Positions 1-64,000 of a stretch of 64,000 nt of DNA are shown here, piece after piece. Source of the DNA: Gammaproteobacteria bacterium (lineage in GTDB: Bacteria; Pseudomonadota; Gammaproteobacteria; UBA4575); NCBI GenBank assembly GCA_965222615.1, contig CBDCUI010000009.1, forward strand, positions 160,001 through 224,000, written 5' to 3'. The notes below the pieces were generated by a model. That model was not told the origin of the DNA. It did no database searches and was given only the letters and a program-made list of their open reading frames with translations. The position numbers were made by a program, and so were the translations under genes. Positions within the stretch are counted from its first letter, which is position 1; each line of letters starts with the position of its first letter.

Positions 1-442
1 ACCTGAATACGCAATAGTGGCTATGCACAATAATGAACTCATAGGGATCGCCGGATTTCATACTGTCGAGGGTTCATTAACAGGGGGCATGACTTATAAA
101 GAACTTGCATCAAAGCTAGGAAGAATAAAAGGTACTTGGGCTGCGTTGGTATTTAGTTTATATGAAAGAAAACCGGCAGCTGGTGAACTATTAATGGACG
201 GAATCGCTGTAAATAGCGATTTTAGAGGGCAGGGAATCGGCGGCAGACTGCTTGATGAAATTACTAAATATGCAAGTGAAAATTACTATGAAAAAATACG
301 CTTAGACGTGATTGACACAAATCCAAGAGCTAGGAAATTGTACGAAAAGAAAGGCTTTAAACCGATTAAGACGGAAAATTTTTTTTATTTACGCTGGTTA
401 TTAGGTTTTGGTAGCTCTACTACGATGAAGATGAGCATTTGA
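1..442 (+). CDS. GNAT family N-acetyltransferase (5'-truncated by window edge)
   Basis: Acetyl-CoA motif FRGQGIGG and NPRARKLYEKKGF; the frame is open back to the window start. Confidence 0.85.
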   Translation, partial: PEYAIVAMHNNELIGIAGFHTVEGSLTGGMTYKELASKLGRIKGTWAALVFSLYERKPAAGELLMDGIAVNSDFRGQGIGGRLLDEITKYASENYYEKIRLDVIDTNPRARKLYEKKGFKPIKTENFFYLRWLLGFGSSTTMKMSI

Positions 443-450
443 TATAAAAA

Positions 451-879
451 TCAGCATTGCTCCCATGGGAAACCATGGAAGCGCCAACCCCCTAATGTAC
501 CTCGATGTCCTTGTTCATCCCGCTCGCCTTCAAAGCCTTCATCGATGTGGAACACGTTTTTGAAACCATCTTTTAATAATGCTTTCCCGGCTTCTTTGGA
601 ACGTTTGCCACTTCGGCAAATTAAAATTATTGGGCTATGACAATCATTAGTATCACTTGTAGCACCGTCCAGCATTAATTTGCGAACTTCAGTAGTAAAT
701 TGCGGATTTACTTCCCAGTCAGGTTCATCTATCCAAGGCAAATGTGTTGCACCAACAGGATGTCCGACAAACAAGTATTCCATTGAAGAACGTATATCTA
801 GCAAAGTTACGCGAGGGTTATCCTTTAACATTTGCCAGGCTTGTCGACAAGTTAAATTGCGCAACTTGTTGTTATTCAT
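451..879 (-). CDS. Rhodanese-like domain protein (sulfurtransferase)
   Basis: LDIRS..EY..GH, active-site loop CRSGKRS, C-terminal GGW..GFPW. Confidence 0.9.
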   Translation of the reverse strand: MNNNKLRNLTCRQAWQMLKDNPRVTLLDIRSSMEYLFVGHPVGATHLPWIDEPDWEVNPQFTTEVRKLMLDGATSDTNDCHSPIILICRSGKRSKEAGKALLKDGFKNVFHIDEGFEGERDEQGHRGTLGGWRFHGFPWEQC

Positions 880-1616
880 TGTTTAGACAAATTTATTACG
901 AGTAATTTAGTCTTGCGTTGTTTAATTTCATTTTTCACTTTGACAAGTGATTTTTCTAACTCTTGTGCAATAATAATTGCTTCATAGTTTTTATTTGCCT
1001 GTTCAACTTTTTTATAGGATGTTGCTAATTCTTTTTGGTATTTTCCAATTGTTGATTCGGGGTCATTGATATCACTCGTATAGTGCTTGTAAAAAGTTGG
1101 GTCTTGTTTAAATGTGTATACCAATGAGACGTATGCTACTGCAAAATGAGTGCTGTAGGCCTTATACTCATCCAGAGTTTGCACTGTGTTTCGTGCCTGT
1201 TTAATTTTATTATTAAACGTATCGCAATAGCCAAGTAATTTTTTCTTGTAGTCACCTGTTACGTCATACTCATTTACAAGCTTAGTTATAATTTCTGAAA
1301 CCTGTAAGCGAATATCATCGTATGCAATTAAAGTATTGAGTAACTCTTGCTCAATTGTTGCCAGTGACTTTTGATTTAGTTTGAGTGACTGCAACGCAGA
1401 TTCGAGCTCGTTCTTTAATACTATTAATTTTTCATGTGAGATGTCGGAAAGATTCTCTGGTAGGCCATAAGCAGCTATTGTTTTAGTTACTGTAGGATTT
1501 TCGTAGTGCAGAGAATCTGCAAATACATGAGGAATCGTACAAATAAAAAATATGACAAATAGTGCTATATGTAAAAACGTTTTAGTGTAAATGTTTTGAT
1601 GGTCTATATTAGACAT
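876..1616 (-). CDS. Hypothetical exported coiled-coil protein
   Basis: 246 aa ORF, AGGAGA RBS, N-terminal hydrophobic segment ending VFA-D, helical heptad composition; 4-nt overlap with the rhodanese gene. Confidence 0.7.
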   Translation of the reverse strand: MSNIDHQNIYTKTFLHIALFVIFFICTIPHVFADSLHYENPTVTKTIAAYGLPENLSDISHEKLIVLKNELESALQSLKLNQKSLATIEQELLNTLIAYDDIRLQVSEIITKLVNEYDVTGDYKKKLLGYCDTFNNKIKQARNTVQTLDEYKAYSTHFAVAYVSLVYTFKQDPTFYKHYTSDINDPESTIGKYQKELATSYKKVEQANKNYEAIIIAQELEKSLVKVKNEIKQRKTKLLVINLSKQ

Positions 1617-1681
1617 GTGTCCGTTCTCCTAGCCCGTTAGTTGATATCGTTGTCTCATTTATTGGGCTAACTAAACGGCAA

Positions 1682-1736
1682 CGCTTTAGCAGTATTTTGT
1701 AAGCCGCCCTGCAAGTTGTTTGATTAAACCGGCGAC
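1682..1736 (-). ncRNA. SAM-II-like riboswitch aptamer (downstream copy)
   Basis: Minus strand GTCGCC-GGTTTAATCAAACAAC-TTGC-AGGGCGGC-TTACAAAATACT-GCTAAAGCG: P1 helix, UUU loop, UUGC and GCUAAA tail as in SAM-II. Confidence 0.7.
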
Positions 1737-1739
1737 CAT

Positions 1740-1771
1740 AAAAAAACCCATCTAAGCACTGCTTAAATGGG
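1740..1771 (-). terminator. Intrinsic terminator between the two aptamers
   Basis: Minus strand CCCATTTAAGC-AGT-GCTTAGATGGG followed by a T7 run. Confidence 0.85.
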
Positions 1772-1780
1772 CCCTATATC

Positions 1781-1835
1781 CCTCGCTTTAGCGGTACTTA
1801 TTGTGCGCCCGCAAGCTGATGCTCAAATCGGCGCC
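1781..1835 (-). ncRNA. SAM-II riboswitch aptamer (upstream copy)
   Basis: Minus strand GGCGCC-GATTTGAGCATCAGC-TTGC-GGGCGC-ACAATAAGTACC-GCTAAAGCGAGG matches the SAM-II pattern (P1, GAUUU, UUGC, GCUAAA pseudoknot tail). Confidence 0.8.
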
Positions 1836-1843
1836 TAATATGT

Positions 1844-1872
1844 AGCTTAATTATAGGTATAAGTTTTGTCAA
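1844..1872 (-). promoter_or_regulatory. Sigma70-type promoter for the riboswitch leader
   Basis: Minus strand TTGACA-17nt-TAAGCT ending ~8 nt before aptamer 1. Confidence 0.6.
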
Positions 1873-2106
1873 TACTTATATTAAACTATTTTCCCCAAAT
1901 TAAGTGCCAGTGGCTTAACCAGAGAACTCTGTCACAGTGTCAATACACAGGCTACCTAGTTGGGATTAATTTATACCTAATTTTAATTAAAGCAGCGTGA
2001 TATTTTTGCAGATAAGATCTCAGTACGCTACAGAGTTAATATAGCGGTGGATTGTTGCTCTCAGATAGCAAATAAATTTATCGATTTACTTCTAGAATAA
2101 GAACAA

Positions 2107-2880
2107 ATGCCTAATTCCTTTTTGATTCAGTTATTTACACTTATTTGCCTGATAAGTTTCATTCCTTTGAAGGCAGTTGCTAAATGTACAATAGAAGAAG
2201 TCGAATTTTTTTTAGATAAGGGCTTTTCTCAGGAACAGATAACTCGCTTATGTTCAACTGCTAGTGGCCAAAATTGCCCTCCTTGTCCGAAAGAAAAAAC
2301 CTTAACTCAGCTAGAAATAGCAGACATTTGTAAAGCATCTAATTCTGCTAGTTTAGATTGTAGTAAATGCCCTCAACAATCAGTAACAGGTACGACAAGT
2401 GAATCTTCGCAAGAAATTGATGAAACTCGACAAAACGTTGCTCTAGTGCACAAAGCCGACTCATCTCAAAGCGAACGAGAGGCAATTCAAAAGTTAAAAA
2501 TAGCGGGGGACATACTAAATTTCGATGTCGATCCCGAGAAAATAAAATATACCAAAAGAGTTTGTGTGTTTTCCGGTGATGCACAAGCAAGGGGCAGACG
2601 TCGTGAATATTGCCACGGTATTAATTACACAATCACGCGTCGCAATTTACAAGCAAGTCCTGGCAAAACGCTACCGATAATTGGTACACCCAATGCATTA
2701 ATTGTTGGCGATATATCGTTGGAATTGAATGGCAGTCTAAAAGAATATCCGTCTGAAGTTCGTAAACAATTAGAGGCATATGTTAAGGATAATCAAGGTA
2801 AAAATGAAACTAATTTTCCTGCACGTGAGGAATTTTCTGTTGCGGAGATTGTTCAAGCTTTGCAAACGCTTTCACGTTAA
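2107..2880 (+). CDS. Hypothetical secreted protein with Cys-rich N-terminus
   Basis: Signal peptide (AVA-K), CPPC and CSKC motifs, 257 aa ORF. Confidence 0.7.
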   Translation: MPNSFLIQLFTLICLISFIPLKAVAKCTIEEVEFFLDKGFSQEQITRLCSTASGQNCPPCPKEKTLTQLEIADICKASNSASLDCSKCPQQSVTGTTSESSQEIDETRQNVALVHKADSSQSEREAIQKLKIAGDILNFDVDPEKIKYTKRVCVFSGDAQARGRRREYCHGINYTITRRNLQASPGKTLPIIGTPNALIVGDISLELNGSLKEYPSEVRKQLEAYVKDNQGKNETNFPAREEFSVAEIVQALQTLSR

Positions 2881-2929
2881 AAATCGCATAGTCTGCCTTA
2901 TAACTTAGCTTTTTAACTATGGTACTTAT

Positions 2930-4366
2930 ATGGCATCAATAACAGAAAATATTTCGGGTATAAAGCAAAGTAAAATAATTTATTTTATTCCTTCGTTCTT
3001 AATTCTATTTTTTTTCAGCTTATCTTTTTTACCGCGTATCCAACAAAACGAAAATCTTATTTATACCTTTTGGTGGGTAAGTATCATACTCGTACTCTTG
3101 TATGGATTCGTATTATTTTTTCTTCTGAAAAACAAAATAATACCAAGTATACGCGTAGTACTACGACCATCGCACTATGTGCAAGCTATGGTTCAACTTG
3201 GAGTTTATATCTATTGGGGATGGTATTGGCGACCTGTTTATGAACAGGCTACATTGATCCTTGCGCAGCTAGTATTCCTTTATATATTAGAAGCACTCAT
3301 ATCATGGGTACGAGGTAGACAGTGGTATTTAGGTTTTGGCGTCTTTCCCATCATATTTAGCATCAATTTATTTCTTTGGTTTAAAGACGATACTTTTTTC
3401 TTACAATTTATAATGGTGGCCATTGGAGTACTAGGAAAGGAGTTTATTACATGGAATAAAGAAGGGCGTATTACTCATATTTTTAATCCGTCTGCCTTTG
3501 CATTATCAGTAGCTGCAATGCTGTTAATAGTAACCAATAATTCCGAGATTAGTTGGGGGCATGCGATTGCTAACACATTAGCTTATCCAGAATATATTTA
3601 CGTATGTATATTTGCTCTTAGTCTAGTCGTCCAATATTTATTTCGAGTAACTTTAGTAACACTTTCGGCAGCAGTAACCTTAGTTCTAATTGGTTTAATT
3701 TATTTTAAATTGACAGGGGTGTATTTCTTTATCACCTCCGATATTCCCATAGCCGTATTTCTCGGTTTACATTTATTGATAACAGATCCTTCCACATCGC
3801 CGCGTACGGATTTTGGTCGCGTTCTATTTGGAGCCTTGTATGGAATTAGTGTAATAATATTATTTGCTGTGCTGAATCAAACGGGGTTCCCTACCTTTTA
3901 TGACAAGTTATTGGCGGTGCCGATATTAAATCTGACTATTCAAATGCTTGACCGTGTGGCTAGAGGCATTGACTTTTCTAAATTTTGGCCAGAGGAATTA
4001 CGATTTAAGTTTACGCCACACCAACTAAATCAATTGCATATGGCAATTTGGATTATTTTCTTTTTGAGCTTATTTTCTGCAAATAAGTTTGGTAGTTCGC
4101 ATGCAGGGCGGAATTCCGGCTTTTGGGAACAGGCATGTGATAAAAACTTACGCAATGCTTGTCATAATTTATATGATCTAATGGCAAATGAATGTGCTAA
4201 AGGCCAACCAATTGCGTGTGCAAAACAGGGCTGGATGACACGCAATGCTGTTGGCACGGTGCGTGATGATAAAAAGGCCTTTGAGTTGGTTGACCATGCC
4301 TGTGACCTTGGTTTTACTGAAGCCTGTACTCGTCTTTATGAGGGTGAGTTTAACTACGAAAAATAG
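2930..4366 (+). CDS. NqrB/RnfD-like (UnbU-like) integral membrane protein with C-terminal Sel1-like repeat
   Basis: Many TM helices, HIFNPS and ITDPSTSP motifs of the RnfD/NqrB family; C-terminal ACDKN..AC, DDKKAFELVDHACDLG..AC Sel1/Hcp-type repeats. Confidence 0.7.
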   Translation: MASITENISGIKQSKIIYFIPSFLILFFFSLSFLPRIQQNENLIYTFWWVSIILVLLYGFVLFFLLKNKIIPSIRVVLRPSHYVQAMVQLGVYIYWGWYWRPVYEQATLILAQLVFLYILEALISWVRGRQWYLGFGVFPIIFSINLFLWFKDDTFFLQFIMVAIGVLGKEFITWNKEGRITHIFNPSAFALSVAAMLLIVTNNSEISWGHAIANTLAYPEYIYVCIFALSLVVQYLFRVTLVTLSAAVTLVLIGLIYFKLTGVYFFITSDIPIAVFLGLHLLITDPSTSPRTDFGRVLFGALYGISVIILFAVLNQTGFPTFYDKLLAVPILNLTIQMLDRVARGIDFSKFWPEELRFKFTPHQLNQLHMAIWIIFFLSLFSANKFGSSHAGRNSGFWEQACDKNLRNACHNLYDLMANECAKGQPIACAKQGWMTRNAVGTVRDDKKAFELVDHACDLGFTEACTRLYEGEFNYEK

Positions 4367-4437
4367 TACTTATAAAATATTTGATTACTATCAATTGTTT
4401 TCGTACTAAATCGATTGAGTTCAACAACAATATATTT

Positions 4438-4689
4438 ATGGACTATCAGTGGCATGACATTGTAGGGAATGTAGGAGTTGGTTTAATAATCATTACCTAT
4501 TTTTTGCTGCAGATGGGCCGCATGGACAGCGCGAGTTATAAATATTCAATTCTCAATGCCTTAGGTGCATTTTTTGTCATCATTTCATTAATGTATGAAT
4601 TCAATATGTCAGCATTTATCGTTGAGGCTTTTTGGGTTGGTATAAGCTTGTTCGGAATTTTCCGACTGTGGAGAATGAGGCATCGGTAA
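4438..4689 (+). CDS. Small membrane protein (CBU_0592-like)
   Basis: ATG at 4438; G.VGV..II.TYFLLQ..R....Y..LN.LGA...ISL...FN.SA..VE.FW pattern. Confidence 0.75.
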   Translation: MDYQWHDIVGNVGVGLIIITYFLLQMGRMDSASYKYSILNALGAFFVIISLMYEFNMSAFIVEAFWVGISLFGIFRLWRMRHR

Positions 4690-4841
4690 ATGTGATGTTA
4701 GTAATGTTGGCTACTCTTTAAGCTTATAGTTGTTTCTTAACATTGACTGAAGATATAAACCACTTATAGCGAACTAATATTTTCTAGCAACCAGGAAATC
4801 CACTATTGTATAACCACTGTATAGTCTCTATACCTAATGCT

Positions 4842-4900
4842 TACTCATAAGGTGGTATGCCCTAAGTGCAATTGCTCGAGAATCTGTGGAAGTCCAGTAT
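4842..4900 (+). promoter_or_regulatory. NarL-like 7-2-7 box plus putative promoter of module A
   Basis: TACTCAT-AA-GGTGGTA (4842-4857), 14 nt, TTGCTC, 17 nt, CAGTAT. Confidence 0.55.
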
Positions 4901-4987
4901 CTATATATTCGTTTAGATAAAAATCATAATGAGGCCTAGTGGGCAGGCTGTTTTCTGAAGGATTTACACTTTAAATATAAAAATAAG

Positions 4988-6331
4988 ATGAGCTTTCCAA
5001 CGCAGGTAAAATACTTAGTTATTGGCGCCGGAATACATGGTCTCAGTACGGCCTATCACTTGGCATTGCAACTCAAAGCAAAAGGACGGGGAAGTGGCGA
5101 AAATATATTAGTTATAGATAAAAATGGCATCGCTTCCGGAGCGTCCGGTATTGCATGTGGTGTAATACGTAACAACTATTTTCAGCCAGCTATGCGTGAG
5201 TTAATGGTACACAGTGTGGAAGTTTGGGAAACCGATCCTGAAACTTATAGCTACTATCCGGTTGGATACATGCAAATCAGTCCTGAAATTATGCATGAAG
5301 ATGTTGCCAGTATCGCAAAACAACAACAAGATATTGGTTATCAATCCGCTTTCATTGAAGGTGAAAATGACTGCATGAAATATATGAGAAGTATTTTCGA
5401 TGATTGGCAGGCCAAAGAGATAACTTCTGTCTTACATGAAAAGCGTGGCGGTTATGCCAACAACACCAAGTCAATGTATGGACTGGCATCTAAGGCTGAG
5501 GCTGAAGGCGTACGAATTATGAGCGGTGTCAAAGTAACTGATTTTCAGCAAGCCAATGGCAGTGACAGTGTTAAAGCAGTAGTAACTAACAAAGGTACAA
5601 TCGAATGTGACTATGTCATCATCGGTGTTGGTCCTTGGGTCAAATCGCTTTGGGAGATGCTGGAATTACCTAAAACGGTCGATGTCAAATTACCGGATGG
5701 CACAATGAATAATGATGTACTTATGTGGGTTTATTGGTCACTACAAGAAGGTACTTTAGGCGTTGATCCAAACATGCAAAAAACAAATGATGGTGATTTT
5801 CCTCCTGTTATCCATGTGGATTCTGCTGCACCGCTTTATTCGGAAAGAGATGGCAAATTGATTACCGATAAGATGTGGGGCATCTATTACAAACCCGATT
5901 TTAATTTTGGTGGTATTCAAGGTGGAGCGGCACCATTTAAAGTGGAGGAAGATCCTGATGTAGTGAAAATTGATCCATATGGCCCCGAATCTCCTCATTA
6001 TGTTGTAGATGAAGACTTTGTTGAGATGTGGGTTTCGGCATTGGCACATTGTCAAAAGCGTTTTGAAGGTACCTTGCCACAATACAAACGAGAACCTTCT
6101 GGAGGCTTGGGTTGTTTTACCCCTGATAATTTTCCTGTTTTCGATGTTTTCAAAGATAACTGCTACATCATCGCAGATTCAAATCATGGCTATAAAATGA
6201 TTGGTGTAGGCAAACTTGTCGCGGAAGAAATTTGCGGTGAAACAAGTAGATTATTGGAGCCATTTCGTTTTTCACGTTATGCCGAAGGTAAACTGCATCC
6301 TATTTCAAACAGTCCATATCCATGGAGTTAA
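4988..6331 (+). CDS. FAD-dependent oxidoreductase, DAO/sarcosine oxidase beta-like family
   Basis: N-terminal GAGIHGLS Rossmann motif, GASGIACGVIR, TPDNFPV, HGYKM. Confidence 0.9.
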   Translation: MSFPTQVKYLVIGAGIHGLSTAYHLALQLKAKGRGSGENILVIDKNGIASGASGIACGVIRNNYFQPAMRELMVHSVEVWETDPETYSYYPVGYMQISPEIMHEDVASIAKQQQDIGYQSAFIEGENDCMKYMRSIFDDWQAKEITSVLHEKRGGYANNTKSMYGLASKAEAEGVRIMSGVKVTDFQQANGSDSVKAVVTNKGTIECDYVIIGVGPWVKSLWEMLELPKTVDVKLPDGTMNNDVLMWVYWSLQEGTLGVDPNMQKTNDGDFPPVIHVDSAAPLYSERDGKLITDKMWGIYYKPDFNFGGIQGGAAPFKVEEDPDVVKIDPYGPESPHYVVDEDFVEMWVSALAHCQKRFEGTLPQYKREPSGGLGCFTPDNFPVFDVFKDNCYIIADSNHGYKMIGVGKLVAEEICGETSRLLEPFRFSRYAEGKLHPISNSPYPWS

Positions 6332-6394
6332 GAAACGTAGTGTTGATTTGCTGATGGTCAATATAAAAAAGTATAAAAAGAGGAGCTCTAGAAA

Positions 6395-7870
6395 ATGGCA
6401 ACAGATTTAGAAAAACATGTAAATGCCGATGGACGAAGCGATCTAGTTAAACAAGTTCGTGACAAAATAAATTCATTAGGTGTTAAGTACATATATTTTC
6501 AATTCGTATCCGTTACCGGTCGTATTGTTGGCAAAGGAATTCCTGCAGATCATTGGGAGCGAATTGCAGAACGAGGATTTCAGTTAGTCTATGGTTCTAC
6601 CGCTAATCTCTATCTTGATCGTCATGGCAGCTATATAGGCTACGGGCCCGAGGCATCAGAACTGGTCGGCATTCCAGATCCAGAAACGTTCTGTCAGCTT
6701 CCATGGGATAAACGTATTGGGCGTGTCTTTTGCACATGTTTTCGCAATCGTGAAGAACAAGAAAATCCCGGAGCTCATTTAACTTCAGATTGCCGCGGTA
6801 ATCTTCGCATCATCCACGATGAATTCAAGGCAAAACATGATGGTTTACACATGCGTATGGGTACCGAGCCCGAGATGATGTGGCTGAAGAAAGACGAAAA
6901 TGGTCAACTAGATGGCGGCGTGACTAAACCAAATTGTTATCACATTGATCAGTTTGAAGAACTACGACCGGCTTCCATAAAAGTCATCGAATATGCGGAA
7001 CAAATGGGCTACGACATGATTCAAGGTGATCATGAGGATGCACCAGGACAACTTGAATTAAACTGGATGTTTGATGATGTGATGCGTAATGCAGATCGTT
7101 TAACTACCTACCGACAAATCTGTGCACAAGTTGCTCGTGAACAAAATTTAGTAGCTTGTTTTATGACGAAACCCTTTATGGGTGTTTCGGCTTCAGGTTG
7201 TCACCACAATGTATCTTTATGGAAAGGTGGTAAATCTGTAGTGAACTCATTACATCAAGACCCAATGGGTGGGATGGAAGATGTATTCAGTTATCTACAA
7301 GGTGGCGACAACACCTTTATGCCCGATCCCAAAATTGATGAGCGTAAGCCGGGGCCGATTGGTCTGCAATGTATCGGTGGTGTCATGCAACATTTGCAAG
7401 CACTTACGGCAATTGGTTCTTCTACGGTTAACTCTTATCGGCGTTTATGGGATACCGGTTTTTGGGCTCCCGTATTCGCTGACTGGGGTTTTCAAAATCG
7501 TACTTGTGGTTTGCGTGTTTCTGCACCAGGTAGATTTGAATATCGCTCTGTCGATTCTATGGTGAATCCTTACTTGATGGGTGCCGCCTTACTCAAGGCA
7601 TTTGATGATGGCATTACAAATGATTTAGACCCAGGTGATCCAGAAGAACGCAATATTTACGAGGCAATAAAAGAAGGTAAGGATGTGAAAAGACTACCGA
7701 TGTCCCTAGGGGAGGCGTTAGAGGCATTGGATAAGGATGAGGTAATCAAATCTTCAATGCCCGATGAAATGTATAAGGTATTTACTCATTATAAAAATGA
7801 TGAGTGGGAGCGATTTAATCATACCGTGACTAATTGGGATGTTGAGACCTATCTAGATTATTTACCATAA
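6395..7870 (+). CDS. Glutamine synthetase-like gamma-glutamylamide synthetase (divergent GmaS paralogue)
   Basis: GTEPEM, DHEDAPGQLE, FMTKPF, SGCHHN, NSYRRL, NRT..LRV, EYRSVD...NPYL. Confidence 0.85.
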   Translation: MATDLEKHVNADGRSDLVKQVRDKINSLGVKYIYFQFVSVTGRIVGKGIPADHWERIAERGFQLVYGSTANLYLDRHGSYIGYGPEASELVGIPDPETFCQLPWDKRIGRVFCTCFRNREEQENPGAHLTSDCRGNLRIIHDEFKAKHDGLHMRMGTEPEMMWLKKDENGQLDGGVTKPNCYHIDQFEELRPASIKVIEYAEQMGYDMIQGDHEDAPGQLELNWMFDDVMRNADRLTTYRQICAQVAREQNLVACFMTKPFMGVSASGCHHNVSLWKGGKSVVNSLHQDPMGGMEDVFSYLQGGDNTFMPDPKIDERKPGPIGLQCIGGVMQHLQALTAIGSSTVNSYRRLWDTGFWAPVFADWGFQNRTCGLRVSAPGRFEYRSVDSMVNPYLMGAALLKAFDDGITNDLDPGDPEERNIYEAIKEGKDVKRLPMSLGEALEALDKDEVIKSSMPDEMYKVFTHYKNDEWERFNHTVTNWDVETYLDYLP

Positions 7871-7891
7871 ATTTAACAGGAGAAATTTAAA

Positions 7892-8827
7892 ATGTGTGGA
7901 ATAGCTGGACTTATCTGGAAAGGTAAGAATTCGGACATCGGTTCGGAGATGACTTCCATGCTTCAAGCTTTGAAACATCGGGGCCCAGACTCAACTGGTT
8001 TTGCGCTGTATGGAAATGCAAACCAGAATGAATATGTGATGCGATTTGTAACTGCAGAACAAGAAGATATGGAAAAGGGCTTCGATATTCATGCGGAAGT
8101 TGAAGCACGCGAGGAAGCAGTAGAGGCACGACTTAAAGAGTCGGGGGCTACGCTTAATGAACAACATGCTGCAACAGAGTATTCACATCGATATAGATTT
8201 AGTTTCGATGGTGATTTACGCCGTCTTATTGATTACATAGAAGATGTAGATGGTGTAGAAGTCCTTTCAGTTGGAAATGCTTTGGAGTTAATAAAAGATC
8301 TTGGTGATGCGAGTACTGTATCGGATCAATATAACTTGAAAGGATTTCAAGGCACGCATGGTATTGGACATACTCGCATGGCAACTGAATCGGATGTAGA
8401 TATCCGCTCTGCGCACCCATACTGGGCCTATCCATTTTCCGATGTTGCGGTTGTTCATAATGGGCAGTTGACCAATTACTGGACTAACCGTCGTGCACTT
8501 GAACGCCGTGGGCACCGCTTTATGTCAAACTGTGATTCTGAGTTAATCGCTGTGTATCTCGCGGATCGCATCGATCAGGGTGATGATTTAAACGAAGCCA
8601 TGGATCGTTCCATTAGTTATTTAGATGGTGTGTTTTCCTATTTAGTGGCCACTAGTGATCAACTTGGCATGGCGAAAGACACCATGGCGGCAAAACCCAT
8701 GGTGATTTACGAGGGTGATGAATTTGTAGGATTGGCATCTGAAGAAATTGCAATTCGAAGTATTTTCCCACGTGAAATTGATACTTTTGATCCATATGAA
8801 GGGGAGGTTCGGGTATGGCAAGCGTAA
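7892..8827 (+). CDS. Class II glutamine amidotransferase (MgsA-like)
   Basis: N-terminal MCGIAG nucleophile, HRGPDS, GHTRMATES, VHNG, DSE. Confidence 0.9.
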   Translation: MCGIAGLIWKGKNSDIGSEMTSMLQALKHRGPDSTGFALYGNANQNEYVMRFVTAEQEDMEKGFDIHAEVEAREEAVEARLKESGATLNEQHAATEYSHRYRFSFDGDLRRLIDYIEDVDGVEVLSVGNALELIKDLGDASTVSDQYNLKGFQGTHGIGHTRMATESDVDIRSAHPYWAYPFSDVAVVHNGQLTNYWTNRRALERRGHRFMSNCDSELIAVYLADRIDQGDDLNEAMDRSISYLDGVFSYLVATSDQLGMAKDTMAAKPMVIYEGDEFVGLASEEIAIRSIFPREIDTFDPYEGEVRVWQA

Positions 8828-9660
8828 GCAAAACACATAAATCTCATGATATGGGAATGCACGCCGAGCAATTGGCGGGCCGAACTCAACAGATGTATTT
8901 TTCGCCTACCGCTGAGGAAAATTTTGTCCATGCCTATGCCTATGATGTGGACTTTGACAAAGCCACGGAATTTGATTGTGCTGAAATGACGAGTACAGAA
9001 ATCAATATCAAGATTCGTGAACTCATGAAACAAGGCTATGGGACGATCACGATCAAAAATCCTATGGGCAAACATGCCTTAGGTGTAGGCATACTCAATC
9101 GACTCAATCTGAATTTTGAAGGTAGCTTAGGTTATTTTGCCTGTGGACTAATTGATGGGCCCAATGTTCGCATTAATGGTCGTGTGGGTTGGTCGTGTGC
9201 CGAAAACATGCTTGCAGGTACAGTGGTGATTGAAAAAAATGCAGGTTCAACTTTTGGTGCCGCGATTCGTGGCGGGGATTTGATTTGTAAAGGCAGCGTA
9301 GGTTCACGTACTGGGATCGATCAAAAGGGTGGAACCATTATTGTTGGTGGAGATACAGGGGCATTTTCTGGGTTCATGATGCAGCGCGGTCGCATGATTA
9401 TTTTGGGGGATGCAAGTGAAAACCTTGGTGATTCAATGTATGACGGTACGATTTATATTGCCGGTAAAGCGAAAAGTTTAGGCGTGGATGCGGTAGAAGC
9501 CGAGTTAACTGAATTGGATGTTCAATACTTAAAAGGCAAATTAGCACTTTACCAGATGGAAGCGCCAAATGGTGTAGAGAATATCACCAAGATTGAATCA
9601 GGCAAGCAGTTGTGGAACTACGACAACCTCGAACCCACCGAGAAGAAACTGGTGCTTTAA
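8815..9660 (+). CDS. GXGXG / GltB C-terminal domain protein (MgsB-like)
   Basis: Gly-rich beta-helix repeats, GGTIIVGG, LGDSMYDGTIY. Confidence 0.88.
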   Translation: MASVSKTHKSHDMGMHAEQLAGRTQQMYFSPTAEENFVHAYAYDVDFDKATEFDCAEMTSTEINIKIRELMKQGYGTITIKNPMGKHALGVGILNRLNLNFEGSLGYFACGLIDGPNVRINGRVGWSCAENMLAGTVVIEKNAGSTFGAAIRGGDLICKGSVGSRTGIDQKGGTIIVGGDTGAFSGFMMQRGRMIILGDASENLGDSMYDGTIYIAGKAKSLGVDAVEAELTELDVQYLKGKLALYQMEAPNGVENITKIESGKQLWNYDNLEPTEKKLVL

Positions 9661-9688
9661 TAAGTTTAATAATATGAGGTAAACAAAA

Positions 9689-11035
9689 ATGTCTTCAGTA
9701 AAAGACGAAGCTAAAAAATATCACCTTGGTAAAAGCTTCATATTTCCGCCCGAGGTAATCAATGACATTCATGTAAAGTCGGAGTTGGGCCGCTATCGTA
9801 TGCGCGGCTTTTCAATATTTAAAAAAATTCCAACTTGGGATGATCTAACGTTTATGCCAGGTACTTTGACACGATTTGTAATTGAGGGTTACCGTGAAAA
9901 ATGTACCACTGAAACCATCATTGGACCCCGCGCCAAACGTCCACTGGTTTTGGACATCCCTATTTATATTACTGGAATGAGCTTTGGTGCTTTGAGTTAT
10001 GAAGCAAAGACAGCACTCGCTCGTGGTGCCACCATGGCGGGAACCGCAACCTGCTCTGGTGAAGGCGGCATGATTCCTGATGAGCGCCGCTATTCTGAAA
10101 AGTGGTTCTATCAATGTATTCAATCTCGCTACGGTTTCAATCCACAACACTTACGTCTTGCGGATGGCGTAGAGTTTTTTATTGGGCAAGGCTGCAAAGT
10201 AGGTTTGGGCGGACACTTAATGGGGCAGAAGGTTACTGACCAAGTCGCCGAGATGCGCTCACTGCCTGCAGGAATTGATCAACGTTCACCCGCGCGACAC
10301 CCAGACTGGTTGGGTCCAGATGACTTAGCCATCAAGATTCAAGAAATTCGTGAGGCAACGGATTGGCAAATTCCAATACAGTTAAAATTAGGTGCAGCAC
10401 GAGTGTATGACGATGTACGCATGGCAGCGAAAACGGATCCTGATTCAATTTATATCGACGGTATGGAAGGCGGCACCGGGGCCGGGCCTCATCTGGCAAC
10501 GGAAGATACTGGAGTGCCGGGCATCGCAGCAATACGCCAGGCGCGTCGCGCGATTCAAGACGTAGGTATGGAGGGCAAGATATCTCTAGTGTATGCCGGA
10601 GGTATTCGCAATGGTGCGGATGTCGCCAAAGCCATTGCTTTAGGTGCTGATGCCATTGCGATTGGTCACTCCGCCATGATGGCGTTGAATTGTAATAAGG
10701 ATATTCCTGAAGCCGATTATGAAGAAGAAATGGGTGTGGAAGCGGGGGCTTGTTACCATTGCCATACCGGTCGTTGCCCTGTAGGGGTCGCGACACAAGA
10801 TCCAATATTGCGTGCGCGTTTGAACCCAGATGATGCCGCAGTTCGTGTCTATAATTTCTTACATACACTGGCAATTGAAGCGCAGCTATTTGCACGTGCT
10901 TGTGGCAAGACCAACATTCATTCTTTAGAACCTGAAGATTTGGCAGCCTTAACTATGGAAGCCTCGGCCTGTGCACAAGTACCGATTGCAGGAACACAAC
11001 ACACGGTTGGCCGTCCTGACATGACACGTTTTTAG
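9689..11035 (+). CDS. FMN-binding glutamate synthase family protein (MgsC-like) with Fe-S Cys motif
   Basis: GMSFGALS, SGEGG, GQGCKVGLGG, SPARHPD, IDGMEGGTGA, GGIRNGADVAKAIALGAD, CYHCHTGRCPVGVATQD. Confidence 0.9.
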   Translation: MSSVKDEAKKYHLGKSFIFPPEVINDIHVKSELGRYRMRGFSIFKKIPTWDDLTFMPGTLTRFVIEGYREKCTTETIIGPRAKRPLVLDIPIYITGMSFGALSYEAKTALARGATMAGTATCSGEGGMIPDERRYSEKWFYQCIQSRYGFNPQHLRLADGVEFFIGQGCKVGLGGHLMGQKVTDQVAEMRSLPAGIDQRSPARHPDWLGPDDLAIKIQEIREATDWQIPIQLKLGAARVYDDVRMAAKTDPDSIYIDGMEGGTGAGPHLATEDTGVPGIAAIRQARRAIQDVGMEGKISLVYAGGIRNGADVAKAIALGADAIAIGHSAMMALNCNKDIPEADYEEEMGVEAGACYHCHTGRCPVGVATQDPILRARLNPDDAAVRVYNFLHTLAIEAQLFARACGKTNIHSLEPEDLAALTMEASACAQVPIAGTQHTVGRPDMTRF

Positions 11036-11044
11036 GAGAACATC

Positions 11045-11434
11045 ATGAGTAAAAAAGATATTGACCGCTTTTTAGAGACCGATGAGCTCAGTGAAGAGCG
11101 TGAAAAAATGATCGGTCAACATATCGGTTATCGATATGATGTAAATCTCGTACCCGACTTAACTAAACTAACTCCTTTCCTAAAAAAATATATTGAAATT
11201 ATGGGTTGGAGTGATCTTAACTGGTTGGAAGACGTTCATATGGGCTATGAAGAAGGCCGTGCAGCGGTGTTCGATCGCAATATCAATGGTTGGGTTACCG
11301 TGCCAGAGGATATGGAGCTTCCAGATAATCAGCAGGAACGCGATATGATCGCAAGAGAACTATTAGTCAAGTTTCAAATGTCGCCAAATCATCCGATGGT
11401 CGATTTACGCAAGGCCTATGAAAAATTTAATTAA
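11045..11434 (+). CDS. Hypothetical protein, last gene of module A
   Basis: 129 aa; AGGAG RBS overlapping the stop codon of the upstream gene. Confidence 0.8.
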   Translation: MSKKDIDRFLETDELSEEREKMIGQHIGYRYDVNLVPDLTKLTPFLKKYIEIMGWSDLNWLEDVHMGYEEGRAAVFDRNINGWVTVPEDMELPDNQQERDMIARELLVKFQMSPNHPMVDLRKAYEKFN

Positions 11435-11559
11435 TGTAAATCGACAAGAAGCATGTTTATATAGTTGAAACTCATAGCTTTTTGAAACTTCTAGGAATAT
11501 TTAATACGGCTGTTCAATAGCTCTCATTTTTAAAAACTTGTGAATAGCACGTCTGCCTT

Positions 11560-12156
11560 ATGGATACGGACCAGAATAGTGTTGAGCAACATATGCGTGA
11601 TCATTTTATTGGCTGGCAATGTCGCATTCGTCAGTATGCAGTTCGCAATGCAGGCGGGCGGCCTTCTGAAGGCATGCGGGCTACTGTGTTCATCGACGAT
11701 GAAGCAATTGCCAAGATCATCGTATTAATTAATAAAAAAGATTTGGCAAAGTTAGTTACCGAATTCAGTTTTATGTACAAAAAAAACCAAGACCCTGCTG
11801 TACGGCGTGATTCAATCTTGCGGGTATTGATGGCAGGTTATTTTCAGTATCCTGAAGAGTTTTCAGACAGACTCACAGCCTTATTGTCTGCTAGTCATGA
11901 TCTGACAAAATGTTTGTTAGAAGCTGGAGAGGTCTCACTTTATTTTTATCAGCAGAATCAACAATATCAGATCCCATGTACTGTGCATGCTCTAAAGTCA
12001 AGTGATCACGAATACCAAGCAACTTATTGGCATAACTCGTTATTTAATCCTAATATCCCAACTGATATCCATATTCTTGCTTTTGAGCCAGATTGGTCGA
12101 TTGCAAAGGCAAACCCCTTGCCCAATGCACTCAAGCTTGCATCTAATTTTCAGTGA
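11560..12156 (+). CDS. Hypothetical protein (possibly FMN-binding split-barrel-like)
   Basis: 198 aa ORF, WQCRIRQ and WHNSLFNP motifs; overlaps next gene by 4 nt; fold call is tentative. Confidence 0.65.
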   Translation: MDTDQNSVEQHMRDHFIGWQCRIRQYAVRNAGGRPSEGMRATVFIDDEAIAKIIVLINKKDLAKLVTEFSFMYKKNQDPAVRRDSILRVLMAGYFQYPEEFSDRLTALLSASHDLTKCLLEAGEVSLYFYQQNQQYQIPCTVHALKSSDHEYQATYWHNSLFNPNIPTDIHILAFEPDWSIAKANPLPNALKLASNFQ

Positions 12157-12581
12157 ATTTAACCACTGTTCAACATAAAGACTTCTATACTGGTAGTTGT
12201 TTATGCGGTGCTATTCGCTACCAAGTCAAAGGAAAATTGCGTGATGTGGTGAATTGCCACTGTAGTCTGTGCCGAAAATTTCACGGTCATTTTGGTGCTT
12301 ATACCGCAGCAAAAAGAGAAGATGTTCATATCAACAGTTCCAAAAATAATGATCTACTGGCCTGGTATCAAAGCATGGACAATAAAGCCCGTAGAGGGTT
12401 TTGTGTGATTTGTGGATCAAGCCTATTTTGGGATTTAGAAGGTGCTTCTACTTTGAGTATTGCTGCAGGTAGCCTGGATCAACCTTCGGGTCTAAATACT
12501 ACAACCGATATTTTTGTCGATGACAAAGCCGATTACTATGAACTTGATGAACGCTTAATCCATCTTAGGCAGGGTTTATAA
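12153..12581 (+). CDS. GFA / CENP-V family protein (glutathione-dependent formaldehyde-activating-like)
   Basis: GSCLCG, CHCSLCRK, RGFCVICGS zinc motifs. Confidence 0.9.
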   Translation: MNLTTVQHKDFYTGSCLCGAIRYQVKGKLRDVVNCHCSLCRKFHGHFGAYTAAKREDVHINSSKNNDLLAWYQSMDNKARRGFCVICGSSLFWDLEGASTLSIAAGSLDQPSGLNTTTDIFVDDKADYYELDERLIHLRQGL

Positions 12582-12932
12582 GACTGCAAAGTCAACCGGA
12601 TAAAAGCAAGCGCTTAGCTTATTCCAGAGGATCCGTAGCATAGGGACTTGTGATACTAAAATACTACCTGATTTCAACATTGTTTCACCTTGCGCTACTA
12701 CACTGTATTAATACTATGGTGAGTAGATTGTAAGAATACATCGGTGTTCAGCAGGTATACCGCCAATAAGCGTAAGCCTGGTCCTATTGGTGAATAGAAC
12801 TGAATGCTCAAGTAATTACTATATGGTTGTAGGTTACTTGTGTGCTGTATGTCTTTTGGGTCGTGAAGCGGTTTAACCTGATCGCCTGCGACACATTATT
12901 TTCACAGTTAAATTCATCCTGGATACTAAATT

Positions 12933-13061
12933 ATGAATACCGATCAAATCATAGCTCTCATTAGTGTTATCTTTATTGCTTATTATCTTATCTGGGAAGT
13001 TGATTGGGATGCTGTGGAAAAAAAAGCAAAAAAAAAAGTGGCAGCACACTTTCCTCAATGA
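12933..13061 (+). CDS. Possible small membrane peptide (42 aa)
   Basis: MNTDQIIALISVIFIAYYLIWEVDWDAVEKKAKKKVAAHFPQ: one TM segment and a basic tail; weak RBS; below the ORF-track cutoff. Confidence 0.35.
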   Translation: MNTDQIIALISVIFIAYYLIWEVDWDAVEKKAKKKVAAHFPQ

Positions 13062-13460
13062 TAAGGACTTTGAAAAGCTTCAGGAAACCCTCAACGAGTA
13101 CAAATAAGGACTGCGAGAGATAAATGATTCGTCTCCGTATTGTGTGGAAATTTCCTAACTTTTTCTGTGATTATGTTGATCTGGTTTATTCAGTTTCCTA
13201 ATAGCTTTAGATCTGTATAAGAACGAGGTGGTTTCTCTCAAGATTGTGAGCACCTAAGGGAAGGCTTATTAGGCTGAAAAGTATAAGCAACTAATCCGGC
13301 TACCAAGTGCACTCTAAAACAGGTCACCTTATTTAATTCCGTAAACAGTAAAACTTCTGTTTTTCACATTGCGTAATCAATGCTCATTCGAAGCCTCCAG
13401 CTGGTGGTTGGATGTAATATCGGGCATGGTCTTGTTACTATTCTCCCTGAGGATGAGCTA

Positions 13461-14971
13461 ATGGCTAATGCCGAGAAACTATTCGAGACGATAGCGAATT
13501 ACACCTACGACTGGAATCCTGGATCGGGCAAGACGGGAAATTACTTTGGGTTAATCCCGCGATAGAGCGTATGACCGGTTATACGACCTCAGATTGCCTC
13601 AAGATGCACGATTACCCGCTACCCATTGTAGATAAGGAAGACCGTGCGAAGATCGCGCAATACCTGGAATCAGCAGCCGACGGTAGTAGCGGTAACGATA
13701 TCGAATTTCGAATTCGTGATAAATATGGGCAACTCCGCTGGGGCGCAGTGTCATGGCAAACCATCTATGATGGTGCTGGTCATCAACTTGGTTTCCGTAC
13801 CAGCGTGCGCGACATTACCCAACGTAAGCAGGTAGAACGAGATCTCCAAGCTGCTTATGAAGAGGCAGAGCGCGCAAATCGGGCAACGTCGAAATTCCTT
13901 GCAGCCGCCAGTCATGACTTGCGTCAACCACTTCAGGCTGCCGGATTGTTTGTTGAAACGATCGACGCGCATATCAAGGATAAGAAACTAAGCGATATTG
14001 TTGCCTCATTACGTAAATGCCTGCATAGCACTAATGATCTCTTAGATACCCTGCTCGATATTTCACGATTGGACGCGGGCACCATAGGCGTTGAATCGCA
14101 GGCATTTGCCATTATTGATCTGCTGGACCGGATGGAGACTGAGTTCGGCGCAATGGCAAGCTCGAAGAATATTACTCTCAAAATCGTTGATAGCAGTGCT
14201 TTTGTGTATACCGATCCGGTTCTGCTTACGCGGGTAATGGAGAATCTTGTTTCCAATGCTGTTCGCTATAATGAAGGAGGCCGTATTGTTGTCGGCGCAC
14301 GCCGTCGCGGAGAAAAGCTGAGGCTGGAAGTTTGGGATAATGGTATCGGCATTGCGAAAGACCAGTTGGAAAACATATTTGAGGAGTTTTATCAGGTTGG
14401 AAATCCGGAGCGTGACCGCACGCGTGGCCTGGGTCTCGGTCTATCGGTGGTACGCCGTATCGCACAATTACTGAATGCGAGGCTGGGAGTCCGATCCTGG
14501 TTAGGGCAAGGATCGGTGTTTTCTGTCGAAGTGCCACTTGCCTCTGCTGAATCGATTATGGTACCTAAAGATGCTTGTCCTTCGAGCCCTGCGCTGGCCG
14601 GCCTGAAAGTGGCTGCCATTGATGACGAGCCTTTGCAGCTGGCAGCGCTCGAGGCGTTTCTATCGATCTATGACTGTCAAGTGATCACCGGTACTACATT
14701 GGAGGAGTTGGCAAGCAAGCTAAGACAGAAAAAACTAATCCCCGGTGTAATCATTGCCGACTACCGTTTACGTGGTGGAACGACAGGCGTTCAGGCCATC
14801 AAGTCTCTGAGGAAGGAATTCGGTCAATTTATCCCAGCGATACTAATTACAGGAGACACGGAGCCAGATAGAATTGCGGAAGCCAACAACAGTGGTTACC
14901 CAATATTGCACAAGCCACTGGTTCCCAATGAGTTCGTTGCTACCTTATCGGAAGTATTGGTGAAGCATTGA
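13461..14971 (+). CDS. PAS-domain hybrid sensor histidine kinase/receiver with a 1-nt frameshift near 13512-13516
   Basis: H-box SHDLRQPL, N-box ENLVSNAVRY, DNGIGI, GLGLGL, C-terminal receiver (IDDE, ADYRL, LHKP); the PAS start is split between two frames. Confidence 0.85.
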
Positions 14972-15019
14972 TCATTACACGGCAGGTGTTTTATCGATGT
15001 TGATAGGACCTGCCAGGTT

Positions 15020-15190
15020 CCTTTCAGAATTTCATCTGACTTGTTTTAACCAAAGTCCACTGCTATCTAGATGCCTTAGTTCTGCTAAATACGTTAAGCT
15101 TCTTTAAGATCACCCGCAAATAAGTTTTTACCGAACTTTCTAGAATATCGCAGTCGCACATAATCTTCGTGTTCGATTTATCCAGTTTCT
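15020..15190 (-). pseudogene. Decayed fragment of a NarL/LuxR response regulator (copy of the 3' end of 19821-20525)
   Basis: [38 protein letters not shown] aligns with [38 protein letters not shown]; nucleotide similarity continues past the stop. Confidence 0.75.
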
Positions 15191-15400
15191 TCAGGTTAGA
15201 TATCTCGTCAGTAGGCGTAATCATAGCTTGTTGAAGAATAGGGCGCATGATCCATTGGCTATGATGTGATAGCCTATATTCAAGATCGAGAAATTCAGTA
15301 ATACCTGTCATACTGAATGCACTAGCAAAGACAATTTGTACTAAATTAGGAGAAAAGTTTATAAAAATTTAATGAATTATTAGATTAAGTTAACGCTTGT

Positions 15401-15721
15401 CTAAACTGTTTTTTTATCACGGGATTTAAAATATTCCCAGCGATACCTCGCCCATCGATAAGCGTCCATAATCGATAATGCATAGATAAAAAGACCACCT
15501 GCAAATCGACCCAAAAAAGAATGTTCGGGTGTAGTTGTATAAAACGTCACCATACCTAGCATTATCATAAAGCAGATCATCAGCATGCCCCTGCCAGGAG
15601 TGTTATTCAATACTTGTCCAACGCCTGGTAATAAAACCGCAATGATGAGGATTATGTGAGGATGATGAATGTAAGATAGTTTGTCTGAAGGTTCAGGGTG
15701 AACTTTATTTGTGTCCGTCAT
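15401..15721 (-). CDS. Small membrane protein
   Basis: Start at MTDTNK after GAAGGTGG; three hydrophobic segments, LLPGVGQV motif. Confidence 0.75.
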   Translation of the reverse strand: MTDTNKVHPEPSDKLSYIHHPHIILIIAVLLPGVGQVLNNTPGRGMLMICFMIMLGMVTFYTTTPEHSFLGRFAGGLFIYALSIMDAYRWARYRWEYFKSRDKKTV

Positions 15722-16415
15722 TTTCCACCTTCTCGTCAACCACTCGACTAAATTTACAGGATAAATCGTCAATGAGTCTAATTAAAGCATCGATCAGTTG
15801 TTTAACTAGCTTAAAATCAAGGCGGTCATGCTCAAACACTAATTGCCTGAGCACCATATAATGAGAACGCAATGCTTGGTCTACTAGATAAACGATGCGT
15901 ACACCTTTGGGTGTAATTAGCATCTCTTTGCAATTTGGATCTTTAAACATACGTCTGACAAAGCGACCTACTACATCGAGCGGAGGAATATCATCGAAAT
16001 TGTTAGTACGCAAGGTAGCGTGTTGAGGCCAATCGTGTGGAATGTCCAACGTATTACAAAGACTGGCAGAAGGGGAATAAAACTCGGTATTTTGTGGCCG
16101 CACCAAGTAATCTAATGTGCCAGAATATGGTATAGGAAACTTCAGCGAAACAAGTAACCAAAGCGCAGGTATTTTTCGTACCGCAAGATGATCTACCAGT
16201 GCTTCGATTTTTACGTCCATTCCTTTATAACGTGCGCGCAACACTGGGTAGTTAACTTCATCCTGTGTAACGTTAACTTCAGAAAATAGGGAAAGGCAAT
16301 CATCAAATATCGCTCCACGCTTGCTGCGTATCATGCGACGTGCTCGACGGTTCATTCCCCAAAGGATTAGAACAAAAGTAGCACCTAATATAACTGCATC
16401 GATACGCATTTCCAC
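15705..16415 (-). CDS. Membrane-anchored hypothetical protein
   Basis: 236 aa, N-terminal TM followed by a basic stretch; in operon. Confidence 0.75.
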   Translation of the reverse strand: MEMRIDAVILGATFVLILWGMNRRARRMIRSKRGAIFDDCLSLFSEVNVTQDEVNYPVLRARYKGMDVKIEALVDHLAVRKIPALWLLVSLKFPIPYSGTLDYLVRPQNTEFYSPSASLCNTLDIPHDWPQHATLRTNNFDDIPPLDVVGRFVRRMFKDPNCKEMLITPKGVRIVYLVDQALRSHYMVLRQLVFEHDRLDFKLVKQLIDALIRLIDDLSCKFSRVVDEKVENDGHK

Positions 16416-16474
16416 CCCAGTAAAAAGCCCAGCACATAGTTTAGCTTCACACTGGTGTGCTTAATTTTAATGGG

Positions 16475-16906
16475 CTAACGGACGATTGTTACTGGACAAT
16501 GTGCTTTGTGAACGACATCTGAAGCAACCGAGCCCAACAACATACGAGTAATACCGGTTTTGCCTGTTGAACCCATGACAATATGGTCGCAGTCATTCTC
16601 CTCTGCAAATGCAATAATTGTAGCAGCGATGTTCAAACCCTGTGCTGAAACGCATGAAAACTTTTTAACACTGTTAGCCTTCGCTGCTTTTTCAGCCGCA
16701 AACAGCTCTTTGTTTGTTTGCTCATCCACAGCTTCAAGTACTATCTGACTATATGCAAGACTGGAACTCAATTGAGCGTCGGTTATCGTATCTACGTCTA
16801 AAAAAATGACTTCTGCATCGATCTGATTGGCAAATTCGCATGCGAATTCTACTGATTTTGCCGATGCAATCGAACCATCCGTGGCGCAGAGTAATCTACT
16901 AATCAT
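16475..16906 (-). CDS. Universal stress protein (UspA family)
   Basis: LLCATDGS..S start; IVMGSTGKTG...LLGSVA..VVHKAHCPVTIVR. Confidence 0.92.
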   Translation of the reverse strand: MISRLLCATDGSIASAKSVEFACEFANQIDAEVIFLDVDTITDAQLSSSLAYSQIVLEAVDEQTNKELFAAEKAAKANSVKKFSCVSAQGLNIAATIIAFAEENDCDHIVMGSTGKTGITRMLLGSVASDVVHKAHCPVTIVR

Positions 16907-16926
16907 TATACTAGTACCTTTTCTTA

Positions 16927-18330
16927 TTAATAGCCGCGTGGCTTGGGCCATGGCATGGTAAATTGGTCGCCGCGCCTGACGTACTTATAGCGATGCATAT
17001 GGAACCAGAATGAAACCACGATATAGAAAGCCATAATAGATAGGAGTGAGCTTCCATATCCCAGGAATGTGGCGAAGTAGGTGGCGCCGCACAGGATCAG
17101 CAGTGTAAGAGCTGGTAGGGGATGGAACGGATGAATATAACCCCGTTTGATCGAGCCCAATGGCCACTGTTTTCTGAATTTAATCACATTCAGTGACATA
17201 AACGTATAGCCCAGCAATCCCGAGAGAATGGAAAAGGTAATCACCTGATCCAGCAGCCCGGTAAAACCGAATGATACTGCAACTGGAATAAGGAATAGAA
17301 TTGCGCGGTAAGGTGTTCGATACCGAGGGTGAACGGCGGCAAACCAGACCGGCAGGTAGTGATCACGTCCCATGGAGAACCAAGATCGCGAAGCATCGTT
17401 AATACAACCATTCGCTGACGCGACTGCGGAGAACAAGGTGCCGACAAACAATAGAATCTGAAGAGTCGGACTACCTGTTAAGCGAGAAGCATCATACAAA
17501 GGAACAGCAGCCTGGCCCAGGTATTCCCAGGGCATTAGCCCCGAGGCGATCCACCATGTTAGAGTCGCGGCAATAAGCAAAGTAATCATCCCAGTCATCG
17601 TCCCTAATGGGATGGAACGCCCAGCGGACCTTACTTCTTCGGCCGCCTGGCAGGTGCCTTCTATGCCCAAGTAATACCACATCCCGAACTGAAGCGCTGC
17701 AACCACGCCAATCCACCCGTAGGGTAAATCGGTCAACAGCTCCTTATGATGAACAATTTTGCCTGGGTTCCAGGGTTCAACACCGATAAAAAGAACAAGA
17801 ATCGCCACGAAGGCAATGGCTGTAATGATGAAATTGACTGTTAGGGTCATAAATACCCCTCGATAATTCAGCCAGGCTAAAAACATGATCGTCATCACTA
17901 CGAAGGGTTTGGTATCAAGGCCTTCAAAGCCAAATTGCCCTGCCACAACTGCCAAAAGATCGCCCACCACCAAGGCATCTGCGGCCTCAAGCATGGTATA
18001 CGCCATCACCAGGTACAGACCAACATTGAATGCCATTATCGGACCTACAATATGCTTGGCCTGGGCATATTGACCACCTGCTGCTGCAACCGTTGATGTT
18101 ACCTCCGAGTCGATCATAGCTACACAGGTGTACAGTAGTCCTATAAACCAGCACGCAATAATCGAACCGTAAGCTCCGCCCTTGCCGACGGAGAAATTCC
18201 AGCCCATGTATTCACCAACAAGTACAATTCCTACACCAAGTGCCCATACATGTACTGGGCCAAGAACCTTTAACAAATTAATACGTTCAGGTGCAGTAGT
18301 ACCGTCGGCAGCCATCACTTTATCTGTCAT
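16927..18330 (-). CDS. APC family amino acid/amine permease (ethanolamine permease-like; candidate methylamine transporter)
   Basis: ~12 TM helices, WALGVGIVLVGEYMGWN, WYYLGIEG, AAEEV, HPRYRTPYRA. Confidence 0.9.
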   Translation of the reverse strand: MTDKVMAADGTTAPERINLLKVLGPVHVWALGVGIVLVGEYMGWNFSVGKGGAYGSIIACWFIGLLYTCVAMIDSEVTSTVAAAGGQYAQAKHIVGPIMAFNVGLYLVMAYTMLEAADALVVGDLLAVVAGQFGFEGLDTKPFVVMTIMFLAWLNYRGVFMTLTVNFIITAIAFVAILVLFIGVEPWNPGKIVHHKELLTDLPYGWIGVVAALQFGMWYYLGIEGTCQAAEEVRSAGRSIPLGTMTGMITLLIAATLTWWIASGLMPWEYLGQAAVPLYDASRLTGSPTLQILLFVGTLFSAVASANGCINDASRSWFSMGRDHYLPVWFAAVHPRYRTPYRAILFLIPVAVSFGFTGLLDQVITFSILSGLLGYTFMSLNVIKFRKQWPLGSIKRGYIHPFHPLPALTLLILCGATYFATFLGYGSSLLSIMAFYIVVSFWFHMHRYKYVRRGDQFTMPWPKPRGY

Positions 18331-18356
18331 CGTTACTTCTCCCCTAATTTATATAG

Positions 18357-18512
18357 TTATTCTTTATCAAGCAGTTCATCTGCACCTTCACGGGAACTGA
18401 CAAGCACATCTTCATCGTATTCCTGTCCCACACGGAAAGCGTCTAGCAACATCCAAATAGCAATAAGTGCTGAAATCCCCCAGGCTGCATAGGTAAACAG
18501 TGTCCAGAACAT
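18357..18512 (-). CDS. Small membrane protein (51 aa) not in the ORF track
   Basis: GGAG RBS; MFWTLFTYAAWGISALIAIWMLLDAFRVGQEYDEDVLVSSREGADELLDKE; fills the operon gap. Confidence 0.75.
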   Translation of the reverse strand: MFWTLFTYAAWGISALIAIWMLLDAFRVGQEYDEDVLVSSREGADELLDKE

Positions 18513-18580
18513 AGTAGTACTCCAATTTTGATTTTATTTTTTTGATCAAAAATCCAATGCTGACTCAAGCAGTAATAGTT

Positions 18581-18961
18581 TTACCTGAATTTTTCTCTAA
18601 TCACGTCCTTATACTCCTTATCAGAAAATTTAAAGAGGAGAACGAAATAGCCGATGATGACAAGAGCGGTTAAAATCAAACTAACCGGATTGACAGTGTA
18701 ATCAAACTTGTTATTAATGATCTCAGCTGCCTCTTCCACTTCCACGCCAAGCGTTTCCCACTGCGCTTGCATCGTTTCATTTTGTCCAAGTGATTCCCAG
18801 GTAGGTACAACACTTTCAGCCGTTACTTCCTCATCACTATTCTCGCTACCGAAATCAACGAAGAGAGGAATAAGGAGTGAGACGTAGACCAGAACAAGCA
18901 GGAATATACTGTCGATAAACTGCCCGAACTTGCCTTGTTTTGGTGGTTGATAATATGTCAT
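18581..18961 (-). CDS. Two-TM membrane protein
   Basis: 126 aa, AAGGAG RBS, TM-acidic loop-TM layout. Confidence 0.8.
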   Translation of the reverse strand: MTYYQPPKQGKFGQFIDSIFLLVLVYVSLLIPLFVDFGSENSDEEVTAESVVPTWESLGQNETMQAQWETLGVEVEEAAEIINNKFDYTVNPVSLILTALVIIGYFVLLFKFSDKEYKDVIREKFR

Positions 18962-18973
18962 TGTTTCTCCTTA

Positions 18974-19279
18974 TTATCTGTTTGTAGTGCTGCTTTTCGC
19001 GGCACGCATTTCATCCAGATGCTGAATATCAATGCCATATATGGCGTGCTTGTCTTCCTTATAGTGGCGGACCATCGCGAAGATGGAGGCGGTGTTGTAT
19101 ATCACGACCAATGCTCCACCGATAATCAGTGCAACTCGAATGGAGCCATTCGAGTTATGATTATTGATAGCAAAGAATACGTACGCGTAGGTCAGCCATA
19201 AGACGATTACAAAACCCCAGGCCCACACACTGTCACCCACAAGCATTGAGTTAATTCGTCTCTCAAGACCCTCACTCAT
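18974..19279 (-). CDS. Two-TM membrane protein, first gene of the permease operon
   Basis: 101 aa, GGGAGGAG RBS, two hydrophobic helices. Confidence 0.8.
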   Translation of the reverse strand: MSEGLERRINSMLVGDSVWAWGFVIVLWLTYAYVFFAINNHNSNGSIRVALIIGGALVVIYNTASIFAMVRHYKEDKHAIYGIDIQHLDEMRAAKSSTTNR

Positions 19280-19367
19280 AACTCCTCCCTAGACAATTAA
19301 TTGTTTTTTTGAAGATTTTTATTATTATCAGAATGTACAAATTTAAAATTCCACCAGTGGTGGGTGG

Positions 19368-19492
19368 TAGTCTTATTGGATGGTGAGTAGTAGTCCTATT
19401 GGCTATAGTTTTATTAGCGAATGGACATATATCCTCGATTACTTAATAGATTTCTAACCAATAGGATAAGGTAATTTAGCCCAATGGAATTA
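19368..19492. promoter_or_regulatory. Cluster of imperfect palindromic operator-like sites
   Basis: TAGTCTTATTGGATG, TAGTCCTATTGGCTA, TAACCAATAGGATAA, TAGCCCAATGGAATTA upstream of the permease operon. Confidence 0.45.
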
Positions 19493-19820
19493 GGCAATTT
19501 TTTAATGGGAATTTCGTAACAGGGTCCAATTTCGATTAGGTGGAAAATAGCGGCCCTGAGGCAAAGTTTATTGGGATACTAAGCGAGCGATTTAGTTGTG
19601 CTTAAGTAAAGAGTCATTCCAACCTTTTTCTTTTTCAAGGAGATCACTAAAAAATACTAATGCAAATGCTCGGATTTTCTGAGTTTTCAGCACATCTTTT
19701 TGCTTACGTTGAATTTCTTACCATTGTTGGAGATGACACATTCTGTGTAAAAGGAAGTAAGCGATAATATGTAGATCTGGTAAAAATTTGGGCTAGAGGT
19801 TCCTATGAGACTTGCTGTAC

Positions 19821-20525
19821 TCATTGTGGGATTTCATCTGATCTGTTCCAACCAAGATCCATGGCAATCCTGGCTGCTTCAGTCCTGTTTGAAGCGTTAA
19901 GTTTTTTTAAAATCACCCTTATGTGTGCCTTCACTGTACTTTCCAGAATACTGAGGTCACGCGCGATTTCCTTATTCGATTTACCTAATATCACCAGGTC
20001 AAGCGTAGCTCTCTGGCGCGGCGTCAGCTGTTGCAAAAGGTTTTCTGGGATTCCACTCTTACCACATTTTTTGGCAACGGATTTGCTCGTGAGGCTGACT
20101 GCCAGGAGTACATCCGGTGGGACATAAACCTCGCCTGATGTCACCAATGCTAGTGCGTGTTTGAGGACGTCTCGGTTCGATGACTTGACGATATATCCGC
20201 ATGCACCCATCTCAATTGTGCGAGCGATAAATTCTGGGTTGGTATAGGCAGACACGATCACAAGCGGTGTTTCCGGCACTTGCTCCACGACGCGCTGAAT
20301 TCCTGCAAAGCGTTTATACTTAATGCCGTCACCTACACTTTGATCCATGCCTGGCATTTGCAGATCCATCAAAATAAGATCTGGTTTCGTGCTATTCTCA
20401 ATTTGCTTCAACGTGGCCTCGACACTACTCGCTTCCAGAATTTCCACGTTTTCGAACATACTGCTCAACACAAGCCGTAGCCCTTCACGGAAAAGTCCAT
20501 GGTCATCTGCAATTAGGATTTGCAT
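19821..20525 (-). CDS. NarL/FixJ family DNA-binding response regulator
   Basis: ADDH, LMDLQMPG receiver; LTPRQ..L....GKSNKEIA..L.I...TVKAH LuxR HTH. Confidence 0.93.
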   Translation of the reverse strand: MQILIADDHGLFREGLRLVLSSMFENVEILEASSVEATLKQIENSTKPDLILMDLQMPGMDQSVGDGIKYKRFAGIQRVVEQVPETPLVIVSAYTNPEFIARTIEMGACGYIVKSSNRDVLKHALALVTSGEVYVPPDVLLAVSLTSKSVAKKCGKSGIPENLLQQLTPRQRATLDLVILGKSNKEIARDLSILESTVKAHIRVILKKLNASNRTEAARIAMDLGWNRSDEIPQ

Positions 20526-21548
20526 AAAAGATTATTGTGCACTTTGTATAGTATTGCATTCTATAACTAGTTGAACACACCGGGTGCATCTAAAACGTAG
20601 GCAAGGGCAAGGCGTTTTCGGCAAAATCGCGATCTTCGATGTCTTTAAACGTAATAGCTATGTTTGCGTCGAACTTGACCTGTTTGTAGAAGACCCATGC
20701 TTCTAACGATTATCCGCGGTCGTGTCTTACTCAAAAGCATACGCTCTATTTACAGTAAAGAATAATGTGAATTTCGGTTTAATTGCCGACAGAAAGATCT
20801 CTATTATCTCTCCTCACTAAATAGTGGCAAAACAGTTAGCCTAAACTCGTATTGAGTCTTTGTATATTTCCAGCTTTATTATACATCCCTATATTGATAA
20901 ACGGACACACCGTCAATAGGCGTAGTTATCATCCTTTTGAAGGATAGAGCAACATGGTCAATTTGTTACAACGCGACAGTTGGACTTAGGAAAGATTTGT
21001 TCAAGATAAAAGTGACAATTACGTGCTTGCGAATCATCTTTGTAAATTATCGCAGGATGATGAACGCTTTATCTTAATAGAGAAGGCTGCAATATTACTT
21101 CAATTACTTTACCCAAATTTAGGTACAAATTTCTACCACTATGGCCTAACACCGGCTAAGTATTTTTCCACTTTATGCGGAGGAGTAAAGTTTTCTGTAA
21201 TGAGTTGTCAAGTGAAAAGGAGTGTCTACAAATGAAATGCAGCTCGAAAACGTTGAACTACTTAATAAATATTCAGGGCGAAACATTCATAAAAAATAAA
21301 AAATGTGTGAAAAATTATTATTATCTTGTGGTTGTTTAATCTTGTCACAATAAATTGTACTCAGTATTTCCTGAGTAATTAATTAGTCTTATAGGAACTT
21401 TTTTGTAAATTAAGTAGTGCTAGTTAGCGATTTGGCTATAAAGATTATGCGGTTTAACAAAAGTAATTTATTAATATAAAAAACTTAGTTAAAAACAAGG
21501 CATGAAAAAGTAAAAGTATAAAATTAACTGAAGTAAGGTGGAGTTAAC

Positions 21549-22826
21549 ATGATGAGTAAAATCAAAATCAGACAATTAATAACAGTAATAGTGTTCGCAG
21601 TTATCGTTTCTATGGGAAAGGTTTGTGCTGAAACTGAAACAATAAATGTAGGTTTTCTTGGGGCTTTATCTGGTCCGGATGCAGGATGGGGTTTACCAGG
21701 ACTCACAGGGAACCAAATGTTTATTGACGAAGTGAATGCGGAAGGTGGATTGGATGTTTGTGGTACGCGCTACAAATTAAATATGGTCACCTTTGATGAT
21801 GAGGCAACTGGTTCAAAAGCTCTTCAGGGCGCTAAACAGTTGGTGTTAGAACATGATGTGAAATTTATTAGTGCAATCGGCGGTAATCCTGCCGATGCAA
21901 CTCACCCTTTCTTAACTCAGAAAAAGGTGATTTATGCCAGTTTGATTTCAACCGATATTAAGCCGGATCGTTCTTATCTCATTGCGGGTGGAGATGTGAC
22001 TCCACGCATCGATATGATGAGACCAAGTTACCATAAAAAGCGAAATCCAAAACTCAAACGCTGGGCAGTACTTTCTCAGGATGATTCTATTGGGATTTCT
22101 TCCCAGGCTTGGGAAGTAGGGTCTGCTTTAGTCGATGGTTGGGATGTCGTTTATGACGAACATTATTCTCTTGATACTGTTGATTTTGCGCCAATTGTAA
22201 CAGCAGTGCTTGCAACCAAACCGGATGTTGTTAGTTTAAATTTATCTTACCCAGATTTTGTAGTAAGCATTATTGAACAGCTTTATGTTCAGGGATATAA
22301 AGGAGAAATCTCGGCTAATTATCTCGATAGCGAATCTATTTTAACTAAAGTGCCAGCTTCATATTTGGAAGGTGCAGTAGATAGTTTCCCATTATTTGAT
22401 GATCCTTGGTGGGGTGACGGTTCAGTCCAGCATAAATTCTACGAGGACTGGATAAAGCGTTATGGGCCTGGGGGTCCTGAAGATGTTCATCGTGGCATTA
22501 CAGGTATCGATTGGGACCACGTAATTATGTTGAGGGTTTGGGCTGACGGTGTGAAGAGAGCATGTTCTTTTGATGCGGATAAAGTCATTGAAGCATTAAG
22601 GTCTGCTGATTCAATCGATACTCTTTTAGGCGAAGGAAAATTCACAGGCGGCGAAGAAATGTGGGGAATCAATAATATGATTTCTACACCTGTGCCGGTT
22701 AATGAGCATCGAGATGGTGTTAAACGTGTTCAAGCCGTATTAGATTTTCTTGAATGGTTTGAGCCACGTAAAGAAAAGATCATCGAGCATGTTCGTTCTA
22801 AAGGATTAATGTATGATCAAAACTAA
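21549..22826 (+). CDS. ABC transporter substrate-binding protein, LivJ/LivK-like family
   Basis: Sec signal peptide, INVGFLGALSGP..WG, VNAEGG, DFAPIVTAVLA; heads a LivHMGF-type operon. Confidence 0.9.
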   Translation: MMSKIKIRQLITVIVFAVIVSMGKVCAETETINVGFLGALSGPDAGWGLPGLTGNQMFIDEVNAEGGLDVCGTRYKLNMVTFDDEATGSKALQGAKQLVLEHDVKFISAIGGNPADATHPFLTQKKVIYASLISTDIKPDRSYLIAGGDVTPRIDMMRPSYHKKRNPKLKRWAVLSQDDSIGISSQAWEVGSALVDGWDVVYDEHYSLDTVDFAPIVTAVLATKPDVVSLNLSYPDFVVSIIEQLYVQGYKGEISANYLDSESILTKVPASYLEGAVDSFPLFDDPWWGDGSVQHKFYEDWIKRYGPGGPEDVHRGITGIDWDHVIMLRVWADGVKRACSFDADKVIEALRSADSIDTLLGEGKFTGGEEMWGINNMISTPVPVNEHRDGVKRVQAVLDFLEWFEPRKEKIIEHVRSKGLMYDQN

Positions 22827-22962
22827 ATAAATAAAAATCTATTATATTAAATGATGGGTACTGAGGTTGTGCTTCTGCAATACCCCTTTGTGTTTGAAAT
22901 TGTTTTAAGTGAATAGCTAATAGATTATTAGTACTATAAAACAGGGAGGGTAGATTGAGGTT

Positions 22963-23832
22963 ATGGGATTAGATGTTCTAGTACAAACATTTGCGAATGC
23001 AATTGTTTTAGGCTCTATCTATGCCATGGTAGCTGTTGGTTTAGCGCTGGCATTTGGAGTAATGCAAATGGCAAACTTTTCCCATGGCGAGTTTTTTATG
23101 GCGGGAGCCTATGTAGTATATGTTTTGTATTCTTTGGTTGGCTTACCATTTTTTATTGCTGTTATTGCATCTTTTCCAATTGTTGCGTTGATTGGAGTAC
23201 TATTTGAGCGTTTATTATTTAGGCCGACACGAGGGAATGTTTTAGCTGGCTTTATGGCAACAGCAGGTGCAGGGTTTGTTATGCAAGTATTGGTGGGTCA
23301 ACAATGGGGGGTTGGCTTAATGCGTTCAGTAGTTGTGCCATATAAAGGGAGTATAGAAATTTTAGGCGCAGCAATAAGCTGGCAGCGCTTAGTGATTATT
23401 CCAACAACATTTATTTTGGTCGCAGGCCTGTGGTTTTTCCTAACTAGAGTAAAAGCTGGGAAAGCACTAAGAGCATGTGCTCAGGACCCTGAAGCAGCCG
23501 TCCTACAAGGAATCAGTATTAATAAAATGGCTGCACTTGCCATGTTTTTATCTGGTGGTTTTGCGGGTGTAGCCGGTGCGATGATGGCACCGATTATTCC
23601 GGTAACACCGTATATGGGACACGTTTATGCTGTGACTGCTTTTATTGTTGTGATTGTAGGAGGTATGGCGAGTATTGAAGGTGCTGTACTTACTGCATTT
23701 ATACTTGGCTTTATTCATACCGTGGTTTCGACTATGTATGATTCTGTAACAGCTACTATGGTTGGTGTCTTGTTCATGGCAATTGTATTAATTGTTAAAC
23801 CAACGGGATTATTGGGTAATGTTAAAGTCTAG
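22963..23832 (+). CDS. Branched-chain amino acid-type ABC permease (LivH-like)
   Basis: GLALAFGVM..ANFSHGEF, GKALRACAQDPEAA.LQGI. Confidence 0.92.
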   Translation: MGLDVLVQTFANAIVLGSIYAMVAVGLALAFGVMQMANFSHGEFFMAGAYVVYVLYSLVGLPFFIAVIASFPIVALIGVLFERLLFRPTRGNVLAGFMATAGAGFVMQVLVGQQWGVGLMRSVVVPYKGSIEILGAAISWQRLVIIPTTFILVAGLWFFLTRVKAGKALRACAQDPEAAVLQGISINKMAALAMFLSGGFAGVAGAMMAPIIPVTPYMGHVYAVTAFIVVIVGGMASIEGAVLTAFILGFIHTVVSTMYDSVTATMVGVLFMAIVLIVKPTGLLGNVKV

Positions 23833-24808
23833 TTCACCAATCGTCGTTTGGTTACCTGCTGTTATAGTCGTTGCATTGTTTTACTTTGCGCCGCAAATAA
23901 TTTCTGCTTATAGGCTTGAGCTGCTTACTATTTTTCTGATCAATGTAATCTTAGCGCAAAGCTATCGTTTAATGACAACTACTGGAGATTGGACGCTATG
24001 TCATTACATATTGATGGGAGTGGGTGCTTATGCAACCGGAATTCTGGCAAAAAATTATGATGTGCCATTTTATTTTGCAATGCCGATTGCAGCTTTAATT
24101 ACAGTAGCAATCAGTTTTATATTTGCAGTGCCACTTTCTAGAACAATTGGGTTTGCGTTTTTTATTGCATCTTTTGCACTGGGCGAATTTGTACGACATG
24201 TTTGGCTTAAATTTCACAGTCCTTTTGGAGGGGCGCGTGGCGTGAACGGTATTCCAAAATTAGAGCTAGGGCAGCCGGGAGACTGGTATTTTGTAGATTT
24301 TTGGGACTCTACAAATTTTTATTTCTTCACACTTATTTTTACAGTTTTAGCACTTGTGATCCTTTATCGTATTGATCGTTCGCGTATTGGTAACGCATGG
24401 AGGTCTATCTATGCGGATAGTGAACTTTGTGAAAGCATAGGTATTAATGTTACGAGGTATCGAATTTTAATTTTTTGTGTTGCCGGTTTTTTTGCTGGAA
24501 TAGCGGGTTCTTTGCTTGCATATCAAATTGGTTCTATTGATCCACACAATTTCGAAATGGTAGAGATGGTATATCTGATTATTTGGGTAGTTGTTGGTGG
24601 TGTAAAAACATTTTGGGGTCCACTCATTGGAGTTTTATCGATGTCGTTGGTATTTGAGTTAACGCGTCCACTAGAAGAATGGCGACCACTATTATTTGGG
24701 CTCATTCTAATTTTGTTTTTAGTTTTTATGCCAGGCGGTCTTGAAACACTGCTACCACGAATTAAGGGTTTTTTTGCAGATTTGTTTGCTAAGAAAGAGG
24801 TAAGTTAA
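23819..24808 (+). CDS. Branched-chain amino acid-type ABC permease (LivM-like)
   Basis: GVGAYATG, SRIGNAWRSI, VVVGG..TFWGP; ATG at 23819. Confidence 0.9.
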   Translation: MLKSSSPIVVWLPAVIVVALFYFAPQIISAYRLELLTIFLINVILAQSYRLMTTTGDWTLCHYILMGVGAYATGILAKNYDVPFYFAMPIAALITVAISFIFAVPLSRTIGFAFFIASFALGEFVRHVWLKFHSPFGGARGVNGIPKLELGQPGDWYFVDFWDSTNFYFFTLIFTVLALVILYRIDRSRIGNAWRSIYADSELCESIGINVTRYRILIFCVAGFFAGIAGSLLAYQIGSIDPHNFEMVEMVYLIIWVVVGGVKTFWGPLIGVLSMSLVFELTRPLEEWRPLLFGLILILFLVFMPGGLETLLPRIKGFFADLFAKKEVS

Positions 24809-24809
24809 G

Positions 24810-25577
24810 TTGTCATATTTTTCTGTAAAAAATTTATCTAAACATTTTGGAGGGTTAATTGCTAATGATTCAATTAATATGGAAGTCAAAAAAGGTGAGA
24901 TCCGAGGTGTTATCGGCCCGAATGGCGCAGGTAAAACAACTTTTTTTAATGTCGTTAGTGGTTTTTATAAACCAACAGCCGGTACGGTTGAATTTAAAGG
25001 ACAAATAATTTCCGGACTGCATTCCAGCAAGATTGCAAAACTGGGTGTAGTACGTACCTTTCAACGACCTGCATTGTTTCCAGATTTCACCGTTTTTGAA
25101 AACGTAATGGTTGCACGCCACCTCAATGCCAATTCTTCGTTATTAAATGCAATATTTAGGCATAAAAATAGTGCGGAGATTGGTAACATTGCACGCACAA
25201 AGGAGATCATTGAATTTCTGGGCTTGAAAAGTGAGCAAGATAACTTAGCGTTAAATTTATCGCATGGGCATCAACGTGTTTTAGGTGTTGCCATGGCATT
25301 GGCTACAGAGCCAGAACTTTTAATGCTAGATGAACCTGTTGCAGGGATGAACTCGGGTGAAAAACGAGTCATGGTTGAGTTGATTAAAAAGATTCGAGAT
25401 GACTGGGGGGTTACCGTATTGCTCGTGGAGCATGATATGAGAACAGTGATGAATTTGTGTGACTATATTACTGTGCTTGATTTTGGACAGTTGCTGACTG
25501 AAGGCCTGCCTGAAGAAGTTATCAATAATGAAAAAGTGATTGAAGCCTATTTAGGAGCAGATGATATTGCTGCTTGA
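24810..25577 (+). CDS. ABC ATP-binding protein (LivG-like)
   Basis: GPNGAGKTT, LSHGHQR, LDEP, VEHDM, EAYLG. Confidence 0.93.
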   Translation: MSYFSVKNLSKHFGGLIANDSINMEVKKGEIRGVIGPNGAGKTTFFNVVSGFYKPTAGTVEFKGQIISGLHSSKIAKLGVVRTFQRPALFPDFTVFENVMVARHLNANSSLLNAIFRHKNSAEIGNIARTKEIIEFLGLKSEQDNLALNLSHGHQRVLGVAMALATEPELLMLDEPVAGMNSGEKRVMVELIKKIRDDWGVTVLLVEHDMRTVMNLCDYITVLDFGQLLTEGLPEEVINNEKVIEAYLGADDIAA

Positions 25578-26277
25578 ACTCAAAAATACAGCTGTTCATT
25601 ATGGAAAAGTGGTGGCAACTCAAAACATTTCTATTCAAGTCCCTGAAGGGGAAGTGGTAACTTTAATTGGTTCTAATGGCGCAGGGAAAAGCACTACCTT
25701 ACGTATGATTTCAGGTTTAGTTCGGCCATCATTGGGTGAAGTGCTATATCAAGGGAACTCTATTGCAAAACTTCCCCCCGAAGAGATTACACGAATTGGT
25801 ATTGCGCATATTCCTGAAGGTCGACATGTATTTCCTCAAATGACTGTAAAAGAAAATCTTGAGATGGGTGCGTATTTAAGAACAGATTCTAAAGAAGTAG
25901 AGGAAAGTATGGAGCTTACTTTTTCACATTTTCCTCGTCTTAAAGAAAGAGTAAATCAAGATGCAGGAACCATGAGTGGTGGCGAACAACAAATGCTAGC
26001 GATGGGACGAGGCCTAATGTCGAATCCAAAACTCATTTTGATGGATGAACCGTCTCTAGGACTATCTCCAATTATGTGTCAGGAAATTGCTGGAATTATT
26101 AAAAAAATTCACGCACAAGGTCGTACGATTATTTTAGTGGAGCAAAATGCTCGTTTGGCATTAGCACTGGCAAATTATGGCTACGTTTTGGAGACTGGAA
26201 ATATTGTTCTTGAGGGAAAAGCAATAGATTTGCGTGATGATGATGTGGTTCGCCAAACCTATCTGGGTATTACATAA
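25561..26277 (+). CDS. ABC ATP-binding protein (LivF-like)
   Basis: GSNGAGKST, MSGGEQQM, DEPSLGL, VEQNA. Confidence 0.93.
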   Translation: MILLLELKNTAVHYGKVVATQNISIQVPEGEVVTLIGSNGAGKSTTLRMISGLVRPSLGEVLYQGNSIAKLPPEEITRIGIAHIPEGRHVFPQMTVKENLEMGAYLRTDSKEVEESMELTFSHFPRLKERVNQDAGTMSGGEQQMLAMGRGLMSNPKLILMDEPSLGLSPIMCQEIAGIIKKIHAQGRTIILVEQNARLALALANYGYVLETGNIVLEGKAIDLRDDDVVRQTYLGIT

Positions 26278-26546
26278 ATACTGGTTCCTGCTAGGTCGCG
26301 TAGGACTTGTTCTAAGTGTCTGAATGAAGTAAGACGCTAATTGCTAGGAGTTCTCTGTTCTTGATCATAATTTAAGCTGCTGTTGAATAATTTGTTAAAG
26401 CTAAAGGTGATTATTTCGCACTTAAGTAAGGTCTTTTTTATTTAAAGTTGACTTAGAAATATTTTACAATTCATTAAGATATGGAATGTTTGAGGAAAAT
26501 ACATTAACTTATAAAATATTTCATAAATAACAACAATCAATAGTAT

Positions 26547-26562
26547 TACCTATATATAGGTA
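26547..26562. promoter_or_regulatory. Perfect NarL-like 7-2-7 palindrome upstream of amt
   Basis: TACCTAT-AT-ATAGGTA. Confidence 0.55.
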
Positions 26563-26771
26563 TAAAATTTTACTCCTTTGTGCTAATCCTCCACTTTTGT
26601 ACTAATACCCTCTATGTATTTTTTCAACATAAGTAGAAGGGTAAGGTTCTTAGCGTACTAGAAAATAACTTGATTAGCGTTGCCACAGCAGGAAGCTATA
26701 CACAGGGATGTTTTGGGGAAATAGCAAGCGTGGTCTCAGCTATACAAAATAAATAAGAAGAGGGGAAGATA

Positions 26772-28193
26772 ATGACTGACGCATTAGGCTCACTAACGGT
26801 CATCTTTACCGAATTTTACTATTGGGTAACAGTAGTGATCATGTTTCTAATTCATGCCGGATTCATAATGTATGAAGTGGGAGCTTCACGGCATAAGAAT
26901 CATCTGCACACCTTAATGAAGAATGTAATGATCATACCTTTGGTAACCATTACGTTTTTCTTTTTTGGCTGGTGGATTTATTTCGCATTTCCATATGGCC
27001 CAGGGATTATGGGTGGCATCCAAAGTGCTCCGCATGCCACACCCTGGAGCGAATTGATGGGCACCCATATGGGTGGAGCGCCTTTACAAGAAAGCCTAAG
27101 CGCTGATGATACAGCCTTTTGGGCGCGTATAAACGGTGTCTTTTGGGCGGCATTTTTACTTTTTTCTTGGACTGCAGCCTCGATTGTTTCCGGCTCGGTC
27201 ATTGAGCGCATCCAATCAGGTGCCTTCTGGATCTTGGCCGTGCTAATTGGTTCTTTCACATGGATTATTGATGCGGCTTGGGGCTGGCACTGGGATGGCT
27301 GGATGGTGCATAAGCTGGGTTATCACGATGCCTATGCTTCCGGAGTCATTCATGCCATTGCAGGTGGCTTTGCCTTAGGCGTGCTATGTATCTTAGGGCC
27401 GCGCATTGGTAAATTCCGAAAAGATGGTACGCCACGGAATATCAACCCACATAATCCGTGGTTAGTCTGTGTTGGACTATTCCTTATCTATACAGGATTC
27501 TGGGGTTTTTACGCGGCTTGTAATGTACCGATCATAGATTTCTTTGGTGGAGACATGCTGGATGTAGAAGGCAAGACCATGTTTACCGCCACGAATATCT
27601 ATCTTGGTCCCACTACACTGTCGGCTATCACTTTTAATTTCTTGATTTCATTGTCAGGTGGTCTCATGGCGGGCTATATCGTTTCAAGAGGCGATCCTTT
27701 CTGGACGTTTTCTGGCGGTCTTGCAGGAATAATTGCTGCATCTGCGGGAAATGATTTATATCACCCCATGCAAGCATTTATTATTTCAATTGCTGGCGTA
27801 GTAATTATGTATAAAATGCATTACTGGGTTGAGCGTAGATTCAAGATTGATGATGCCGTCGGTGCTGTCGCCGTACACGGTTATGCTGGATTCTTTGGAG
27901 TATTTATTGCCGGCTTCGTGTTATGGGGTTATCCGTCATCACCTTTTGGTGAAGGTTATGCTGTAGTAACTCCATGGGGGCAATTCCTAGGCGCTTGTAT
28001 CATGTTCTTTGTACTAGGATTCTTTCCTGCATTAATTGCTTCTAAGATCCTAGACATGATGGGTTTGCTACGTATACCTAGAGAAATTGAGCTAGCCGGT
28101 CTGGATATTTCTACAGAAATGCTTGCGGATGAAGAGTCTTCAGAACTAGATCGTGGGCTTTTAGAACAAGCTACAAAAGATGGGCTTGTTTAG
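26772..28193 (+). CDS. amt: Ammonium transporter family protein (divergent Amt, candidate methylamine channel)
   Basis: ~11 TM, IVSGSVIER, twin His (SGVIH, VAVHG), LGPRIG, KIDDAVG, E..GLD. Confidence 0.9.
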   Translation: MTDALGSLTVIFTEFYYWVTVVIMFLIHAGFIMYEVGASRHKNHLHTLMKNVMIIPLVTITFFFFGWWIYFAFPYGPGIMGGIQSAPHATPWSELMGTHMGGAPLQESLSADDTAFWARINGVFWAAFLLFSWTAASIVSGSVIERIQSGAFWILAVLIGSFTWIIDAAWGWHWDGWMVHKLGYHDAYASGVIHAIAGGFALGVLCILGPRIGKFRKDGTPRNINPHNPWLVCVGLFLIYTGFWGFYAACNVPIIDFFGGDMLDVEGKTMFTATNIYLGPTTLSAITFNFLISLSGGLMAGYIVSRGDPFWTFSGGLAGIIAASAGNDLYHPMQAFIISIAGVVIMYKMHYWVERRFKIDDAVGAVAVHGYAGFFGVFIAGFVLWGYPSSPFGEGYAVVTPWGQFLGACIMFFVLGFFPALIASKILDMMGLLRIPREIELAGLDISTEMLADEESSELDRGLLEQATKDGLV

Positions 28194-28233
28194 ATTGACT
28201 TTGATAAAAAATAAATAACAAGAGGAGACAATT

Positions 28234-28476
28234 ATGTCTACTAATGTCGAAACTTGGGCAAACCTAGATCAGCTTGGTCCAGTTTATCCCATGCCTGGTA
28301 CTGAGGTACTACTTGCTTTGATTGGCATTGCTATTTGGATTATTTGGCATTTATGGCAAATTGCACAAGAAAAGCGTGAGCATAGAGAAGAGATGGCAAA
28401 ATGGGGCAATAAGCAAGGGCTACGGAAAGTCCTTGAATTAGAAGAAGATCCTTCTTCGCGTCACTTTAAGCAATAA
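28234..28476 (+). CDS. Small single-TM protein co-transcribed with amt
   Basis: GAGGAG RBS; GPVYP.PGTE motif followed by a TM helix. Confidence 0.8.
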   Translation: MSTNVETWANLDQLGPVYPMPGTEVLLALIGIAIWIIWHLWQIAQEKREHREEMAKWGNKQGLRKVLELEEDPSSRHFKQ

Positions 28477-28535
28477 AATTATATTAATAAGTAATCATAT
28501 TGCTACTTAGAGTAATTAATTCCTCCTGAATTAAT

Positions 28536-28561
28536 CCCCGGCTTTATGCCGGGGTTTTTTT
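28536..28561 (+). terminator. Intrinsic terminator
   Basis: CCCCGGC-TTTAT-GCCGGGG followed by a T7 run. Confidence 0.9.
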
Positions 28562-28610
28562 GGGTGCTAATAATAAATAAATCGAGCAGTTTGTTGGACG
28601 ACTTAAATTC

Positions 28611-29114
28611 ATGTATAGACATTTATTCGAAGGGGTACCGACAAAACCGGTGCTCGTACTTGCGCCATTAGTGATTGCAGCTGTTCTGGCCCTTTACTAC
28701 TACAATCAACATAAGAATTGTAGCCACCAAGCCTCACTGCGCGAACAATTTTATATCTTCTTAAAAAACAACATTAACCAAACTATAGCACTATCTGAGG
28801 CTATGCCATTTAAGTGGGATAAGGCCTATATATTGGTGAACTACAAACCCGATAGAAAAGTACGAGATTGCCCATTTGAATGGGATTGGACAGAAGAATA
28901 TCGCCAAACCCTTATTGAAAGTGATTTACTCAACGTAATTTTTTTTACCGTTAATGATAAGCGTGCCATGTATATCGAATTTAGTGATGAACAGATCGAT
29001 ATGCAAGATATGGGTGAGGATAACCTACTAACATCTGAGACGGCTTTGTTTAAAATAGAATCTAAAGATGATTTAAATCAACAGCTTAAACTAATACATG
29101 CAAGTACTTTATGA
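28611..29114 (+). CDS. Membrane-anchored hypothetical protein
   Basis: 167 aa, N-terminal TM, PFKWDKAYI motif; ATGA overlap with the next gene. Confidence 0.7.
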   Translation: MYRHLFEGVPTKPVLVLAPLVIAAVLALYYYNQHKNCSHQASLREQFYIFLKNNINQTIALSEAMPFKWDKAYILVNYKPDRKVRDCPFEWDWTEEYRQTLIESDLLNVIFFTVNDKRAMYIEFSDEQIDMQDMGEDNLLTSETALFKIESKDDLNQQLKLIHASTL

Positions 29115-29839
29115 CTAAATTACCTCGCATACTTGTATTTCAACATATTGCCGCTGAGCATCCTGGTATTTTTAGAAATTACTTACAAGAAGATCAAATC
29201 GAATGGGTTCCTATCGAATTAGACGAAGGAGAGCAAATTCCAAATTTAGATCAATTTGATGCGTTGTGGGTTATGGGTGGTCCGATGGATGTATGGGAAG
29301 AAAGTAAATATCCCTGGTTAGTCGACGAGAAAGCTGCAATTCATGAAGCAGTGATTGAACGTAAACTTCCATATTTAGGTTTTTGTCTCGGTCATCAACT
29401 ATTAGCCGATGCGCTTGGGGGCGAAGTCGGTTTAGCAAAAACTCCTGAAATCGGTGTGATGGATGTAGAAATCACAAAGCTAGGAAAAACAAGCCCTTTC
29501 TTACAAGATTTACCTGCTAAGACTAAGTGTCTGCAGTGGCACAGCGCCGAGGTCATACATACACCAGAAGGTGCAGACATTTTAGTTTCAACGAGTTCAT
29601 GTCCGATTCAGGCGATGTCATTGGGCGCCAAGGCATTGAGCGTGCAATACCATATTGAAATAACACCGCACACGGTATCGGAATGGGGTGAGATTCCCGC
29701 TTACAAACAGGCGTTAGAAAAGCAACTTGGGCCGGATGCCTTAGATCAAATAAACACGGACGCGGATCGGCATATGTCAGATATGAATAAAAATTCTCGA
29801 ATACTTTATGAAAATTGGAAACGGACTGTGTTTTCTTGA
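29111..29839 (+). CDS. Type 1 glutamine amidotransferase (stand-alone, GuaA-like)
   Basis: MGGPM, GFCLGHQLLA (Cys), QWHS, QYHIE (His-Glu): catalytic triad intact. Confidence 0.9.
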   Translation: MTKLPRILVFQHIAAEHPGIFRNYLQEDQIEWVPIELDEGEQIPNLDQFDALWVMGGPMDVWEESKYPWLVDEKAAIHEAVIERKLPYLGFCLGHQLLADALGGEVGLAKTPEIGVMDVEITKLGKTSPFLQDLPAKTKCLQWHSAEVIHTPEGADILVSTSSCPIQAMSLGAKALSVQYHIEITPHTVSEWGEIPAYKQALEKQLGPDALDQINTDADRHMSDMNKNSRILYENWKRTVFS

Positions 29840-29910
29840 AAAAGCATTGCTATATATGGATTTGGTCGATTTAAGCACAATGCTAATTCGAAGCGCTGTA
29901 AATTAGCTTT

Positions 29911-30561
29911 ATGTTAATGTCAGCTGAACAGTGGTGGTTGTTTTTAACAGCGTGCACGATTCTAAATATTGCACCTGGTCCAGATACTATTTACATCACT
30001 ACAAAAACGATTACTCAAGGAAAGTTGTCGGGTTTATTGTCCGCTTTTGGTGTTTGTACAGGTGCAATGATTCATGCAATAACAGCTGGCATAGGCCTAT
30101 CAGCCGTTCTGGCAACCTCTGCTTATGCCTTTACTATCATTAAATGGATCGGAGCAGTCTACCTAATGTATCTTGGGTTACGTGCGATTATGGGAACTTT
30201 TAAGCATGGACAAAAAACTAAAAGTTTGAAACAAGAAGTTGCAGCTGTCGAAAATAATTTAGGGAAAATATATTTTCAAGGTGTACTCGTGGATGTGCTT
30301 AATCCTAAGACTGCGATGTTTTTTCTGGCTTTTATCCCACAGTTTATTGACACCACCGCAAACAGCAGTGTTTGGCAATTTATCTTTCTGGGGCTAATCG
30401 TAGTTTTAAATGCATTGGTAATTGAAGCTGTATTGATTTTTTTTGCAGCAAAAATTACACGATTTTTACGTACCAATATATCACTTTCTAATTGGCTTGA
30501 ACGTAGTCTAGGTGCGATATTAATTGGGCTTGGTTTTCACGTTTTGAATAGAAAGATGTAG
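29911..30561 (+). CDS. LysE/RhtB family exporter
   Basis: APGPD, KWIGAVYL.YLG, LNPKT..FF.AF.PQF. Confidence 0.92.
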   Translation: MLMSAEQWWLFLTACTILNIAPGPDTIYITTKTITQGKLSGLLSAFGVCTGAMIHAITAGIGLSAVLATSAYAFTIIKWIGAVYLMYLGLRAIMGTFKHGQKTKSLKQEVAAVENNLGKIYFQGVLVDVLNPKTAMFFLAFIPQFIDTTANSSVWQFIFLGLIVVLNALVIEAVLIFFAAKITRFLRTNISLSNWLERSLGAILIGLGFHVLNRKM

Positions 30562-30621
30562 GCCTGTTATTAATCCTTGACTTGATATTTGAATAAGTTG
30601 TCAAAAAAATAGAGTACTGCT

Positions 30622-31440
30622 TTAATTTTCAATTCCGTAAGATTTGCTCCACAGCAGGATTTCTTTTAATAATTGGTTTAAAAGTTTTTGAATTCTTTTT
30701 GCCTTGTCCGAATGGTATTCAGGAGGACATGATTCATTCATGTAACTTTGTTGTGTAAGTTCTAGTTGTACTGTATGAATATTTTGTTGTGGCTGACCGT
30801 AATGCCGCGTTATGTAACCGCCTATAAAGCGCCCATTGAGTGTGCTTGAATATTCTTTAAAGTTATTACATATCTCAAATAGCCGAATAGCTAAAGCTGT
30901 GTCCATACTTTTACCATTTGCGGTACCTAAGTTGAGATTATCTAATTGGTCATCAAATAGAGATGGAACTACAGATTTTATTGAATGTGCATCAAATAAA
31001 ACTGCAACACCAAATTGTTTGCGTAGTGAGTTTAATTGTTTATTTAAATGATGGTGATAGGGCTGCCAATAGTTTAGTAAACGTTGTTTAATTTCTTCTT
31101 CAGTAGGTTCTTTTCCTTTTTTGTAGACAGGTAATTCATTAAATGTTTTTAGTGGGCAAAGTTCGGTATAGGTTTTGCCTGGGTATAATATTTTATTATT
31201 AGGTGATCGATTCAAATCGATTACATAACGAGAATAATTGGCAATTTGCAAGCTTACACCCAGTTTCGTCGCAAATGCATATAAACGATTCAAATACCAA
31301 TCTGTATCCGGTAATTCAATTGCAGATGGAGTGAATCGTTTCCCGATATCATCGGGCAGCTGGGTACCTGTATGCGGTATACTGATTAACAGTGGCGTAG
31401 AGCCTTGAATGTAATCATATACCTGGTTTGTTGTTAACAA
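30622..31440 (-). CDS. hutG: N-formylglutamate deformylase/amidohydrolase
   Basis: PLLISIPHTG, DTDW, SRYVIDLNR, YWQPYH, DAHSI, NGRF.GGYITRHYG, VQLEL. Confidence 0.88.
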   Translation of the reverse strand: MLTTNQVYDYIQGSTPLLISIPHTGTQLPDDIGKRFTPSAIELPDTDWYLNRLYAFATKLGVSLQIANYSRYVIDLNRSPNNKILYPGKTYTELCPLKTFNELPVYKKGKEPTEEEIKQRLLNYWQPYHHHLNKQLNSLRKQFGVAVLFDAHSIKSVVPSLFDDQLDNLNLGTANGKSMDTALAIRLFEICNNFKEYSSTLNGRFIGGYITRHYGQPQQNIHTVQLELTQQSYMNESCPPEYHSDKAKRIQKLLNQLLKEILLWSKSYGIEN

Positions 31441-31449
31441 AGAAAATGA

Positions 31450-32757
31450 TTAACAGTCCAAAACGTTGGTGCGTTCCCAATCGCTCAGGTGGGTGGTGTA
31501 TTCGTTCCACTCTTGCATTTTTAACTTAATAAGTGAATCAACAAGTTCAGTGCCTAATCCTTTTTGAATAATTTTGTTTTTTTCGAGTAAACGTAGAGCA
31601 TCAAGTAAGGTAGTAGGTAACTGTTTGGCGGCTTTAACCTTGTGGCCTTCTTCATACATATTAATATGTAGCGGTTTTCCAGGGTCACGCTTGCTTTCGA
31701 TGCCTTCTAAACCGGCAGCAATTACGCCGGCTTGTAGAAGATAAGGATTGGTAGAACCATCCATTAAACGTAATTCAAACCTGCCAGCATCAGGTACGCG
31801 TATCATATGCGTGCGGTTATTTCCAGAATAAGTAATCGAACTAGGAGACCAAGTTGCACCGGAGGTAGTGCGTGGGGCACTGATACGTTTATAACTGTTT
31901 ACGGTTGGATTAAATACAGCACATAGAGACTGAGCGTGCTGCAAAATACCACCTAAAAAGTTATAGGCAAGCTTAGACAGTCCCAAATCATCGCTTTTAC
32001 TTAAAAATAGATTCTTTTTGCCTGTTTTGTCCCATAGCGAGACGTGAGCATGACATCCATTACCGGTTAAATTTGAGAATGGTTTCGGTGCAAAGGTTGC
32101 ACGTAACCCATGTTGTTCGGCAAGAGTCTTAGTCATGTATTTAAAGAACACATGTCGGTCCGCAGTGACCAAGGCATCGTCATAGTCCCAATTCATTTCA
32201 AATTGACCGTTTGCGTCTTCATGATCGTTTTGATAAGGATTCCAACCAAGTTCAATCATGCAATCACAAATTTCACTTATTAACGGGAAACGGCGCATAA
32301 GCGCTTGCTGGTCATAACAAGGCTTGCTTTGTGTGTCTGCAGAATCGGCTAAAGCATTACCTTCTTGATTGATAAGAAAGTACTCACACTCTACACCGGT
32401 TTTTACGCGATAACCTTTTTTAGTTGCACGTGCTAGTTGTCGCTTCAGTGCAACACGGGGGGAGGCTTCTACTTCTTTGCCGTCCATCCAGAGATCACTG
32501 GCAAGCCAACCAATTTCTGGATTCCACGGTAATTGAATAAGACTGCTTGGATCGGGCACACCAAACATATCTGGATGTGCAGGAGTCATATCTAACCACG
32601 CTGCAAAGCCAGCAAACCCGGCACCATCTTTTTGCATGTCTGCAATGGCTCGTGCTGGGACAAGCTTAGCGCGTAAAACTCCAAACAGATCGACAAAGCT
32701 AACTAGAAAATATTTTATGCCATTATCTTTTGCGACTTTTGCCAAATTTGTAGCCAT
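31450..32757 (-). CDS. gmaS: Gamma-glutamylmethylamide synthetase (GlnT-type)
   Basis: RAKLVP, GAGFAGFAAWLDMTPAHPD, DHEDANGQFEMN, TTSGATWSP, GNNRTHMIR; follows mgsABC. Confidence 0.9.
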   Translation of the reverse strand: MATNLAKVAKDNGIKYFLVSFVDLFGVLRAKLVPARAIADMQKDGAGFAGFAAWLDMTPAHPDMFGVPDPSSLIQLPWNPEIGWLASDLWMDGKEVEASPRVALKRQLARATKKGYRVKTGVECEYFLINQEGNALADSADTQSKPCYDQQALMRRFPLISEICDCMIELGWNPYQNDHEDANGQFEMNWDYDDALVTADRHVFFKYMTKTLAEQHGLRATFAPKPFSNLTGNGCHAHVSLWDKTGKKNLFLSKSDDLGLSKLAYNFLGGILQHAQSLCAVFNPTVNSYKRISAPRTTSGATWSPSSITYSGNNRTHMIRVPDAGRFELRLMDGSTNPYLLQAGVIAAGLEGIESKRDPGKPLHINMYEEGHKVKAAKQLPTTLLDALRLLEKNKIIQKGLGTELVDSLIKLKMQEWNEYTTHLSDWERTNVLDC

Positions 32758-32835
32758 AACTCTTCTCCCATAGACCTTTCTTATTGTTAGTTTTTATATG
32801 AACGTTTGTTTAAGACCTTTCATATCGTTACGTTA

Positions 32836-34188
32836 TTAATATGTGTTGGTGCCAGGTATCCAATCAGTTCCAGCAAGAGGCACTTTTGCCATCGCAGCCG
32901 CTTCAACCGTTAGCGCAACCAAATCTTCTGGTTCCAGATTATGCAAATGCGATTTACCACAGGCTCTAGCCAAAGTTTGTGCTTCCAGCACCATAGTTTG
33001 CAACAAATTTTTTATACGACGGCCTCCTAATTCCGGATCTAAGTTTTTGCCCAATTCCGGGTCTTGTGTTGAGATCCCAGCAGGGCATTTGCCTTCATGA
33101 TAAGCATCATAATAACCGGGGGCTGTACCTAATTTATGGTATTCATTTGTGTATTTGGGACTGTTGCAGCCCAGCGCAAAAAGGGCTGCCATCCCTATTG
33201 ATACAGCATCTGCACCTAATGCCAAGCATTTGGCAACATCGGCTCCATTGCGTATACCGCCCGATACAATGAGTTGGACTTTACGATGCATGCCCATTTC
33301 TTGTAAGGCTTGAGTAGCGATTCGAACTGCGGGCAAGGTTGGGATACCAACATGTTCAATAAATACATCTTGAGTTGCGGCTGTTCCACCTTGCATGCCA
33401 TCAAGTACAACTGCATCTGCACCGGCTTTGACGGCGAGCTGTACATCATATTTAGTTCGTGTCGCGCCGACTTTTATATAAATTGGTTTTTCATAATCCG
33501 TAATCTCACGCAGCTCTTGGATTTTTATTTCCAAATCATCCGGGCCTGTCCAATCTGGATGTCGACAGGCGCTACGCTGATCAACACCTTTTGGTAGAGT
33601 ACGCATTTGTGCTACACGATCACTAATTTTATAGCCAAGTAGCATACCGCCTCCGCCAGGCTTAGCGCCTTGACCGCAAACGACTTCAATTGCATCAGCT
33701 TTACGCAAATCATCTGGGTTCATGCCATAACGCGAAGGCAGCAACTGATAAACAAGTGTCTTAGATGATTTTCTTTCTTCCGGAGTCATGCCACCATCTC
33801 CAGTAGTCGTACTGGTGCCCATCATCGATGCACCTTTACCCAGAGCGTCCTTTGCTTGAGCCGATAGCGCACCAAAGCTCATACCAGCAATAGTAATTGG
33901 GATATCAAGATGCAGTGGTTTTTTTGCATAACGTGTACCAATTACAACATCGGTATCACAACGTTCCCGGTAACCCTCGAGTGGATAACGTGACATACTT
34001 GCACCGAGAAATAATAAGTCATCGAAATGGGGTAGCTGGCGTTTTGCGCCGCCGCCACGGATACTATAAATGCCTTGTGTAGCAGCACGCTGTATTTCAG
34101 CAATTGTATTTCTATCCCAAGTGTAAGATTCTTTCATTGGCGGAAGTTGTTCGCTTTTTACCATTGGATTTAAATCTAAATTTTCCAT
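32836..34188 (-). CDS. mgsC: N-methylglutamate synthase FMN-binding subunit
   Basis: LGASMSRYPLEGYRE, GQGAKPGGGG, RSACRHPDWTGPDDL, ARACGKSHLHNLEPEDL. Confidence 0.9.
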   Translation of the reverse strand: MENLDLNPMVKSEQLPPMKESYTWDRNTIAEIQRAATQGIYSIRGGGAKRQLPHFDDLLFLGASMSRYPLEGYRERCDTDVVIGTRYAKKPLHLDIPITIAGMSFGALSAQAKDALGKGASMMGTSTTTGDGGMTPEERKSSKTLVYQLLPSRYGMNPDDLRKADAIEVVCGQGAKPGGGGMLLGYKISDRVAQMRTLPKGVDQRSACRHPDWTGPDDLEIKIQELREITDYEKPIYIKVGATRTKYDVQLAVKAGADAVVLDGMQGGTAATQDVFIEHVGIPTLPAVRIATQALQEMGMHRKVQLIVSGGIRNGADVAKCLALGADAVSIGMAALFALGCNSPKYTNEYHKLGTAPGYYDAYHEGKCPAGISTQDPELGKNLDPELGGRRIKNLLQTMVLEAQTLARACGKSHLHNLEPEDLVALTVEAAAMAKVPLAGTDWIPGTNTY

Positions 34189-34207
34189 TTTAATACCTTA
34201 TTTACAT

Positions 34208-34903
34208 TTATTCCGAAGGTAGATGGGCATCATCAATCTTAAAGTTATATAAGTTTCTTGCGGAGCCATAGCGCTTGAAATTTTTTGGATTAGCATTAAC
34301 TCCTGCTTGATGTAAAAGTTCGGTAAGCTTGTTTAGATGTTCGTGCTTCATTCCCTTTTCGATACAATCCATACCGAGGCTTTTAACTTTTCCCTGTACA
34401 AAAATTTGTACTTCATATATTGAATCACCTAAAGAGTCACCGGCATCACCACAAATTACTAAACTTCCTAATTGCCCCATGAATGCCGACATATGTCCAA
34501 CGGATCCTCCCACTACGATATCGACTCCTTTCATTGAAATACCACAACGCGCGGCAGCATCTCCTTCAATGACAAGTAGGCCTCCATGCCCGGTAGCACC
34601 AGCATATTGTGAGGCATTTCCTTTTATAGTGACTTGGCCTGACATGATATTTTCTGCGACACCGGCACCGGCATTGCCCGTGACGGTTATATTGGCTTGT
34701 TTATTCATGCCACCACAATAGTAACCTACATGACCGTCAATCTTTACATCGATAGGTGAATCGAGGCCTACTGCAATAGCATGTTTGCCACTTGGATTGT
34801 TAACTAAAAACTCGGCTGATTTAAGTTTGCCATTGTGTAAATGGAGTTGTTCATTGAGCTCACGAACTTCAGTACTTGCAAGGTCATACATTTTTTTCTT
34901 CAC
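34208..34903 (-). CDS. mgsB: N-methylglutamate synthase GXGXG subunit
   Basis: GHVGYYCGGMN, GVAENIMSG, ARCGISMKG, GDSIYE, YGSARNLYNF. Confidence 0.9.
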   Translation of the reverse strand: MKKKMYDLASTEVRELNEQLHLHNGKLKSAEFLVNNPSGKHAIAVGLDSPIDVKIDGHVGYYCGGMNKQANITVTGNAGAGVAENIMSGQVTIKGNASQYAGATGHGGLLVIEGDAAARCGISMKGVDIVVGGSVGHMSAFMGQLGSLVICGDAGDSLGDSIYEVQIFVQGKVKSLGMDCIEKGMKHEHLNKLTELLHQAGVNANPKNFKRYGSARNLYNFKIDDAHLPSE

Positions 34904-35375
34904 AATTATCGATCTCGTTAAGCTTATCTTGTCTAGAAAGTTCTACAGCCCAAACTGCTGCTTGTAGGCGGGAATGTAGTTTTAACTTAGACAATATGTT
35001 TTTAACATGTACTTTAACAGTGCAGTAGCTAATTCCTAATTTAAGCGCAATCACTTTATTGCTTAGACCTGATGCGAGAAGCGTTAAGACTTGTTTTTCT
35101 CTAGTCGTTAAACCAGCGTCATTAATTTTTTGTTCACTTGGATTTAATAATGGGTCGAGATTATCGGAATTGACTGGCTCTTTTAATTGCGAGTTTGTAG
35201 TTATTTCTAGTCGATCTGAATATTTGTCAGATAATGGTGATACAATAAATAACGTTTCCATATTAGAAAGTTGGTTGAGCATTTGTTTTCCACTTTCACT
35301 ATGTGGATTGATTTCTAGCGCCATCACATTATCCAATTTATCTACCAAGTTTTTAATAATCTCTATATCTTCCAT
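34884..35375 (-). CDS. LuxR-type HTH regulator lacking a receiver domain, inside the mgs operon
   Basis: LTTREKQVL.LLASGLSNKVIA.KL.IS..TVKVHVKNILSKL. Confidence 0.88.
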   Translation of the reverse strand: MEDIEIIKNLVDKLDNVMALEINPHSESGKQMLNQLSNMETLFIVSPLSDKYSDRLEITTNSQLKEPVNSDNLDPLLNPSEQKINDAGLTTREKQVLTLLASGLSNKVIALKLGISYCTVKVHVKNILSKLKLHSRLQAAVWAVELSRQDKLNEIDNCEEKNV

Positions 35376-35378
35376 ATG

Positions 35379-36278
35379 CTACTCCTTGATCCAGCTGTAA
35401 ATTTTTTCAGGCTCAGGTTCCCAAATTTTTGCATTTTCAACTCCAGGTAAATTTGCTATGGCGCGAAATTCTGACGCCATGGCAGCCCATTCATCTGTTT
35501 CAGCCATCACTGCTGGTTTACAGCCAATGGGATCGCGCATTACTGCAAATCCATCACGTGTGCCTATTGCAAAAGTATAAAACCCATCAAGATCATCAAT
35601 AGCATTTTCCAATGCTTCAGTAAGTGAAGCACCTTCACGTATCTGCCACATCAGATAACCGGCAGCAACTTCGCTGTCGTTATCGGTTTTAAACTCAACA
35701 CCTTCTCTGCGTAGTTTTCTGCGTAATCGATTGTGGTTGGATAAAGAGCCGTTGTGAACTAGACACAAATCTAGGCCTGTAGAAAATGGATGTGAGTGTT
35801 CGGTAGTAACGGCGCTCTCGGTTGCCATGCGAGTATGTCCTAAGGCATGTGTGCCTTGTAAGTCACTTAACTCAAAGCGTCGAACAACATCCTTAGGCAA
35901 TCCTTTATCCTTATAAATCTCGATTATCGTGCCTGAACTAGTTACATGAAGATCCGAATGATTTTGTTCCAACCAAGTTAAGATGATAACAACATCTGTT
36001 GGCACAATGAGAACTGCATGATTAAAGCGTGTTTCAATAGAAGATTTTTCACCGAATTTTTCTTGCAGCTGTTTTTCGAGTTTATCCCAAGGATAATTTT
36101 GGGATTTATTGAGGAGTGTAATTTTCGAGAAGCCTGGCTCAACAGGGTTTCGATAAAATGCAACTCCGGCACTATCCGGTCCACGCTCCGACATTTCGAC
36201 GAGCATAGGAGAAAGTAGATCTCCTAACAGTGGTTCTAAATCCGGGTTTTTAAAAAACAGCCCTACGATTCCACACAC
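35379..36278 (-). CDS. mgsA: N-methylglutamate synthase amidotransferase subunit
   Basis: GTG start, MCGIVG, RGPDSAG, GHTRMATES, VHNGSLSNH, DLDGFYTF, CKPAV.AET. Confidence 0.9.
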   Translation of the reverse strand: MCGIVGLFFKNPDLEPLLGDLLSPMLVEMSERGPDSAGVAFYRNPVEPGFSKITLLNKSQNYPWDKLEKQLQEKFGEKSSIETRFNHAVLIVPTDVVIILTWLEQNHSDLHVTSSGTIIEIYKDKGLPKDVVRRFELSDLQGTHALGHTRMATESAVTTEHSHPFSTGLDLCLVHNGSLSNHNRLRRKLRREGVEFKTDNDSEVAAGYLMWQIREGASLTEALENAIDDLDGFYTFAIGTRDGFAVMRDPIGCKPAVMAETDEWAAMASEFRAIANLPGVENAKIWEPEPEKIYSWIKE

Positions 36279-36326
36279 CGTAAAAAAGCCTCTTAATATT
36301 TAGATTATTTATACTAGTTTAGGCAA

Positions 36327-36386
36327 ATTCTATGGTGAAGGCATATATTTGTCAACTGATATGAATAAAATATTCCTGATAGGAAA
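36327..36386 (-). promoter_or_regulatory. Sigma70 promoter of the mgs-gmaS operon with upstream operator-like repeats
   Basis: Minus strand TTGACA-17nt-TAGAAT (36355-36327); AACTGATATGAAT and palindrome TTCCTGATAGGAA just upstream. Confidence 0.65.
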
Positions 36387-36419
36387 CTTTAATCAGGCTG
36401 ATTGTGATTTTCTGTGTAT

Positions 36420-37031
36420 TCAGTTTTCCCGATTCAGCTTGATGATGACAGACAATAAACGGATCGGTAGCTTTATTAGTTCTTCAGGCCCATGCGGTGC
36501 ATCCGCATCAAAAAACAGGGAATCCCCTGGCTTGAGCCTATAAGTATTATTGGTATGGCGATATAGTGCTTCGCCTTCCAGCATATAAATAAACTCAGCC
36601 CCAGAATGCTGAAATAATGGGAATACTTCAGATTCTTCAGATAAGGTGACGAGAAAAGGTTCCACCGATACTTGTTTATCAATTGTATGGCCAAGTAGTT
36701 GGTAAATATGCCCAGCTCTTGTGCCTTGACGATTAATGCTCAATCCCTCACCAGAACGAACATAGGTACAATCGCGTTCTTCTTCATATTTGCGGAATAA
36801 AGACGTTACTGGCACGTTGAGTGCGTTAGCAAGTGCGTGTAGCGTAGCCAGCGAAGGAGAGGTGTTGCCATTTTCAATTTTTGAGAGCATACCCGGAGAC
36901 AGATCTGCGGCTTTGGCGACTTCTTTAACTGTCAATTGAAGCTGTTTACGAAACTCTTTGATTTGATTACCAATAGCTGACTCTAAAGGAAGCGTCTTAT
37001 GGTTAATATCTAGATGGGCCTCATGTTTCAA
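36420..37031 (-). CDS. XRE-family HTH / cupin transcriptional regulator
   Basis: LSPGMLSKIENG.TSPSL HTH; FQHSG.EFIYMLEG and PGDSLFFDA..PHGP cupin; typical neighbour of NMG genes. Confidence 0.92.
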   Translation of the reverse strand: MKHEAHLDINHKTLPLESAIGNQIKEFRKQLQLTVKEVAKAADLSPGMLSKIENGNTSPSLATLHALANALNVPVTSLFRKYEEERDCTYVRSGEGLSINRQGTRAGHIYQLLGHTIDKQVSVEPFLVTLSEESEVFPLFQHSGAEFIYMLEGEALYRHTNNTYRLKPGDSLFFDADAPHGPEELIKLPIRLLSVIIKLNREN

Positions 37032-37318
37032 AGTTGATATCCCTATGCCATTTTGTGGGTGACGAAAATGCTATATCGTAAATTAAGAATGACATTTATT
37101 ATTGAGAAACTAGTTTAACTCATATGAATTTGTCAATAGAAATTTTTCCGCTTAATTAAGATATTTATATATTTCAATACCTTATTCTATGGCAACATCA
37201 AAGGGGTTCTATATACTTTATATATAAGGTGCCTAGTGTGATATCGTACCAAGCCGGTTGAAAAACAGCTTTGTACTTTTGAATTTTATTACATCAATGT
37301 TAAAGCGTTTAGTGGAAT

Positions 37319-38026
37319 TTACATTCCCAGATAGGCTTTACGCACATGATCGTTGTCCATGAGGCTTTTCGCTTCACCTTCAAGCGCAACAGCTCCGGTT
37401 TCAAGCACATAACCGTGGCGTGCTAATTCAAGCGCAAGTTCTGCATTTTGTTCAACTAAAATTATACTTACTCCTTTTTTATTAATTGCAATTAAAATCT
37501 TTGCGATTTCCTGCACGATTACAGGTGCGAGGCCCAAAGAAGGTTCATCGAGTAACAATACACGAGGGTTAGACATTAATGCTCGACCAATAGCTAACAT
37601 TTGTTGTTCACCACCACTCATGGTTTTTGCTAACTGATGTTGGCGCTCTTTCAGTCGTGGAAAATGATTGAATACTATTTCCAAATCATTTTTGATTCCA
37701 TCTTTATCATTTCTGGTAAAAGCACCAAGCTGTAGGTTTTCTAGTACAGTAAGCCCTTTGAAAACACGTCGACCTTCTGGAACATGGGCTATGCCTAATT
37801 TGAGAATTTTGTCTGCAGATAATTTATCTATACGCTTTTCATCAAAATAGATTTCGCCACTACTAGGATGTTCTAGACCAGAGATTGTGCGTAGGGTGGT
37901 GCTTTTGCCCGCGCCATTAGAGCCGATTAATGTAACGAAATCAGATTCGTTAAGATCCAAAGAAACCCCTTTCAAAGCGGCAACTTTATGGTAGTGAACG
38001 TGAATATCTTTAACTTGCATTAACAT
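37319..38026 (-). CDS. ABC ATP-binding protein (LivF-like)
   Basis: GSNGAGKST, MSGGEQQM, DEPSLGL, VEQNA. Confidence 0.93.
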   Translation of the reverse strand: MLMQVKDIHVHYHKVAALKGVSLDLNESDFVTLIGSNGAGKSTTLRTISGLEHPSSGEIYFDEKRIDKLSADKILKLGIAHVPEGRRVFKGLTVLENLQLGAFTRNDKDGIKNDLEIVFNHFPRLKERQHQLAKTMSGGEQQMLAIGRALMSNPRVLLLDEPSLGLAPVIVQEIAKILIAINKKGVSIILVEQNAELALELARHGYVLETGAVALEGEAKSLMDNDHVRKAYLGM

Positions 38027-38027
38027 A

Positions 38028-38783
38028 TCAATTTGTTCCACCAAGATATGCTTCGATCACTTTTTCATTTGCTCTAATTTCTTCGGGTGTGCCTTCGGCA
38101 AGTAACTGCCCAAAATTAAGTACAGTGAGATAGCCACATAGCCCCATCACAGCTTTCATATCGTGTTCAACTAAGACGATAGTAATTCCGGATTGTTGAA
38201 TTTTTCTGGTCAACTCCATCATGTGATTGGTCTCTTCAGGATTCATCCCAGCAAATGGCTCATCCATCAGTAGAACCTTTGGTTCAGCTGCTAACGCAAT
38301 GGACATGGCCAAAGCACGTTGTGACCCTAAAGGCAACTCAGAAGCAAGTTGGTCTTTGCGTTCACTTAGCCCCATGAATTCCAATACTTCTGTAGTTTTT
38401 TCGCGTGCTTGACGTTGTTTGTTTTTATCAGCACTCAGAATTGCAGAAAAAATATTTGTGCTAGCTTTGATATGACAACCTACAAGAACATTTTCAAACA
38501 CACTTAGTTCTTGAAATAAAGTTGTTTCTTGAAAGGTGCGAACGACACCTAAACGCGCCACCTTGCTAGGATTCATGCCCGCAATATCTTGGTTGCTATA
38601 ACGGATTTGTCCGTTTGTTGGCGTGTAGAATCCAGCTATGTTTTTAAACATGGTACTCTTACCAGCACCATTGGGTCCGATCAATCCACGGATTTCACCT
38701 TCTTCTACTTGAAAGCTCACATTATCTAAAGCAGTTAATCCCCCAAATTGCTTAGTTACATTGCTAATTTCAAGTAATGCCAT
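38028..38783 (-). CDS. ABC ATP-binding protein (LivG-like)
   Basis: GPNGAGKST, LPLGSQR, MDEP, VEHDM, EAYLG. Confidence 0.93.
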   Translation of the reverse strand: MALLEISNVTKQFGGLTALDNVSFQVEEGEIRGLIGPNGAGKSTMFKNIAGFYTPTNGQIRYSNQDIAGMNPSKVARLGVVRTFQETTLFQELSVFENVLVGCHIKASTNIFSAILSADKNKQRQAREKTTEVLEFMGLSERKDQLASELPLGSQRALAMSIALAAEPKVLLMDEPFAGMNPEETNHMMELTRKIQQSGITIVLVEHDMKAVMGLCGYLTVLNFGQLLAEGTPEEIRANEKVIEAYLGGTN

Positions 38784-38829
38784 GAGATTTTCTGCTTTAC
38801 ATTTATATATGATGTTTCAATGTTAAGTT

Positions 38830-39858
38830 TTATGGTTTACGGAATAACCACCAAAATGTTGATTTTTCCTGGAGTAGCTTTTTGCCTTGACCATTTGACA
38901 GTGGTGCATCGGTATCAGAAGGTGATTTCTTTAGCCCAAATAATTCGCGAATTTTAGACGGCACTCTTTCTAATCCCTGTGGCAAAAACATAATGGCTGC
39001 AATTAATACGGCACCGTATATTGCGGGGCGAATTTCTTCCAAAGCTCGAAATGATTCATCAAGAATGGTTAACGCAATTGCGCCTAAAATTGGACCATAA
39101 AAGGTATTGTAACCACCTACAATCACCCAAATCAGAACAAACACCATTACTCCAATTCCAAATTGATGTGGAGTGACTGTGCCTAGATAATGTACCTTTA
39201 AGGCGCCCGCAATTCCTACAAATATTGATCCTACAATAAATGCCAGCGAACGATAGCGCCACGTATTCACGCCAACTGACTCGGCTAAAGGTGCTTTCCA
39301 GTGTACTGCGTGTAGTGTCAAACCAATTCTAGAATTTTCGACGCGATGTAAAATAATTAAGCAAATTGTCACAACAGCTAGAACTAGATAGTAATAGGGA
39401 ATAGGGTCAACAAATTCAAACTCACCAAGCTTTGGTGGTGGGATATTGCTTAACCCACTGCTGCCACCAAATGGTTTTACAAAAAATATCCAACCCAATC
39501 GAATTGCTTCTCCTGCGGCAAATGACCCAATTAAGAAATAAAACTGGCTCATACGAAATAATGGAAAACAAAGTAGACCGGCCACTAAGCCAGCCATTAC
39601 TCCTGCAAGTGGCATCGTCAGCCAGAAAGACAAGCCAAATTCTTTTGCCAACAGTGCGCTGGTATATGCCCCAACGCCCATCATTACAACGTGGATTAAA
39701 GACCATTCACCAGTAAGTGTTACGATTCTATAACTTACTACGACTAATACATTAATAAGCAAAAAAATGACTAAGTCTTGATGGTGGTATTTTAAAAAGT
39801 GAGGCAGAACAATGAGGCCTAATAAAATGAGTACTATACTAATTGCAGTTTTTAGCAT
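38830..39858 (-). CDS. ABC permease (LivM-like)
   Basis: GVGAYTSA, SRIGLTLHAV, VIVGG..TFYGP; ATG at 39858. Confidence 0.9.
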   Translation of the reverse strand: MLKTAISIVLILLGLIVLPHFLKYHHQDLVIFLLINVLVVVSYRIVTLTGEWSLIHVVMMGVGAYTSALLAKEFGLSFWLTMPLAGVMAGLVAGLLCFPLFRMSQFYFLIGSFAAGEAIRLGWIFFVKPFGGSSGLSNIPPPKLGEFEFVDPIPYYYLVLAVVTICLIILHRVENSRIGLTLHAVHWKAPLAESVGVNTWRYRSLAFIVGSIFVGIAGALKVHYLGTVTPHQFGIGVMVFVLIWVIVGGYNTFYGPILGAIALTILDESFRALEEIRPAIYGAVLIAAIMFLPQGLERVPSKIRELFGLKKSPSDTDAPLSNGQGKKLLQEKSTFWWLFRKP

Positions 39859-39860
39859 TT

Positions 39861-40730
39861 TTATTCGCTCACTTTCATGCCCATGATACCCGTAGGCTTG
39901 ACGATTAAGACCAACACCATCACTAACAAGCCACAAATTGTTGCAATCGTTCCACTAAAGTAGGCGGTTATAAATGTGTGAAAGATTGCATACAAAACAG
40001 CTGCCAATACAGCTCCAGAAAGACTACCGATACCGCCCACAATGGTAACGATGAAGGCAGTAATAATTACATTATGTCCCATGTGAGGATTAATATTTGT
40101 CAGCGGTGCCATTAAAGCCCCAGCCAGTCCAGCAAGTGCTGTACCGACGCCAATGGCAATCATTGATGTACGATTTATGTTGATACCCTGCAAGGCAGCG
40201 GCCTCTCGATCTAATGCCACTGCACGCAACGACCATCCAAGTTTTGTTCGCGTCAGAAAAAACCACAAAATTATCAGTGCGGATACGGCAACGGCTACGC
40301 TAAAAATCCGCTGTGCAGGAATGCGTAATATGTCGAATATTTCTATAGTTCCAGGAAACGGAGGAGCGACTTGCTTGGACGGACCGGTTCCTCCCACTAC
40401 ATGTGCAAGTACTTGTAAGATAAATAAGACACCAATTGAACAGATCAATCCACCCAGAGGGTCTTCACGTTTTGGGCGAAATAGTAATCGCTCCATTAAA
40501 AGGCCGATAATCGTGACAACAGTAACCGCAAGCACTACGGTAGGTAGGTAAGGGAAATTATTTTGGGCATGCACTAACCAGATAGTGTATGCACCTACCA
40601 TCACGAGCTCTCCATGGGCGAAATTTACAACACCCATAACACCAAAAATCAGTACTAGACCCACTGCCCAAAGGGCAAAGAAGCCGCCTTGTATGAAGCT
40701 GTTAACTATGGATTGAAGAAACAACTCCAT
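39861..40730 (-). CDS. ABC permease (LivH-like)
   Basis: GLVLIFGVMGVVNFAHGE, GWSLRAVALDREAA.LQGI. Confidence 0.92.
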   Translation of the reverse strand: MELFLQSIVNSFIQGGFFALWAVGLVLIFGVMGVVNFAHGELVMVGAYTIWLVHAQNNFPYLPTVVLAVTVVTIIGLLMERLLFRPKREDPLGGLICSIGVLFILQVLAHVVGGTGPSKQVAPPFPGTIEIFDILRIPAQRIFSVAVAVSALIILWFFLTRTKLGWSLRAVALDREAAALQGININRTSMIAIGVGTALAGLAGALMAPLTNINPHMGHNVIITAFIVTIVGGIGSLSGAVLAAVLYAIFHTFITAYFSGTIATICGLLVMVLVLIVKPTGIMGMKVSE

Positions 40731-40778
40731 ATAATTTTCTCTCTTCTACTGACTATAGTTTTTATTCGTAGTTATAAC

Positions 40779-40808
40779 AAAAAAGGGGAGCTATTCACTC
40801 CCCTTTTT
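40779..40808 (-). terminator. Stem-loop/terminator between binding protein and permease genes
   Basis: Minus strand AAAAAGGGGAG-TGAATAG-CTCCCCTTTTTT. Confidence 0.8.
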
Positions 40809-40832
40809 CCAATTAATGCCCTAAGAGCAAGA

Positions 40833-42107
40833 CTATACAGTCCTTAAATCTAAGGCTTGCATGTGTTTTTTCAACACATCACCATGTTTTTCTAACCAGC
40901 CATGAACACTTCTAAATTCAACGATACGTGCCCGGCCTCCTTGCATCGTCACAACTGGCCAATTACCAACAACGGCATTATCTAGCCCCCACAGATCTTT
41001 GCCCCACCAATGACCCGGGCCAAAGGTATGCGAAGGTGTGGGATTTGCTTTTAATGCCTCAAGCACATCCATAGGCTCGACACTGCCTGCTGCCTGAGCT
41101 GCATCAGCCCAGATCTGTAAAATGTTTGGGTATTCCCATGCAACTGCAGACCATTCACCTGAATGATCTTTTTTAAATGCTGCATCAAACACACCCGGAT
41201 TTGGATTTGGAAAATAAACCTGATCATTTGATTCCAGAGCTGGGTCATCAAAGTCAGGAAATTGGAAGATTAGGCCTTCAACAAAATCTTGACTAGTTTT
41301 AGCGATGACTTCTTCATAAAGATCAAAGGTGCAAGAGATGATCTTACCTTTAAAGTTTTGATGATAAAGTTGTTCTACCAATGGAGTAGTATAGACATCA
41401 GTGGCCATGCAAAAGATGTCTGGTTTTTTTGCCAGTAATGAATTTACTATTGGGGCAAAGTCAGCTACGTCAAAACCATGAAAGTTAGTATCTAGTACTT
41501 CAATTCCAGCTACTTCAAACGCTGCTTTGTAGGTAGCTGCTGATTGTTTGCCATATTCAATATCATCAGTGGTTACGATCACTGCTGTTTTGGCATCTGG
41601 AAAGTTTTTTGCTAACCATTCAACTCCGGTCACGTTATATAATGGATGAGACTCACATAAAGCAGTCAAATAAGGCGTGTCAGGAGTGATGTCACTGGGT
41701 AAGAGGGTAGTCGTTAACATTTTCTTCCTAGTACCCCACGGCATGACTGATGCGACGGTTGAACCACCCAGCATCATCACCATCTTGACTTCATCCTCTA
41801 ATACCAGTTTCTTATAACCCTGTATCGCTTTTTCTGTGTCATAACCGTGATCATAAGCGACGACTTCAATTTTATAATTGTCGCCACCAACGTTAATGCC
41901 GCCTTTGCTATTGATACTATTGGCAACAATTTTAGAACCGTATAAACCCGGCAATCCCCACGGTGCATAATCACCTGTCATGGGAATATTCATACCAATT
42001 TTTACAGTTTTTTCACCTGCAAACAGGAGATTTGGTGTAAAGCCTAATGCGCCAGCTGCAGTACCAGCCGTCGTGGCTTTTAAAAAATCCCGACGTGTAA
42101 TATTCAT
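40833..42107 (-). CDS. Tat-exported ABC substrate-binding protein, LivJ/LivK-like family
   Basis: Twin-arginine TRRDFLK, VKIGMNIPMTG.YAPWG, INSKGGI, DFAPIV. Confidence 0.92.
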   Translation of the reverse strand: MNITRRDFLKATTAGTAAGALGFTPNLLFAGEKTVKIGMNIPMTGDYAPWGLPGLYGSKIVANSINSKGGINVGGDNYKIEVVAYDHGYDTEKAIQGYKKLVLEDEVKMVMMLGGSTVASVMPWGTRKKMLTTTLLPSDITPDTPYLTALCESHPLYNVTGVEWLAKNFPDAKTAVIVTTDDIEYGKQSAATYKAAFEVAGIEVLDTNFHGFDVADFAPIVNSLLAKKPDIFCMATDVYTTPLVEQLYHQNFKGKIISCTFDLYEEVIAKTSQDFVEGLIFQFPDFDDPALESNDQVYFPNPNPGVFDAAFKKDHSGEWSAVAWEYPNILQIWADAAQAAGSVEPMDVLEALKANPTPSHTFGPGHWWGKDLWGLDNAVVGNWPVVTMQGGRARIVEFRSVHGWLEKHGDVLKKHMQALDLRTV

Positions 42108-42264
42108 GTTTAACTCCTCCGGCTCACTGTAAGCACTGTGTGTTTAGTCTCTGTAAAGCGAGCCTAATATTCTTATAACTATTTAAATCACAACCTAAAT
42201 AATTGCGTCTGAAACAAGTGCAAATCCGCAAATAGAATAGGCTAAAGACTAAATTTGATTAATG

Positions 42265-42323
42265 ATGATTATCTGCCAACCGATTTGGGTCAATGACTCA
42301 TCCTAAGTAACACTTTAGTGGTA
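42265..42323 (-). promoter_or_regulatory. NarL-like 7-2-7 box plus putative promoter
   Basis: Minus strand TACCACT-AA-AGTGTTA, 14 nt, TTGACC, 17 nt, AATCAT. Confidence 0.6.
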
Positions 42324-42465
42324 GTGCAGTGCAGTAATATATGGCTTTGTTTCAGGCGTTTGTTGCTACTGAATAATGAGCTTTATGCTTGATGATAAGT
42401 TCTTTTTTTGAGGAATTAGAATTATTTGAATAGGCGAATGGTTCTTTAGTTTATTATTAAATATT

Positions 42466-43155
42466 CTATGCTAGCCACAATGTTTTCGGTGTACCACCAT
42501 CGCAGTACAACTTAATTAAGTCAATCAACTGTTTCATGATGGTTTCTATGTATTCACAAGTTGTGTTTTGATTTCCTTGAATAATAAAAAGCACATTTTT
42601 TGTGCCTAAAGTTATTTTTGTTGCATCGGCTTGGCGACATTCCATTCTGCATATAACATTATCTTTACCTTCTATATAACAATATTCTCCTGTATTGATT
42701 TTTTCAGACTTATTTCTACCAAGTGGAACAAATGTTTCTGTTCCATCCGCAAAACGCAATATGATTTGATCATCTATTTTATCAATATCATGCGCTCCTA
42801 AGGATAATTTGCTTTGAATGGAAACACAGTTATAAATATCTACAAGCAAGTTGATAGAGGGTAGTGTGTCTCTTTTAAGAAGAGTTGTGATTAAGCTTTG
42901 TGGAGATGCAATAAGATTGGGGTTTGAGCAGTTTATTTTTTGGTGAAGTATTTCGAACCCCGATAAAATAGGATCTTCGGATAAGAGTTCTTCAGAATAC
43001 TTTTCTTTGTATTCTTTAAATAAATTATTTTTGTGTTTTTCAAACTCGGGATGTGTGCGTTTATTGGTTAAGTTGTTAATGCTAAATACTGCACATTTAA
43101 TGCCCAATGCAATTACTTCAGACGAGATTGTAAATGCTAAAGTTTTCTCATCCAT
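42466..43155 (-). CDS. Stand-alone B3/4 domain protein (PheRS-beta editing-like)
   Basis: LPSINLLVDIYN..S....L.LGAHD.DKI, G.E.F.PLG, GEYCY, CR...RQ...TKI. Confidence 0.85.
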   Translation of the reverse strand: MDEKTLAFTISSEVIALGIKCAVFSINNLTNKRTHPEFEKHKNNLFKEYKEKYSEELLSEDPILSGFEILHQKINCSNPNLIASPQSLITTLLKRDTLPSINLLVDIYNCVSIQSKLSLGAHDIDKIDDQIILRFADGTETFVPLGRNKSEKINTGEYCYIEGKDNVICRMECRQADATKITLGTKNVLFIIQGNQNTTCEYIETIMKQLIDLIKLYCDGGTPKTLWLA

Positions 43156-43237
43156 CTATATATTTAAGGATAAAATTTATTTGCTTTTAATAATTGTTAT
43201 AGGTTAGTAGATGGAGATGCTTATGCATCAAAATTAA

Positions 43238-45289
43238 TTATGAGTTTGAAATTGCCTGAGAAATCAAAACTTCAACGGCGTGCACACTAGTACTTTCTCC
43301 CATATCCGATTTATCTCCAGGATTAAGTACATTGACATTTGCGCGAGTTTGTTGTCGCTTTGGCCAGCGACCTTTATGGCTCAATGCAACACCTCTCAAT
43401 ACCTCATCTGTAACTTTAAGATATAGGGGCAACTGTCCGATTTCATTACTTAATTCAACAAAGTCGCCTTCACGTAGTCCACGGGACCTAGCATCATCTG
43501 GATGCAAAACCACACATGCTGGGCCTTGCTGTTTTTCTATCTTTGGGCCATTGCCAAAGGTATCGTTTATTGACCATGGGGAAGCTGGTGACAATAAACG
43601 CAGACGGTTACTATGCGGGCGTTTATCCGCATGGGGCTCAGGCACTAGTGGCAAACCGTCTTTTTGGGCTTGTTCAGATGCGATTTCAATTTTTCCACTC
43701 GGAGTTTGAAATTGAAGGGTTTCAAACTGGATTATTGGTTTAGGTGAGATATACACGGTTCCTTTTTGGCTTAGTGATGCAAAGGTTTCCCTGAGTCTTG
43801 ATTGTTGTAATAACGTATCAATAATCGATTGGTCACTTTCGTACAACTCATGATTTGTATAGCCCATGGCCTTAGCTAGACGCCGGAAAATTTCTGAGTT
43901 TGACAGAGATTCACCCATAGGCTCGGTGGCTTTGACCTGTGCCGATAGACTCAAATCAAAATAGGAAGCAAACAAGTCATCTGACTCAAGAAAACTGGCA
44001 GCAGGTAATACATAATCGGCATAATCAGTGGTATCTGTCGGAAACACCTCTGCGACAACCGTAAACAGATCTTCTCTTTCTAGTGCTTTGCACAAGCGCG
44101 ACTGTTGTGGATTCGATGCTGCAATATTGTTGTTCCAGCAAAACAGAGCTTGTGCAAGTTCTTTAGTTTCAAGATATTCAGCCAGTTCCATGTGACTGAT
44201 ATCAGGTACTTCATTTTCACAAAGCTGGGAGCCTAGCAGATAGGAATCATCGATATGGCGTTGTCCCAAGCCATTCAAATACAAGAACCCTGCACCAGGC
44301 TTACCAATATTCCCCGTGATGGCTGGTAATAGGGAACAGGCACGCATGGCGTTGCCACCCATTGGTTGGCGCTGAAACCCCTGGCCTAGCCATAATAATG
44401 AAGGCCCGTCTGCATAGAGTTGTGCCGCTTGTACGATGTCGGCAGCGGGGACACCAGTTATCTTTTCTCCCCACTCAGGCGTGATTTTTTCCAGCTGTTG
44501 TTCAAGTTGTTCCCATCCGATGGTATAGGCATGAATAAATTTTTTATCGGTAAGCTCGTCTCGTCTCATCACGTGCATCATGGCAAATGCCAATGCCGCA
44601 TCACTACCAGGGAAAAGCTGTAAATGTAGATCAGCACGAGCAGCTGTTGAAGTGCGAATTGGATCGATGACGATTCGTTTGCCGGGTGACTCCTGCAACC
44701 ACTGTGCATCAATATGCGGAGCTGCAGTTGAGGGATTACCTCCCCATACCATGATGCATTGAGAATCTTTTGAGGTGCGAGGATCGAAGCCTGTCATGGA
44801 TGTGCCGTATACATAATCAAGTGCAATATGGCCTGCCAAATTACAGACAGAATCAGGATTGACTTCCGTAGCACCAAGACGATTGAAAAACCGCATCGGA
44901 AAATGGTAACCAATGGCTGCAAATGTACCCGTGTAATGAGTATTTAGAATTTTGTCTGCGCCACTTTCATTAACAATTTCTTTGAGTCGGTCCGCTATTG
45001 CCGTAATCGCCTCATTCCAGGAGACGGGCTCAAACTTGCCTTTGCCCTTGGCACCGGTACGACGTAATGGCTCTGTCAATCTTGCATTAGGATCCAGCCA
45101 TATACTGTTATAGCCGATTGAACATTTACGGCAAAGCTTGCCTCGACTAACTGGGTGTTGGAGGTCTCCCTTAACCTGTACGATAGCATCATTTTTTTTT
45201 GTAACTACAATACCGCAGGCATCGTAACAGTCACGTGGACATGTGGTTAAGATACTATGTTTGTCTTGCGAAGATGTATTAGCTGTCAT
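43238..45289 (-). CDS. Cytoplasmic molybdopterin oxidoreductase (DMSO reductase superfamily, uncharacterised clade)
   Basis: CPRDCYDAC...C Fe-S motif, RLTEPLRR.G.KG.G.F..VSW.EA, TDT..YADYVLPA, C-terminal HP.DA..RG; no Tat signal. Confidence 0.9.
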   Translation of the reverse strand: MTANTSSQDKHSILTTCPRDCYDACGIVVTKKNDAIVQVKGDLQHPVSRGKLCRKCSIGYNSIWLDPNARLTEPLRRTGAKGKGKFEPVSWNEAITAIADRLKEIVNESGADKILNTHYTGTFAAIGYHFPMRFFNRLGATEVNPDSVCNLAGHIALDYVYGTSMTGFDPRTSKDSQCIMVWGGNPSTAAPHIDAQWLQESPGKRIVIDPIRTSTAARADLHLQLFPGSDAALAFAMMHVMRRDELTDKKFIHAYTIGWEQLEQQLEKITPEWGEKITGVPAADIVQAAQLYADGPSLLWLGQGFQRQPMGGNAMRACSLLPAITGNIGKPGAGFLYLNGLGQRHIDDSYLLGSQLCENEVPDISHMELAEYLETKELAQALFCWNNNIAASNPQQSRLCKALEREDLFTVVAEVFPTDTTDYADYVLPAASFLESDDLFASYFDLSLSAQVKATEPMGESLSNSEIFRRLAKAMGYTNHELYESDQSIIDTLLQQSRLRETFASLSQKGTVYISPKPIIQFETLQFQTPSGKIEIASEQAQKDGLPLVPEPHADKRPHSNRLRLLSPASPWSINDTFGNGPKIEKQQGPACVVLHPDDARSRGLREGDFVELSNEIGQLPLYLKVTDEVLRGVALSHKGRWPKRQQTRANVNVLNPGDKSDMGESTSVHAVEVLISQAISNS

Positions 45290-45304
45290 TTCAGAATCTT
45301 CTAT

Positions 45305-46006
45305 TTACAACTGCAATAATGCAGTGTGTCCAACTGGAGCACCATTAAATTCTATAAAAGCATCTTTTAAACAAGACCACATATAATCTGTAGAAGCGCT
45401 GTCAAATAGAAAGTGAAATGCAGGGATCTTTGCAAAGTCGTTACGAATAATGATGGCGTTCATGCGAGCAACTGAAGTTTGCGCAATAGTGCCGTTAGGG
45501 AATTTATTTATGCGTAGATCTACACCACAAAGCTTGGCAAACATTGCATCTGCATATTGACCGGTAACAAGTAACCAGGCAGATGAATTGAAACGTGGCA
45601 CAGAATAACAATCCCTTGGTTGGTCATGCCGGTATTGTTCCTCTAATGCTTTGCATTGGTCTTGTTCATTAAGTGGATTGTTCAAAACTAATATTTCAGT
45701 GTCTGCAAGTCGTCCAGCCAAGGCGCCATTGTTTTGTTGATAGGCTTGATTATTCTGTTCACCAATATTTAAATTTTGTGTCCTGGCCCAAGCGATTGCT
45801 CCGCGACCTTTGAAGCCTGTTCTAGGCAATGCGCTTAAGTCGATTAAACCTAGTTGTTTTGCTTGGGAGATTTCTTCTTCAATAGTCTTGCCATAATGAT
45901 CAACCAGTGTTGCATCCATATACTTTTTAAACTGTGCGCCCGCTGCTAAAAGCGTTCGATAATGTGGGCTACGTACAAGGTTATCTGTAGGCTGTATTGT
46001 TGGCAT
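45305..46006 (-). CDS. mgdD: N-methylglutamate dehydrogenase subunit D (sarcosine oxidase gamma-like)
   Basis: DLSALPRTGFKG, MFAKLCGVDLR...F..G.IAQTSVAR. Confidence 0.82.
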   Translation of the reverse strand: MPTIQPTDNLVRSPHYRTLLAAGAQFKKYMDATLVDHYGKTIEEEISQAKQLGLIDLSALPRTGFKGRGAIAWARTQNLNIGEQNNQAYQQNNGALAGRLADTEILVLNNPLNEQDQCKALEEQYRHDQPRDCYSVPRFNSSAWLLVTGQYADAMFAKLCGVDLRINKFPNGTIAQTSVARMNAIIIRNDFAKIPAFHFLFDSASTDYMWSCLKDAFIEFNGAPVGHTALLQL

Positions 46007-46008
46007 CG

Positions 46009-48939
46009 CTACATCTCTTGGCGTTTATTTTCTGGATCGTAAAATGGCATCTTGACAACATCTGCCTCAATGATGTTGCCGTTAGTGAGCTTAATATTGA
46101 TTTTCATTCCAGATTCTGTATTGGCTTTGGCATAAGCCATGCCTACAATTTTATTCAAAGTAGGGGAGAAGGCGACTGAAGTAATATGCCCTACGATGCT
46201 ATCTCCGTCTAATATCAAATTTGATTCTTTTGGGCATTCGTTTTCGTCGAGTGGCTGAGGAGTTTCGAAACCCACGAGCTTGCGATTTGAAGGATGGTTT
46301 TCAATGACTTGTAGGGAACGTCCGCCAACGAAGAAAGGCTTTTTCCTCGCGATGGCCCAAGCCATATGCGCCTCTTGCGGAGTCGTCATGGCATCGGTGT
46401 CTTGACTTACGATGATATGGCCTTTTTCCAAGCGTAATAATCGCTGCGCCTCAATCCCTACGGGTCGAATATCTTCCTCTTTGCCCGCACCTAGCAGTGC
46501 ATCCCATAAGGCTTCACCTTGCGAAGATGGCACATGAATTTCATAACCAAGTTCGCCCACAAAGCCAACTCGCAACAAACGCGCTGAAATATTGGCAACG
46601 GTTCCGCTACGCAAAGCTAAATAAGGAAATCCTTCTGGTGAAAGATCGATATCGCTACATACTTTCTGCAACACTTCTCTGGAATTGGGTCCAGCAATGT
46701 TGACACCAGCATAGGCAGCGGTGACGTTAGTTACATCGACGTTTAAACGCCATTGCGCATTCCACCACAACATGGTTCGATATACATTTTCGACGCCTCC
46801 GGTGGTTGCCGTAACGTAAAAGTGTTCATCACTAAATCGACACGCAACGCCATCATCGATGATAGTCCCGGCAGGATTGGTCATTAATAAATATCGAGTT
46901 GTGCCTATTTTTTGTTTTACATAGGCAAAGGTATACATTCGATTTAAAAACTCAGCCGCATCTGGGCCTCGAATTTCAAGTCCACCTAGTGTGGATACGT
47001 CAATCAAACCCACGTTGTTACGTATGATTAGGTTTTCTTCACGAATACACTGCTCACGCTTTTGTGCTTGTCCGTAATACGCCGGTCGCCACCACAGTCC
47101 AGCCGTCATCATTTGTGCACCCGCTTCAAGATGGCGGTGATGCATAGCAGTAAAACGTTCTGGTTCAAAGCTACGACCTGCGATAGCGCCTAGTTTTTCT
47201 GCGCGGAAAGGCGGGCGTGCAGTAGTCACTCCAACTTCTGCTACCGTGCGTTGCGTTTCATCGGCAACCAATCGAGCGGTTGCCAACGCGGAGTGACGTC
47301 CTTGGGAAGGACCCATGCCCACCGTAGAATATCGTTTGACTAACTCAAGTTCGGCATACCCATCTTTACATGCGTTGACGATATCGGCAACTTGCAAATC
47401 TTCGTCGAAGTCGACAAATTCTTTGCCATTCGGATGTGAAAAAATGGGCCAAGGATGATTACTACTTATATATGAGTTAGAAATCTTTGTCTGCGGAACT
47501 GCAAGATCTTTTGCACTCAAACCTAAATTTTTACATGCTGCTTGGCCTGCTTGTTTACCTGATTCGATGAGCGTATTAAGTTGATTCACACCATTTACTG
47601 CGCCCGCTAAATGAAAATGATCCGGAAGCTGGGTGATTGAAAATATGGCGGTTTCATCGTCATAAGAAATTTTACCACCTGCTTGTAACGCAAGTTGATA
47701 GGTGGGGGTGAAGCCGACAGAGATACAAAGTAGATCACAATCATAGTGTTGTGACTCACTTGCGCATTTACCCTGCGCAACTATTTTGCGTAGTTCTACC
47801 CCTTTAATGTGTTTTTGATCAGAACTAGACTCGGCTGCATACACGGTATGGCCATTAAGAACAGGTATTCCCGCAGCACGAATCTTTTCATGCAACGAAG
47901 ATGCACTAAGTGATTCGCGTAAATCTGCGACGGCAACGACTTGTACACCATTTTCGAATAAGTCGAGTGCGGTGGCATAACCATCGTCATTTGCAGTAAG
48001 GACTACTGCACAGTGACCCGGACGCACACCGTATAAACGTATCAAGCGTTGTGCAGCAGTAGCGAGTAGAATCCCTGGTAGATCATTGTTATGAAACATG
48101 GCCGGTTGTTCCATTTTCCCACTTGCTAGGATCATTTCTTTGGCACGTAATTTATACATACGATTGCCTTGAATCACCGGCAACCAGTTATCTGCAAACC
48201 ATGCATTGCATACTGTATCTGTCATCACTTCGATCTGCGGATGCCTCTCTATCGCTTCTACTAGTTCATTACGTAAAGCAGGTGTCAAAGTTGCATCGGT
48301 ATCAAATCGAGCGTAGTTCAGAGAACCGCCTAAAATCGGTTCTTGCTCAATGAGTAAAACTTCTGCACCTGATTCAGCAGCACTTAGCGCAGCGCAGAGT
48401 CCTGCAGGACCTGCTCCGACTACAGCAACATCACAAAATTTATAGCTTTTATCGTAATAGCCATGTGCAACATTTTGATTGACATGCCCAAGACCCGCAC
48501 GCTTGCGTACAATCGGTTCCCAAAAATTTTGCCAAATTCCTTTGGGTCGAAAAAACGCCTTGTAATAGAATCCTACTGGCAGAAATTTTCGTACTAGGTT
48601 GATTCTGGCCTCTTGATCGTTTTCCAGACTGCCTGTGTAATTTTGTCCAGTCACTTTTAAACCGGGTGTGATCTTGCGGCGATCCGCTGCGACATTGGGC
48701 TCGTTCTCTAACTGCACCAGAGTGTCCGCTTCAAGTCCAGCCATGGACATCACACCACGCGGACGGTGATATTTAAATGAACGTGAAAGCAGCCAAATAT
48801 CGTTGGCCGCAAGCGCGCTGGCAATGGTGTCGCCTGCTAAACCAGTATAGGTCTTACCTTCAAAACTAAAGCTGACCGTTTGCTGGTGATCGACTAATAG
48901 GCCTGCCGAAGCTTGTAAGCGATTAGTTGAAGTTTCCAT
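46009..48939 (-). CDS. mgdC: N-methylglutamate dehydrogenase subunit C (sarcosine oxidase alpha-like)
   Basis: SRSFKYHRPRG, GAGPAG, KRYST.GMGPSQG, GcvT-like DVSTLG...GELGYE...LRLEKG. Confidence 0.85.
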   Translation of the reverse strand: METSTNRLQASAGLLVDHQQTVSFSFEGKTYTGLAGDTIASALAANDIWLLSRSFKYHRPRGVMSMAGLEADTLVQLENEPNVAADRRKITPGLKVTGQNYTGSLENDQEARINLVRKFLPVGFYYKAFFRPKGIWQNFWEPIVRKRAGLGHVNQNVAHGYYDKSYKFCDVAVVGAGPAGLCAALSAAESGAEVLLIEQEPILGGSLNYARFDTDATLTPALRNELVEAIERHPQIEVMTDTVCNAWFADNWLPVIQGNRMYKLRAKEMILASGKMEQPAMFHNNDLPGILLATAAQRLIRLYGVRPGHCAVVLTANDDGYATALDLFENGVQVVAVADLRESLSASSLHEKIRAAGIPVLNGHTVYAAESSSDQKHIKGVELRKIVAQGKCASESQHYDCDLLCISVGFTPTYQLALQAGGKISYDDETAIFSITQLPDHFHLAGAVNGVNQLNTLIESGKQAGQAACKNLGLSAKDLAVPQTKISNSYISSNHPWPIFSHPNGKEFVDFDEDLQVADIVNACKDGYAELELVKRYSTVGMGPSQGRHSALATARLVADETQRTVAEVGVTTARPPFRAEKLGAIAGRSFEPERFTAMHHRHLEAGAQMMTAGLWWRPAYYGQAQKREQCIREENLIIRNNVGLIDVSTLGGLEIRGPDAAEFLNRMYTFAYVKQKIGTTRYLLMTNPAGTIIDDGVACRFSDEHFYVTATTGGVENVYRTMLWWNAQWRLNVDVTNVTAAYAGVNIAGPNSREVLQKVCSDIDLSPEGFPYLALRSGTVANISARLLRVGFVGELGYEIHVPSSQGEALWDALLGAGKEEDIRPVGIEAQRLLRLEKGHIIVSQDTDAMTTPQEAHMAWAIARKKPFFVGGRSLQVIENHPSNRKLVGFETPQPLDENECPKESNLILDGDSIVGHITSVAFSPTLNKIVGMAYAKANTESGMKINIKLTNGNIIEADVVKMPFYDPENKRQEM

Positions 48940-48963
48940 TATAAGTTACTAATTTTTAAACAA

Positions 48964-49239
48964 CTAAAAATCTACACGTTCAGTGAAAATATCGCTGGCG
49001 GGGTAGGTTTTTAAAATTTCATCGGTTACGGTATTGCGTTCGGCAATAAACCAATAAGAAGTAGCGGCATGACACCACCATTCGCACACGACCCCGGCGG
49101 TATTGTTGGACATCCACATATAATTTGCCCATTCTTCATCGCTTACATTTTGTAGATTGGGCATATCGGTCACTTCGCCAAAACAGATGAATTCAGAAAT
49201 ATTACGTGGACCATTTAGGGGGCAGTTCATTATTTTCAT
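48964..49239 (-). CDS. mgdB: N-methylglutamate dehydrogenase subunit B (sarcosine oxidase delta-like)
   Basis: CPLNGPRNISEF, EWWCH...SYWFIAERNTVTDEI. Confidence 0.85.
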   Translation of the reverse strand: MKIMNCPLNGPRNISEFICFGEVTDMPNLQNVSDEEWANYMWMSNNTAGVVCEWWCHAATSYWFIAERNTVTDEILKTYPASDIFTERVDF

Positions 49240-49250
49240 ATTTGTTCTCT

Positions 49251-50492
49251 CTAGTGGCTTGCAGCCGTAGCGCCAGCTTCATTGGATAACTTAAAGGTTT
49301 TAAAACGATCAAGACTGAAAGGCCGGATCATTTCAGCAGTTTTTTCGTTTGCAATCGTTTCTGCCATGCACTTGCCGGATATAGGCGTCGCTTTGAAGCC
49401 CCAGGTACCCCAGCCGGCATCCAGCCAATAATTTTTCACCGGGCTTTCACCCATAATCGGGCTGTAATCCGGAGTCATATCCGTGATACCGGCCCATTGA
49501 CGTAACAGCTTCAGTTCTGCAAAAAAGGGAAATAATTCCAATGTATGTGCAATCAGGCTTTCTTTTAGACCTAGTGTGGAACGAGTCGAGTACAGCTCAT
49601 AAGGATCGGAACCGCCACCAATTACAATTTCTCCGCGTGCAGTTTGCGAGACATAGGTATGTAATCCTGCAGAACTTACTAGGGGATCAAGGAAAGGCTT
49701 AATAGGCTGAGTTACCATCGCCTGCAATGGATAGCTGCGAATCGGTAATAGAATACCTGCCATCTTTGCTACTACTGAGCTCATACCTGCAACTGCTTGA
49801 ATGGCATGTCTGCATTGAATTGTGCCGCGGTTCGTTTCAACTGCAGTCACTCTACCCGCATCAATCTGTATGCCGGTTACTTCAGTACGTTGGTGAATTT
49901 CAACACCGAGTTGTGCGGCACGCATAGCGTAGCCCCAGGCAACTGAATCATGTCTTGCGGTTCCACCATCACGATGCCAAAGCCCTGCGAGGATTGGAAA
50001 ACGCGCGTTTTTATCCATGTTCAAACAAGGTACGATTTCACGAATTTGTTTGCGATCAATCATTTCCGAGCGTACACTTAAATGTTTGTTTACTTCTGCA
50101 CGCAAAGTAAAGGTGCGTACACTTGCATCGGTATGAGCCAGGGTAAGCTGACCCCGTTGTGAATACATTTGATTGTAACCAAGCTCGTTAGCCAGGTTTT
50201 TAAATAAATCTACAGATGCTTTATAGAATGCAACCGCTTCAGGAGAAATATAGTTCGAGCGAACTACCGCAGTATTGCGTGCAGTATTACCGCCTCCAAT
50301 ATAGCCTTTTTCGAGTACCACTACATTCGTAATATTGTGATAGCGTGCTAGATGATAAGCAGTAGACAGACCGTGACCGCCACCACCGATGATGACAACG
50401 TCATATGATTTTTTTAAATCACGTGGAGCTGGAATATCGCGACGCGCAGGATATTGAGATGCAAGACCATATTTTAATAAACCCCAAGGCAT
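49251..50492 (-). CDS. mgdA: N-methylglutamate dehydrogenase subunit A (sarcosine oxidase beta-like)
   Basis: GGGGHGL, GGGNTARNT..RSNY, ARHD.VAWGYA, GWGTWGFKATP; context with gmaS and mgs. Confidence 0.85.
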   Translation of the reverse strand: MPWGLLKYGLASQYPARRDIPAPRDLKKSYDVVIIGGGGHGLSTAYHLARYHNITNVVVLEKGYIGGGNTARNTAVVRSNYISPEAVAFYKASVDLFKNLANELGYNQMYSQRGQLTLAHTDASVRTFTLRAEVNKHLSVRSEMIDRKQIREIVPCLNMDKNARFPILAGLWHRDGGTARHDSVAWGYAMRAAQLGVEIHQRTEVTGIQIDAGRVTAVETNRGTIQCRHAIQAVAGMSSVVAKMAGILLPIRSYPLQAMVTQPIKPFLDPLVSSAGLHTYVSQTARGEIVIGGGSDPYELYSTRSTLGLKESLIAHTLELFPFFAELKLLRQWAGITDMTPDYSPIMGESPVKNYWLDAGWGTWGFKATPISGKCMAETIANEKTAEMIRPFSLDRFKTFKLSNEAGATAASH

Positions 50493-50541
50493 AAATGTTT
50501 CCAGCTTTAGTTAATCGAACCAATACAACTGTGATAGTTCA

Positions 50542-52215
50542 TTAAAACAGTCCAATAATTTCGTTATTTTCATCGATGTCAATATTATTTGCTGCGGGTA
50601 TTTTTGGAAGTCCCGGCATGGTCATGATATGGCCACATAAGACCACTAAAAATTCAGCCCCTGCAGACAAATATACGTCTTTAATAGGCACAACATGCCC
50701 AGAAGGAGCGCCGCGCAAATCTGGATCGGTTGAAAAAGAATACTGAGTCTTGGCCATACATATTGGAAAATGTCCATAACCTTCATCTTGGTAGCGCTTA
50801 ATTTTATTGCGAGTCTTGGTTTCAGCAATTACGTCACTGGCACCATAAATTTTTCCAGCTATTTTAGTAATTTTCGTCCACAGGAAATCGGTCTCTTCAT
50901 AAGCAAAATGAAGATCAGGTGGAATATGGGCAATTTCGTCTACCACTTCTTTTGCCAAGTCTTCTGCACCGGCTCCACCATGTGCCCAATGATTACATTC
51001 AATCATTTTTATTCCATGGTGCGCCATTTTTTCCTGCAGGAGTAAAATTTCCGCATCCGTATCAGTTGTAAATCGATTAATCGCAACCACACAAGGTAAA
51101 CCAAAATGATTGCGGATATTGTTGATATGGCGTTCTAAATTTGGAATACCCTTTTCAAGGGCGGCAAGATTTTCTTCTTCTATATTATTAAGCTCAGCAT
51201 GTCCGTGAAACTTCAGTGCACGAATCGTTGCCACCACGACGACTAAAGATGGGTTGAGATCGGCTTTTCTACATTTTATATCGAGAAATTTTTCTGCGCC
51301 TAAATCCGCACCAAAGCCTGCTTCCGTAACTACATAATCCGCAAGTTTTAAAGCTGCTTTAGTAGCAATCACTGAATTGCAACCGTGAGCGATATTGCCA
51401 AAAGGGCCACCATGTATAAATGCAGGATTATTTTCCAAGGTCTGCACTAAATTAGGCTTGATTGCATCTTTTAATAAAGCTGCCATGGCGCCTTGGGCAT
51501 TGAGATCACGGGCATGAATGACTTCACCGTTATTTTTATAGCCGCAAATAATATTGCCAAGGCGTGTACGTAGATCTTGTATCGAAGTGGCTAAACACAA
51601 GATCGCCATAATTTCAGAAGCAGTGACAATATCAAAACCAGTTTCCCTAGGATGCCCATTTACCACACCACCCATGCCAACCATAATTTTACGAAGGGCA
51701 CGATCATTTAAGTCAACTACTCTCTTCCATAAGATACGGCGATCATCAAAATTTAGTTGATTCCCTTGTTGAAGATGATTGTCAATCAGTGCTGCAAGCA
51801 GGTTATGCGCAAGGCTGATGGCATGAAAGTCACCAGTAAAATGTAAATTGATATCTTCCATGGGGACCACTTGTGCGTAGCCACCACCTGCGGCACCACC
51901 TTTCATACCAAAACAAGGGCCTAAAGAAGGTTCGCGTATGCAGATTAAGGCGCGTTTACCGATACGATTTAGTGCATCGCCTAAGCCAATGGTAGTTGTG
52001 GTTTTACCTTCTCCCGGTGGCGTAGGGCTGATGGCGGTAACCAGAATAAGCTTGCCATCTTCACGATCTTGTAAAGAATTAATAAAGTTTAGAGAGAGTT
52101 TGGCTTTGTAATGGCCATAGGGCTCAAGGTGTTGGTTTTCTATATTGAGTTTTTCATGTGCAACCTCTGCAATGTCCTGCATGGTTGCTTGTTTTGCAAT
52201 ATCGATGTCAGCCAT
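50542..52215 (-). CDS. fhs: Formate--tetrahydrofolate ligase
   Basis: [55 protein letters not shown]. Confidence 0.97.
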
Positions 52216-52337
52216 AGATTCGTCGATTCATGTTAGATATTTAAGTTGTCTTATCGTCTAAAAGGTCAAATACACTAATAGTGAAAGCAATATCTGACTT
52301 TCTAAATCGCTATAAAATTTTGTACTAAAACCGATAG

Positions 52338-52396
52338 ATGATTCGTTGTACGATAAATCTGGTCAATTGCTCGAAAGAATTACTACCTATTGAGTA
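52338..52396 (-). promoter_or_regulatory. NarL-like 7-2-7 box plus putative promoter of the fhs-mgd operon
   Basis: Minus strand TACTCAA-TA-GGTAGTA, 14 nt, TTGACC, 17 nt, AATCAT. Confidence 0.6.
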
Positions 52397-52561
52397 CGGA
52401 AAAACTTCCTAACTTCATTACTATTTATCTGTAAATTCTGTAGCCGACTTATTAGCCTGCACATAAAAATATTCCAGTGTACTTCAGTCCTTTTTGAACC
52501 AGTTTCTCAGCTAAATTTGAAATTTATAGCTTGGATTAAATATTAAAAAAACGAGTTAAAC

Positions 52562-53443
52562 ATGACAGCAGTATTAATAAATGGCAAAGCGATAGCTGTA
52601 AATATAAAAGCCGAAGTAACTGACCAAGTACATGTATTAAAAGAGCAGGGGATACAACCTTGTCTGGCGGTTATTTTAGTCGGAGATGATCCCGCTTCTC
52701 ACACTTATGTTGGTGCTAAGCAAAAAGCCTGTGAGCAAGTGGGAATTCAATCTATACAGCATAACCTCCCTGTAGATATAGCCGAAAGTACCTTGCTCGA
52801 TTTGATTAATGAATTAAACCAAGATTCGAACGTACATGGAATTTTGGTACAGTTGCCATTGCCTAGCCACATAGATGAAAACAAAATTATTCAAACAATT
52901 AAGCCTCATAAAGATGTAGATGGCTTTCATCCTTTTAATGTAGGGCGCTTATCAACAGGACTAGATACATTAATTTCCTGTACTCCGTACGGCGTATCAG
53001 AACTGATTGCCAGAACTGGAATAGATACATCTGGCAAACATGCTGTAATTGTAGGTCGAAGTAATATCGTGGGTAAGCCGCTAATGAATTTACTTGTTCA
53101 AAAAGCAAAACATGCAAATGCCACGGTTACAGTTTGTCACTCTAGAACAAAAAATATAAAGGCACATACTTGCCAAGCAGATATTTTGATTGCGGCGATA
53201 GGGAAGGCCCGTTTTATTTCTGCTGACATGGTAAAGCCAGGCGCAGTGGTTATTGATGTTGGGATTAATCGTATTGAAATAGATGGAAAACGTCGCTTAG
53301 TAGGAGATGTTGATTTTGGTAGTGTAAAAGATGTCGCTTCAGCAATAACGCCGGTACCAGGTGGAGTAGGCCCAATGACAGTTGCTATGCTAATGAAAAA
53401 TGTTGCTAAGGCTGCAGACCAATTCAGTGAGTTAAAAACATAG
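52562..53443 (+). CDS. folD: Methylenetetrahydrofolate dehydrogenase/cyclohydrolase
   Basis: VGDDPAS..YV, GILVQLPLP, KDVDG, GRSNIVGKP, TPVPGGVGPMT. Confidence 0.97.
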   Translation: MTAVLINGKAIAVNIKAEVTDQVHVLKEQGIQPCLAVILVGDDPASHTYVGAKQKACEQVGIQSIQHNLPVDIAESTLLDLINELNQDSNVHGILVQLPLPSHIDENKIIQTIKPHKDVDGFHPFNVGRLSTGLDTLISCTPYGVSELIARTGIDTSGKHAVIVGRSNIVGKPLMNLLVQKAKHANATVTVCHSRTKNIKAHTCQADILIAAIGKARFISADMVKPGAVVIDVGINRIEIDGKRRLVGDVDFGSVKDVASAITPVPGGVGPMTVAMLMKNVAKAADQFSELKT

Positions 53444-53450
53444 ATACTCG

Positions 53451-54215
53451 CTATAGCTGTTTGCTGAGAACCATATCAACTGCCTCACTGATGTCATTTG
53501 CAACAAGTGGAGACGTAGCTGTTATTTGTTGTTCATCATTGGGTCGGTATTTACCGGTTCTAACAAGAATTGCCTGAAGGCCAGCATCTAAGGCTCCGTT
53601 TACGTCCGCTTCAACATCATCGCCTACCATCATAACTTGATCAGGTGGGCAGCTGAATTCTTTAATTGCTTGGTGAAAAAATTCTTTTGCAGGTTTGCCG
53701 AGTATGGTTGCTTTAGCACCACTAGCATATTCAAGTGCATGCACAAAAGGCCCGGTATCTAAACTAAAACCACTTTCTTCTTTAAAATAACGGTTATCTC
53801 CCATTGCTAACAGTGGTGCACCTTCAAATAGTAATTGAAACGCAGCATTTAACATTTCATACGTAAAGCTAGAACCCGCATCGCCGAGTAATACTGAGTC
53901 AAATTCTTGATGTTTAAATTCTGAAAACTCAGGGTGAAGATCTGGGTGTATCAACAAAAAAGGGCATAGATTTTTTTCTCTTATATAGCTTTGTGCAGCT
54001 AAGGGAGCAGTAAACAGTTGATCTTTGGAAATATCTAAGTTCATCTTAGCAAGTTTTTTTATGATTGCTGCACGAGTGCTTCGCGTCGTGTTTGTGATAA
54101 ATCGTATGGGAAAATGATTTGTGTGTAATCGATCAATTGCAGTCAAAGCACCGGCAATGGGGTTGTTTCCTACATAGATAACTCCGCTTAAATCTAATAG
54201 TACACCTTTAATCAT
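53451..54215 (-). CDS. HAD-IIA hydrolase (LHPP/HDHD2-like)
   Basis: LLDLSGV, ITNTT, GKP...FF, MVGDD...DV.GA, VRTGKYR. Confidence 0.9.
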   Translation of the reverse strand: MIKGVLLDLSGVIYVGNNPIAGALTAIDRLHTNHFPIRFITNTTRSTRAAIIKKLAKMNLDISKDQLFTAPLAAQSYIREKNLCPFLLIHPDLHPEFSEFKHQEFDSVLLGDAGSSFTYEMLNAAFQLLFEGAPLLAMGDNRYFKEESGFSLDTGPFVHALEYASGAKATILGKPAKEFFHQAIKEFSCPPDQVMMVGDDVEADVNGALDAGLQAILVRTGKYRPNDEQQITATSPLVANDISEAVDMVLSKQL

Positions 54216-54521
54216 GGCATAAATTTCCAGACTTGATTTGTACTAATTATTATGCGCGCAGTAGAGAGAATAAATAACCAGTTTGAATTAAATATAAGTA
54301 TTATTTATTTTGGCATTTTAATTATTCTTTAAATTACGCAATCATTGTGTGTATTCATGTTATTAGTAATTTTAAACATGAAGAGGTCTTGGCAAAATCT
54401 CCATACATTGAAAAATTGTCTGATTTGTAATTATTGGATATCAGTTACCAAGTATTCCTAAATAAACACTAGCGACTAACTGCCCTAGATCAGTAATAGC
54501 AGTCATAAATCGATGATTTAG

Positions 54522-54580
54522 TACTCCCTTTTAGGTACGTCTGAAGTGAAATTGACCCCTGCTTCTGCGGGCGAGACCAT
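54522..54580 (+). promoter_or_regulatory. NarL-like 7-2-7 box plus putative promoter of tmd
   Basis: TACTCCC-TT-TTAGGTA, 14 nt, TTGACC, 17 nt, GACCAT. Confidence 0.6.
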
Positions 54581-54772
54581 TTACTCAATAAGAAAGAACT
54601 TTTTAAGTCGTAATACTTAGGCGCAAGCGATATGTGGAGGGTCCTAGTACGCTAAACGGCGTATGTAATAACAAGTAAGTAACTGCTTAAACAGCTAACT
54701 TTCCCACGCAATAAATAAAAAAGCTATTGGCTTAATGCTAGAGGCTAAAAATTCTAAAACTTATACCGCTAA

Positions 54773-57095
<2,323 letters not shown>

Positions 57096-57181
57096 CATTT
57101 CCTTTTCAACACTGCATTTTACAGCTATGCGGTTGAGTCCTGAGTAATCATCCAAATACAAGCTGAAAAGAAGAACGGCTA

Positions 57182-59305
57182 ATGAATGACTCTGAGTTAA
57201 ACCATAACGCCGAACAAATTACTCGAATCCTATTTCAGGAATTCCCAACATGGATGTTGGTATCTTTTTATATTGCAGCTTTTGCGACTATTGCAATTTT
57301 TTTGTATGGCTGTTTTGTACAAGTGCGAAAGTATCGTTACGGCCAGCCTTTACATTTCAATGAGCTAGGCCAAGGAATTGTAGGCATGATAAAGGACGTC
57401 TTTAGTCACCGTACGATTAAGCGTCGTGATTCCTCTGCCGGTCTCCTTCATGCACTTATCTTTTTTGGTTTTGCGTTGTTGTTTATTGGCACTGCAATTA
57501 TCACGCTTGAATACGATATAACTGAACCATTAATCGGCTTTAAATTTTGGTATGGTTGGTTTTATTTATGGTTCTCGTTAATTCTAGATATAGCTGGTAT
57601 CTCATTGATAATTGGGCTTATTTATATGATGTATCGGCGCAAATGGTTAAAGCTGCCAAAGCTAGATTATACGCGACCTGATCGTGCGAAAGGTGAACCA
57701 GATTATGATCGCAGCGGGTATCGTCGAGAGGATTGGGCGTTTTTATGGACGCTTATCTTAATTGGAATCACGGGTTTTCTATTAGAAGCCACACGCTTGA
57801 CCTGGTTACAGAGTGATGCGAGTGTATGGGATTATCGTTGGTGGTCACCAGTAGGGACCTTAATTGCTTATCTATTCCAAAGTATTGGCTTGTCAGCCAC
57901 AGGGGGTGGCGTTCTACGACTTTATTTATGGTGGTTTCACGGTCTGCTAGCCTTTGCGTTCATTGCTTTAATCCCTTTTACTAAAGTTAAACATATTTTT
58001 ACGGCGATGGCTTCGCTTGCAGTACGCGATGCTAAACCTGCTGCACGCCTGCCCAAGGCAGACTTGGAAAGTGAGACCATTGGTTATAACAAAATTACAG
58101 ATCTAAATTGGAAACATCTGCTACAGGCGGATGCTTGTACCAAATGTGGGCGTTGTCATGAAGCCTGTCCAGCTAATGCAACGGGATTTCCGTTATCACC
58201 TCGTGATGTGATATTAACTTTACGTGAATTGGCAATAAACACATTAGAGCGTGCTGTCTTACCAGATGACACGGCTTTAGCGGTTATTGGCGATCAGGTA
58301 AATCAAGTACGCACAGAGACACTTTGGTCTTGTAGAACTTGTGCAGCATGTGTGGAGATTTGCCCAGTAGGGATTGAACACGTTCCAATCATTGTAGAGA
58401 TGCGTAGATCGCTTGTGGAAGAAGGCGAGATGGACTCTACTTTACAAACAGCATTACAGCAGATTCAAAAAAAAGGCAATTCCTTTGGTGAGAATAAACG
58501 CAAAAGATCTGCATGGACAAAGAAACTTGATTTTCAAATCAAAGATGCACGTAAGGAAGTAGTAGATGTACTTTGGTTTGTAGGTGACTTTGCCTCATTT
58601 GATCCACGTTATCAAAAAGTATCGCAATCATTCGCCCGTATTCTTAATTCTGCTGAAGTAGATTTTGGCATTCTCTATGAGGCAGAGATGAATGCGGGTA
58701 ATGATGTACGGCGTGTTGGTGAAGAAGGGCTCTATGAGCATCTGGTAGAAACCAATGTTGATAGTTTAGCGGGTTGTGAATTCAATCGCATCGTGACAAC
58801 AGATCCGCATTCTTTTAATACGATAAAAAATGAATATCCAGAATTCGAAGGAAAATTTGAAATAGAACATGCTAGTACGCTAATCAAGCGCTTACTTACC
58901 TCGAATCAAATCAAATTAACTAAAAAATTAAGCAATCGAGTCACGTATCACGACCCGTGTCATTTAGGTCGGCTTAATAAAGGTTACGATGCACCACGTG
59001 ATGCCATTAAATTATTAGGTGCAGAGCTTGTAGAAATGGAGCGTTCTCGAGACAACTCTTTTTGTTGTGGTGCTGGTGGTGGACGTATCTGGATGGCAGA
59101 TCCTCTCGATAAAGACAAACCTGCTGAACATCGTATGCATGAAGCAGCACAGATTACCGACTTAGATACCTTTGTGGTGAATTGTCCCAAATGTATGAAT
59201 ATGTTTGAGGATGCGGTGAAATCTACGGGCCATGAAGACGATTTCGAAGTTAAAGAACTTATTGAATTGGTTGAGGAATGCATGGACTTTGGTATGGATG
59301 ATTAG
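57182..59305 (+). CDS. Membrane Fe-S oxidoreductase (NarI-like membrane domain + HdrC/HdrD CCG domains; FadF/DgcB-like)
   Basis: TM helices with His, CTKCGRCHEACP, CRTCAACVEICP, YHDPC.LGR, CCGAGGG, CPKC. Confidence 0.9.
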   Translation: MNDSELNHNAEQITRILFQEFPTWMLVSFYIAAFATIAIFLYGCFVQVRKYRYGQPLHFNELGQGIVGMIKDVFSHRTIKRRDSSAGLLHALIFFGFALLFIGTAIITLEYDITEPLIGFKFWYGWFYLWFSLILDIAGISLIIGLIYMMYRRKWLKLPKLDYTRPDRAKGEPDYDRSGYRREDWAFLWTLILIGITGFLLEATRLTWLQSDASVWDYRWWSPVGTLIAYLFQSIGLSATGGGVLRLYLWWFHGLLAFAFIALIPFTKVKHIFTAMASLAVRDAKPAARLPKADLESETIGYNKITDLNWKHLLQADACTKCGRCHEACPANATGFPLSPRDVILTLRELAINTLERAVLPDDTALAVIGDQVNQVRTETLWSCRTCAACVEICPVGIEHVPIIVEMRRSLVEEGEMDSTLQTALQQIQKKGNSFGENKRKRSAWTKKLDFQIKDARKEVVDVLWFVGDFASFDPRYQKVSQSFARILNSAEVDFGILYEAEMNAGNDVRRVGEEGLYEHLVETNVDSLAGCEFNRIVTTDPHSFNTIKNEYPEFEGKFEIEHASTLIKRLLTSNQIKLTKKLSNRVTYHDPCHLGRLNKGYDAPRDAIKLLGAELVEMERSRDNSFCCGAGGGRIWMADPLDKDKPAEHRMHEAAQITDLDTFVVNCPKCMNMFEDAVKSTGHEDDFEVKELIELVEECMDFGMDD

Positions 59306-59347
59306 ATTTAAAATTTATAAATGCTAAAAAAATTATTTTGCTTTTGA

Positions 59348-60757
59348 ATGATGCTGTTATTAATAAATCCATTTCAACACGATCCTGTAGCAATGGATAA
59401 GTCTATAAATAATTTGATTAATCACACACTAAGTCGGGAAGATCCGTACTGTGCAGCGGCATTACATCCATATGTTGCATCAAAGATGCAAGAGCAATTA
59501 GAAGAGATAATATTTGCTACAAAAAAATTAAAACTTTTATTTTCAGGAGTAGTCTACACGCCGTTAAGTGTACTAGAAAAATTAACACACGATAGGGATA
59601 TAAAAATTCGAACTCGTGTTGCACGACACCCATCAATTTCGGATGCAGTGTTGATGAGGCTGATAAAAGAAGATGAACGATTACCTATTTTAGTCGCTAT
59701 TGCTACTAATCAACATGCCAGTCAACAAGTTTTAGAACAGCTCCCTTGGCGAGAAATTAATGAGGTTAGACAAGCCCTCTATAAAAATATGAACACAGGG
59801 GCTACTGTGCTTAACGCGCTATTAGAGAACAGCTCGCTATTGCAAAAAAAAGAAATTGCTAAAAATTCAAATATAAACGCGAAAATTTTAAACAAATTAT
59901 GGGCAAGTAAAGATGAGTATTTGCGCGCAGAAGTTATTGCACATCAAAATTGTCCCGTAGAATTAATGCTAGAAGCTCAGCAAAGTAAATCATCATTGAT
60001 ACGTAGAATGTTAGCTTCGAATCCAAATATTCCAACTAATACTTTAATATCGCTATTAAATGATGCAGTTGCCCAGGTGCGTGCTGCAGCAACACGTAAT
60101 TTGTTATTGCCTGAAGATCAACTTGATGTCATCAAGGATGATCCATCTAATCAAGTCAGACGTAACCAGGCGAGACGACCAAAACTTGAATATGGCGTGG
60201 TAAAGCACCTTGCAAGTGATAATGATTCATGGGTACGTCGATGGATTGCGCGTAATGTCGATACACCCCCAGAGATACTACTCGACTTAGCTGAAGATGC
60301 AGTAAGAGAAGTACGCCGTAGTGTGGCCTGTCATCCATCTTGCCCACAATCCTTGGTACTAAGGCTTGCAAATGACTCAAGTGCATGGGTCAGGGCAGGG
60401 ATTGCAGCCCGCGAGGACATATCTATAGAAGTCATACGTAAATTTGCGACCGAAACTGACCTCGATGTGATTTCAGCGGTGGGGAGGAATTCAAATACAC
60501 CAGAGGATATTTTATTAGACATTACAGAGCATCCAGACAAAGATGCACGTCGCGCAGTTATTTTAAATAGCAGCGCTCCGTATAGTGTTGTTAACAATCT
60601 CTTAAACGATCCCTATCCACTCAATCGCTTTATGTTGATCGAACATTCTGTTTTGACAGACACAGACTTGTGGCAATTAACCGCGGACCCAGAGGCCCAA
60701 GTGAGGTTCAGGGCTACTTCGGTTTTGGCACAACGTCTAAGCAATAAAATAAAGTAA
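59348..60757 (+). CDS. Leucine-rich repeat variant / HEAT-like repeat protein (start may be 59392)
   Basis: ~24-aa repeats L..LA.D....VR..VA.NP..P along the whole ORF. Confidence 0.85.
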   Translation: MMLLLINPFQHDPVAMDKSINNLINHTLSREDPYCAAALHPYVASKMQEQLEEIIFATKKLKLLFSGVVYTPLSVLEKLTHDRDIKIRTRVARHPSISDAVLMRLIKEDERLPILVAIATNQHASQQVLEQLPWREINEVRQALYKNMNTGATVLNALLENSSLLQKKEIAKNSNINAKILNKLWASKDEYLRAEVIAHQNCPVELMLEAQQSKSSLIRRMLASNPNIPTNTLISLLNDAVAQVRAAATRNLLLPEDQLDVIKDDPSNQVRRNQARRPKLEYGVVKHLASDNDSWVRRWIARNVDTPPEILLDLAEDAVREVRRSVACHPSCPQSLVLRLANDSSAWVRAGIAAREDISIEVIRKFATETDLDVISAVGRNSNTPEDILLDITEHPDKDARRAVILNSSAPYSVVNNLLNDPYPLNRFMLIEHSVLTDTDLWQLTADPEAQVRFRATSVLAQRLSNKIK

Positions 60758-60812
60758 TTTCAATTAGATATTAAGTATTCTTAATGTAAATTAAATTTAT
60801 GGAGTCAGCCAA

Positions 60813-61607
60813 ATGAAGATACTTGTACCGATTAAACAGGTAGCAACACTCGATGAAGACTTTGAAGTTCGCGAGGACGGTAAAGATGCCGACCCAGATT
60901 ATCTCGATTACGAGCTCAATGAGTGGGACGATTATTCTTATGAAGCCGCATTACAGATAATGGAAGCACATGATGCTGTGGAAGTTATTCCTGTCACAGT
61001 TGGGTCAGAAGAAGCAGAAGATGGTTTGCGCAAGTGTTTGGCAAAGGGGGGCGAACGTGGCATTCGTATATGGGACGATGCTTTAGAAAATTCCAATCCA
61101 CTTGTAATAAGCAAGGTACTTGCAAAAGTTGCTGAAAAGGAAAATGCCGACATGGTATTTGTAGGTACTTTGTCATCAGATCATGCCTTTGCAAGTACTG
61201 GAGTCGGTATTGCTGCTGAGCTGGACTGGCCACATGTCGCAGTGGTTTCAAGTTTGGAATACAAACCGGGTGATCCATCAGCCAAAGTTCGACGCGAGTT
61301 AGAAGGCGGTATCGAAGAAGAACTCAAAGTGCAATGTCCTGCAGTTTTAACCATTCAGCTTGGTATTAATGAACCTCGCTATTCTTCACTTCGTGGTATT
61401 AAACAGGCTAAAGCAAAGCCTATTGAAGAACTGTCACATAGCGACTTGGGTTTAAGTGATGACGAAGTAGGTGAAGCGGGGTCAGCCTTTCGTGTACGAC
61501 GTATGTATATCCCTGAAAAGGGGCAAGCAGAACTGATTGAGGGAACTGCAGCTGAACAAGCAGTGCGACTTACTGAAATCATTAAAGAACTACAAGGAGC
61601 AGCTTAA
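60813..61607 (+). CDS. etfB: Electron transfer flavoprotein beta subunit
   Basis: MKILVPIKQV, LNEWDDY, RRELEGG, INEPRY.SLRGI; resembles the TMADH-partner ETF. Confidence 0.95.
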   Translation: MKILVPIKQVATLDEDFEVREDGKDADPDYLDYELNEWDDYSYEAALQIMEAHDAVEVIPVTVGSEEAEDGLRKCLAKGGERGIRIWDDALENSNPLVISKVLAKVAEKENADMVFVGTLSSDHAFASTGVGIAAELDWPHVAVVSSLEYKPGDPSAKVRRELEGGIEEELKVQCPAVLTIQLGINEPRYSSLRGIKQAKAKPIEELSHSDLGLSDDEVGEAGSAFRVRRMYIPEKGQAELIEGTAAEQAVRLTEIIKELQGAA

Positions 61608-62569
61608 TGAATGGAATACTAGTTATTGCTGAACACCGACAAGGCGAGTTAAGTGCAGCCACACTTGAGACGATAGGGGCTGCCACTTTGCTCAAATCAC
61701 AACAACAGCAGCAACTAACTGTTGCTATATTAAGTAAAAATACCGATGCGTTTGTACAACAAGTAAGTGTTACTGGAGTGGATGAGGTAATTACTGTTGA
61801 AACGCCGGTTGATAATTTTCAATCAGATATATATGAAACGGCTGTTTTAGGACTCGCAAGTGAACATAAGCCGAGCGTGATCATGATGCCGCATAGCGTT
61901 GATGCTTGGGGGTATGTTCCAGCGGTGGCGGTTAAGGGTGATTATGGCTTAGCCACCGATGTATTTGACGTCAAATATGAAAACGATGAACTTATCGCTA
62001 CTCGTGCCGCCTATGCAGAAAAAATGCATATGGAAGTTGATTTTCCTGGTAAGGAAACCATCGTACTTACTATTCGTGGCAATGTATTCAAACCAGCTGA
62101 AGGGACTACCAGTCCAGAAGCATCCATATTTAATTTAGCTGATGTGCAAATGCGTACTGAACATTTGCAATTCATTGAACCGGAATCTAGTGGAGATGTA
62201 GATATCACTCAAGCCGAATATATGTTGTCTATTGGGCGAGGAATTAGTGAAGAAGATAATGTAGAACAATTTCAAGAGCTGGCAGACCTTATGGGCTTTA
62301 CACTAGGATGCTCGAGACCTATAGCTGATAACGGTTGGTTACCTAAATCTCGACAAGTAGGCCAATCTGGCAAAACTGTGACAAGTTGCAATGTCTATAT
62401 CGCCATGGGGATTTCTGGTTCGGTACAACATATGGCAGGAATGAAGCATGTACCTAATATCATCGCAGTAAATACCGATGCCGAAGCCTCTATATTTAGT
62501 ATTGCGAGATATGGCATCGTTGCTGATATCTTTGATATCGCTGATGAGCTACAAAATCACTTTACGTGA
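61607..62569 (+). CDS. etfA: Electron transfer flavoprotein alpha subunit
   Basis: SIGRG, GCSRP, RQVGQSGK, GISGSVQH.AGM, AVNTD..A.IF. Confidence 0.96.
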   Translation: MNGILVIAEHRQGELSAATLETIGAATLLKSQQQQQLTVAILSKNTDAFVQQVSVTGVDEVITVETPVDNFQSDIYETAVLGLASEHKPSVIMMPHSVDAWGYVPAVAVKGDYGLATDVFDVKYENDELIATRAAYAEKMHMEVDFPGKETIVLTIRGNVFKPAEGTTSPEASIFNLADVQMRTEHLQFIEPESSGDVDITQAEYMLSIGRGISEEDNVEQFQELADLMGFTLGCSRPIADNGWLPKSRQVGQSGKTVTSCNVYIAMGISGSVQHMAGMKHVPNIIAVNTDAEASIFSIARYGIVADIFDIADELQNHFT

Positions 62570-62600
62570 TCTAAATAGTCGAGAAACTGCTTTAAAGAAA

Positions 62601-62650
62601 GAGGCCTGCGCCTTAGTAGGGGTTTGAAAAGTTAAGCGCAGGCCTCATTT
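62601..62650. terminator. Inverted repeat between convergent etfA and porin genes
   Basis: GAGGCCTGCGC ... GCGCAGGCCTC (11-bp stem, 24-nt loop). Confidence 0.6.
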
Positions 62651-62742
62651 ACAACACCACGAAGAGGAGTACCTTCCTCGACTTTGATATGGAGGATATT
62701 TCAATATGACACGTGATGTTGTTTTTTTGCTTGTATCAGTAC

Positions 62743-63549
62743 TTAAAATGAACGGGATATACTGAAGACGACTCTATCTTCAATATTCTTTTTACCACTA
62801 GGGCCAAAAAAGTCTTTGAGATCGCTGTCTTCATCGGTGTCGTGATAGCGCAAGTCTAAATTGAAATCATAAATTGTTTTAGTAATGCCGACTTCCCAGT
62901 GCTTATAAGAGTATCCGTCACATAATGTATCTGTAACTGGGTCACAAAATGCACCTCTTGAACCTGTTGCGTCATCGCCCTCGACATCTTGATAGCCGTA
63001 ACCAAAATCAAGTCCCCAGTTATTCGCAAATGACAATGCAAGTGCACCTTTGATATAAAATCCATCACCGTCCTCTAAAGTAAAGTCAGGCGAATAGGCG
63101 CCAAACAAGCTAATATAAGGCGAAAGTGCGCCTTCAAAGCCGTGCCCTAGAGTTAACCAGAATTCCCATTGATCTGTTTCTAATCCACCCGAACCCGAGT
63201 CCTCCGCACTGGGGAAGTTGTAATAAATGAGCGTCGCATCATAATCTAAACCGCCACCAGAGCCTGCATAACCAACATAATAATCTAGCTCTAATGAGCT
63301 GTTTGCTAATTCAATGTTGGATCCCCAAATTCCTGCATACCAGTTGTTATAACCCCAATCAAAGCTGCCTTGAATAGCTGGGTCCTGGCTAGTAAATGAT
63401 AAGCCTCGGAATACGTAGTCTGTTGTCAAGGTGATCGTATTACTAAAATTTTCTTTCGCAAAAGCACCTTCTGCTGAGGCAATTCCACCGTAGCTAGATA
63501 AAAGTAATACAGCCGCAGCAGCCATTTTTTTAATAATTTGGCTTTTCAT
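62743..63549 (-). CDS. TorF / Gcw_chp family putative outer membrane porin
   Basis: Signal peptide, TTDYVFRG.S.T..DPAIQG..D, ELDYYVGY, C-terminal SRSF. Confidence 0.9.
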   Translation of the reverse strand: MKSQIIKKMAAAAVLLLSSYGGIASAEGAFAKENFSNTITLTTDYVFRGLSFTSQDPAIQGSFDWGYNNWYAGIWGSNIELANSSLELDYYVGYAGSGGGLDYDATLIYYNFPSAEDSGSGGLETDQWEFWLTLGHGFEGALSPYISLFGAYSPDFTLEDGDGFYIKGALALSFANNWGLDFGYGYQDVEGDDATGSRGAFCDPVTDTLCDGYSYKHWEVGITKTIYDFNLDLRYHDTDEDSDLKDFFGPSGKKNIEDRVVFSISRSF

Positions 63550-63587
63550 TAGTTACTCCCCATAAGAATGGATAATTTGTAGCTGAG

Positions 63588-63646
63588 ATATTCTTATGGG
63601 GAACGGCTTCAAACAATTCCACTCTGGAATTAACACCAAGTAGGTA
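63588..63646 (-). promoter_or_regulatory. NarL-like 7-2-7 box plus putative promoter of the porin gene
   Basis: Minus strand TACCTAC-TT-GGTGTTA, 14 nt, TTGTTT, 17 nt, GAATAT. Confidence 0.5.
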
Positions 63647-63743
63647 GAACTTATCTAATACTATTAAAAGGTTGGTAGTGGTGTAAGACGATCAGGGGGT
63701 CAATCATGTATTAGGCGTTAGATATCAAATATTTGTAGAATAG

Positions 63744-64000
63744 TTAATGTTGTGGAGTCAGTGTTTGGGAAAGCTTTTGAACTGCGGCATCTCCCGTGAT
63801 TGGTTTTGAAATAAAGTCACCTTGAGCAAAATCCACACTAGCATTTTTAAGTAAGTTTAGTTGGGATTCTGATTGCACACCATTTGCAATAACACTGATA
63901 TTTAAATTGTGCATCAGTGAAACAATAGCTCGAATGAACTTTCCATTATCATCTATACAATCTTCTATTACTGAACGATCTATACGAATTAAATCTATAG
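63744..64000 (-). CDS. C-terminal part of an EAL domain protein (degenerate; 5' part outside window)
   Basis: Own translation: IDLIRIDRSVI...IRAIVSLMHNLNISVIANGVQSESQLNLLKNASVDFAQGDFISKP. Confidence 0.85.
   Translation of the reverse strand, partial: IDLIRIDRSVIEDCIDDNGKFIRAIVSLMHNLNISVIANGVQSESQLNLLKNASVDFAQGDFISKPITGDAAVQKLSQTLTPQH

Follow-up and report, generated by a model that had tools for sequence, protein, structure and literature searches.

The question raised by this locus is what two riboswitch aptamers of one class, set in series with a transcription terminator between them, could contribute to the control of the genes behind them. The locus lies in a 64-kb stretch of gammaproteobacterial DNA (the window) and occupies 1872-1614 on its minus strand, where a probable promoter, aptamer 1, an intrinsic terminator, aptamer 2, a helix that buries the ribosome-binding site (RBS), and an ATG at 1616 follow one another in that order. 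This tandem SAM-II-type leader is a real, confirmed feature: the minus-strand sequence holds both aptamers and the terminator between them, every element at the position where an earlier note on this DNA had placed it. Our preferred reading, which we hold at a probability of about 0.8, is that the leader acts as a two-tier SAM OFF switch built from two paralogous SAM-II-type pseudoknot aptamers. We infer that SAM is the ligand, that both tiers switch in the OFF direction, and that the second tier is kinetic in nature. The tandem SAM-II/SAM-II design is already published: the parts of Sherlock et al. 2022 (RNA Biol 19:1059, PMC9481103) drawn on here describe 44 such tandems as 'bi-mechanism' riboswitches, of which several or more need not concern a single design but some share the mixed platform seen here; the window copy adds another example. 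What is mildly new is the cargo, a lineage-restricted and predicted exported helical protein together with a rhodanese.

Two aptamer subtypes of the SAM-II kind

Aptamer 1 (type 1; 1781-1836, minus strand) is an H-type pseudoknot of the SAM-II type, with a P1 helix GCGCC/GGCGC (1834-1830 with 1809-1805), GAUUUGA as its third strand (1829-1823), AGCUUGC, which contains CUUGC, as the descending strand of P2 (1817-1811), and GCUAAAGCG as the ascending strand, or tail (1792-1784). Aptamer 2 (type 2; 1679-1737, minus strand) repeats this plan, with P1 GUCGCC/GGCGGC (1736-1731 with 1708-1703), third strand GGUUUAA (1730-1724), CUUGC at 1715-1711, an ascending strand GCUAAAGC (1690-1683) and again the tail GCUAAAGCG, and adds a P2a helix formed by AAAC (1721-1718) and GUUG (1682-1679). 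Both have an unpaired, A-rich linker of 11-12 nt between P1 and the 3' strand of P2, and both are devoid of a P3 stem-loop. The H-type pseudoknot, the GAUUUGA ... GCUUGC ... GCUAAAG signature, and the position of the family before methionine genes are all shared with SAM-II as modeled in Rfam RF00521. Gilbert et al. are said to have reported the crystal structure of SAM-II in 2008.

Of the Rfam models that the earlier note had named as a check, SAM_alpha (RF00521) scores aptamer 1 at 23.8 bits, with an E-value of 0.0018 when 301 nt are searched and of 0.037 for 6 kb, and aptamer 2 at 14.0 bits (E 0.82). Both scores lie below its gathering score of 36 bits, which is why Rfam-based annotation misses these copies; across the whole 64-kb window no Rfam family attains its gathering score. 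The other two models are without a match at the loci: neither the 301-nt region nor the whole genome has a SAM_V (RF01826) hit at E <= 10, and the 25 weak genome matches of the SAM-II long-loops model (RF01726) overlap none of the seven aptamers. The tandem group is tied to SAM-II by 2 of 18 other tandem loci, whose type 1 aptamers, at 43.4 and 41.4 bits, score above the cut-off of RF00521. A covariance model of our own, R2, constructed from 47 aptamers at 24 distant beta- and gammaproteobacterial loci with this genome and its family left out, gives aptamer 1 a score of 66.3 bits (E 1.9e-16) and aptamer 2 one of 58.1 bits (E 3.4e-14), against 8.3 bits for the next match in the window. Genome-wide, R2 finds the same seven sites at 49.4-66.8 bits, followed by a match at 19.9. 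Mapped by alignment to the description in PMC6061858, and not to coordinates, both aptamers keep all core positions of the SAM-II/SAM-V pocket: a U paired with the adenine of SAM, two U:A.U triples, an A holding the amino acid, and the two G-C pairs that adjoin P1. The U's of the third strand and the A-A of the triples are kept as well.

These helices were compared over 40 distinct homologues of each type. In type 1, P1 is 99% paired, one of its pairs being CG in 35 sequences, UG in 3 and UA in 2; P2a is 61% paired, not above shuffles, leaving this helix unsupported for aptamer 1. The P2 core (CUUGC with GC-U-AA, one U unpaired) is 100% complementary, an invariance that proves nothing because the search pattern had fixed those columns. 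In type 2, both partners vary in every one of the seven pairs proposed for P1, and the resulting score was reached by 0 of 500 shuffles; the outermost proposed pair is unpaired in 33 of 40 sequences, while the six inner pairs are mostly paired. Type 2 P2a is 83.8% paired, with pair 20/72 appearing as GC in 18 sequences, AU in 17, GU in 2 and CG in 1, and its score too was reached by 0 of 500 shuffles. An alternative P1, in which the 3' strand of aptamer 2 P1 pairs with bases after the tail, looked good where P1 is GUCGCC/GGCGAC and was dropped when, judged by eye, it did not track P1 in ACCGCC/GGCGGG sequences.

Two differences separate the types consistently across distant taxa: the third strand reads G-R-N-U-U-A-A in type 2 and G-A-U-U-U-G-A in type 1, and the strand opposite the amino-acid end reads AAC in type 2 and AGC in type 1. 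Aptamer 2 belongs to a distinct and conserved subtype. These differences would fit a type 2 whose specificity has shifted to some other ligand from the methionine/SAM cycle, so that the tandem would sense, for example, SAM and a related metabolite and be conserved as a two-input gate and not as a double SAM sensor. We regard this as very improbable, however: the nucleotides described as recognizing adenine, sulfonium and amino acid are the same in type 2; in the structure of SAM-V, the third-strand position that varies forms a single hydrogen bond; and in several of the genomes from the host's family, lone type 2 aptamers precede metY-type genes, which fits SAM.

Probable promoter, terminator and a proposed transcriptional first tier

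The promoter claimed in the earlier note is probable. A sigma-70-like arrangement at 1844-1872 (minus strand) combines a -35 hexamer TTGACA (1872-1867), a 17-nt spacer and a -10 hexamer TAAGCT (1849-1844), and would start transcription near 1837; sister loci are preceded by TTGACA-N17-TAGCAT, with the same spacing. Against this, a consensus promoter scan called no promoter at 1844-1872, and TATAAT at 1855-1850, another -10 candidate, lies just 11 nt from the -35 hexamer.

Between the aptamers, at 1740-1775 (minus strand), stands an intrinsic terminator with a 12-bp stem (1772-1761 with 1757-1746), an AGU loop and a run of seven T (1746-1740), whose hairpin has a folding energy of -16.4 kcal/mol. 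It is the one terminator-like site in 1300-2200, where shuffled sequences give 0.6 +/- 0.9, and a hairpin with a U-run occupies the equivalent place in 41 of 41 tandems, with differing stem sequences. The earlier note's premise that SAM-II usually controls translation runs against Huang & Lilley 2018, who state that most SAM-II riboswitches are transcriptional.

We propose that the first tier acts cotranscriptionally. With SAM bound, the 3' strand of aptamer 1, GCUAAAGCG, would be locked into the P2 triplex, so that the downstream CCC...AAGC arm could build the terminator and transcription would stop at the T-run near 1741; without SAM, GCUAAAGCG and the GGG that follows it would compete for the 5' arm of the terminator and allow read-through. 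Across the 41 tandems, the 5' arm of the terminator is complementary to the 3' strand of the aptamer with z < -2 in 30 of them, and the mean complementarity is -12.7 kcal/mol, compared with -6.0 in shuffled sequences. The window copy is weak in this respect, with -6.3 kcal/mol against -4.6 in shuffles (z -0.97). Equilibrium folding of aptamer 1 plus terminator gave no stable antiterminator in the window copy, and the terminator forms in every fold. The antiterminator of this copy is weak.

Termination at this site would release an aptamer-1 transcript of about 95 nt, which could itself be a trans-acting sRNA, with control of the downstream genes secondary. For Sinorhizobium, PMC9373788 reports a prediction that SAM-II riboswitch termination yields an sRNA, and the aptamer and terminator here weakly match two Burkholderia sRNA families, ncS01 with 12.4 bits and, on the other strand, Bp2_287 with 15.2 bits. 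Those scores are far under the gathering scores of 58 and 70, however, nothing indicates a target, and the cassette always sits directly upstream of a gene on the same strand. We consider this very improbable, and the least probable of the alternatives.

The ribosome-binding site and a proposed translational second tier

In the minimum-energy fold (-21.4 kcal/mol), the leader behind aptamer 2 forms a sequestor helix at 1621-1678 (minus strand), the OFF state, in which the anti-SD strand CCGUUUAGUUAGCCC (1678-1664) pairs with GGGCUAGGAGAACGG (1635-1621) and covers the Shine-Dalgarno (SD) motif AGGAG (1630-1626). The TTAGCCC/GGGCTAG pairing proposed earlier holds up as part of this helix, which is conserved, and locus L012 carries a compensatory change within it, from GCCC/GGGC to GUCC/GGAC. 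The competing pairing proposed with it, CCGTTTAGTT with AACTAACGG, can form, giving nine pairs and a bulge at -6.7 kcal/mol if the fold is constrained to it, but is missing from the four related leaders; weak and not conserved, it was set aside as the alternative fold in favor of a better supported hairpin.

This hairpin, a proposed anti-sequestor or ON state at 1648-1683 (minus strand), pairs CGUUG-C-CGUUUA (1683-1672) with UAAAUG-A-G-A-CAACG (1661-1648), and so draws on the final bases of aptamer 2 (C1683 and the P2a strand) as well as on the anti-SD strand, of which it takes the 5' half. Nascent prefixes of the window leader that are 45-56 nt long have this hairpin as their minimum-energy fold. 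Equivalent pairings exist in 5 of 5 leaders of the window type, where one pair is G-C in three, G.U in the window and A-U in one. A sister leader type, represented by 20 sequences, has an anti-sequestor helix that is 99.3% paired, and there column 14 changes from C to U in three rows while its partners in the two helices, column 40 in the anti-sequestor and column 72 in the sequestor, each have A for G in three rows. As the ON state, the hairpin is a plausible alternative fold.

With these two helices, the second tier would act on transcripts that have read through the terminator. SAM bound to aptamer 2 would fix GCUAAAGC and the P2a strand GUUG, and the adjacent anti-SD strand would then pair with the AGGAG region and block translation of the first gene; in the absence of SAM, the freed CGUUG would nucleate the anti-sequestor with CAACG, tie up the anti-SD strand and leave the ribosome site open. 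The 3' strand of P2a would be common to the ligand-bound pseudoknot and the anti-sequestor hairpin, which gives a specific model, open to experiment, for the control of an RBS about 50 nt away by an aptamer of the SAM-II type. The SD is reached from aptamer 2 through a long helix. The anti-sequestor is much weaker than the sequestor (-10.7 versus -21.4 kcal/mol in the window leader), so the tier would need kinetic control. At equilibrium the window RBS is 0.41 unpaired whether the aptamer tail is free or blocked. Among 39 leaders with an assignable start codon, 22 have an RBS less than 0.3 unpaired in both states; accessibility changes by more than 0.1 in the expected direction in 6 of 39 when the tail is blocked and in 4 of 39 when the whole aptamer is, and in the opposite direction in 2 of 39.

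These equilibrium results, together with the 14.0 bits of aptamer 2 with RF00521, would also fit a leader in which only aptamer 1 works, aptamer 2 being a structural remnant and the RBS helix a constitutive element that, for example, tunes translation or mRNA stability independently of SAM. We judge this improbable, because aptamer 2 keeps every pocket position, its P1 and P2a covary over 40 distinct sequences from two proteobacterial classes, type 2 occurs alone before metY-type genes in the host's family, and the column change in the sister leaders is matched by partners in two mutually exclusive helices. For the two-tier SAM switch put forward in the earlier note, then, the two SAM-II-type aptamers, the terminator between them, the sequestor helix and the recurrence before methionine and SAM genes described below all speak in favor; the translational step is one that we infer, with the RBS paired in both states at equilibrium.

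Cargo, distribution and known relatives

The first regulated gene (876-1616, minus strand) encodes a protein of 246 aa whose N-terminus resembles a signal peptide and whose body is all-helical. It is predicted to be exported and belongs to a lineage-restricted family, with 13 homologues among 5.8 billion proteins. Searches with it gave no match in Pfam, one chance-level match in NCBIfam (16 bits, cut-off 200) and scores of at most 0.79 in a protein atlas; a Foldseek search of its AlphaFold2 model (pLDDT 80.3) against the PDB returned nothing at E <= 0.001, only generic helical bundles. Homologues also lie downstream of the riboswitch in loci L014, L012 and L077. The second gene of the operon (451-879, minus strand) encodes a single-domain, sulfurtransferase-like rhodanese (PF00581, E 5.9e-15; best NCBIfam match GlpE at 41 bits, under the cut-off of 102). 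There is a 4-nt overlap between its start and the stop of the gene before it, and its translation is probably coupled to that gene.

The genome holds three tandem cassettes, the window copy and two more. One precedes a 66-aa ORF, metF (PF02219, E 8e-99) and a 1240-aa metH-like ORF, and the other precedes a 147-aa ORF, for which Pfam, NCBIfam and the protein atlas gave nothing usable, and a metY-type Cys/Met PLP enzyme (PF01053, E 7e-91). Methionine or SAM genes thus follow two of the three cassettes, and the window copy is followed by the unassigned protein and the rhodanese. Another 39 tandem loci came from a pattern scan; they lie in other named beta- and gammaproteobacteria, often before metK, metF, metH or metX/metW. 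In a census of the two longest open frames behind each of 41 tandems (78 frames), the commonest Pfam families were SAM synthetase (6), Cys_Met_Meta_PP (5) and Abhydrolase_1 (4), followed by MTHFR (3), homocysteine S-methyltransferase (3) and MetW (2). This riboswitch context places two uncharacterized protein families in SAM or sulfur metabolism: the predicted exported helical protein of 246 aa encoded with a rhodanese, and a protein of about 150 aa encoded upstream of metY-type genes.

The pairing of type 1 with type 2 extends from Methylotenera to the gammaproteobacterium studied here. Among the papers that a search on SAM-II riboswitches in Betaproteobacteria returned, none is about this tandem, and among those listed for Coxiella, Legionella, Aquicella and Rickettsiella, none mentions 'SAM riboswitch'. 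SAM-II is described as commonest in Alpha-, Beta- and Gammaproteobacteria (Meyer et al. 2009), and the parts of Leyn et al. [quoted passage not shown] The tandems of Sherlock et al. (PMC9481103) resemble the window in having two SAM-II aptamers per leader, and the beta- and gammaproteobacterial loci found here may be among the 44; relative to what the parts of that paper used here describe, the window differs in that its aptamer 2 is a distinct subtype, its RBS lies about 50 nt off and its cargo is not a methionine gene. Within the class, about half of the family-level lineages that we sampled carry the riboswitch (76 of 151 genomes, or 74 of 149 without two unpublished ones), and since standard Rfam annotation misses it, methionine regulons there are under-annotated.

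A second relative is the SAM-II/SAM-V tandem of marine bacteria, reportedly described by Poiata et al. in 2009. It is known from, for example, the Pelagibacter bhmT leader and 149 examples in all (PMC9481103; PMC2704228), and in the parts of these sources used here it follows the same logic, with aptamer 1 and a terminator first and aptamer 2 for translation second. SAM-V differs from the window's aptamer 2 in having a P3 stem-loop and a 2-bp P2a that holds the SD, whereas the latter has no P3, a covarying P2a of 3-4 bp and an SD outside the aptamer, and is without a RF01826 match at E <= 10. Two other loci, L050 and L052, do carry a P3-like insert together with an adjacent SD.

Two aptamers and the terminator between them

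The earlier note described two SAM-II-type aptamers split by an intrinsic terminator. That observation is confirmed. On the minus strand of the window, a candidate promoter recognized by sequence reading (TTGACA 1872-1867, a 17-nt spacer, TAAGCT 1849-1844) is followed by a pseudoknot-type aptamer 1 (1836-1781), a G+C-rich 12-bp terminator hairpin (1772-1761 / 1757-1746) running into seven T (1746-1740), and aptamer 2 (1737-1679). A leader of ~60 nt then leads to AGGAG (1630-1626) and to ATG 1616, which opens a 246-aa ORF (876-1616) whose stop is overlapped by the start of a 142-aa rhodanese gene (451-879). Besides the 12-bp hairpin, 1300-2200 contains no terminator-like site; shuffled sequences give 0.6 +/- 0.9.

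Rfam models see this locus only faintly. SAM_alpha (RF00521; gathering score 36) finds both aptamers below threshold, aptamer 1 at 23.8 bits (E 0.0018 on 301 nt, 0.037 on 6 kb) and aptamer 2 at 14.0 bits (E 0.82); SAM_V (RF01826) has no match at E <= 10 and RF01726 none at the aptamer sites; no Rfam family reaches its gathering score anywhere in the 64-kb window. A covariance model (R2) trained on 47 aptamers from 24 distant beta- and gammaproteobacterial loci, none from this genome or its family's loci, scores aptamer 1 at 66.3 bits (E 1.9e-16) and aptamer 2 at 58.1 bits (E 3.4e-14), with the caveat that its training loci were found by a pattern derived from this family and so share core motifs by construction. 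The next-best site in the window scores 8.3 bits; across the whole genome the model finds seven sites at 49.4-66.8 bits, the next-best being 19.9.

The first and second aptamers (types 1 and 2) align column for column and are therefore paralogues. Both consist of a P1 of 5-6 bp, a third strand of seven bases (GAUUUGA for type 1, GGUUUAA for the type 2 aptamer of the window), a turn, a descending P2 strand (A/G)CUUGC, the P1 3' strand, an 11-12 nt A-rich linker without P3, and an ascending GC-U-AAA-GC. Aligned with the published description of the SAM-II/SAM-V pocket, both types keep every core position: two P1-adjacent G-C pairs, a bulged U for SAM's adenine, two U:A pairs taking third-strand U's, and an A holding the amino acid. 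The P2 core columns are invariant, but they were fixed by the search pattern. In type 2, P1 shows two-sided changes at all seven proposed pairs, with a score that 0 of 500 shuffles reach, although its outermost pair is unpaired in 33/40; type 1 P1 is 99% paired but nearly invariant. Type 2 also carries a P2a of 3-4 bp, in which the four bases before AACUUGC pair with the four after GCUAAAGC. P2a covaries clearly (pair 20/72 is GC in 18, AU in 17, GU in 2 and CG in 1) and is 83.8% paired versus 5-37% in slid controls; a +3 slide gives 85%, but counts one pair. A type 1 P2a in the same register found no support. Two second aptamers from other genomes (L050:6326-6395 and L052:1467-1534) have a linker interrupted by a G+C-rich hairpin that resembles P3 of SAM-V, and an SD (AGGAG) 3 nt after the aptamer tail.

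Distribution and gene context of the tandems

By BLAST, the cassette is present in 13 of 41 related genomes, this one counted. With a covariance model that includes this genome's own sequences, at least one aptamer is found in 20/56 genomes of the family and a tandem in 9/56, with no aptamer in two small-genome genera (0/13 and 0/16). Among 151 genomes, one per family of the class, 76 have an aptamer (74/149 without the unpublished G196 and G094), and only four, this genome (G000) and G085, G173 and G186, have two same-strand hits within ~170 nt. Across 185,579 species representatives, a pattern scan retrieved 39 loci ordered type 1, terminator, type 2, under record titles including Methylotenera, Dechloromonas, Azoarcus, Rivihabitans, Methylococcaceae, Thiohalobacter, Thiobacillaceae, Usitatibacter, Arenicellales and an Escarpia endosymbiont. 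Adding four more loci gave 43 for examination, of which 41 proved to be complete tandems and two (L064, L067) run off their contigs. Rfam gathering thresholds recognize just 2 of 18 tandem loci, through the first aptamer only (43.4 and 41.4 bits).

The tandem SAM-II design is already known, and the window locus is an instance of it: Sherlock et al. 2022 (PMC9481103) count 44 tandem SAM-II riboswitches and 149 SAM-II/SAM-V tandems. Meyer et al. 2009 (PMC2704228) give SAM-II as commonest in Alpha-, Beta- and Gammaproteobacteria. Leyn et al. 2014 (PMC4239095) place Rfam SAM_alpha in two alphaproteobacterial orders only and describe a betaproteobacterial 'metXZ' element, a pseudoknot plus terminator, which as described there probably corresponds to type 1.

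For gene context, we took from the 2.5 kb downstream of every one of the 41 tandems the two longest open frames, 78 in total. Their commonest Pfam assignments are the three domains of SAM synthetase (6 frames), Cys_Met_Meta_PP (5) and Abhydrolase_1 (4), followed by MTHFR, homocysteine S-methyltransferase and DUF2237 (3 each) and MetW (2), a context that, on these annotations, is as expected for a SAM sensor.

A proposed two-tier switch

The reading of the locus as a two-tier SAM switch, with transcription termination after aptamer 1 and a translational step after aptamer 2, is supported overall. For the first tier, all 41 tandems place ahead of a U-run a hairpin that folds at -10 to -24 kcal/mol, and in most the terminator 5' arm (e.g. 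CCCGCUUUAGC) is the reverse complement of the ascending strand and the G's that follow it (GCUAAAGCGGG). The mean energy of this arm-tail duplex is -12.7 kcal/mol (-6.0 when the arms are shuffled), and z falls below -2 in 30/41. Such an arrangement is classical antiterminator/terminator competition; SAM, by holding the ascending strand in P2, would be predicted to cause termination. The window copy has reduced complementarity (GCUAAA with UUU(A)AGC and GGG with CCC; -6.3 vs -4.6, z -0.97) and forms the terminator in every equilibrium fold, so that the prediction of tier 1 here leans mainly on homology. Two Burkholderia 'sRNA' families match weakly over the aptamer and terminator, Bp2_287 at 1755-1830 on the opposite (+) strand and ncS01 at 1740-1817 (-), which suggests that terminated transcripts of SAM-II leaders were the basis of these Rfam families.

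For the second tier, an anti-SD strand CCGUUUAGUUAGCCC (1678-1664) begins right after P2a and pairs with GGGCUAGGAGAACGG (1635-1621) at -21.4 kcal/mol. This sequestor, which contains the RBS-touching pairing of the earlier note, is the minimum-energy structure and is conserved in related leaders, among which locus L012 shows a single compensatory change, from GCCC/GGGC to GUCC/GGAC. The sequestor forms at equilibrium with the aptamer tail free or blocked, also in the window, where the SD remains 0.41 unpaired. Among 39 leaders with an assignable start codon, the SD is <0.3 unpaired in both states in 22 and opens by >0.1 on freeing the tail in only six. On thermodynamics alone, then, no switch is demonstrated.

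Comparative data do show one, at the level of aligned sequences, in a sister leader type (20 sequences) that precedes a ~150-aa protein and metY-type genes. There the tail (GCGAUGAC) forms a helix with a downstream GUCAxCGC, 99.3% paired, which encloses the anti-SD strand and therefore topologically excludes the sequestor. Column 14 changes from C to U in three rows, and its partners in both the tail helix (column 40) and the sequestor (column 72) have A instead of G in three rows each. In window-type leaders, the counterpart is a proposed anti-sequestor that joins CGUUG (1683-1679) to CAACG (1652-1648) and is lengthened by CGUUUA pairing to UAAAUG. Nascent prefixes of 45-56 nt preferentially adopt this 12-bp hairpin (-8.6 kcal/mol). 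Its parts can form in 5/5 window-type leaders, with one pair that varies from G-C (three leaders) through G.U (the window) to A-U (locus L077). The alternative leader pairing of the earlier note is weaker (-6.7 kcal/mol) and is not conserved. The P2a 3' strand would be common to the SAM-bound pseudoknot and the anti-sequestor, and we infer that the choice between them may be made during transcription.

Regulated genes and further copies in the genome

The N-terminus of the 246-aa protein is signal-peptide-like; the protein belongs to no Pfam family, and a set of 5.8 billion proteins holds just 13 homologues. Its structural model is all-helical (pLDDT 80.3, pTM 0.70) and has no match in the PDB reaching E <= 0.001. 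Homologues lie 3' of the riboswitch in other genomes too, at least three of them and another genus included (L014, L012, L077), and the association is therefore conserved. That the rhodanese provides a link to sulfur supply is a guess. The divergent neighbours (2107-4366, plus strand) are a 257-aa Cys-rich exported protein without a family and a polytopic membrane protein of 478 aa whose sole match, to NQR2/RnfD/RnfE, is faint (E 0.0035, below cut-off).

The genome's seven R2 sites comprise three tandem cassettes, whose terminators are constant in position and different in sequence, and one single aptamer. One further cassette (C7:799232-799392) stands before a 66-aa ORF, metF (PF02219, E 8e-99) and a 1240-aa metH-like ORF. 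The 66-aa ORF (L024:1735-1935) directly follows the second aptamer and shares 20 nt with the start of metF. Over residues 1-37 it is similar to the 246-aa family at that family's signal-peptide end (hhalign E 2e-4, probability 47%), and it may be a vestige that persists as a coupling leader ORF. The other (C9:1112364-1112523) precedes a 147-aa ORF without a known family, a metY-type Cys/Met PLP enzyme (PF01053, E 7e-91) and an alpha/beta hydrolase-like ORF.

A ~150-aa family recurs as the gene that comes first behind the riboswitch (L028:1726-2169, which is C9:1112587-1113030 of this genome, and L013, L017, L068 and L079), and stands ahead of the metY-type gene in this genome; it has no Pfam or NCBIfam match, and its atlas look-alikes (<=0.84) are uninformative. 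A 154-aa member follows the single aptamer, L079 (C8:832302-832357, minus strand, outside the window), which scores 60-64 bits. Two of its core positions are changed, the third strand reading GACUUGA and the descending strand GCAUGC in place of GCUUGC, so that only one U:A.U triple of the two is left; this aptamer could be a copy in decay or else a variant of altered specificity.

What the first reader, a model, noticed from the sequence alone, without database searches (positions are those of the whole stretch)
4988..11434. Second, divergent GmaS-MgsABC-like module with its own flavoprotein: candidate glutamylation pathway for dimethylamine or another amine
Seen: a tight operon of FAD oxidoreductase, GS-like ligase, Ntn amidotransferase, GXGXG protein, FMN subunit and a 129-aa unknown. 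It coexists with a canonical mgsABC-gmaS at 31450-36278 but is only distantly similar (for example GFQLVYGSTANLY replaces GAGFAGFAAWLD, and there is a long insertion after SGCHHN). Known: TMADH yields dimethylamine, the NMG route accepts methylamine, and the bridging enzymes (DMA dehydrogenase, DmmABC) are not in this window. Inference: module A may make gamma-glutamyl-dimethylamide, then N,N-dimethylglutamate, which the single-subunit flavoprotein demethylates to NMG. That would be an O2-independent DMA route I do not know to be described.
Basis: partly seen in the sequence, partly recalled or inferred. Interest (0 to 1): 0.9.

Follow-up and report, generated by a model that had tools for sequence, protein, structure and literature searches.

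The report
Candidate missing dimethylamine pathway operon
This is a real, very widely conserved six-gene sister of the bacterial methylamine-on-glutamate pathway that travels with the enzymes that make dimethylamine, so it is the best candidate for the still unknown dimethylamine-breakdown step of SAR11 and many other ocean bacteria.

Summary
Window 4988-11434 (+) holds six tightly spaced genes: a sarcosine-oxidase-fold flavoprotein, a GS-like ligase, an Ntn amidotransferase, a GXGXG protein, an FMN GltB-like subunit and a 129-aa orphan. They are paralogous (28-50% identity) to the canonical gmaS-mgsABC at 31450-36278.

The cassette is not special to this genome. It is SAR11_1304-1309 of Pelagibacter, and it is 65-90% identical across Alpha- and Gammaproteobacteria. 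I found no assigned function in print.

In evenly drawn genome samples the ligase occurs in 23 of 28 genomes that encode a dimethylamine-producing enzyme (Tdm or TMADH). It occurs in 3 of 358 others, and in 2 of 22 genomes that have GmaS but no such enzyme. Twenty-one of those 23 lack DmmA.

This genome has one TMADH. I found no DMADH paralogue, Tdm or DmmABC.

So the link to dimethylamine is well supported by comparative genomics. The proposed chemistry (gamma-glutamyl-dimethylamide, then N,N-dimethylglutamate, then N-methylglutamate) is inference only. O2-independence is not shown.

Earlier notes of this scan reached the same reading on other genomes.

Verdict: new variant of a known kind, high interest, untested biochemically.

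The parts
4988..6331 (+). A_DAO: single-subunit FAD amine oxidoreductase of the sarcosine-oxidase fold (447 aa); proposed N-demethylase of N,N-dimethylglutamate
   Evidence: Pfam DAO 114.4 bits. It falls far below the soxB and soxA_mon cut-offs. The AF2 model (pLDDT 76, pTM 0.82) matches SoxB 1vrq_B at TM 0.70, and also MSOX, DMGO/DMGDH and MTOX. It lies directly upstream of the ligase in 47 of 64 loci with room. It corresponds to SAR11_1304.
6395..7870 (+). A_GS: GS-like ATP-dependent gamma-glutamyl-amine ligase (491 aa); proposed gamma-glutamyl-dimethylamide synthetase
   Evidence: Gln-synt_C 266.7 bits. TIGR03105 310 bits, below the 469.6 cut-off. 28% identical to the window's GmaS. All 7 RhGmaS pocket residues are kept, with flanking residues changed to I, G, L and L. 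Orthologues are 65-90% identical in 570 genome contigs stretches.
7892..8827 (+). A_GAT: class-II (Ntn, Cys after Met1) amidotransferase subunit, MgsA-like (311 aa)
   Evidence: GATase_7/6. 32% identical to MgsA, with the MCGI start shared.
8815..9660 (+). A_GXG: GXGXG subunit, MgsB-like (281 aa)
   Evidence: PF01493 63 bits. 34% identical to MgsB. Mean column identity 79% over 13 orthologues.
9689..11035 (+). A_FMN: FMN glutamate-synthase-domain subunit, MgsC-like (448 aa), with a four-Cys motif
   Evidence: PF01645 301 bits. 50% identical to MgsC. Mean column identity 91% over 13 orthologues. The motif C-x19-C-x2-C-x4-C-P is present in 66 of 66 orthologues.
11045..11434 (+). u129: 129-aa protein of no known family, sixth gene of the cassette
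   Evidence: No Pfam or NCBIfam hit. Mean column identity 81% over 13 orthologues. Colinear after the FMN gene in 65 of 67 loci. The AF2 model has pLDDT 74.5 and no PDB neighbour at E<=0.001.
11560..12156 (+). u198: 198-aa unknown, a frequent neighbour of the cassette
   Evidence: No family hit. 33-45% identical homologues lie beside the cassette in 14 of 80 loci and in G215, G069, G020, G357 and G336.
12153..12581 (+). GFA-family (glutathione-dependent formaldehyde-activating enzyme family) protein; its start overlaps the end of u198 by 4 bp
   Evidence: PF04828 80 bits. The same u198-GFA tail follows the cassette in G215. A GFA gene lies upstream of the DAO gene in L030.
26772..28193 (+). 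Amt-family transporter (context): its orthologue lies next to the cassette in many genomes
   Evidence: PF00909 186 bits. An orthologue of at least 55% identity is present in 46 of 80 loci.
31450..36278 (-). Module B (context): canonical gmaS-mgsC-mgsB-(LuxR ORF)-mgsA
45305..50492 (-). mgdABCD-type N-methylglutamate dehydrogenase genes (context); proposed sink for the N-methylglutamate made by module A
   Evidence: soxA family 877 bits, soxB family 493 bits, GCV_T gamma-like subunit.
54788..57025 (+). Trimethylamine dehydrogenase (context): the source of dimethylamine in this genome
   Evidence: 1272.7 bits to PDB 1djn TMADH; Cys30, Tyr60, Ser74 and Trp105 are aligned identically. It is the only homologue in the genome. 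FeS protein, LRV protein and EtfBA follow at 57182-62569.

Best explanation
Module A is a glutamate-tethered catabolic route for dimethylamine (DMA). It fills the step between the DMA-forming enzymes (TMADH here, Tdm in most other carriers) and the N-methylglutamate (NMG) dehydrogenase. The proposed steps are all inferred. (1) The GS-like ligase uses ATP to join DMA to the gamma-carboxyl of glutamate, giving gamma-glutamyl-dimethylamide. (2) The three-part GOGAT-like synthase, probably with the 129-aa protein, hydrolyses this amide at the Ntn-Cys site. It passes DMA to the FMN site and reductively adds it to 2-oxoglutarate, giving N,N-dimethylglutamate. As in NMG synthase there is no GltD-type reductase partner. 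(3) The single-subunit sarcosine-oxidase-fold flavoprotein removes one methyl as formaldehyde, which the adjacent GFA-family protein would trap, leaving NMG. (4) MgdABCD converts NMG to glutamate and methylene-THF. What is shown: the genes, their families and folds, their extreme conservation, and their phyletic and physical linkage to DMA-producing enzymes in genomes where I found no DmmA. I put about 0.55 on 'the module is needed for DMA breakdown' and about 0.35-0.4 on the exact intermediates.
For: Own genome: one TMADH with TMADH-type residues, no second homologue, no DmmA or DmmB, only an orphan DUF3445 protein beside a RES-Xre pair, and no Tdm.

Gammaproteobacteria sample: the A ligase is in 11 of 251 genomes. 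All 11 have Tdm (8) or TMADH (3). Eleven of the 13 Tdm/TMADH genomes have it, against 0 of 237 others. Among genomes with GmaS over its cut-off, it is in 0 of 11 without Tdm/TMADH and in 10 of 12 with one. Nine of the 11 carriers lack DmmA.

Alphaproteobacteria sample: the A ligase is in 15 of 136 genomes. It is in 12 of 15 Tdm/TMADH-like genomes; the other three are two DmmA carriers and one fragmented assembly. It is in 3 of 121 others. No genome has both A and DmmA.

Five closed Arenicellales MAGs that carry the cassette: 0 of 5 have DmmA.

Linkage: tdm lies within 10 kb in 46 of 80 loci, and DmmA/B/C in 0 of 80. In SAR11 the order is tmoW-like permease, tdm, DAO, ligase, synthase, u129, amt, (mgsABC), gmaS. 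In G215 the TMADH-Etf block lies 15 kb from the cassette, which there also carries the u198-GFA tail.

The flavoprotein's nearest folds all oxidise N-methyl or N,N-dimethyl amino acids.

Literature: all SAR11 lack dmmDABC (PMC5520151, passages). HTCC1062 nevertheless grows on TMAO as sole nitrogen source, and the authors postulate an unknown Dmm isoenzyme (PMC8918994, section 12). Canonical RhGmaS has Km 27 uM for MMA but 16 mM for DMA (PMC7948447, Table 1 passage), so a separate ligase would be needed.
Against: There is no biochemical or genetic test.

All seven amine-pocket residues named for RhGmaS are conserved in the A ligase, so nothing in the sequence marks a secondary amine.

Making a tertiary amine at a GOGAT-type site has no precedent that I know of.

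Three alphaproteobacterial carriers (G336, G347, G357) show no Tdm or TMADH.

Two gammaproteobacterial carriers (G020, G215) also have DmmA.

Seventeen of 64 loci lack the flavoprotein directly upstream of the ligase.

L050 and G347 have the ligase beside SoxB/SoxA-like genes with no synthase.

In N-limited HTCC1062 the flavoprotein rose strongly while the ligase and FMN subunit fell to about 0.67-fold, so they are not strictly co-regulated (PMC3870248, tables).

Lidbury et al. state that there is no evidence that SAR11 oxidises DMA (PMC5520151, discussion).

Related genomes are not independent, and the thresholds for 'TMADH-like' in the alpha sample were set after seeing the scores.
Confidence: 0.55

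Rival explanations
1. Module A is a second, isofunctional methylamine route. The ligase makes gamma-glutamylmethylamide, the synthase makes NMG and the flavoprotein is a monomeric NMG oxidase. The two modules would differ only in affinity or regulation.
For: All seven RhGmaS pocket residues are kept. The FMN subunit is 50% identical to MgsC. Some SAR11 genomes (G257, G260) have gmaS but only the A-type FMN subunit, so the A synthase probably accepts gamma-glutamylmethylamide there.
Against: The module is in only 2 of 22 sampled genomes that have GmaS but no Tdm/TMADH (0 of 11 gamma, 2 of 11 alpha). It is in 23 of 28 genomes with Tdm/TMADH. This rival leaves the DMA step empty in 21 of those 23 carriers, although HTCC1062 grows on TMAO nitrogen (PMC8918994). 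Streamlined SAR11 genomes keep both ligases side by side.
Confidence: 0.15
2. The flavoprotein alone is the DMA enzyme: it oxidises free DMA to methylamine plus formaldehyde. The A ligase and synthase then capture the methylamine locally.
For: It has the same phyletic link to Tdm/TMADH. The flavoprotein is regulated apart from the ligase in SAR11 and was already suspected of being an amine demethylase (PMC3870248, PMC5520151 passages).
Against: Its structural neighbours all act on N-alkyl amino acids that carry a carboxylate, not on free small amines. Seventeen of 64 loci keep ligase, synthase and u129 without the flavoprotein directly upstream. This rival again needs two ligases for one substrate.
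Confidence: 0.1
3. The module degrades some other amine (for example ethylamine, an alkanolamine or an N-methylated osmolyte product) to an aldehyde through a gamma-glutamyl amide and an N-alkylglutamate. Its place in methylated-amine islands would be only a matter of shared regulation.
For: A 53%-identical ligase on a Paracoccus sp. TOH plasmid sits in a Puu-like set with aldehyde dehydrogenases and gamma-glutamyl hydrolases. Three alphaproteobacterial carriers have no Tdm or TMADH.
Against: The association with Tdm/TMADH is tight in two classes, the genes are adjacent to tdm in 46 of 80 loci, and no aldehyde dehydrogenase is part of the conserved cassette.
Confidence: 0.08
4. The module is an alternative ammonium-assimilating GS/GOGAT pair.
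For: The family memberships fit. SAR11 annotations call the genes glnT and gltB2 (PMC3870248).
Against: There is no GltD-type reductase, unlike the third module in this genome. A flavin amine oxidoreductase is coupled to the cassette. The proteins are less abundant under N limitation in SAR11 (PMC3870248). The distribution is tied to Tdm/TMADH.
Confidence: 0.03

Closest known systems
N-methylglutamate pathway: GmaS + NMG synthase MgsABC + NMG dehydrogenase MgdABCD (Methyloversatilis universalis, Methylocella silvestris, Ruegeria pomeroyi; present in this window at 31450-36278 and 45305-50492)
   Same: It has the same four protein families in the same logic: an ATP-dependent GS-like ligase, an Ntn amidotransferase, a GXGXG subunit and an FMN GltB-like subunit, with no GltD-type reductase. 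A flavoprotein of the sarcosine-oxidase superfamily follows. The seven GmaS pocket residues are kept.
   Different: It is only 28/32/34/50% identical to module B. The ligase falls below the TIGR03105 cut-off and has a remodelled N-terminal loop and an insertion of about 30 residues. The heterotetrameric dehydrogenase is replaced by a single-subunit flavoprotein. There is an extra 129-aa subunit-like protein of no known family. The distribution follows Tdm/TMADH rather than GmaS.
Dimethylamine monooxygenase DmmDABC (Ruegeria pomeroyi, Methylocella silvestris; reference copy on the Paracoccus aminovorans plasmid)
   Same: It has the same proposed place in the pathway (DMA downstream of Tdm), sits in the same kind of gene island, and has a near-complementary distribution (21 of 23 Tdm/TMADH carriers of module A lack DmmA).
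   Different: There is no homology. Dmm is an O2- and NADPH-dependent haem/FeS enzyme that gives free methylamine. Module A would spend ATP and glutamate and give NMG without free methylamine.
Dimethylamine dehydrogenase / trimethylamine dehydrogenase (Hyphomicrobium X, Methylophilus W3A1)
   Same: It would be the partner of TMADH in an O2-independent route, and it sits near TMADH and Etf genes here and in G215 and L030.
   Different: There is no homology. This genome has a single TMADH-type enzyme. That DMADH carries Gln/Thr/Phe at positions 60/74/105 is recalled from memory, not taken from a call.
Gamma-glutamylation pathways for amines (PuuA-D for putrescine; Ipu for isopropylamine; recalled from memory)
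   Same: A GS-like ligase activates an organic amine as a gamma-glutamyl amide. A 53%-identical relative of the A ligase sits in such a set on a Paracoccus plasmid.
   Different: Those pathways oxidise the tethered amine and end with a gamma-glutamyl hydrolase. Module A instead has the GOGAT-like transfer enzyme.
Monomeric sarcosine oxidase, SoxB, and dimethylglycine oxidase/dehydrogenase
   Same: They share the fold (TM 0.61-0.70) and the chemistry class: flavin-dependent oxidative N-demethylation of N-methyl and N,N-dimethyl amino acids.
   Different: Identity is 15-21%, the protein falls far below the family cut-offs, it has no folate-binding domain, and its substrate is unknown.

Membership tests
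GmaS / type III glutamate-ammonia ligase (TIGR03105) | Score at or above the curated cut-off of 469.6 bits | tested here: not met
   The A ligase scores 310.1 bits in two stretches; the window's GmaS scores 675.8 bits.
GmaS / type III glutamate-ammonia ligase (TIGR03105) | Amine-pocket residues of RhGmaS (Tyr147, Gln175, Asp177, Glu179, Glu186, Asn188, Lys30') | tested here: met
   All seven columns are identical in 81 A and 30 B sequences (residues from PMC7948447 section 7). The flanking residues differ: Y to I, N to G, F to L, M to L.
GmaS / type III glutamate-ammonia ligase (TIGR03105) | Preference for monomethylamine | not testable with these tools
   This needs an enzyme assay.
NMG synthase MgsABC (GOGAT-like without a GltD partner) | Three separate subunits: Ntn-Cys amidotransferase, GXGXG and FMN Glu_synthase domain, with no GltD-type reductase adjacent | tested here: met
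   Pfam gives all three domains. The MCGI N-terminus is present. No Pyr_redox/Fer4_20 gene is in the cassette, in contrast to the third module in this genome.
NMG synthase MgsABC (GOGAT-like without a GltD partner) | Orthology to characterised MgsABC | tested here: inconclusive
   It is 32/34/50% identical to the window's own MgsABC and forms a separate, highly conserved group. I built no tree with characterised enzymes.
Sarcosine oxidase beta family (TIGR01373), monomeric sarcosine oxidase (TIGR01377), MTOX (NF008425) | Score at or above the curated cut-offs (529, 480 and 257 bits) | tested here: not met
   The scores are 64.8, 54.1 and 56.2 bits.
DAO superfamily (PF01266), two-domain FAD amine oxidoreductase fold | Pfam gathering score and fold similarity | tested here: met
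   114.4 bits against a cut-off of 27.9. Foldseek gives probability 1.00 and TM 0.70 to 1vrq_B.
Dimethylamine monooxygenase DmmDABC | DmmA family domain (NF041259) with PDR-type DmmB and DUF3445 DmmC in one cluster | tested here: not met
   There is no DmmA or DmmB in G000, and the only DUF3445 protein is an orphan. A DmmD-like GcvT protein (44.5% identical) lies at C9:228434-229525.
True glutamate synthase (GOGAT) | An NAD(P)H or ferredoxin electron input (GltD-type partner) together with the Fe-S cluster motif | tested here: inconclusive
   There is no GltD partner, but a four-Cys motif is conserved in 66 of 66 A-type FMN subunits.

The most novel reading that the evidence does not exclude
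The cassette is the long-sought dimethylamine pathway of SAR11, SUP05, SAR324, Arenicellales and other Dmm-less marine bacteria. It would work by chemistry not yet described: a GS-family ligase that acylates a secondary amine, a GOGAT-like enzyme (with a new 129-aa subunit and a retained Fe-S site) that makes a tertiary N,N-dimethyl amino acid, and a new sarcosine-oxidase-fold demethylase that feeds N-methylglutamate straight to Mgd without ever releasing methylamine. If so, the supposed oceanic 'DMA bottleneck' would not be a genetic gap.
Probability: 0.38. Interest if true: 0.9.

Novelty: new variant of a known kind. Interest (0 to 1): 0.8.

Why it matters
Methylated amines are a sizeable marine nitrogen and carbon pool and are precursors of aerosols. 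Lidbury et al. 2017 reported that dmmDABC is absent from SAR11 and many other abundant bacteria. They interpreted this as a metabolic bottleneck that explains DMA-rich marine aerosols.

In 2022 HTCC1062 was shown to grow on TMAO as sole nitrogen source, with the DMA enzyme still unknown. If this cassette does that step, several things follow:
- The gap in the TMA/TMAO pathway of the most abundant ocean heterotrophs would close.
- Gene-based estimates of marine DMA turnover would change.
- The community would gain a new functional marker.
- New chemistry would be added to the GS and GOGAT families.

The open question becomes directly testable with a handful of enzyme assays and one mutant.

Tried and rejected
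**Complex prediction.** I folded the 129-aa protein with the FMN and GXGXG subunits. The verdict was 'no answer', because a control with the FMN chain replaced scored nearly as high. The job says nothing for or against binding.

**Fusions of the 129-aa protein.** A search for longer proteins found 36 proteins. Many carry the Glu_synthase domain. Of the four I read, three contain out-of-frame junk, so they are frameshifted gene calls. Only P0134 looks in frame. I do not count this as Rosetta-stone evidence.

**Identity of the two unknown proteins.**
- Protein Atlas searches for the 129-aa and 198-aa proteins gave no usable relatives.
- A fold search with the 129-aa model found no PDB match at E<=0.001.

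**Signals in the DNA.**
- The promoter and terminator scan of 4300-13600 found fewer sites than shuffled sequence.
- Rfam gave no match at gathering score anywhere in the window.

**PF11927 as a Dmm marker.** The one hit in the genome is an orphan beside a RES-Xre pair, not a dmm cluster.

**DMFase lead.** I scanned 10 of the 66 unexplained ORFs of at least 550 aa in my 80 loci with Pfam and saw none. I also read part of the P. aminovorans plasmid and found no DMFase there. The lead remains untested.

**Ligase specificity from sequence.** The published pocket residues do not discriminate between the A and B ligases.

**Literature.** Seven searches found no paper that assigns a function to this cassette, or that names gamma-glutamyl-dimethylamide or bacterial N,N-dimethylglutamate. 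Subscription journals are not covered.


Full report
**1. What is there**

Window 4988-11434 (+) carries six ORFs with gaps of 63, 21, -13, 28 and 9 bp.

| ORF | Length | Family evidence |
|---|---|---|
| 4988-6331 | 447 aa | PF01266 DAO flavoprotein |
| 6395-7870 | 491 aa | GS-like ligase (Gln-synt_C 267 bits) |
| 7892-8827 | 311 aa | class-II amidotransferase starting MCGI |
| 8815-9660 | 281 aa | GXGXG protein |
| 9689-11035 | 448 aa | Glu_synthase FMN subunit (301 bits) |
| 11045-11434 | 129 aa | no Pfam or NCBIfam match |

- The canonical module at 31450-36278 (-) has a ligase well above the TIGR03105 cut-off (675.8 against 469.6 bits). The module-A ligase scores 310.1 bits.
- Pairwise identity of A to B is 28, 32, 34 and 50%.
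- Two more genes follow closely: a 198-aa unknown (11560-12156) and a GFA-family protein (12153-12581).
- The rest of the window is a methylated-amine/C1 island. It holds an Amt transporter, hutG-like, class-I amidotransferase, mgdABCD-like, fhs and folD genes, then TMADH with an FeS protein, an LRV protein and EtfBA.
- No promoter, terminator or Rfam signal stood out.

**2. The cassette is old, widespread and extremely conserved**

- The ligase has thousands of relatives. The best 120 are at least 81% identical and include SAR324 and gammaproteobacterial MAGs.
- In one-genome-per-species contigs, 577 stretches matched a search pattern and 570 of them encode a relative. The best 80 were kept.
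- Of the 67 kept loci with room downstream, 65 have ligase, amidotransferase, GXGXG, FMN subunit and 129-aa gene in that order.
- Of the 64 loci with room on both sides, 47 have the flavoprotein gene directly upstream on the same strand.
- Mean column identity across alpha- and gammaproteobacterial orthologues is 91% (FMN subunit), 81% (129-aa protein), 79% (GXGXG) and 77% (flavoprotein).
- In SAR11 the cassette is followed by an Amt gene. After that comes either mgsABC-gmaS or gmaS alone.
- Passages of Smith et al. 2013 (PMC3870248) and Sun et al. 2011 (PMC3160333) identify these genes in HTCC1062:
  - SAR11_1305 is glnT, SAR11_1308 is gltB2 and SAR11_1310 is amt.
  - SAR11_1313-1316 are glxBCD-glnT.
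- Neither paper assigns the cassette a function. Smith et al. explicitly leave open how DMA is metabolised.

**3. Is the DMA step really missing here?**

- The genome (3.10 Mb, 9 contigs, 99.8% complete) has a single TMADH homologue.
  - It scores 1272.7 bits to M. methylotrophus TMADH (PDB 1djn).
  - Cys30, Tyr60, Ser74 and Trp105 align identically.
  - That DMADH differs at positions 60, 74 and 105 is my recollection, not a call result.
- I took a bona fide tdm-dmmDABC-mgdABCD island from a Paracoccus aminovorans plasmid as reference. With it, tblastn found the following in this genome:
  - no DmmA and no DmmB;
  - only a 26%-identical DUF3445 protein;
  - no full-length Tdm.
- The DUF3445 protein stands beside a RES-Xre pair.
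- The DmmA model NF041259 also finds nothing in the genome.
- A DmmD-like GcvT protein (44.5% identical) and a second class-I amidotransferase lie 4.4 kb past the window's end.

**4. Phyletic test**

I sampled 250 Gammaproteobacteria drawn evenly, plus this genome. One genome was not scored in four of the five searches.

| Feature | Genomes |
|---|---|
| A ligase (E<=1e-150, 60-82% identity) | 11 of 251 |
| Tdm (E<=1e-120) | 10 of 250 (8 over the curated cut-off, one in two pieces) |
| TMADH | 3 of 250 |
| DmmA | 5 of 250 |
| GmaS over cut-off | 23 of 250 |

- All 11 carriers of the ligase have Tdm (8) or TMADH (3).
- Eleven of the 13 Tdm/TMADH genomes carry the ligase, against 0 of 237 others.
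- The two Tdm genomes without it are G199 (which has DmmA) and G116 (which has neither).
- Among GmaS genomes, the ligase is in 0 of 11 without Tdm/TMADH and in 10 of 12 with one.
- Nine of the 11 carriers lack DmmA. G020 and G215 have both, with DmmA beside gmaS and the cassette beside TMADH.

I then sampled 136 Alphaproteobacteria, centred on a Pelagibacter genome.

| Feature | Genomes |
|---|---|
| A ligase | 15 of 136 |
| Tdm | 11 of 136 |
| DmmA | 3 of 136 |
| GmaS | 23 of 136 |
| TMADH query at E<=1e-150 | 14 of 136 |

- Of the 14 TMADH-query hits I kept five genomes with at least 50% identity and more than 700 bits (G277, G288, G308, G341, G363).
- I dropped the 42-46% hits because solved histamine dehydrogenases score at that level. 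This threshold was chosen after seeing the scores.
- The ligase is in 12 of 15 Tdm/TMADH-like genomes. The other three are G353 and G365 (both DmmA) and the fragmented G341.
- It is in 3 of 121 others (G336, G347, G357).
- No genome has both the ligase and DmmA.
- The ligase is in 2 of 11 genomes that have GmaS but no Tdm/TMADH.
- Five closed Arenicellales MAGs with the cassette have no DmmA (0 of 5).
- Fisher tests give P of about 1e-17 and 4e-12 (the gamma table there has 238 rather than 237 non-carriers). Related genomes are not independent, so these values overstate the case.

**5. Physical linkage**

- A Tdm gene (50-64% identical to the reference) lies within 10 kb of the ligase in 46 of 80 loci. 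I dropped three weak GcvT-like rows of 28-34% identity. DmmA, DmmB and DmmC appear in 0 of 80 loci.
- In SAR11 the order on one strand is: a fused TmoW-like ABC permease, tdm, flavoprotein, ligase, synthase, 129-aa gene, amt, (mgsABC), gmaS.
- G069 has tdm about 1.6 kb from the ligase. G215 repeats this window's layout: TMADH-FeS-LRV-EtfBA, then the cassette with the u198-GFA tail. In G020 mgdA and mgdC follow the 129-aa gene.

**6. What the proteins say**

- The flavoprotein model (pLDDT 76, pTM 0.82) matches heterotetrameric SoxB best (TM 0.70). The next matches are L-proline dehydrogenase, MSOX, dimethylglycine oxidase/dehydrogenase, MTOX and a flavin opine dehydrogenase (sequence profile). 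All of these oxidise the C-N bond of N-alkyl amino acids.
- The flavoprotein has no folate domain, which fits a neighbouring GFA-family gene. Oxidase versus dehydrogenase cannot be told from the sequence, so 'O2-independent' is not established.
- The A ligase keeps all seven pocket residues named for RhGmaS (PMC7948447, section 7). It replaces the flanking Tyr, Asn, Phe and Met with Ile, Gly, Leu and Leu, and it remodels the N-terminal loop. This is compatible with a roomier pocket but does not prove one.
- RhGmaS itself has Km 27 uM for methylamine and 16 mM for DMA (same paper, Table 1).
- The A-type FMN subunit keeps a four-Cys motif in 66 of 66 orthologues. The window's MgsC has lost two of the four Cys, while some B-type subunits keep them.
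- The 129-aa protein has no known family or fold.

**7. Reading**

- Tdm and TMADH share one product, DMA.
- The cassette follows those two enzymes and does not follow methylamine use as such.
- It sits where dmm sits in Roseobacter and Paracoccus islands, and it is largely complementary to DmmA.
- HTCC1062 grows, weakly, on TMAO as sole nitrogen source, and the authors invoke an unknown Dmm isoenzyme (PMC8918994, section 12).
- Two SAR11 genomes (G257, G260) keep gmaS but have only the A-type FMN subunit. This suggests that the A synthase can also take gamma-glutamylmethylamide. It fits two ligases of different amine specificity feeding one synthase.

The rivals, in order of weight, are:
- a second methylamine route;
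- a free-DMA dehydrogenase plus local capture of the methylamine;
- another amine altogether;
- ammonium assimilation.

Points against my reading:
- There is no experiment.
- The pocket residues are conserved.
- Tertiary-amine synthesis by a GOGAT-like enzyme has no precedent that I know of.
- Three carriers have no Tdm or TMADH, and two carriers also have DmmA.
- Some variants lack the flavoprotein or the synthase (L050, G347).
- In N-limited SAR11 the flavoprotein rose while the ligase and FMN subunit fell to about 0.67-fold (PMC3870248).

**8. Novelty**

- Seven literature searches found no functional assignment and no mention of the proposed intermediates in bacteria. Subscription-only papers and supplements were not visible.
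- After I had formed this reading, a look-up showed that this scan had met the same cassette on at least eight other genomes, and that follow-up agents proposed the same DMA role. Those notes are not independent evidence.
- One note adds a DMFase-type amidase next to the cassette, which I could not verify.
- I file the finding as a new variant of a known kind (the N-methylglutamate pathway). It is of high interest because it makes a recognised open question directly testable.

Noticed in passing
window 34884-35375 (-): A 163-aa ORF with a LuxR/NarL-type HTH (E 1.5e-21 to the NarL C-terminus) is inserted between mgsA and mgsB of the canonical module. In SAR11 loci the two genes abut.
   Followed up: partly
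G000:C9:94922-100304 (L085 6923-12305): There is a third GOGAT-like set in this genome: an amidotransferase, a fused GXGXG+FMN protein (655 aa) and an 842-aa GltD-like Fer4_20/Pyr_redox_2 protein, beside a Peripla_BP_5 binding protein. The same type lies next to gmaS, PuuR and Amt genes in L020 and G357.
   Followed up: partly
window 10680-10790 region of 9689-11035; loci: The A-type FMN subunit keeps a C-x19-C-x2-C-x4-C-P motif in 66 of 66 orthologues. The window's MgsC has only two of these Cys, while five of 12 B-type sequences keep all four. This suggests an Fe-S site that is variably lost in NMG synthases.
   Followed up: partly
G257 (L067, HIMB1485) and G260 (L070): These SAR11 genomes have gmaS after the Amt gene but no B-type mgsC anywhere. 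Only the A-type FMN subunit is found.
   Followed up: partly
L050 10001-16000; L093 13837-19988 (G347): In this variant the A-type ligase is followed directly by SoxB/SoxA-like genes, with no amidotransferase, GXGXG or FMN genes nearby.
   Followed up: no
L084 4422-6377 (G000:C9:228422-230377): A DmmD-like GcvT protein (44.5% identical to P. aminovorans DmmD) and a class-I amidotransferase/Peptidase_C26 protein lie just beyond the window's end, although DmmABC is absent. A cytochrome P450 gene lies 4 kb further on.
   Followed up: partly
L082 7442-10453 (G000:C8): An orphan HODM_asu-like (DUF3445) protein lies next to a RES-Xre toxin-antitoxin pair and is unrelated to any dmm cluster.
   Followed up: yes
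L086 12523-18690 (Paracoccus sp. TOH plasmid p2): A 53%-identical relative of the A ligase sits with a second GS, two aldehyde dehydrogenases, a class-I amidotransferase and a gamma-glutamyl-GABA hydrolase family gene. This is a Puu-like set with no GOGAT-like genes.
   Followed up: no
G308: An alphaproteobacterial genome has two A-type ligases (78% and 56% identical) and three TMADH/DMADH-like paralogues. The second ligase lies within 8-22 kb of two of them.
   Followed up: no
window 2930-4689 (+): A 478-aa protein of no family (weak RnfD-like hit, E 0.0035) and a CBU_0592-family membrane protein lie just upstream of the cassette. Neither is found beside the cassette in the 80 loci.
   Followed up: partly
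window 42466-45289 (-): A 683-aa molybdopterin oxidoreductase (formate-dehydrogenase-alpha-like, below cut-off) and a B3_4-domain protein lie directly after the mgd genes.
   Followed up: no
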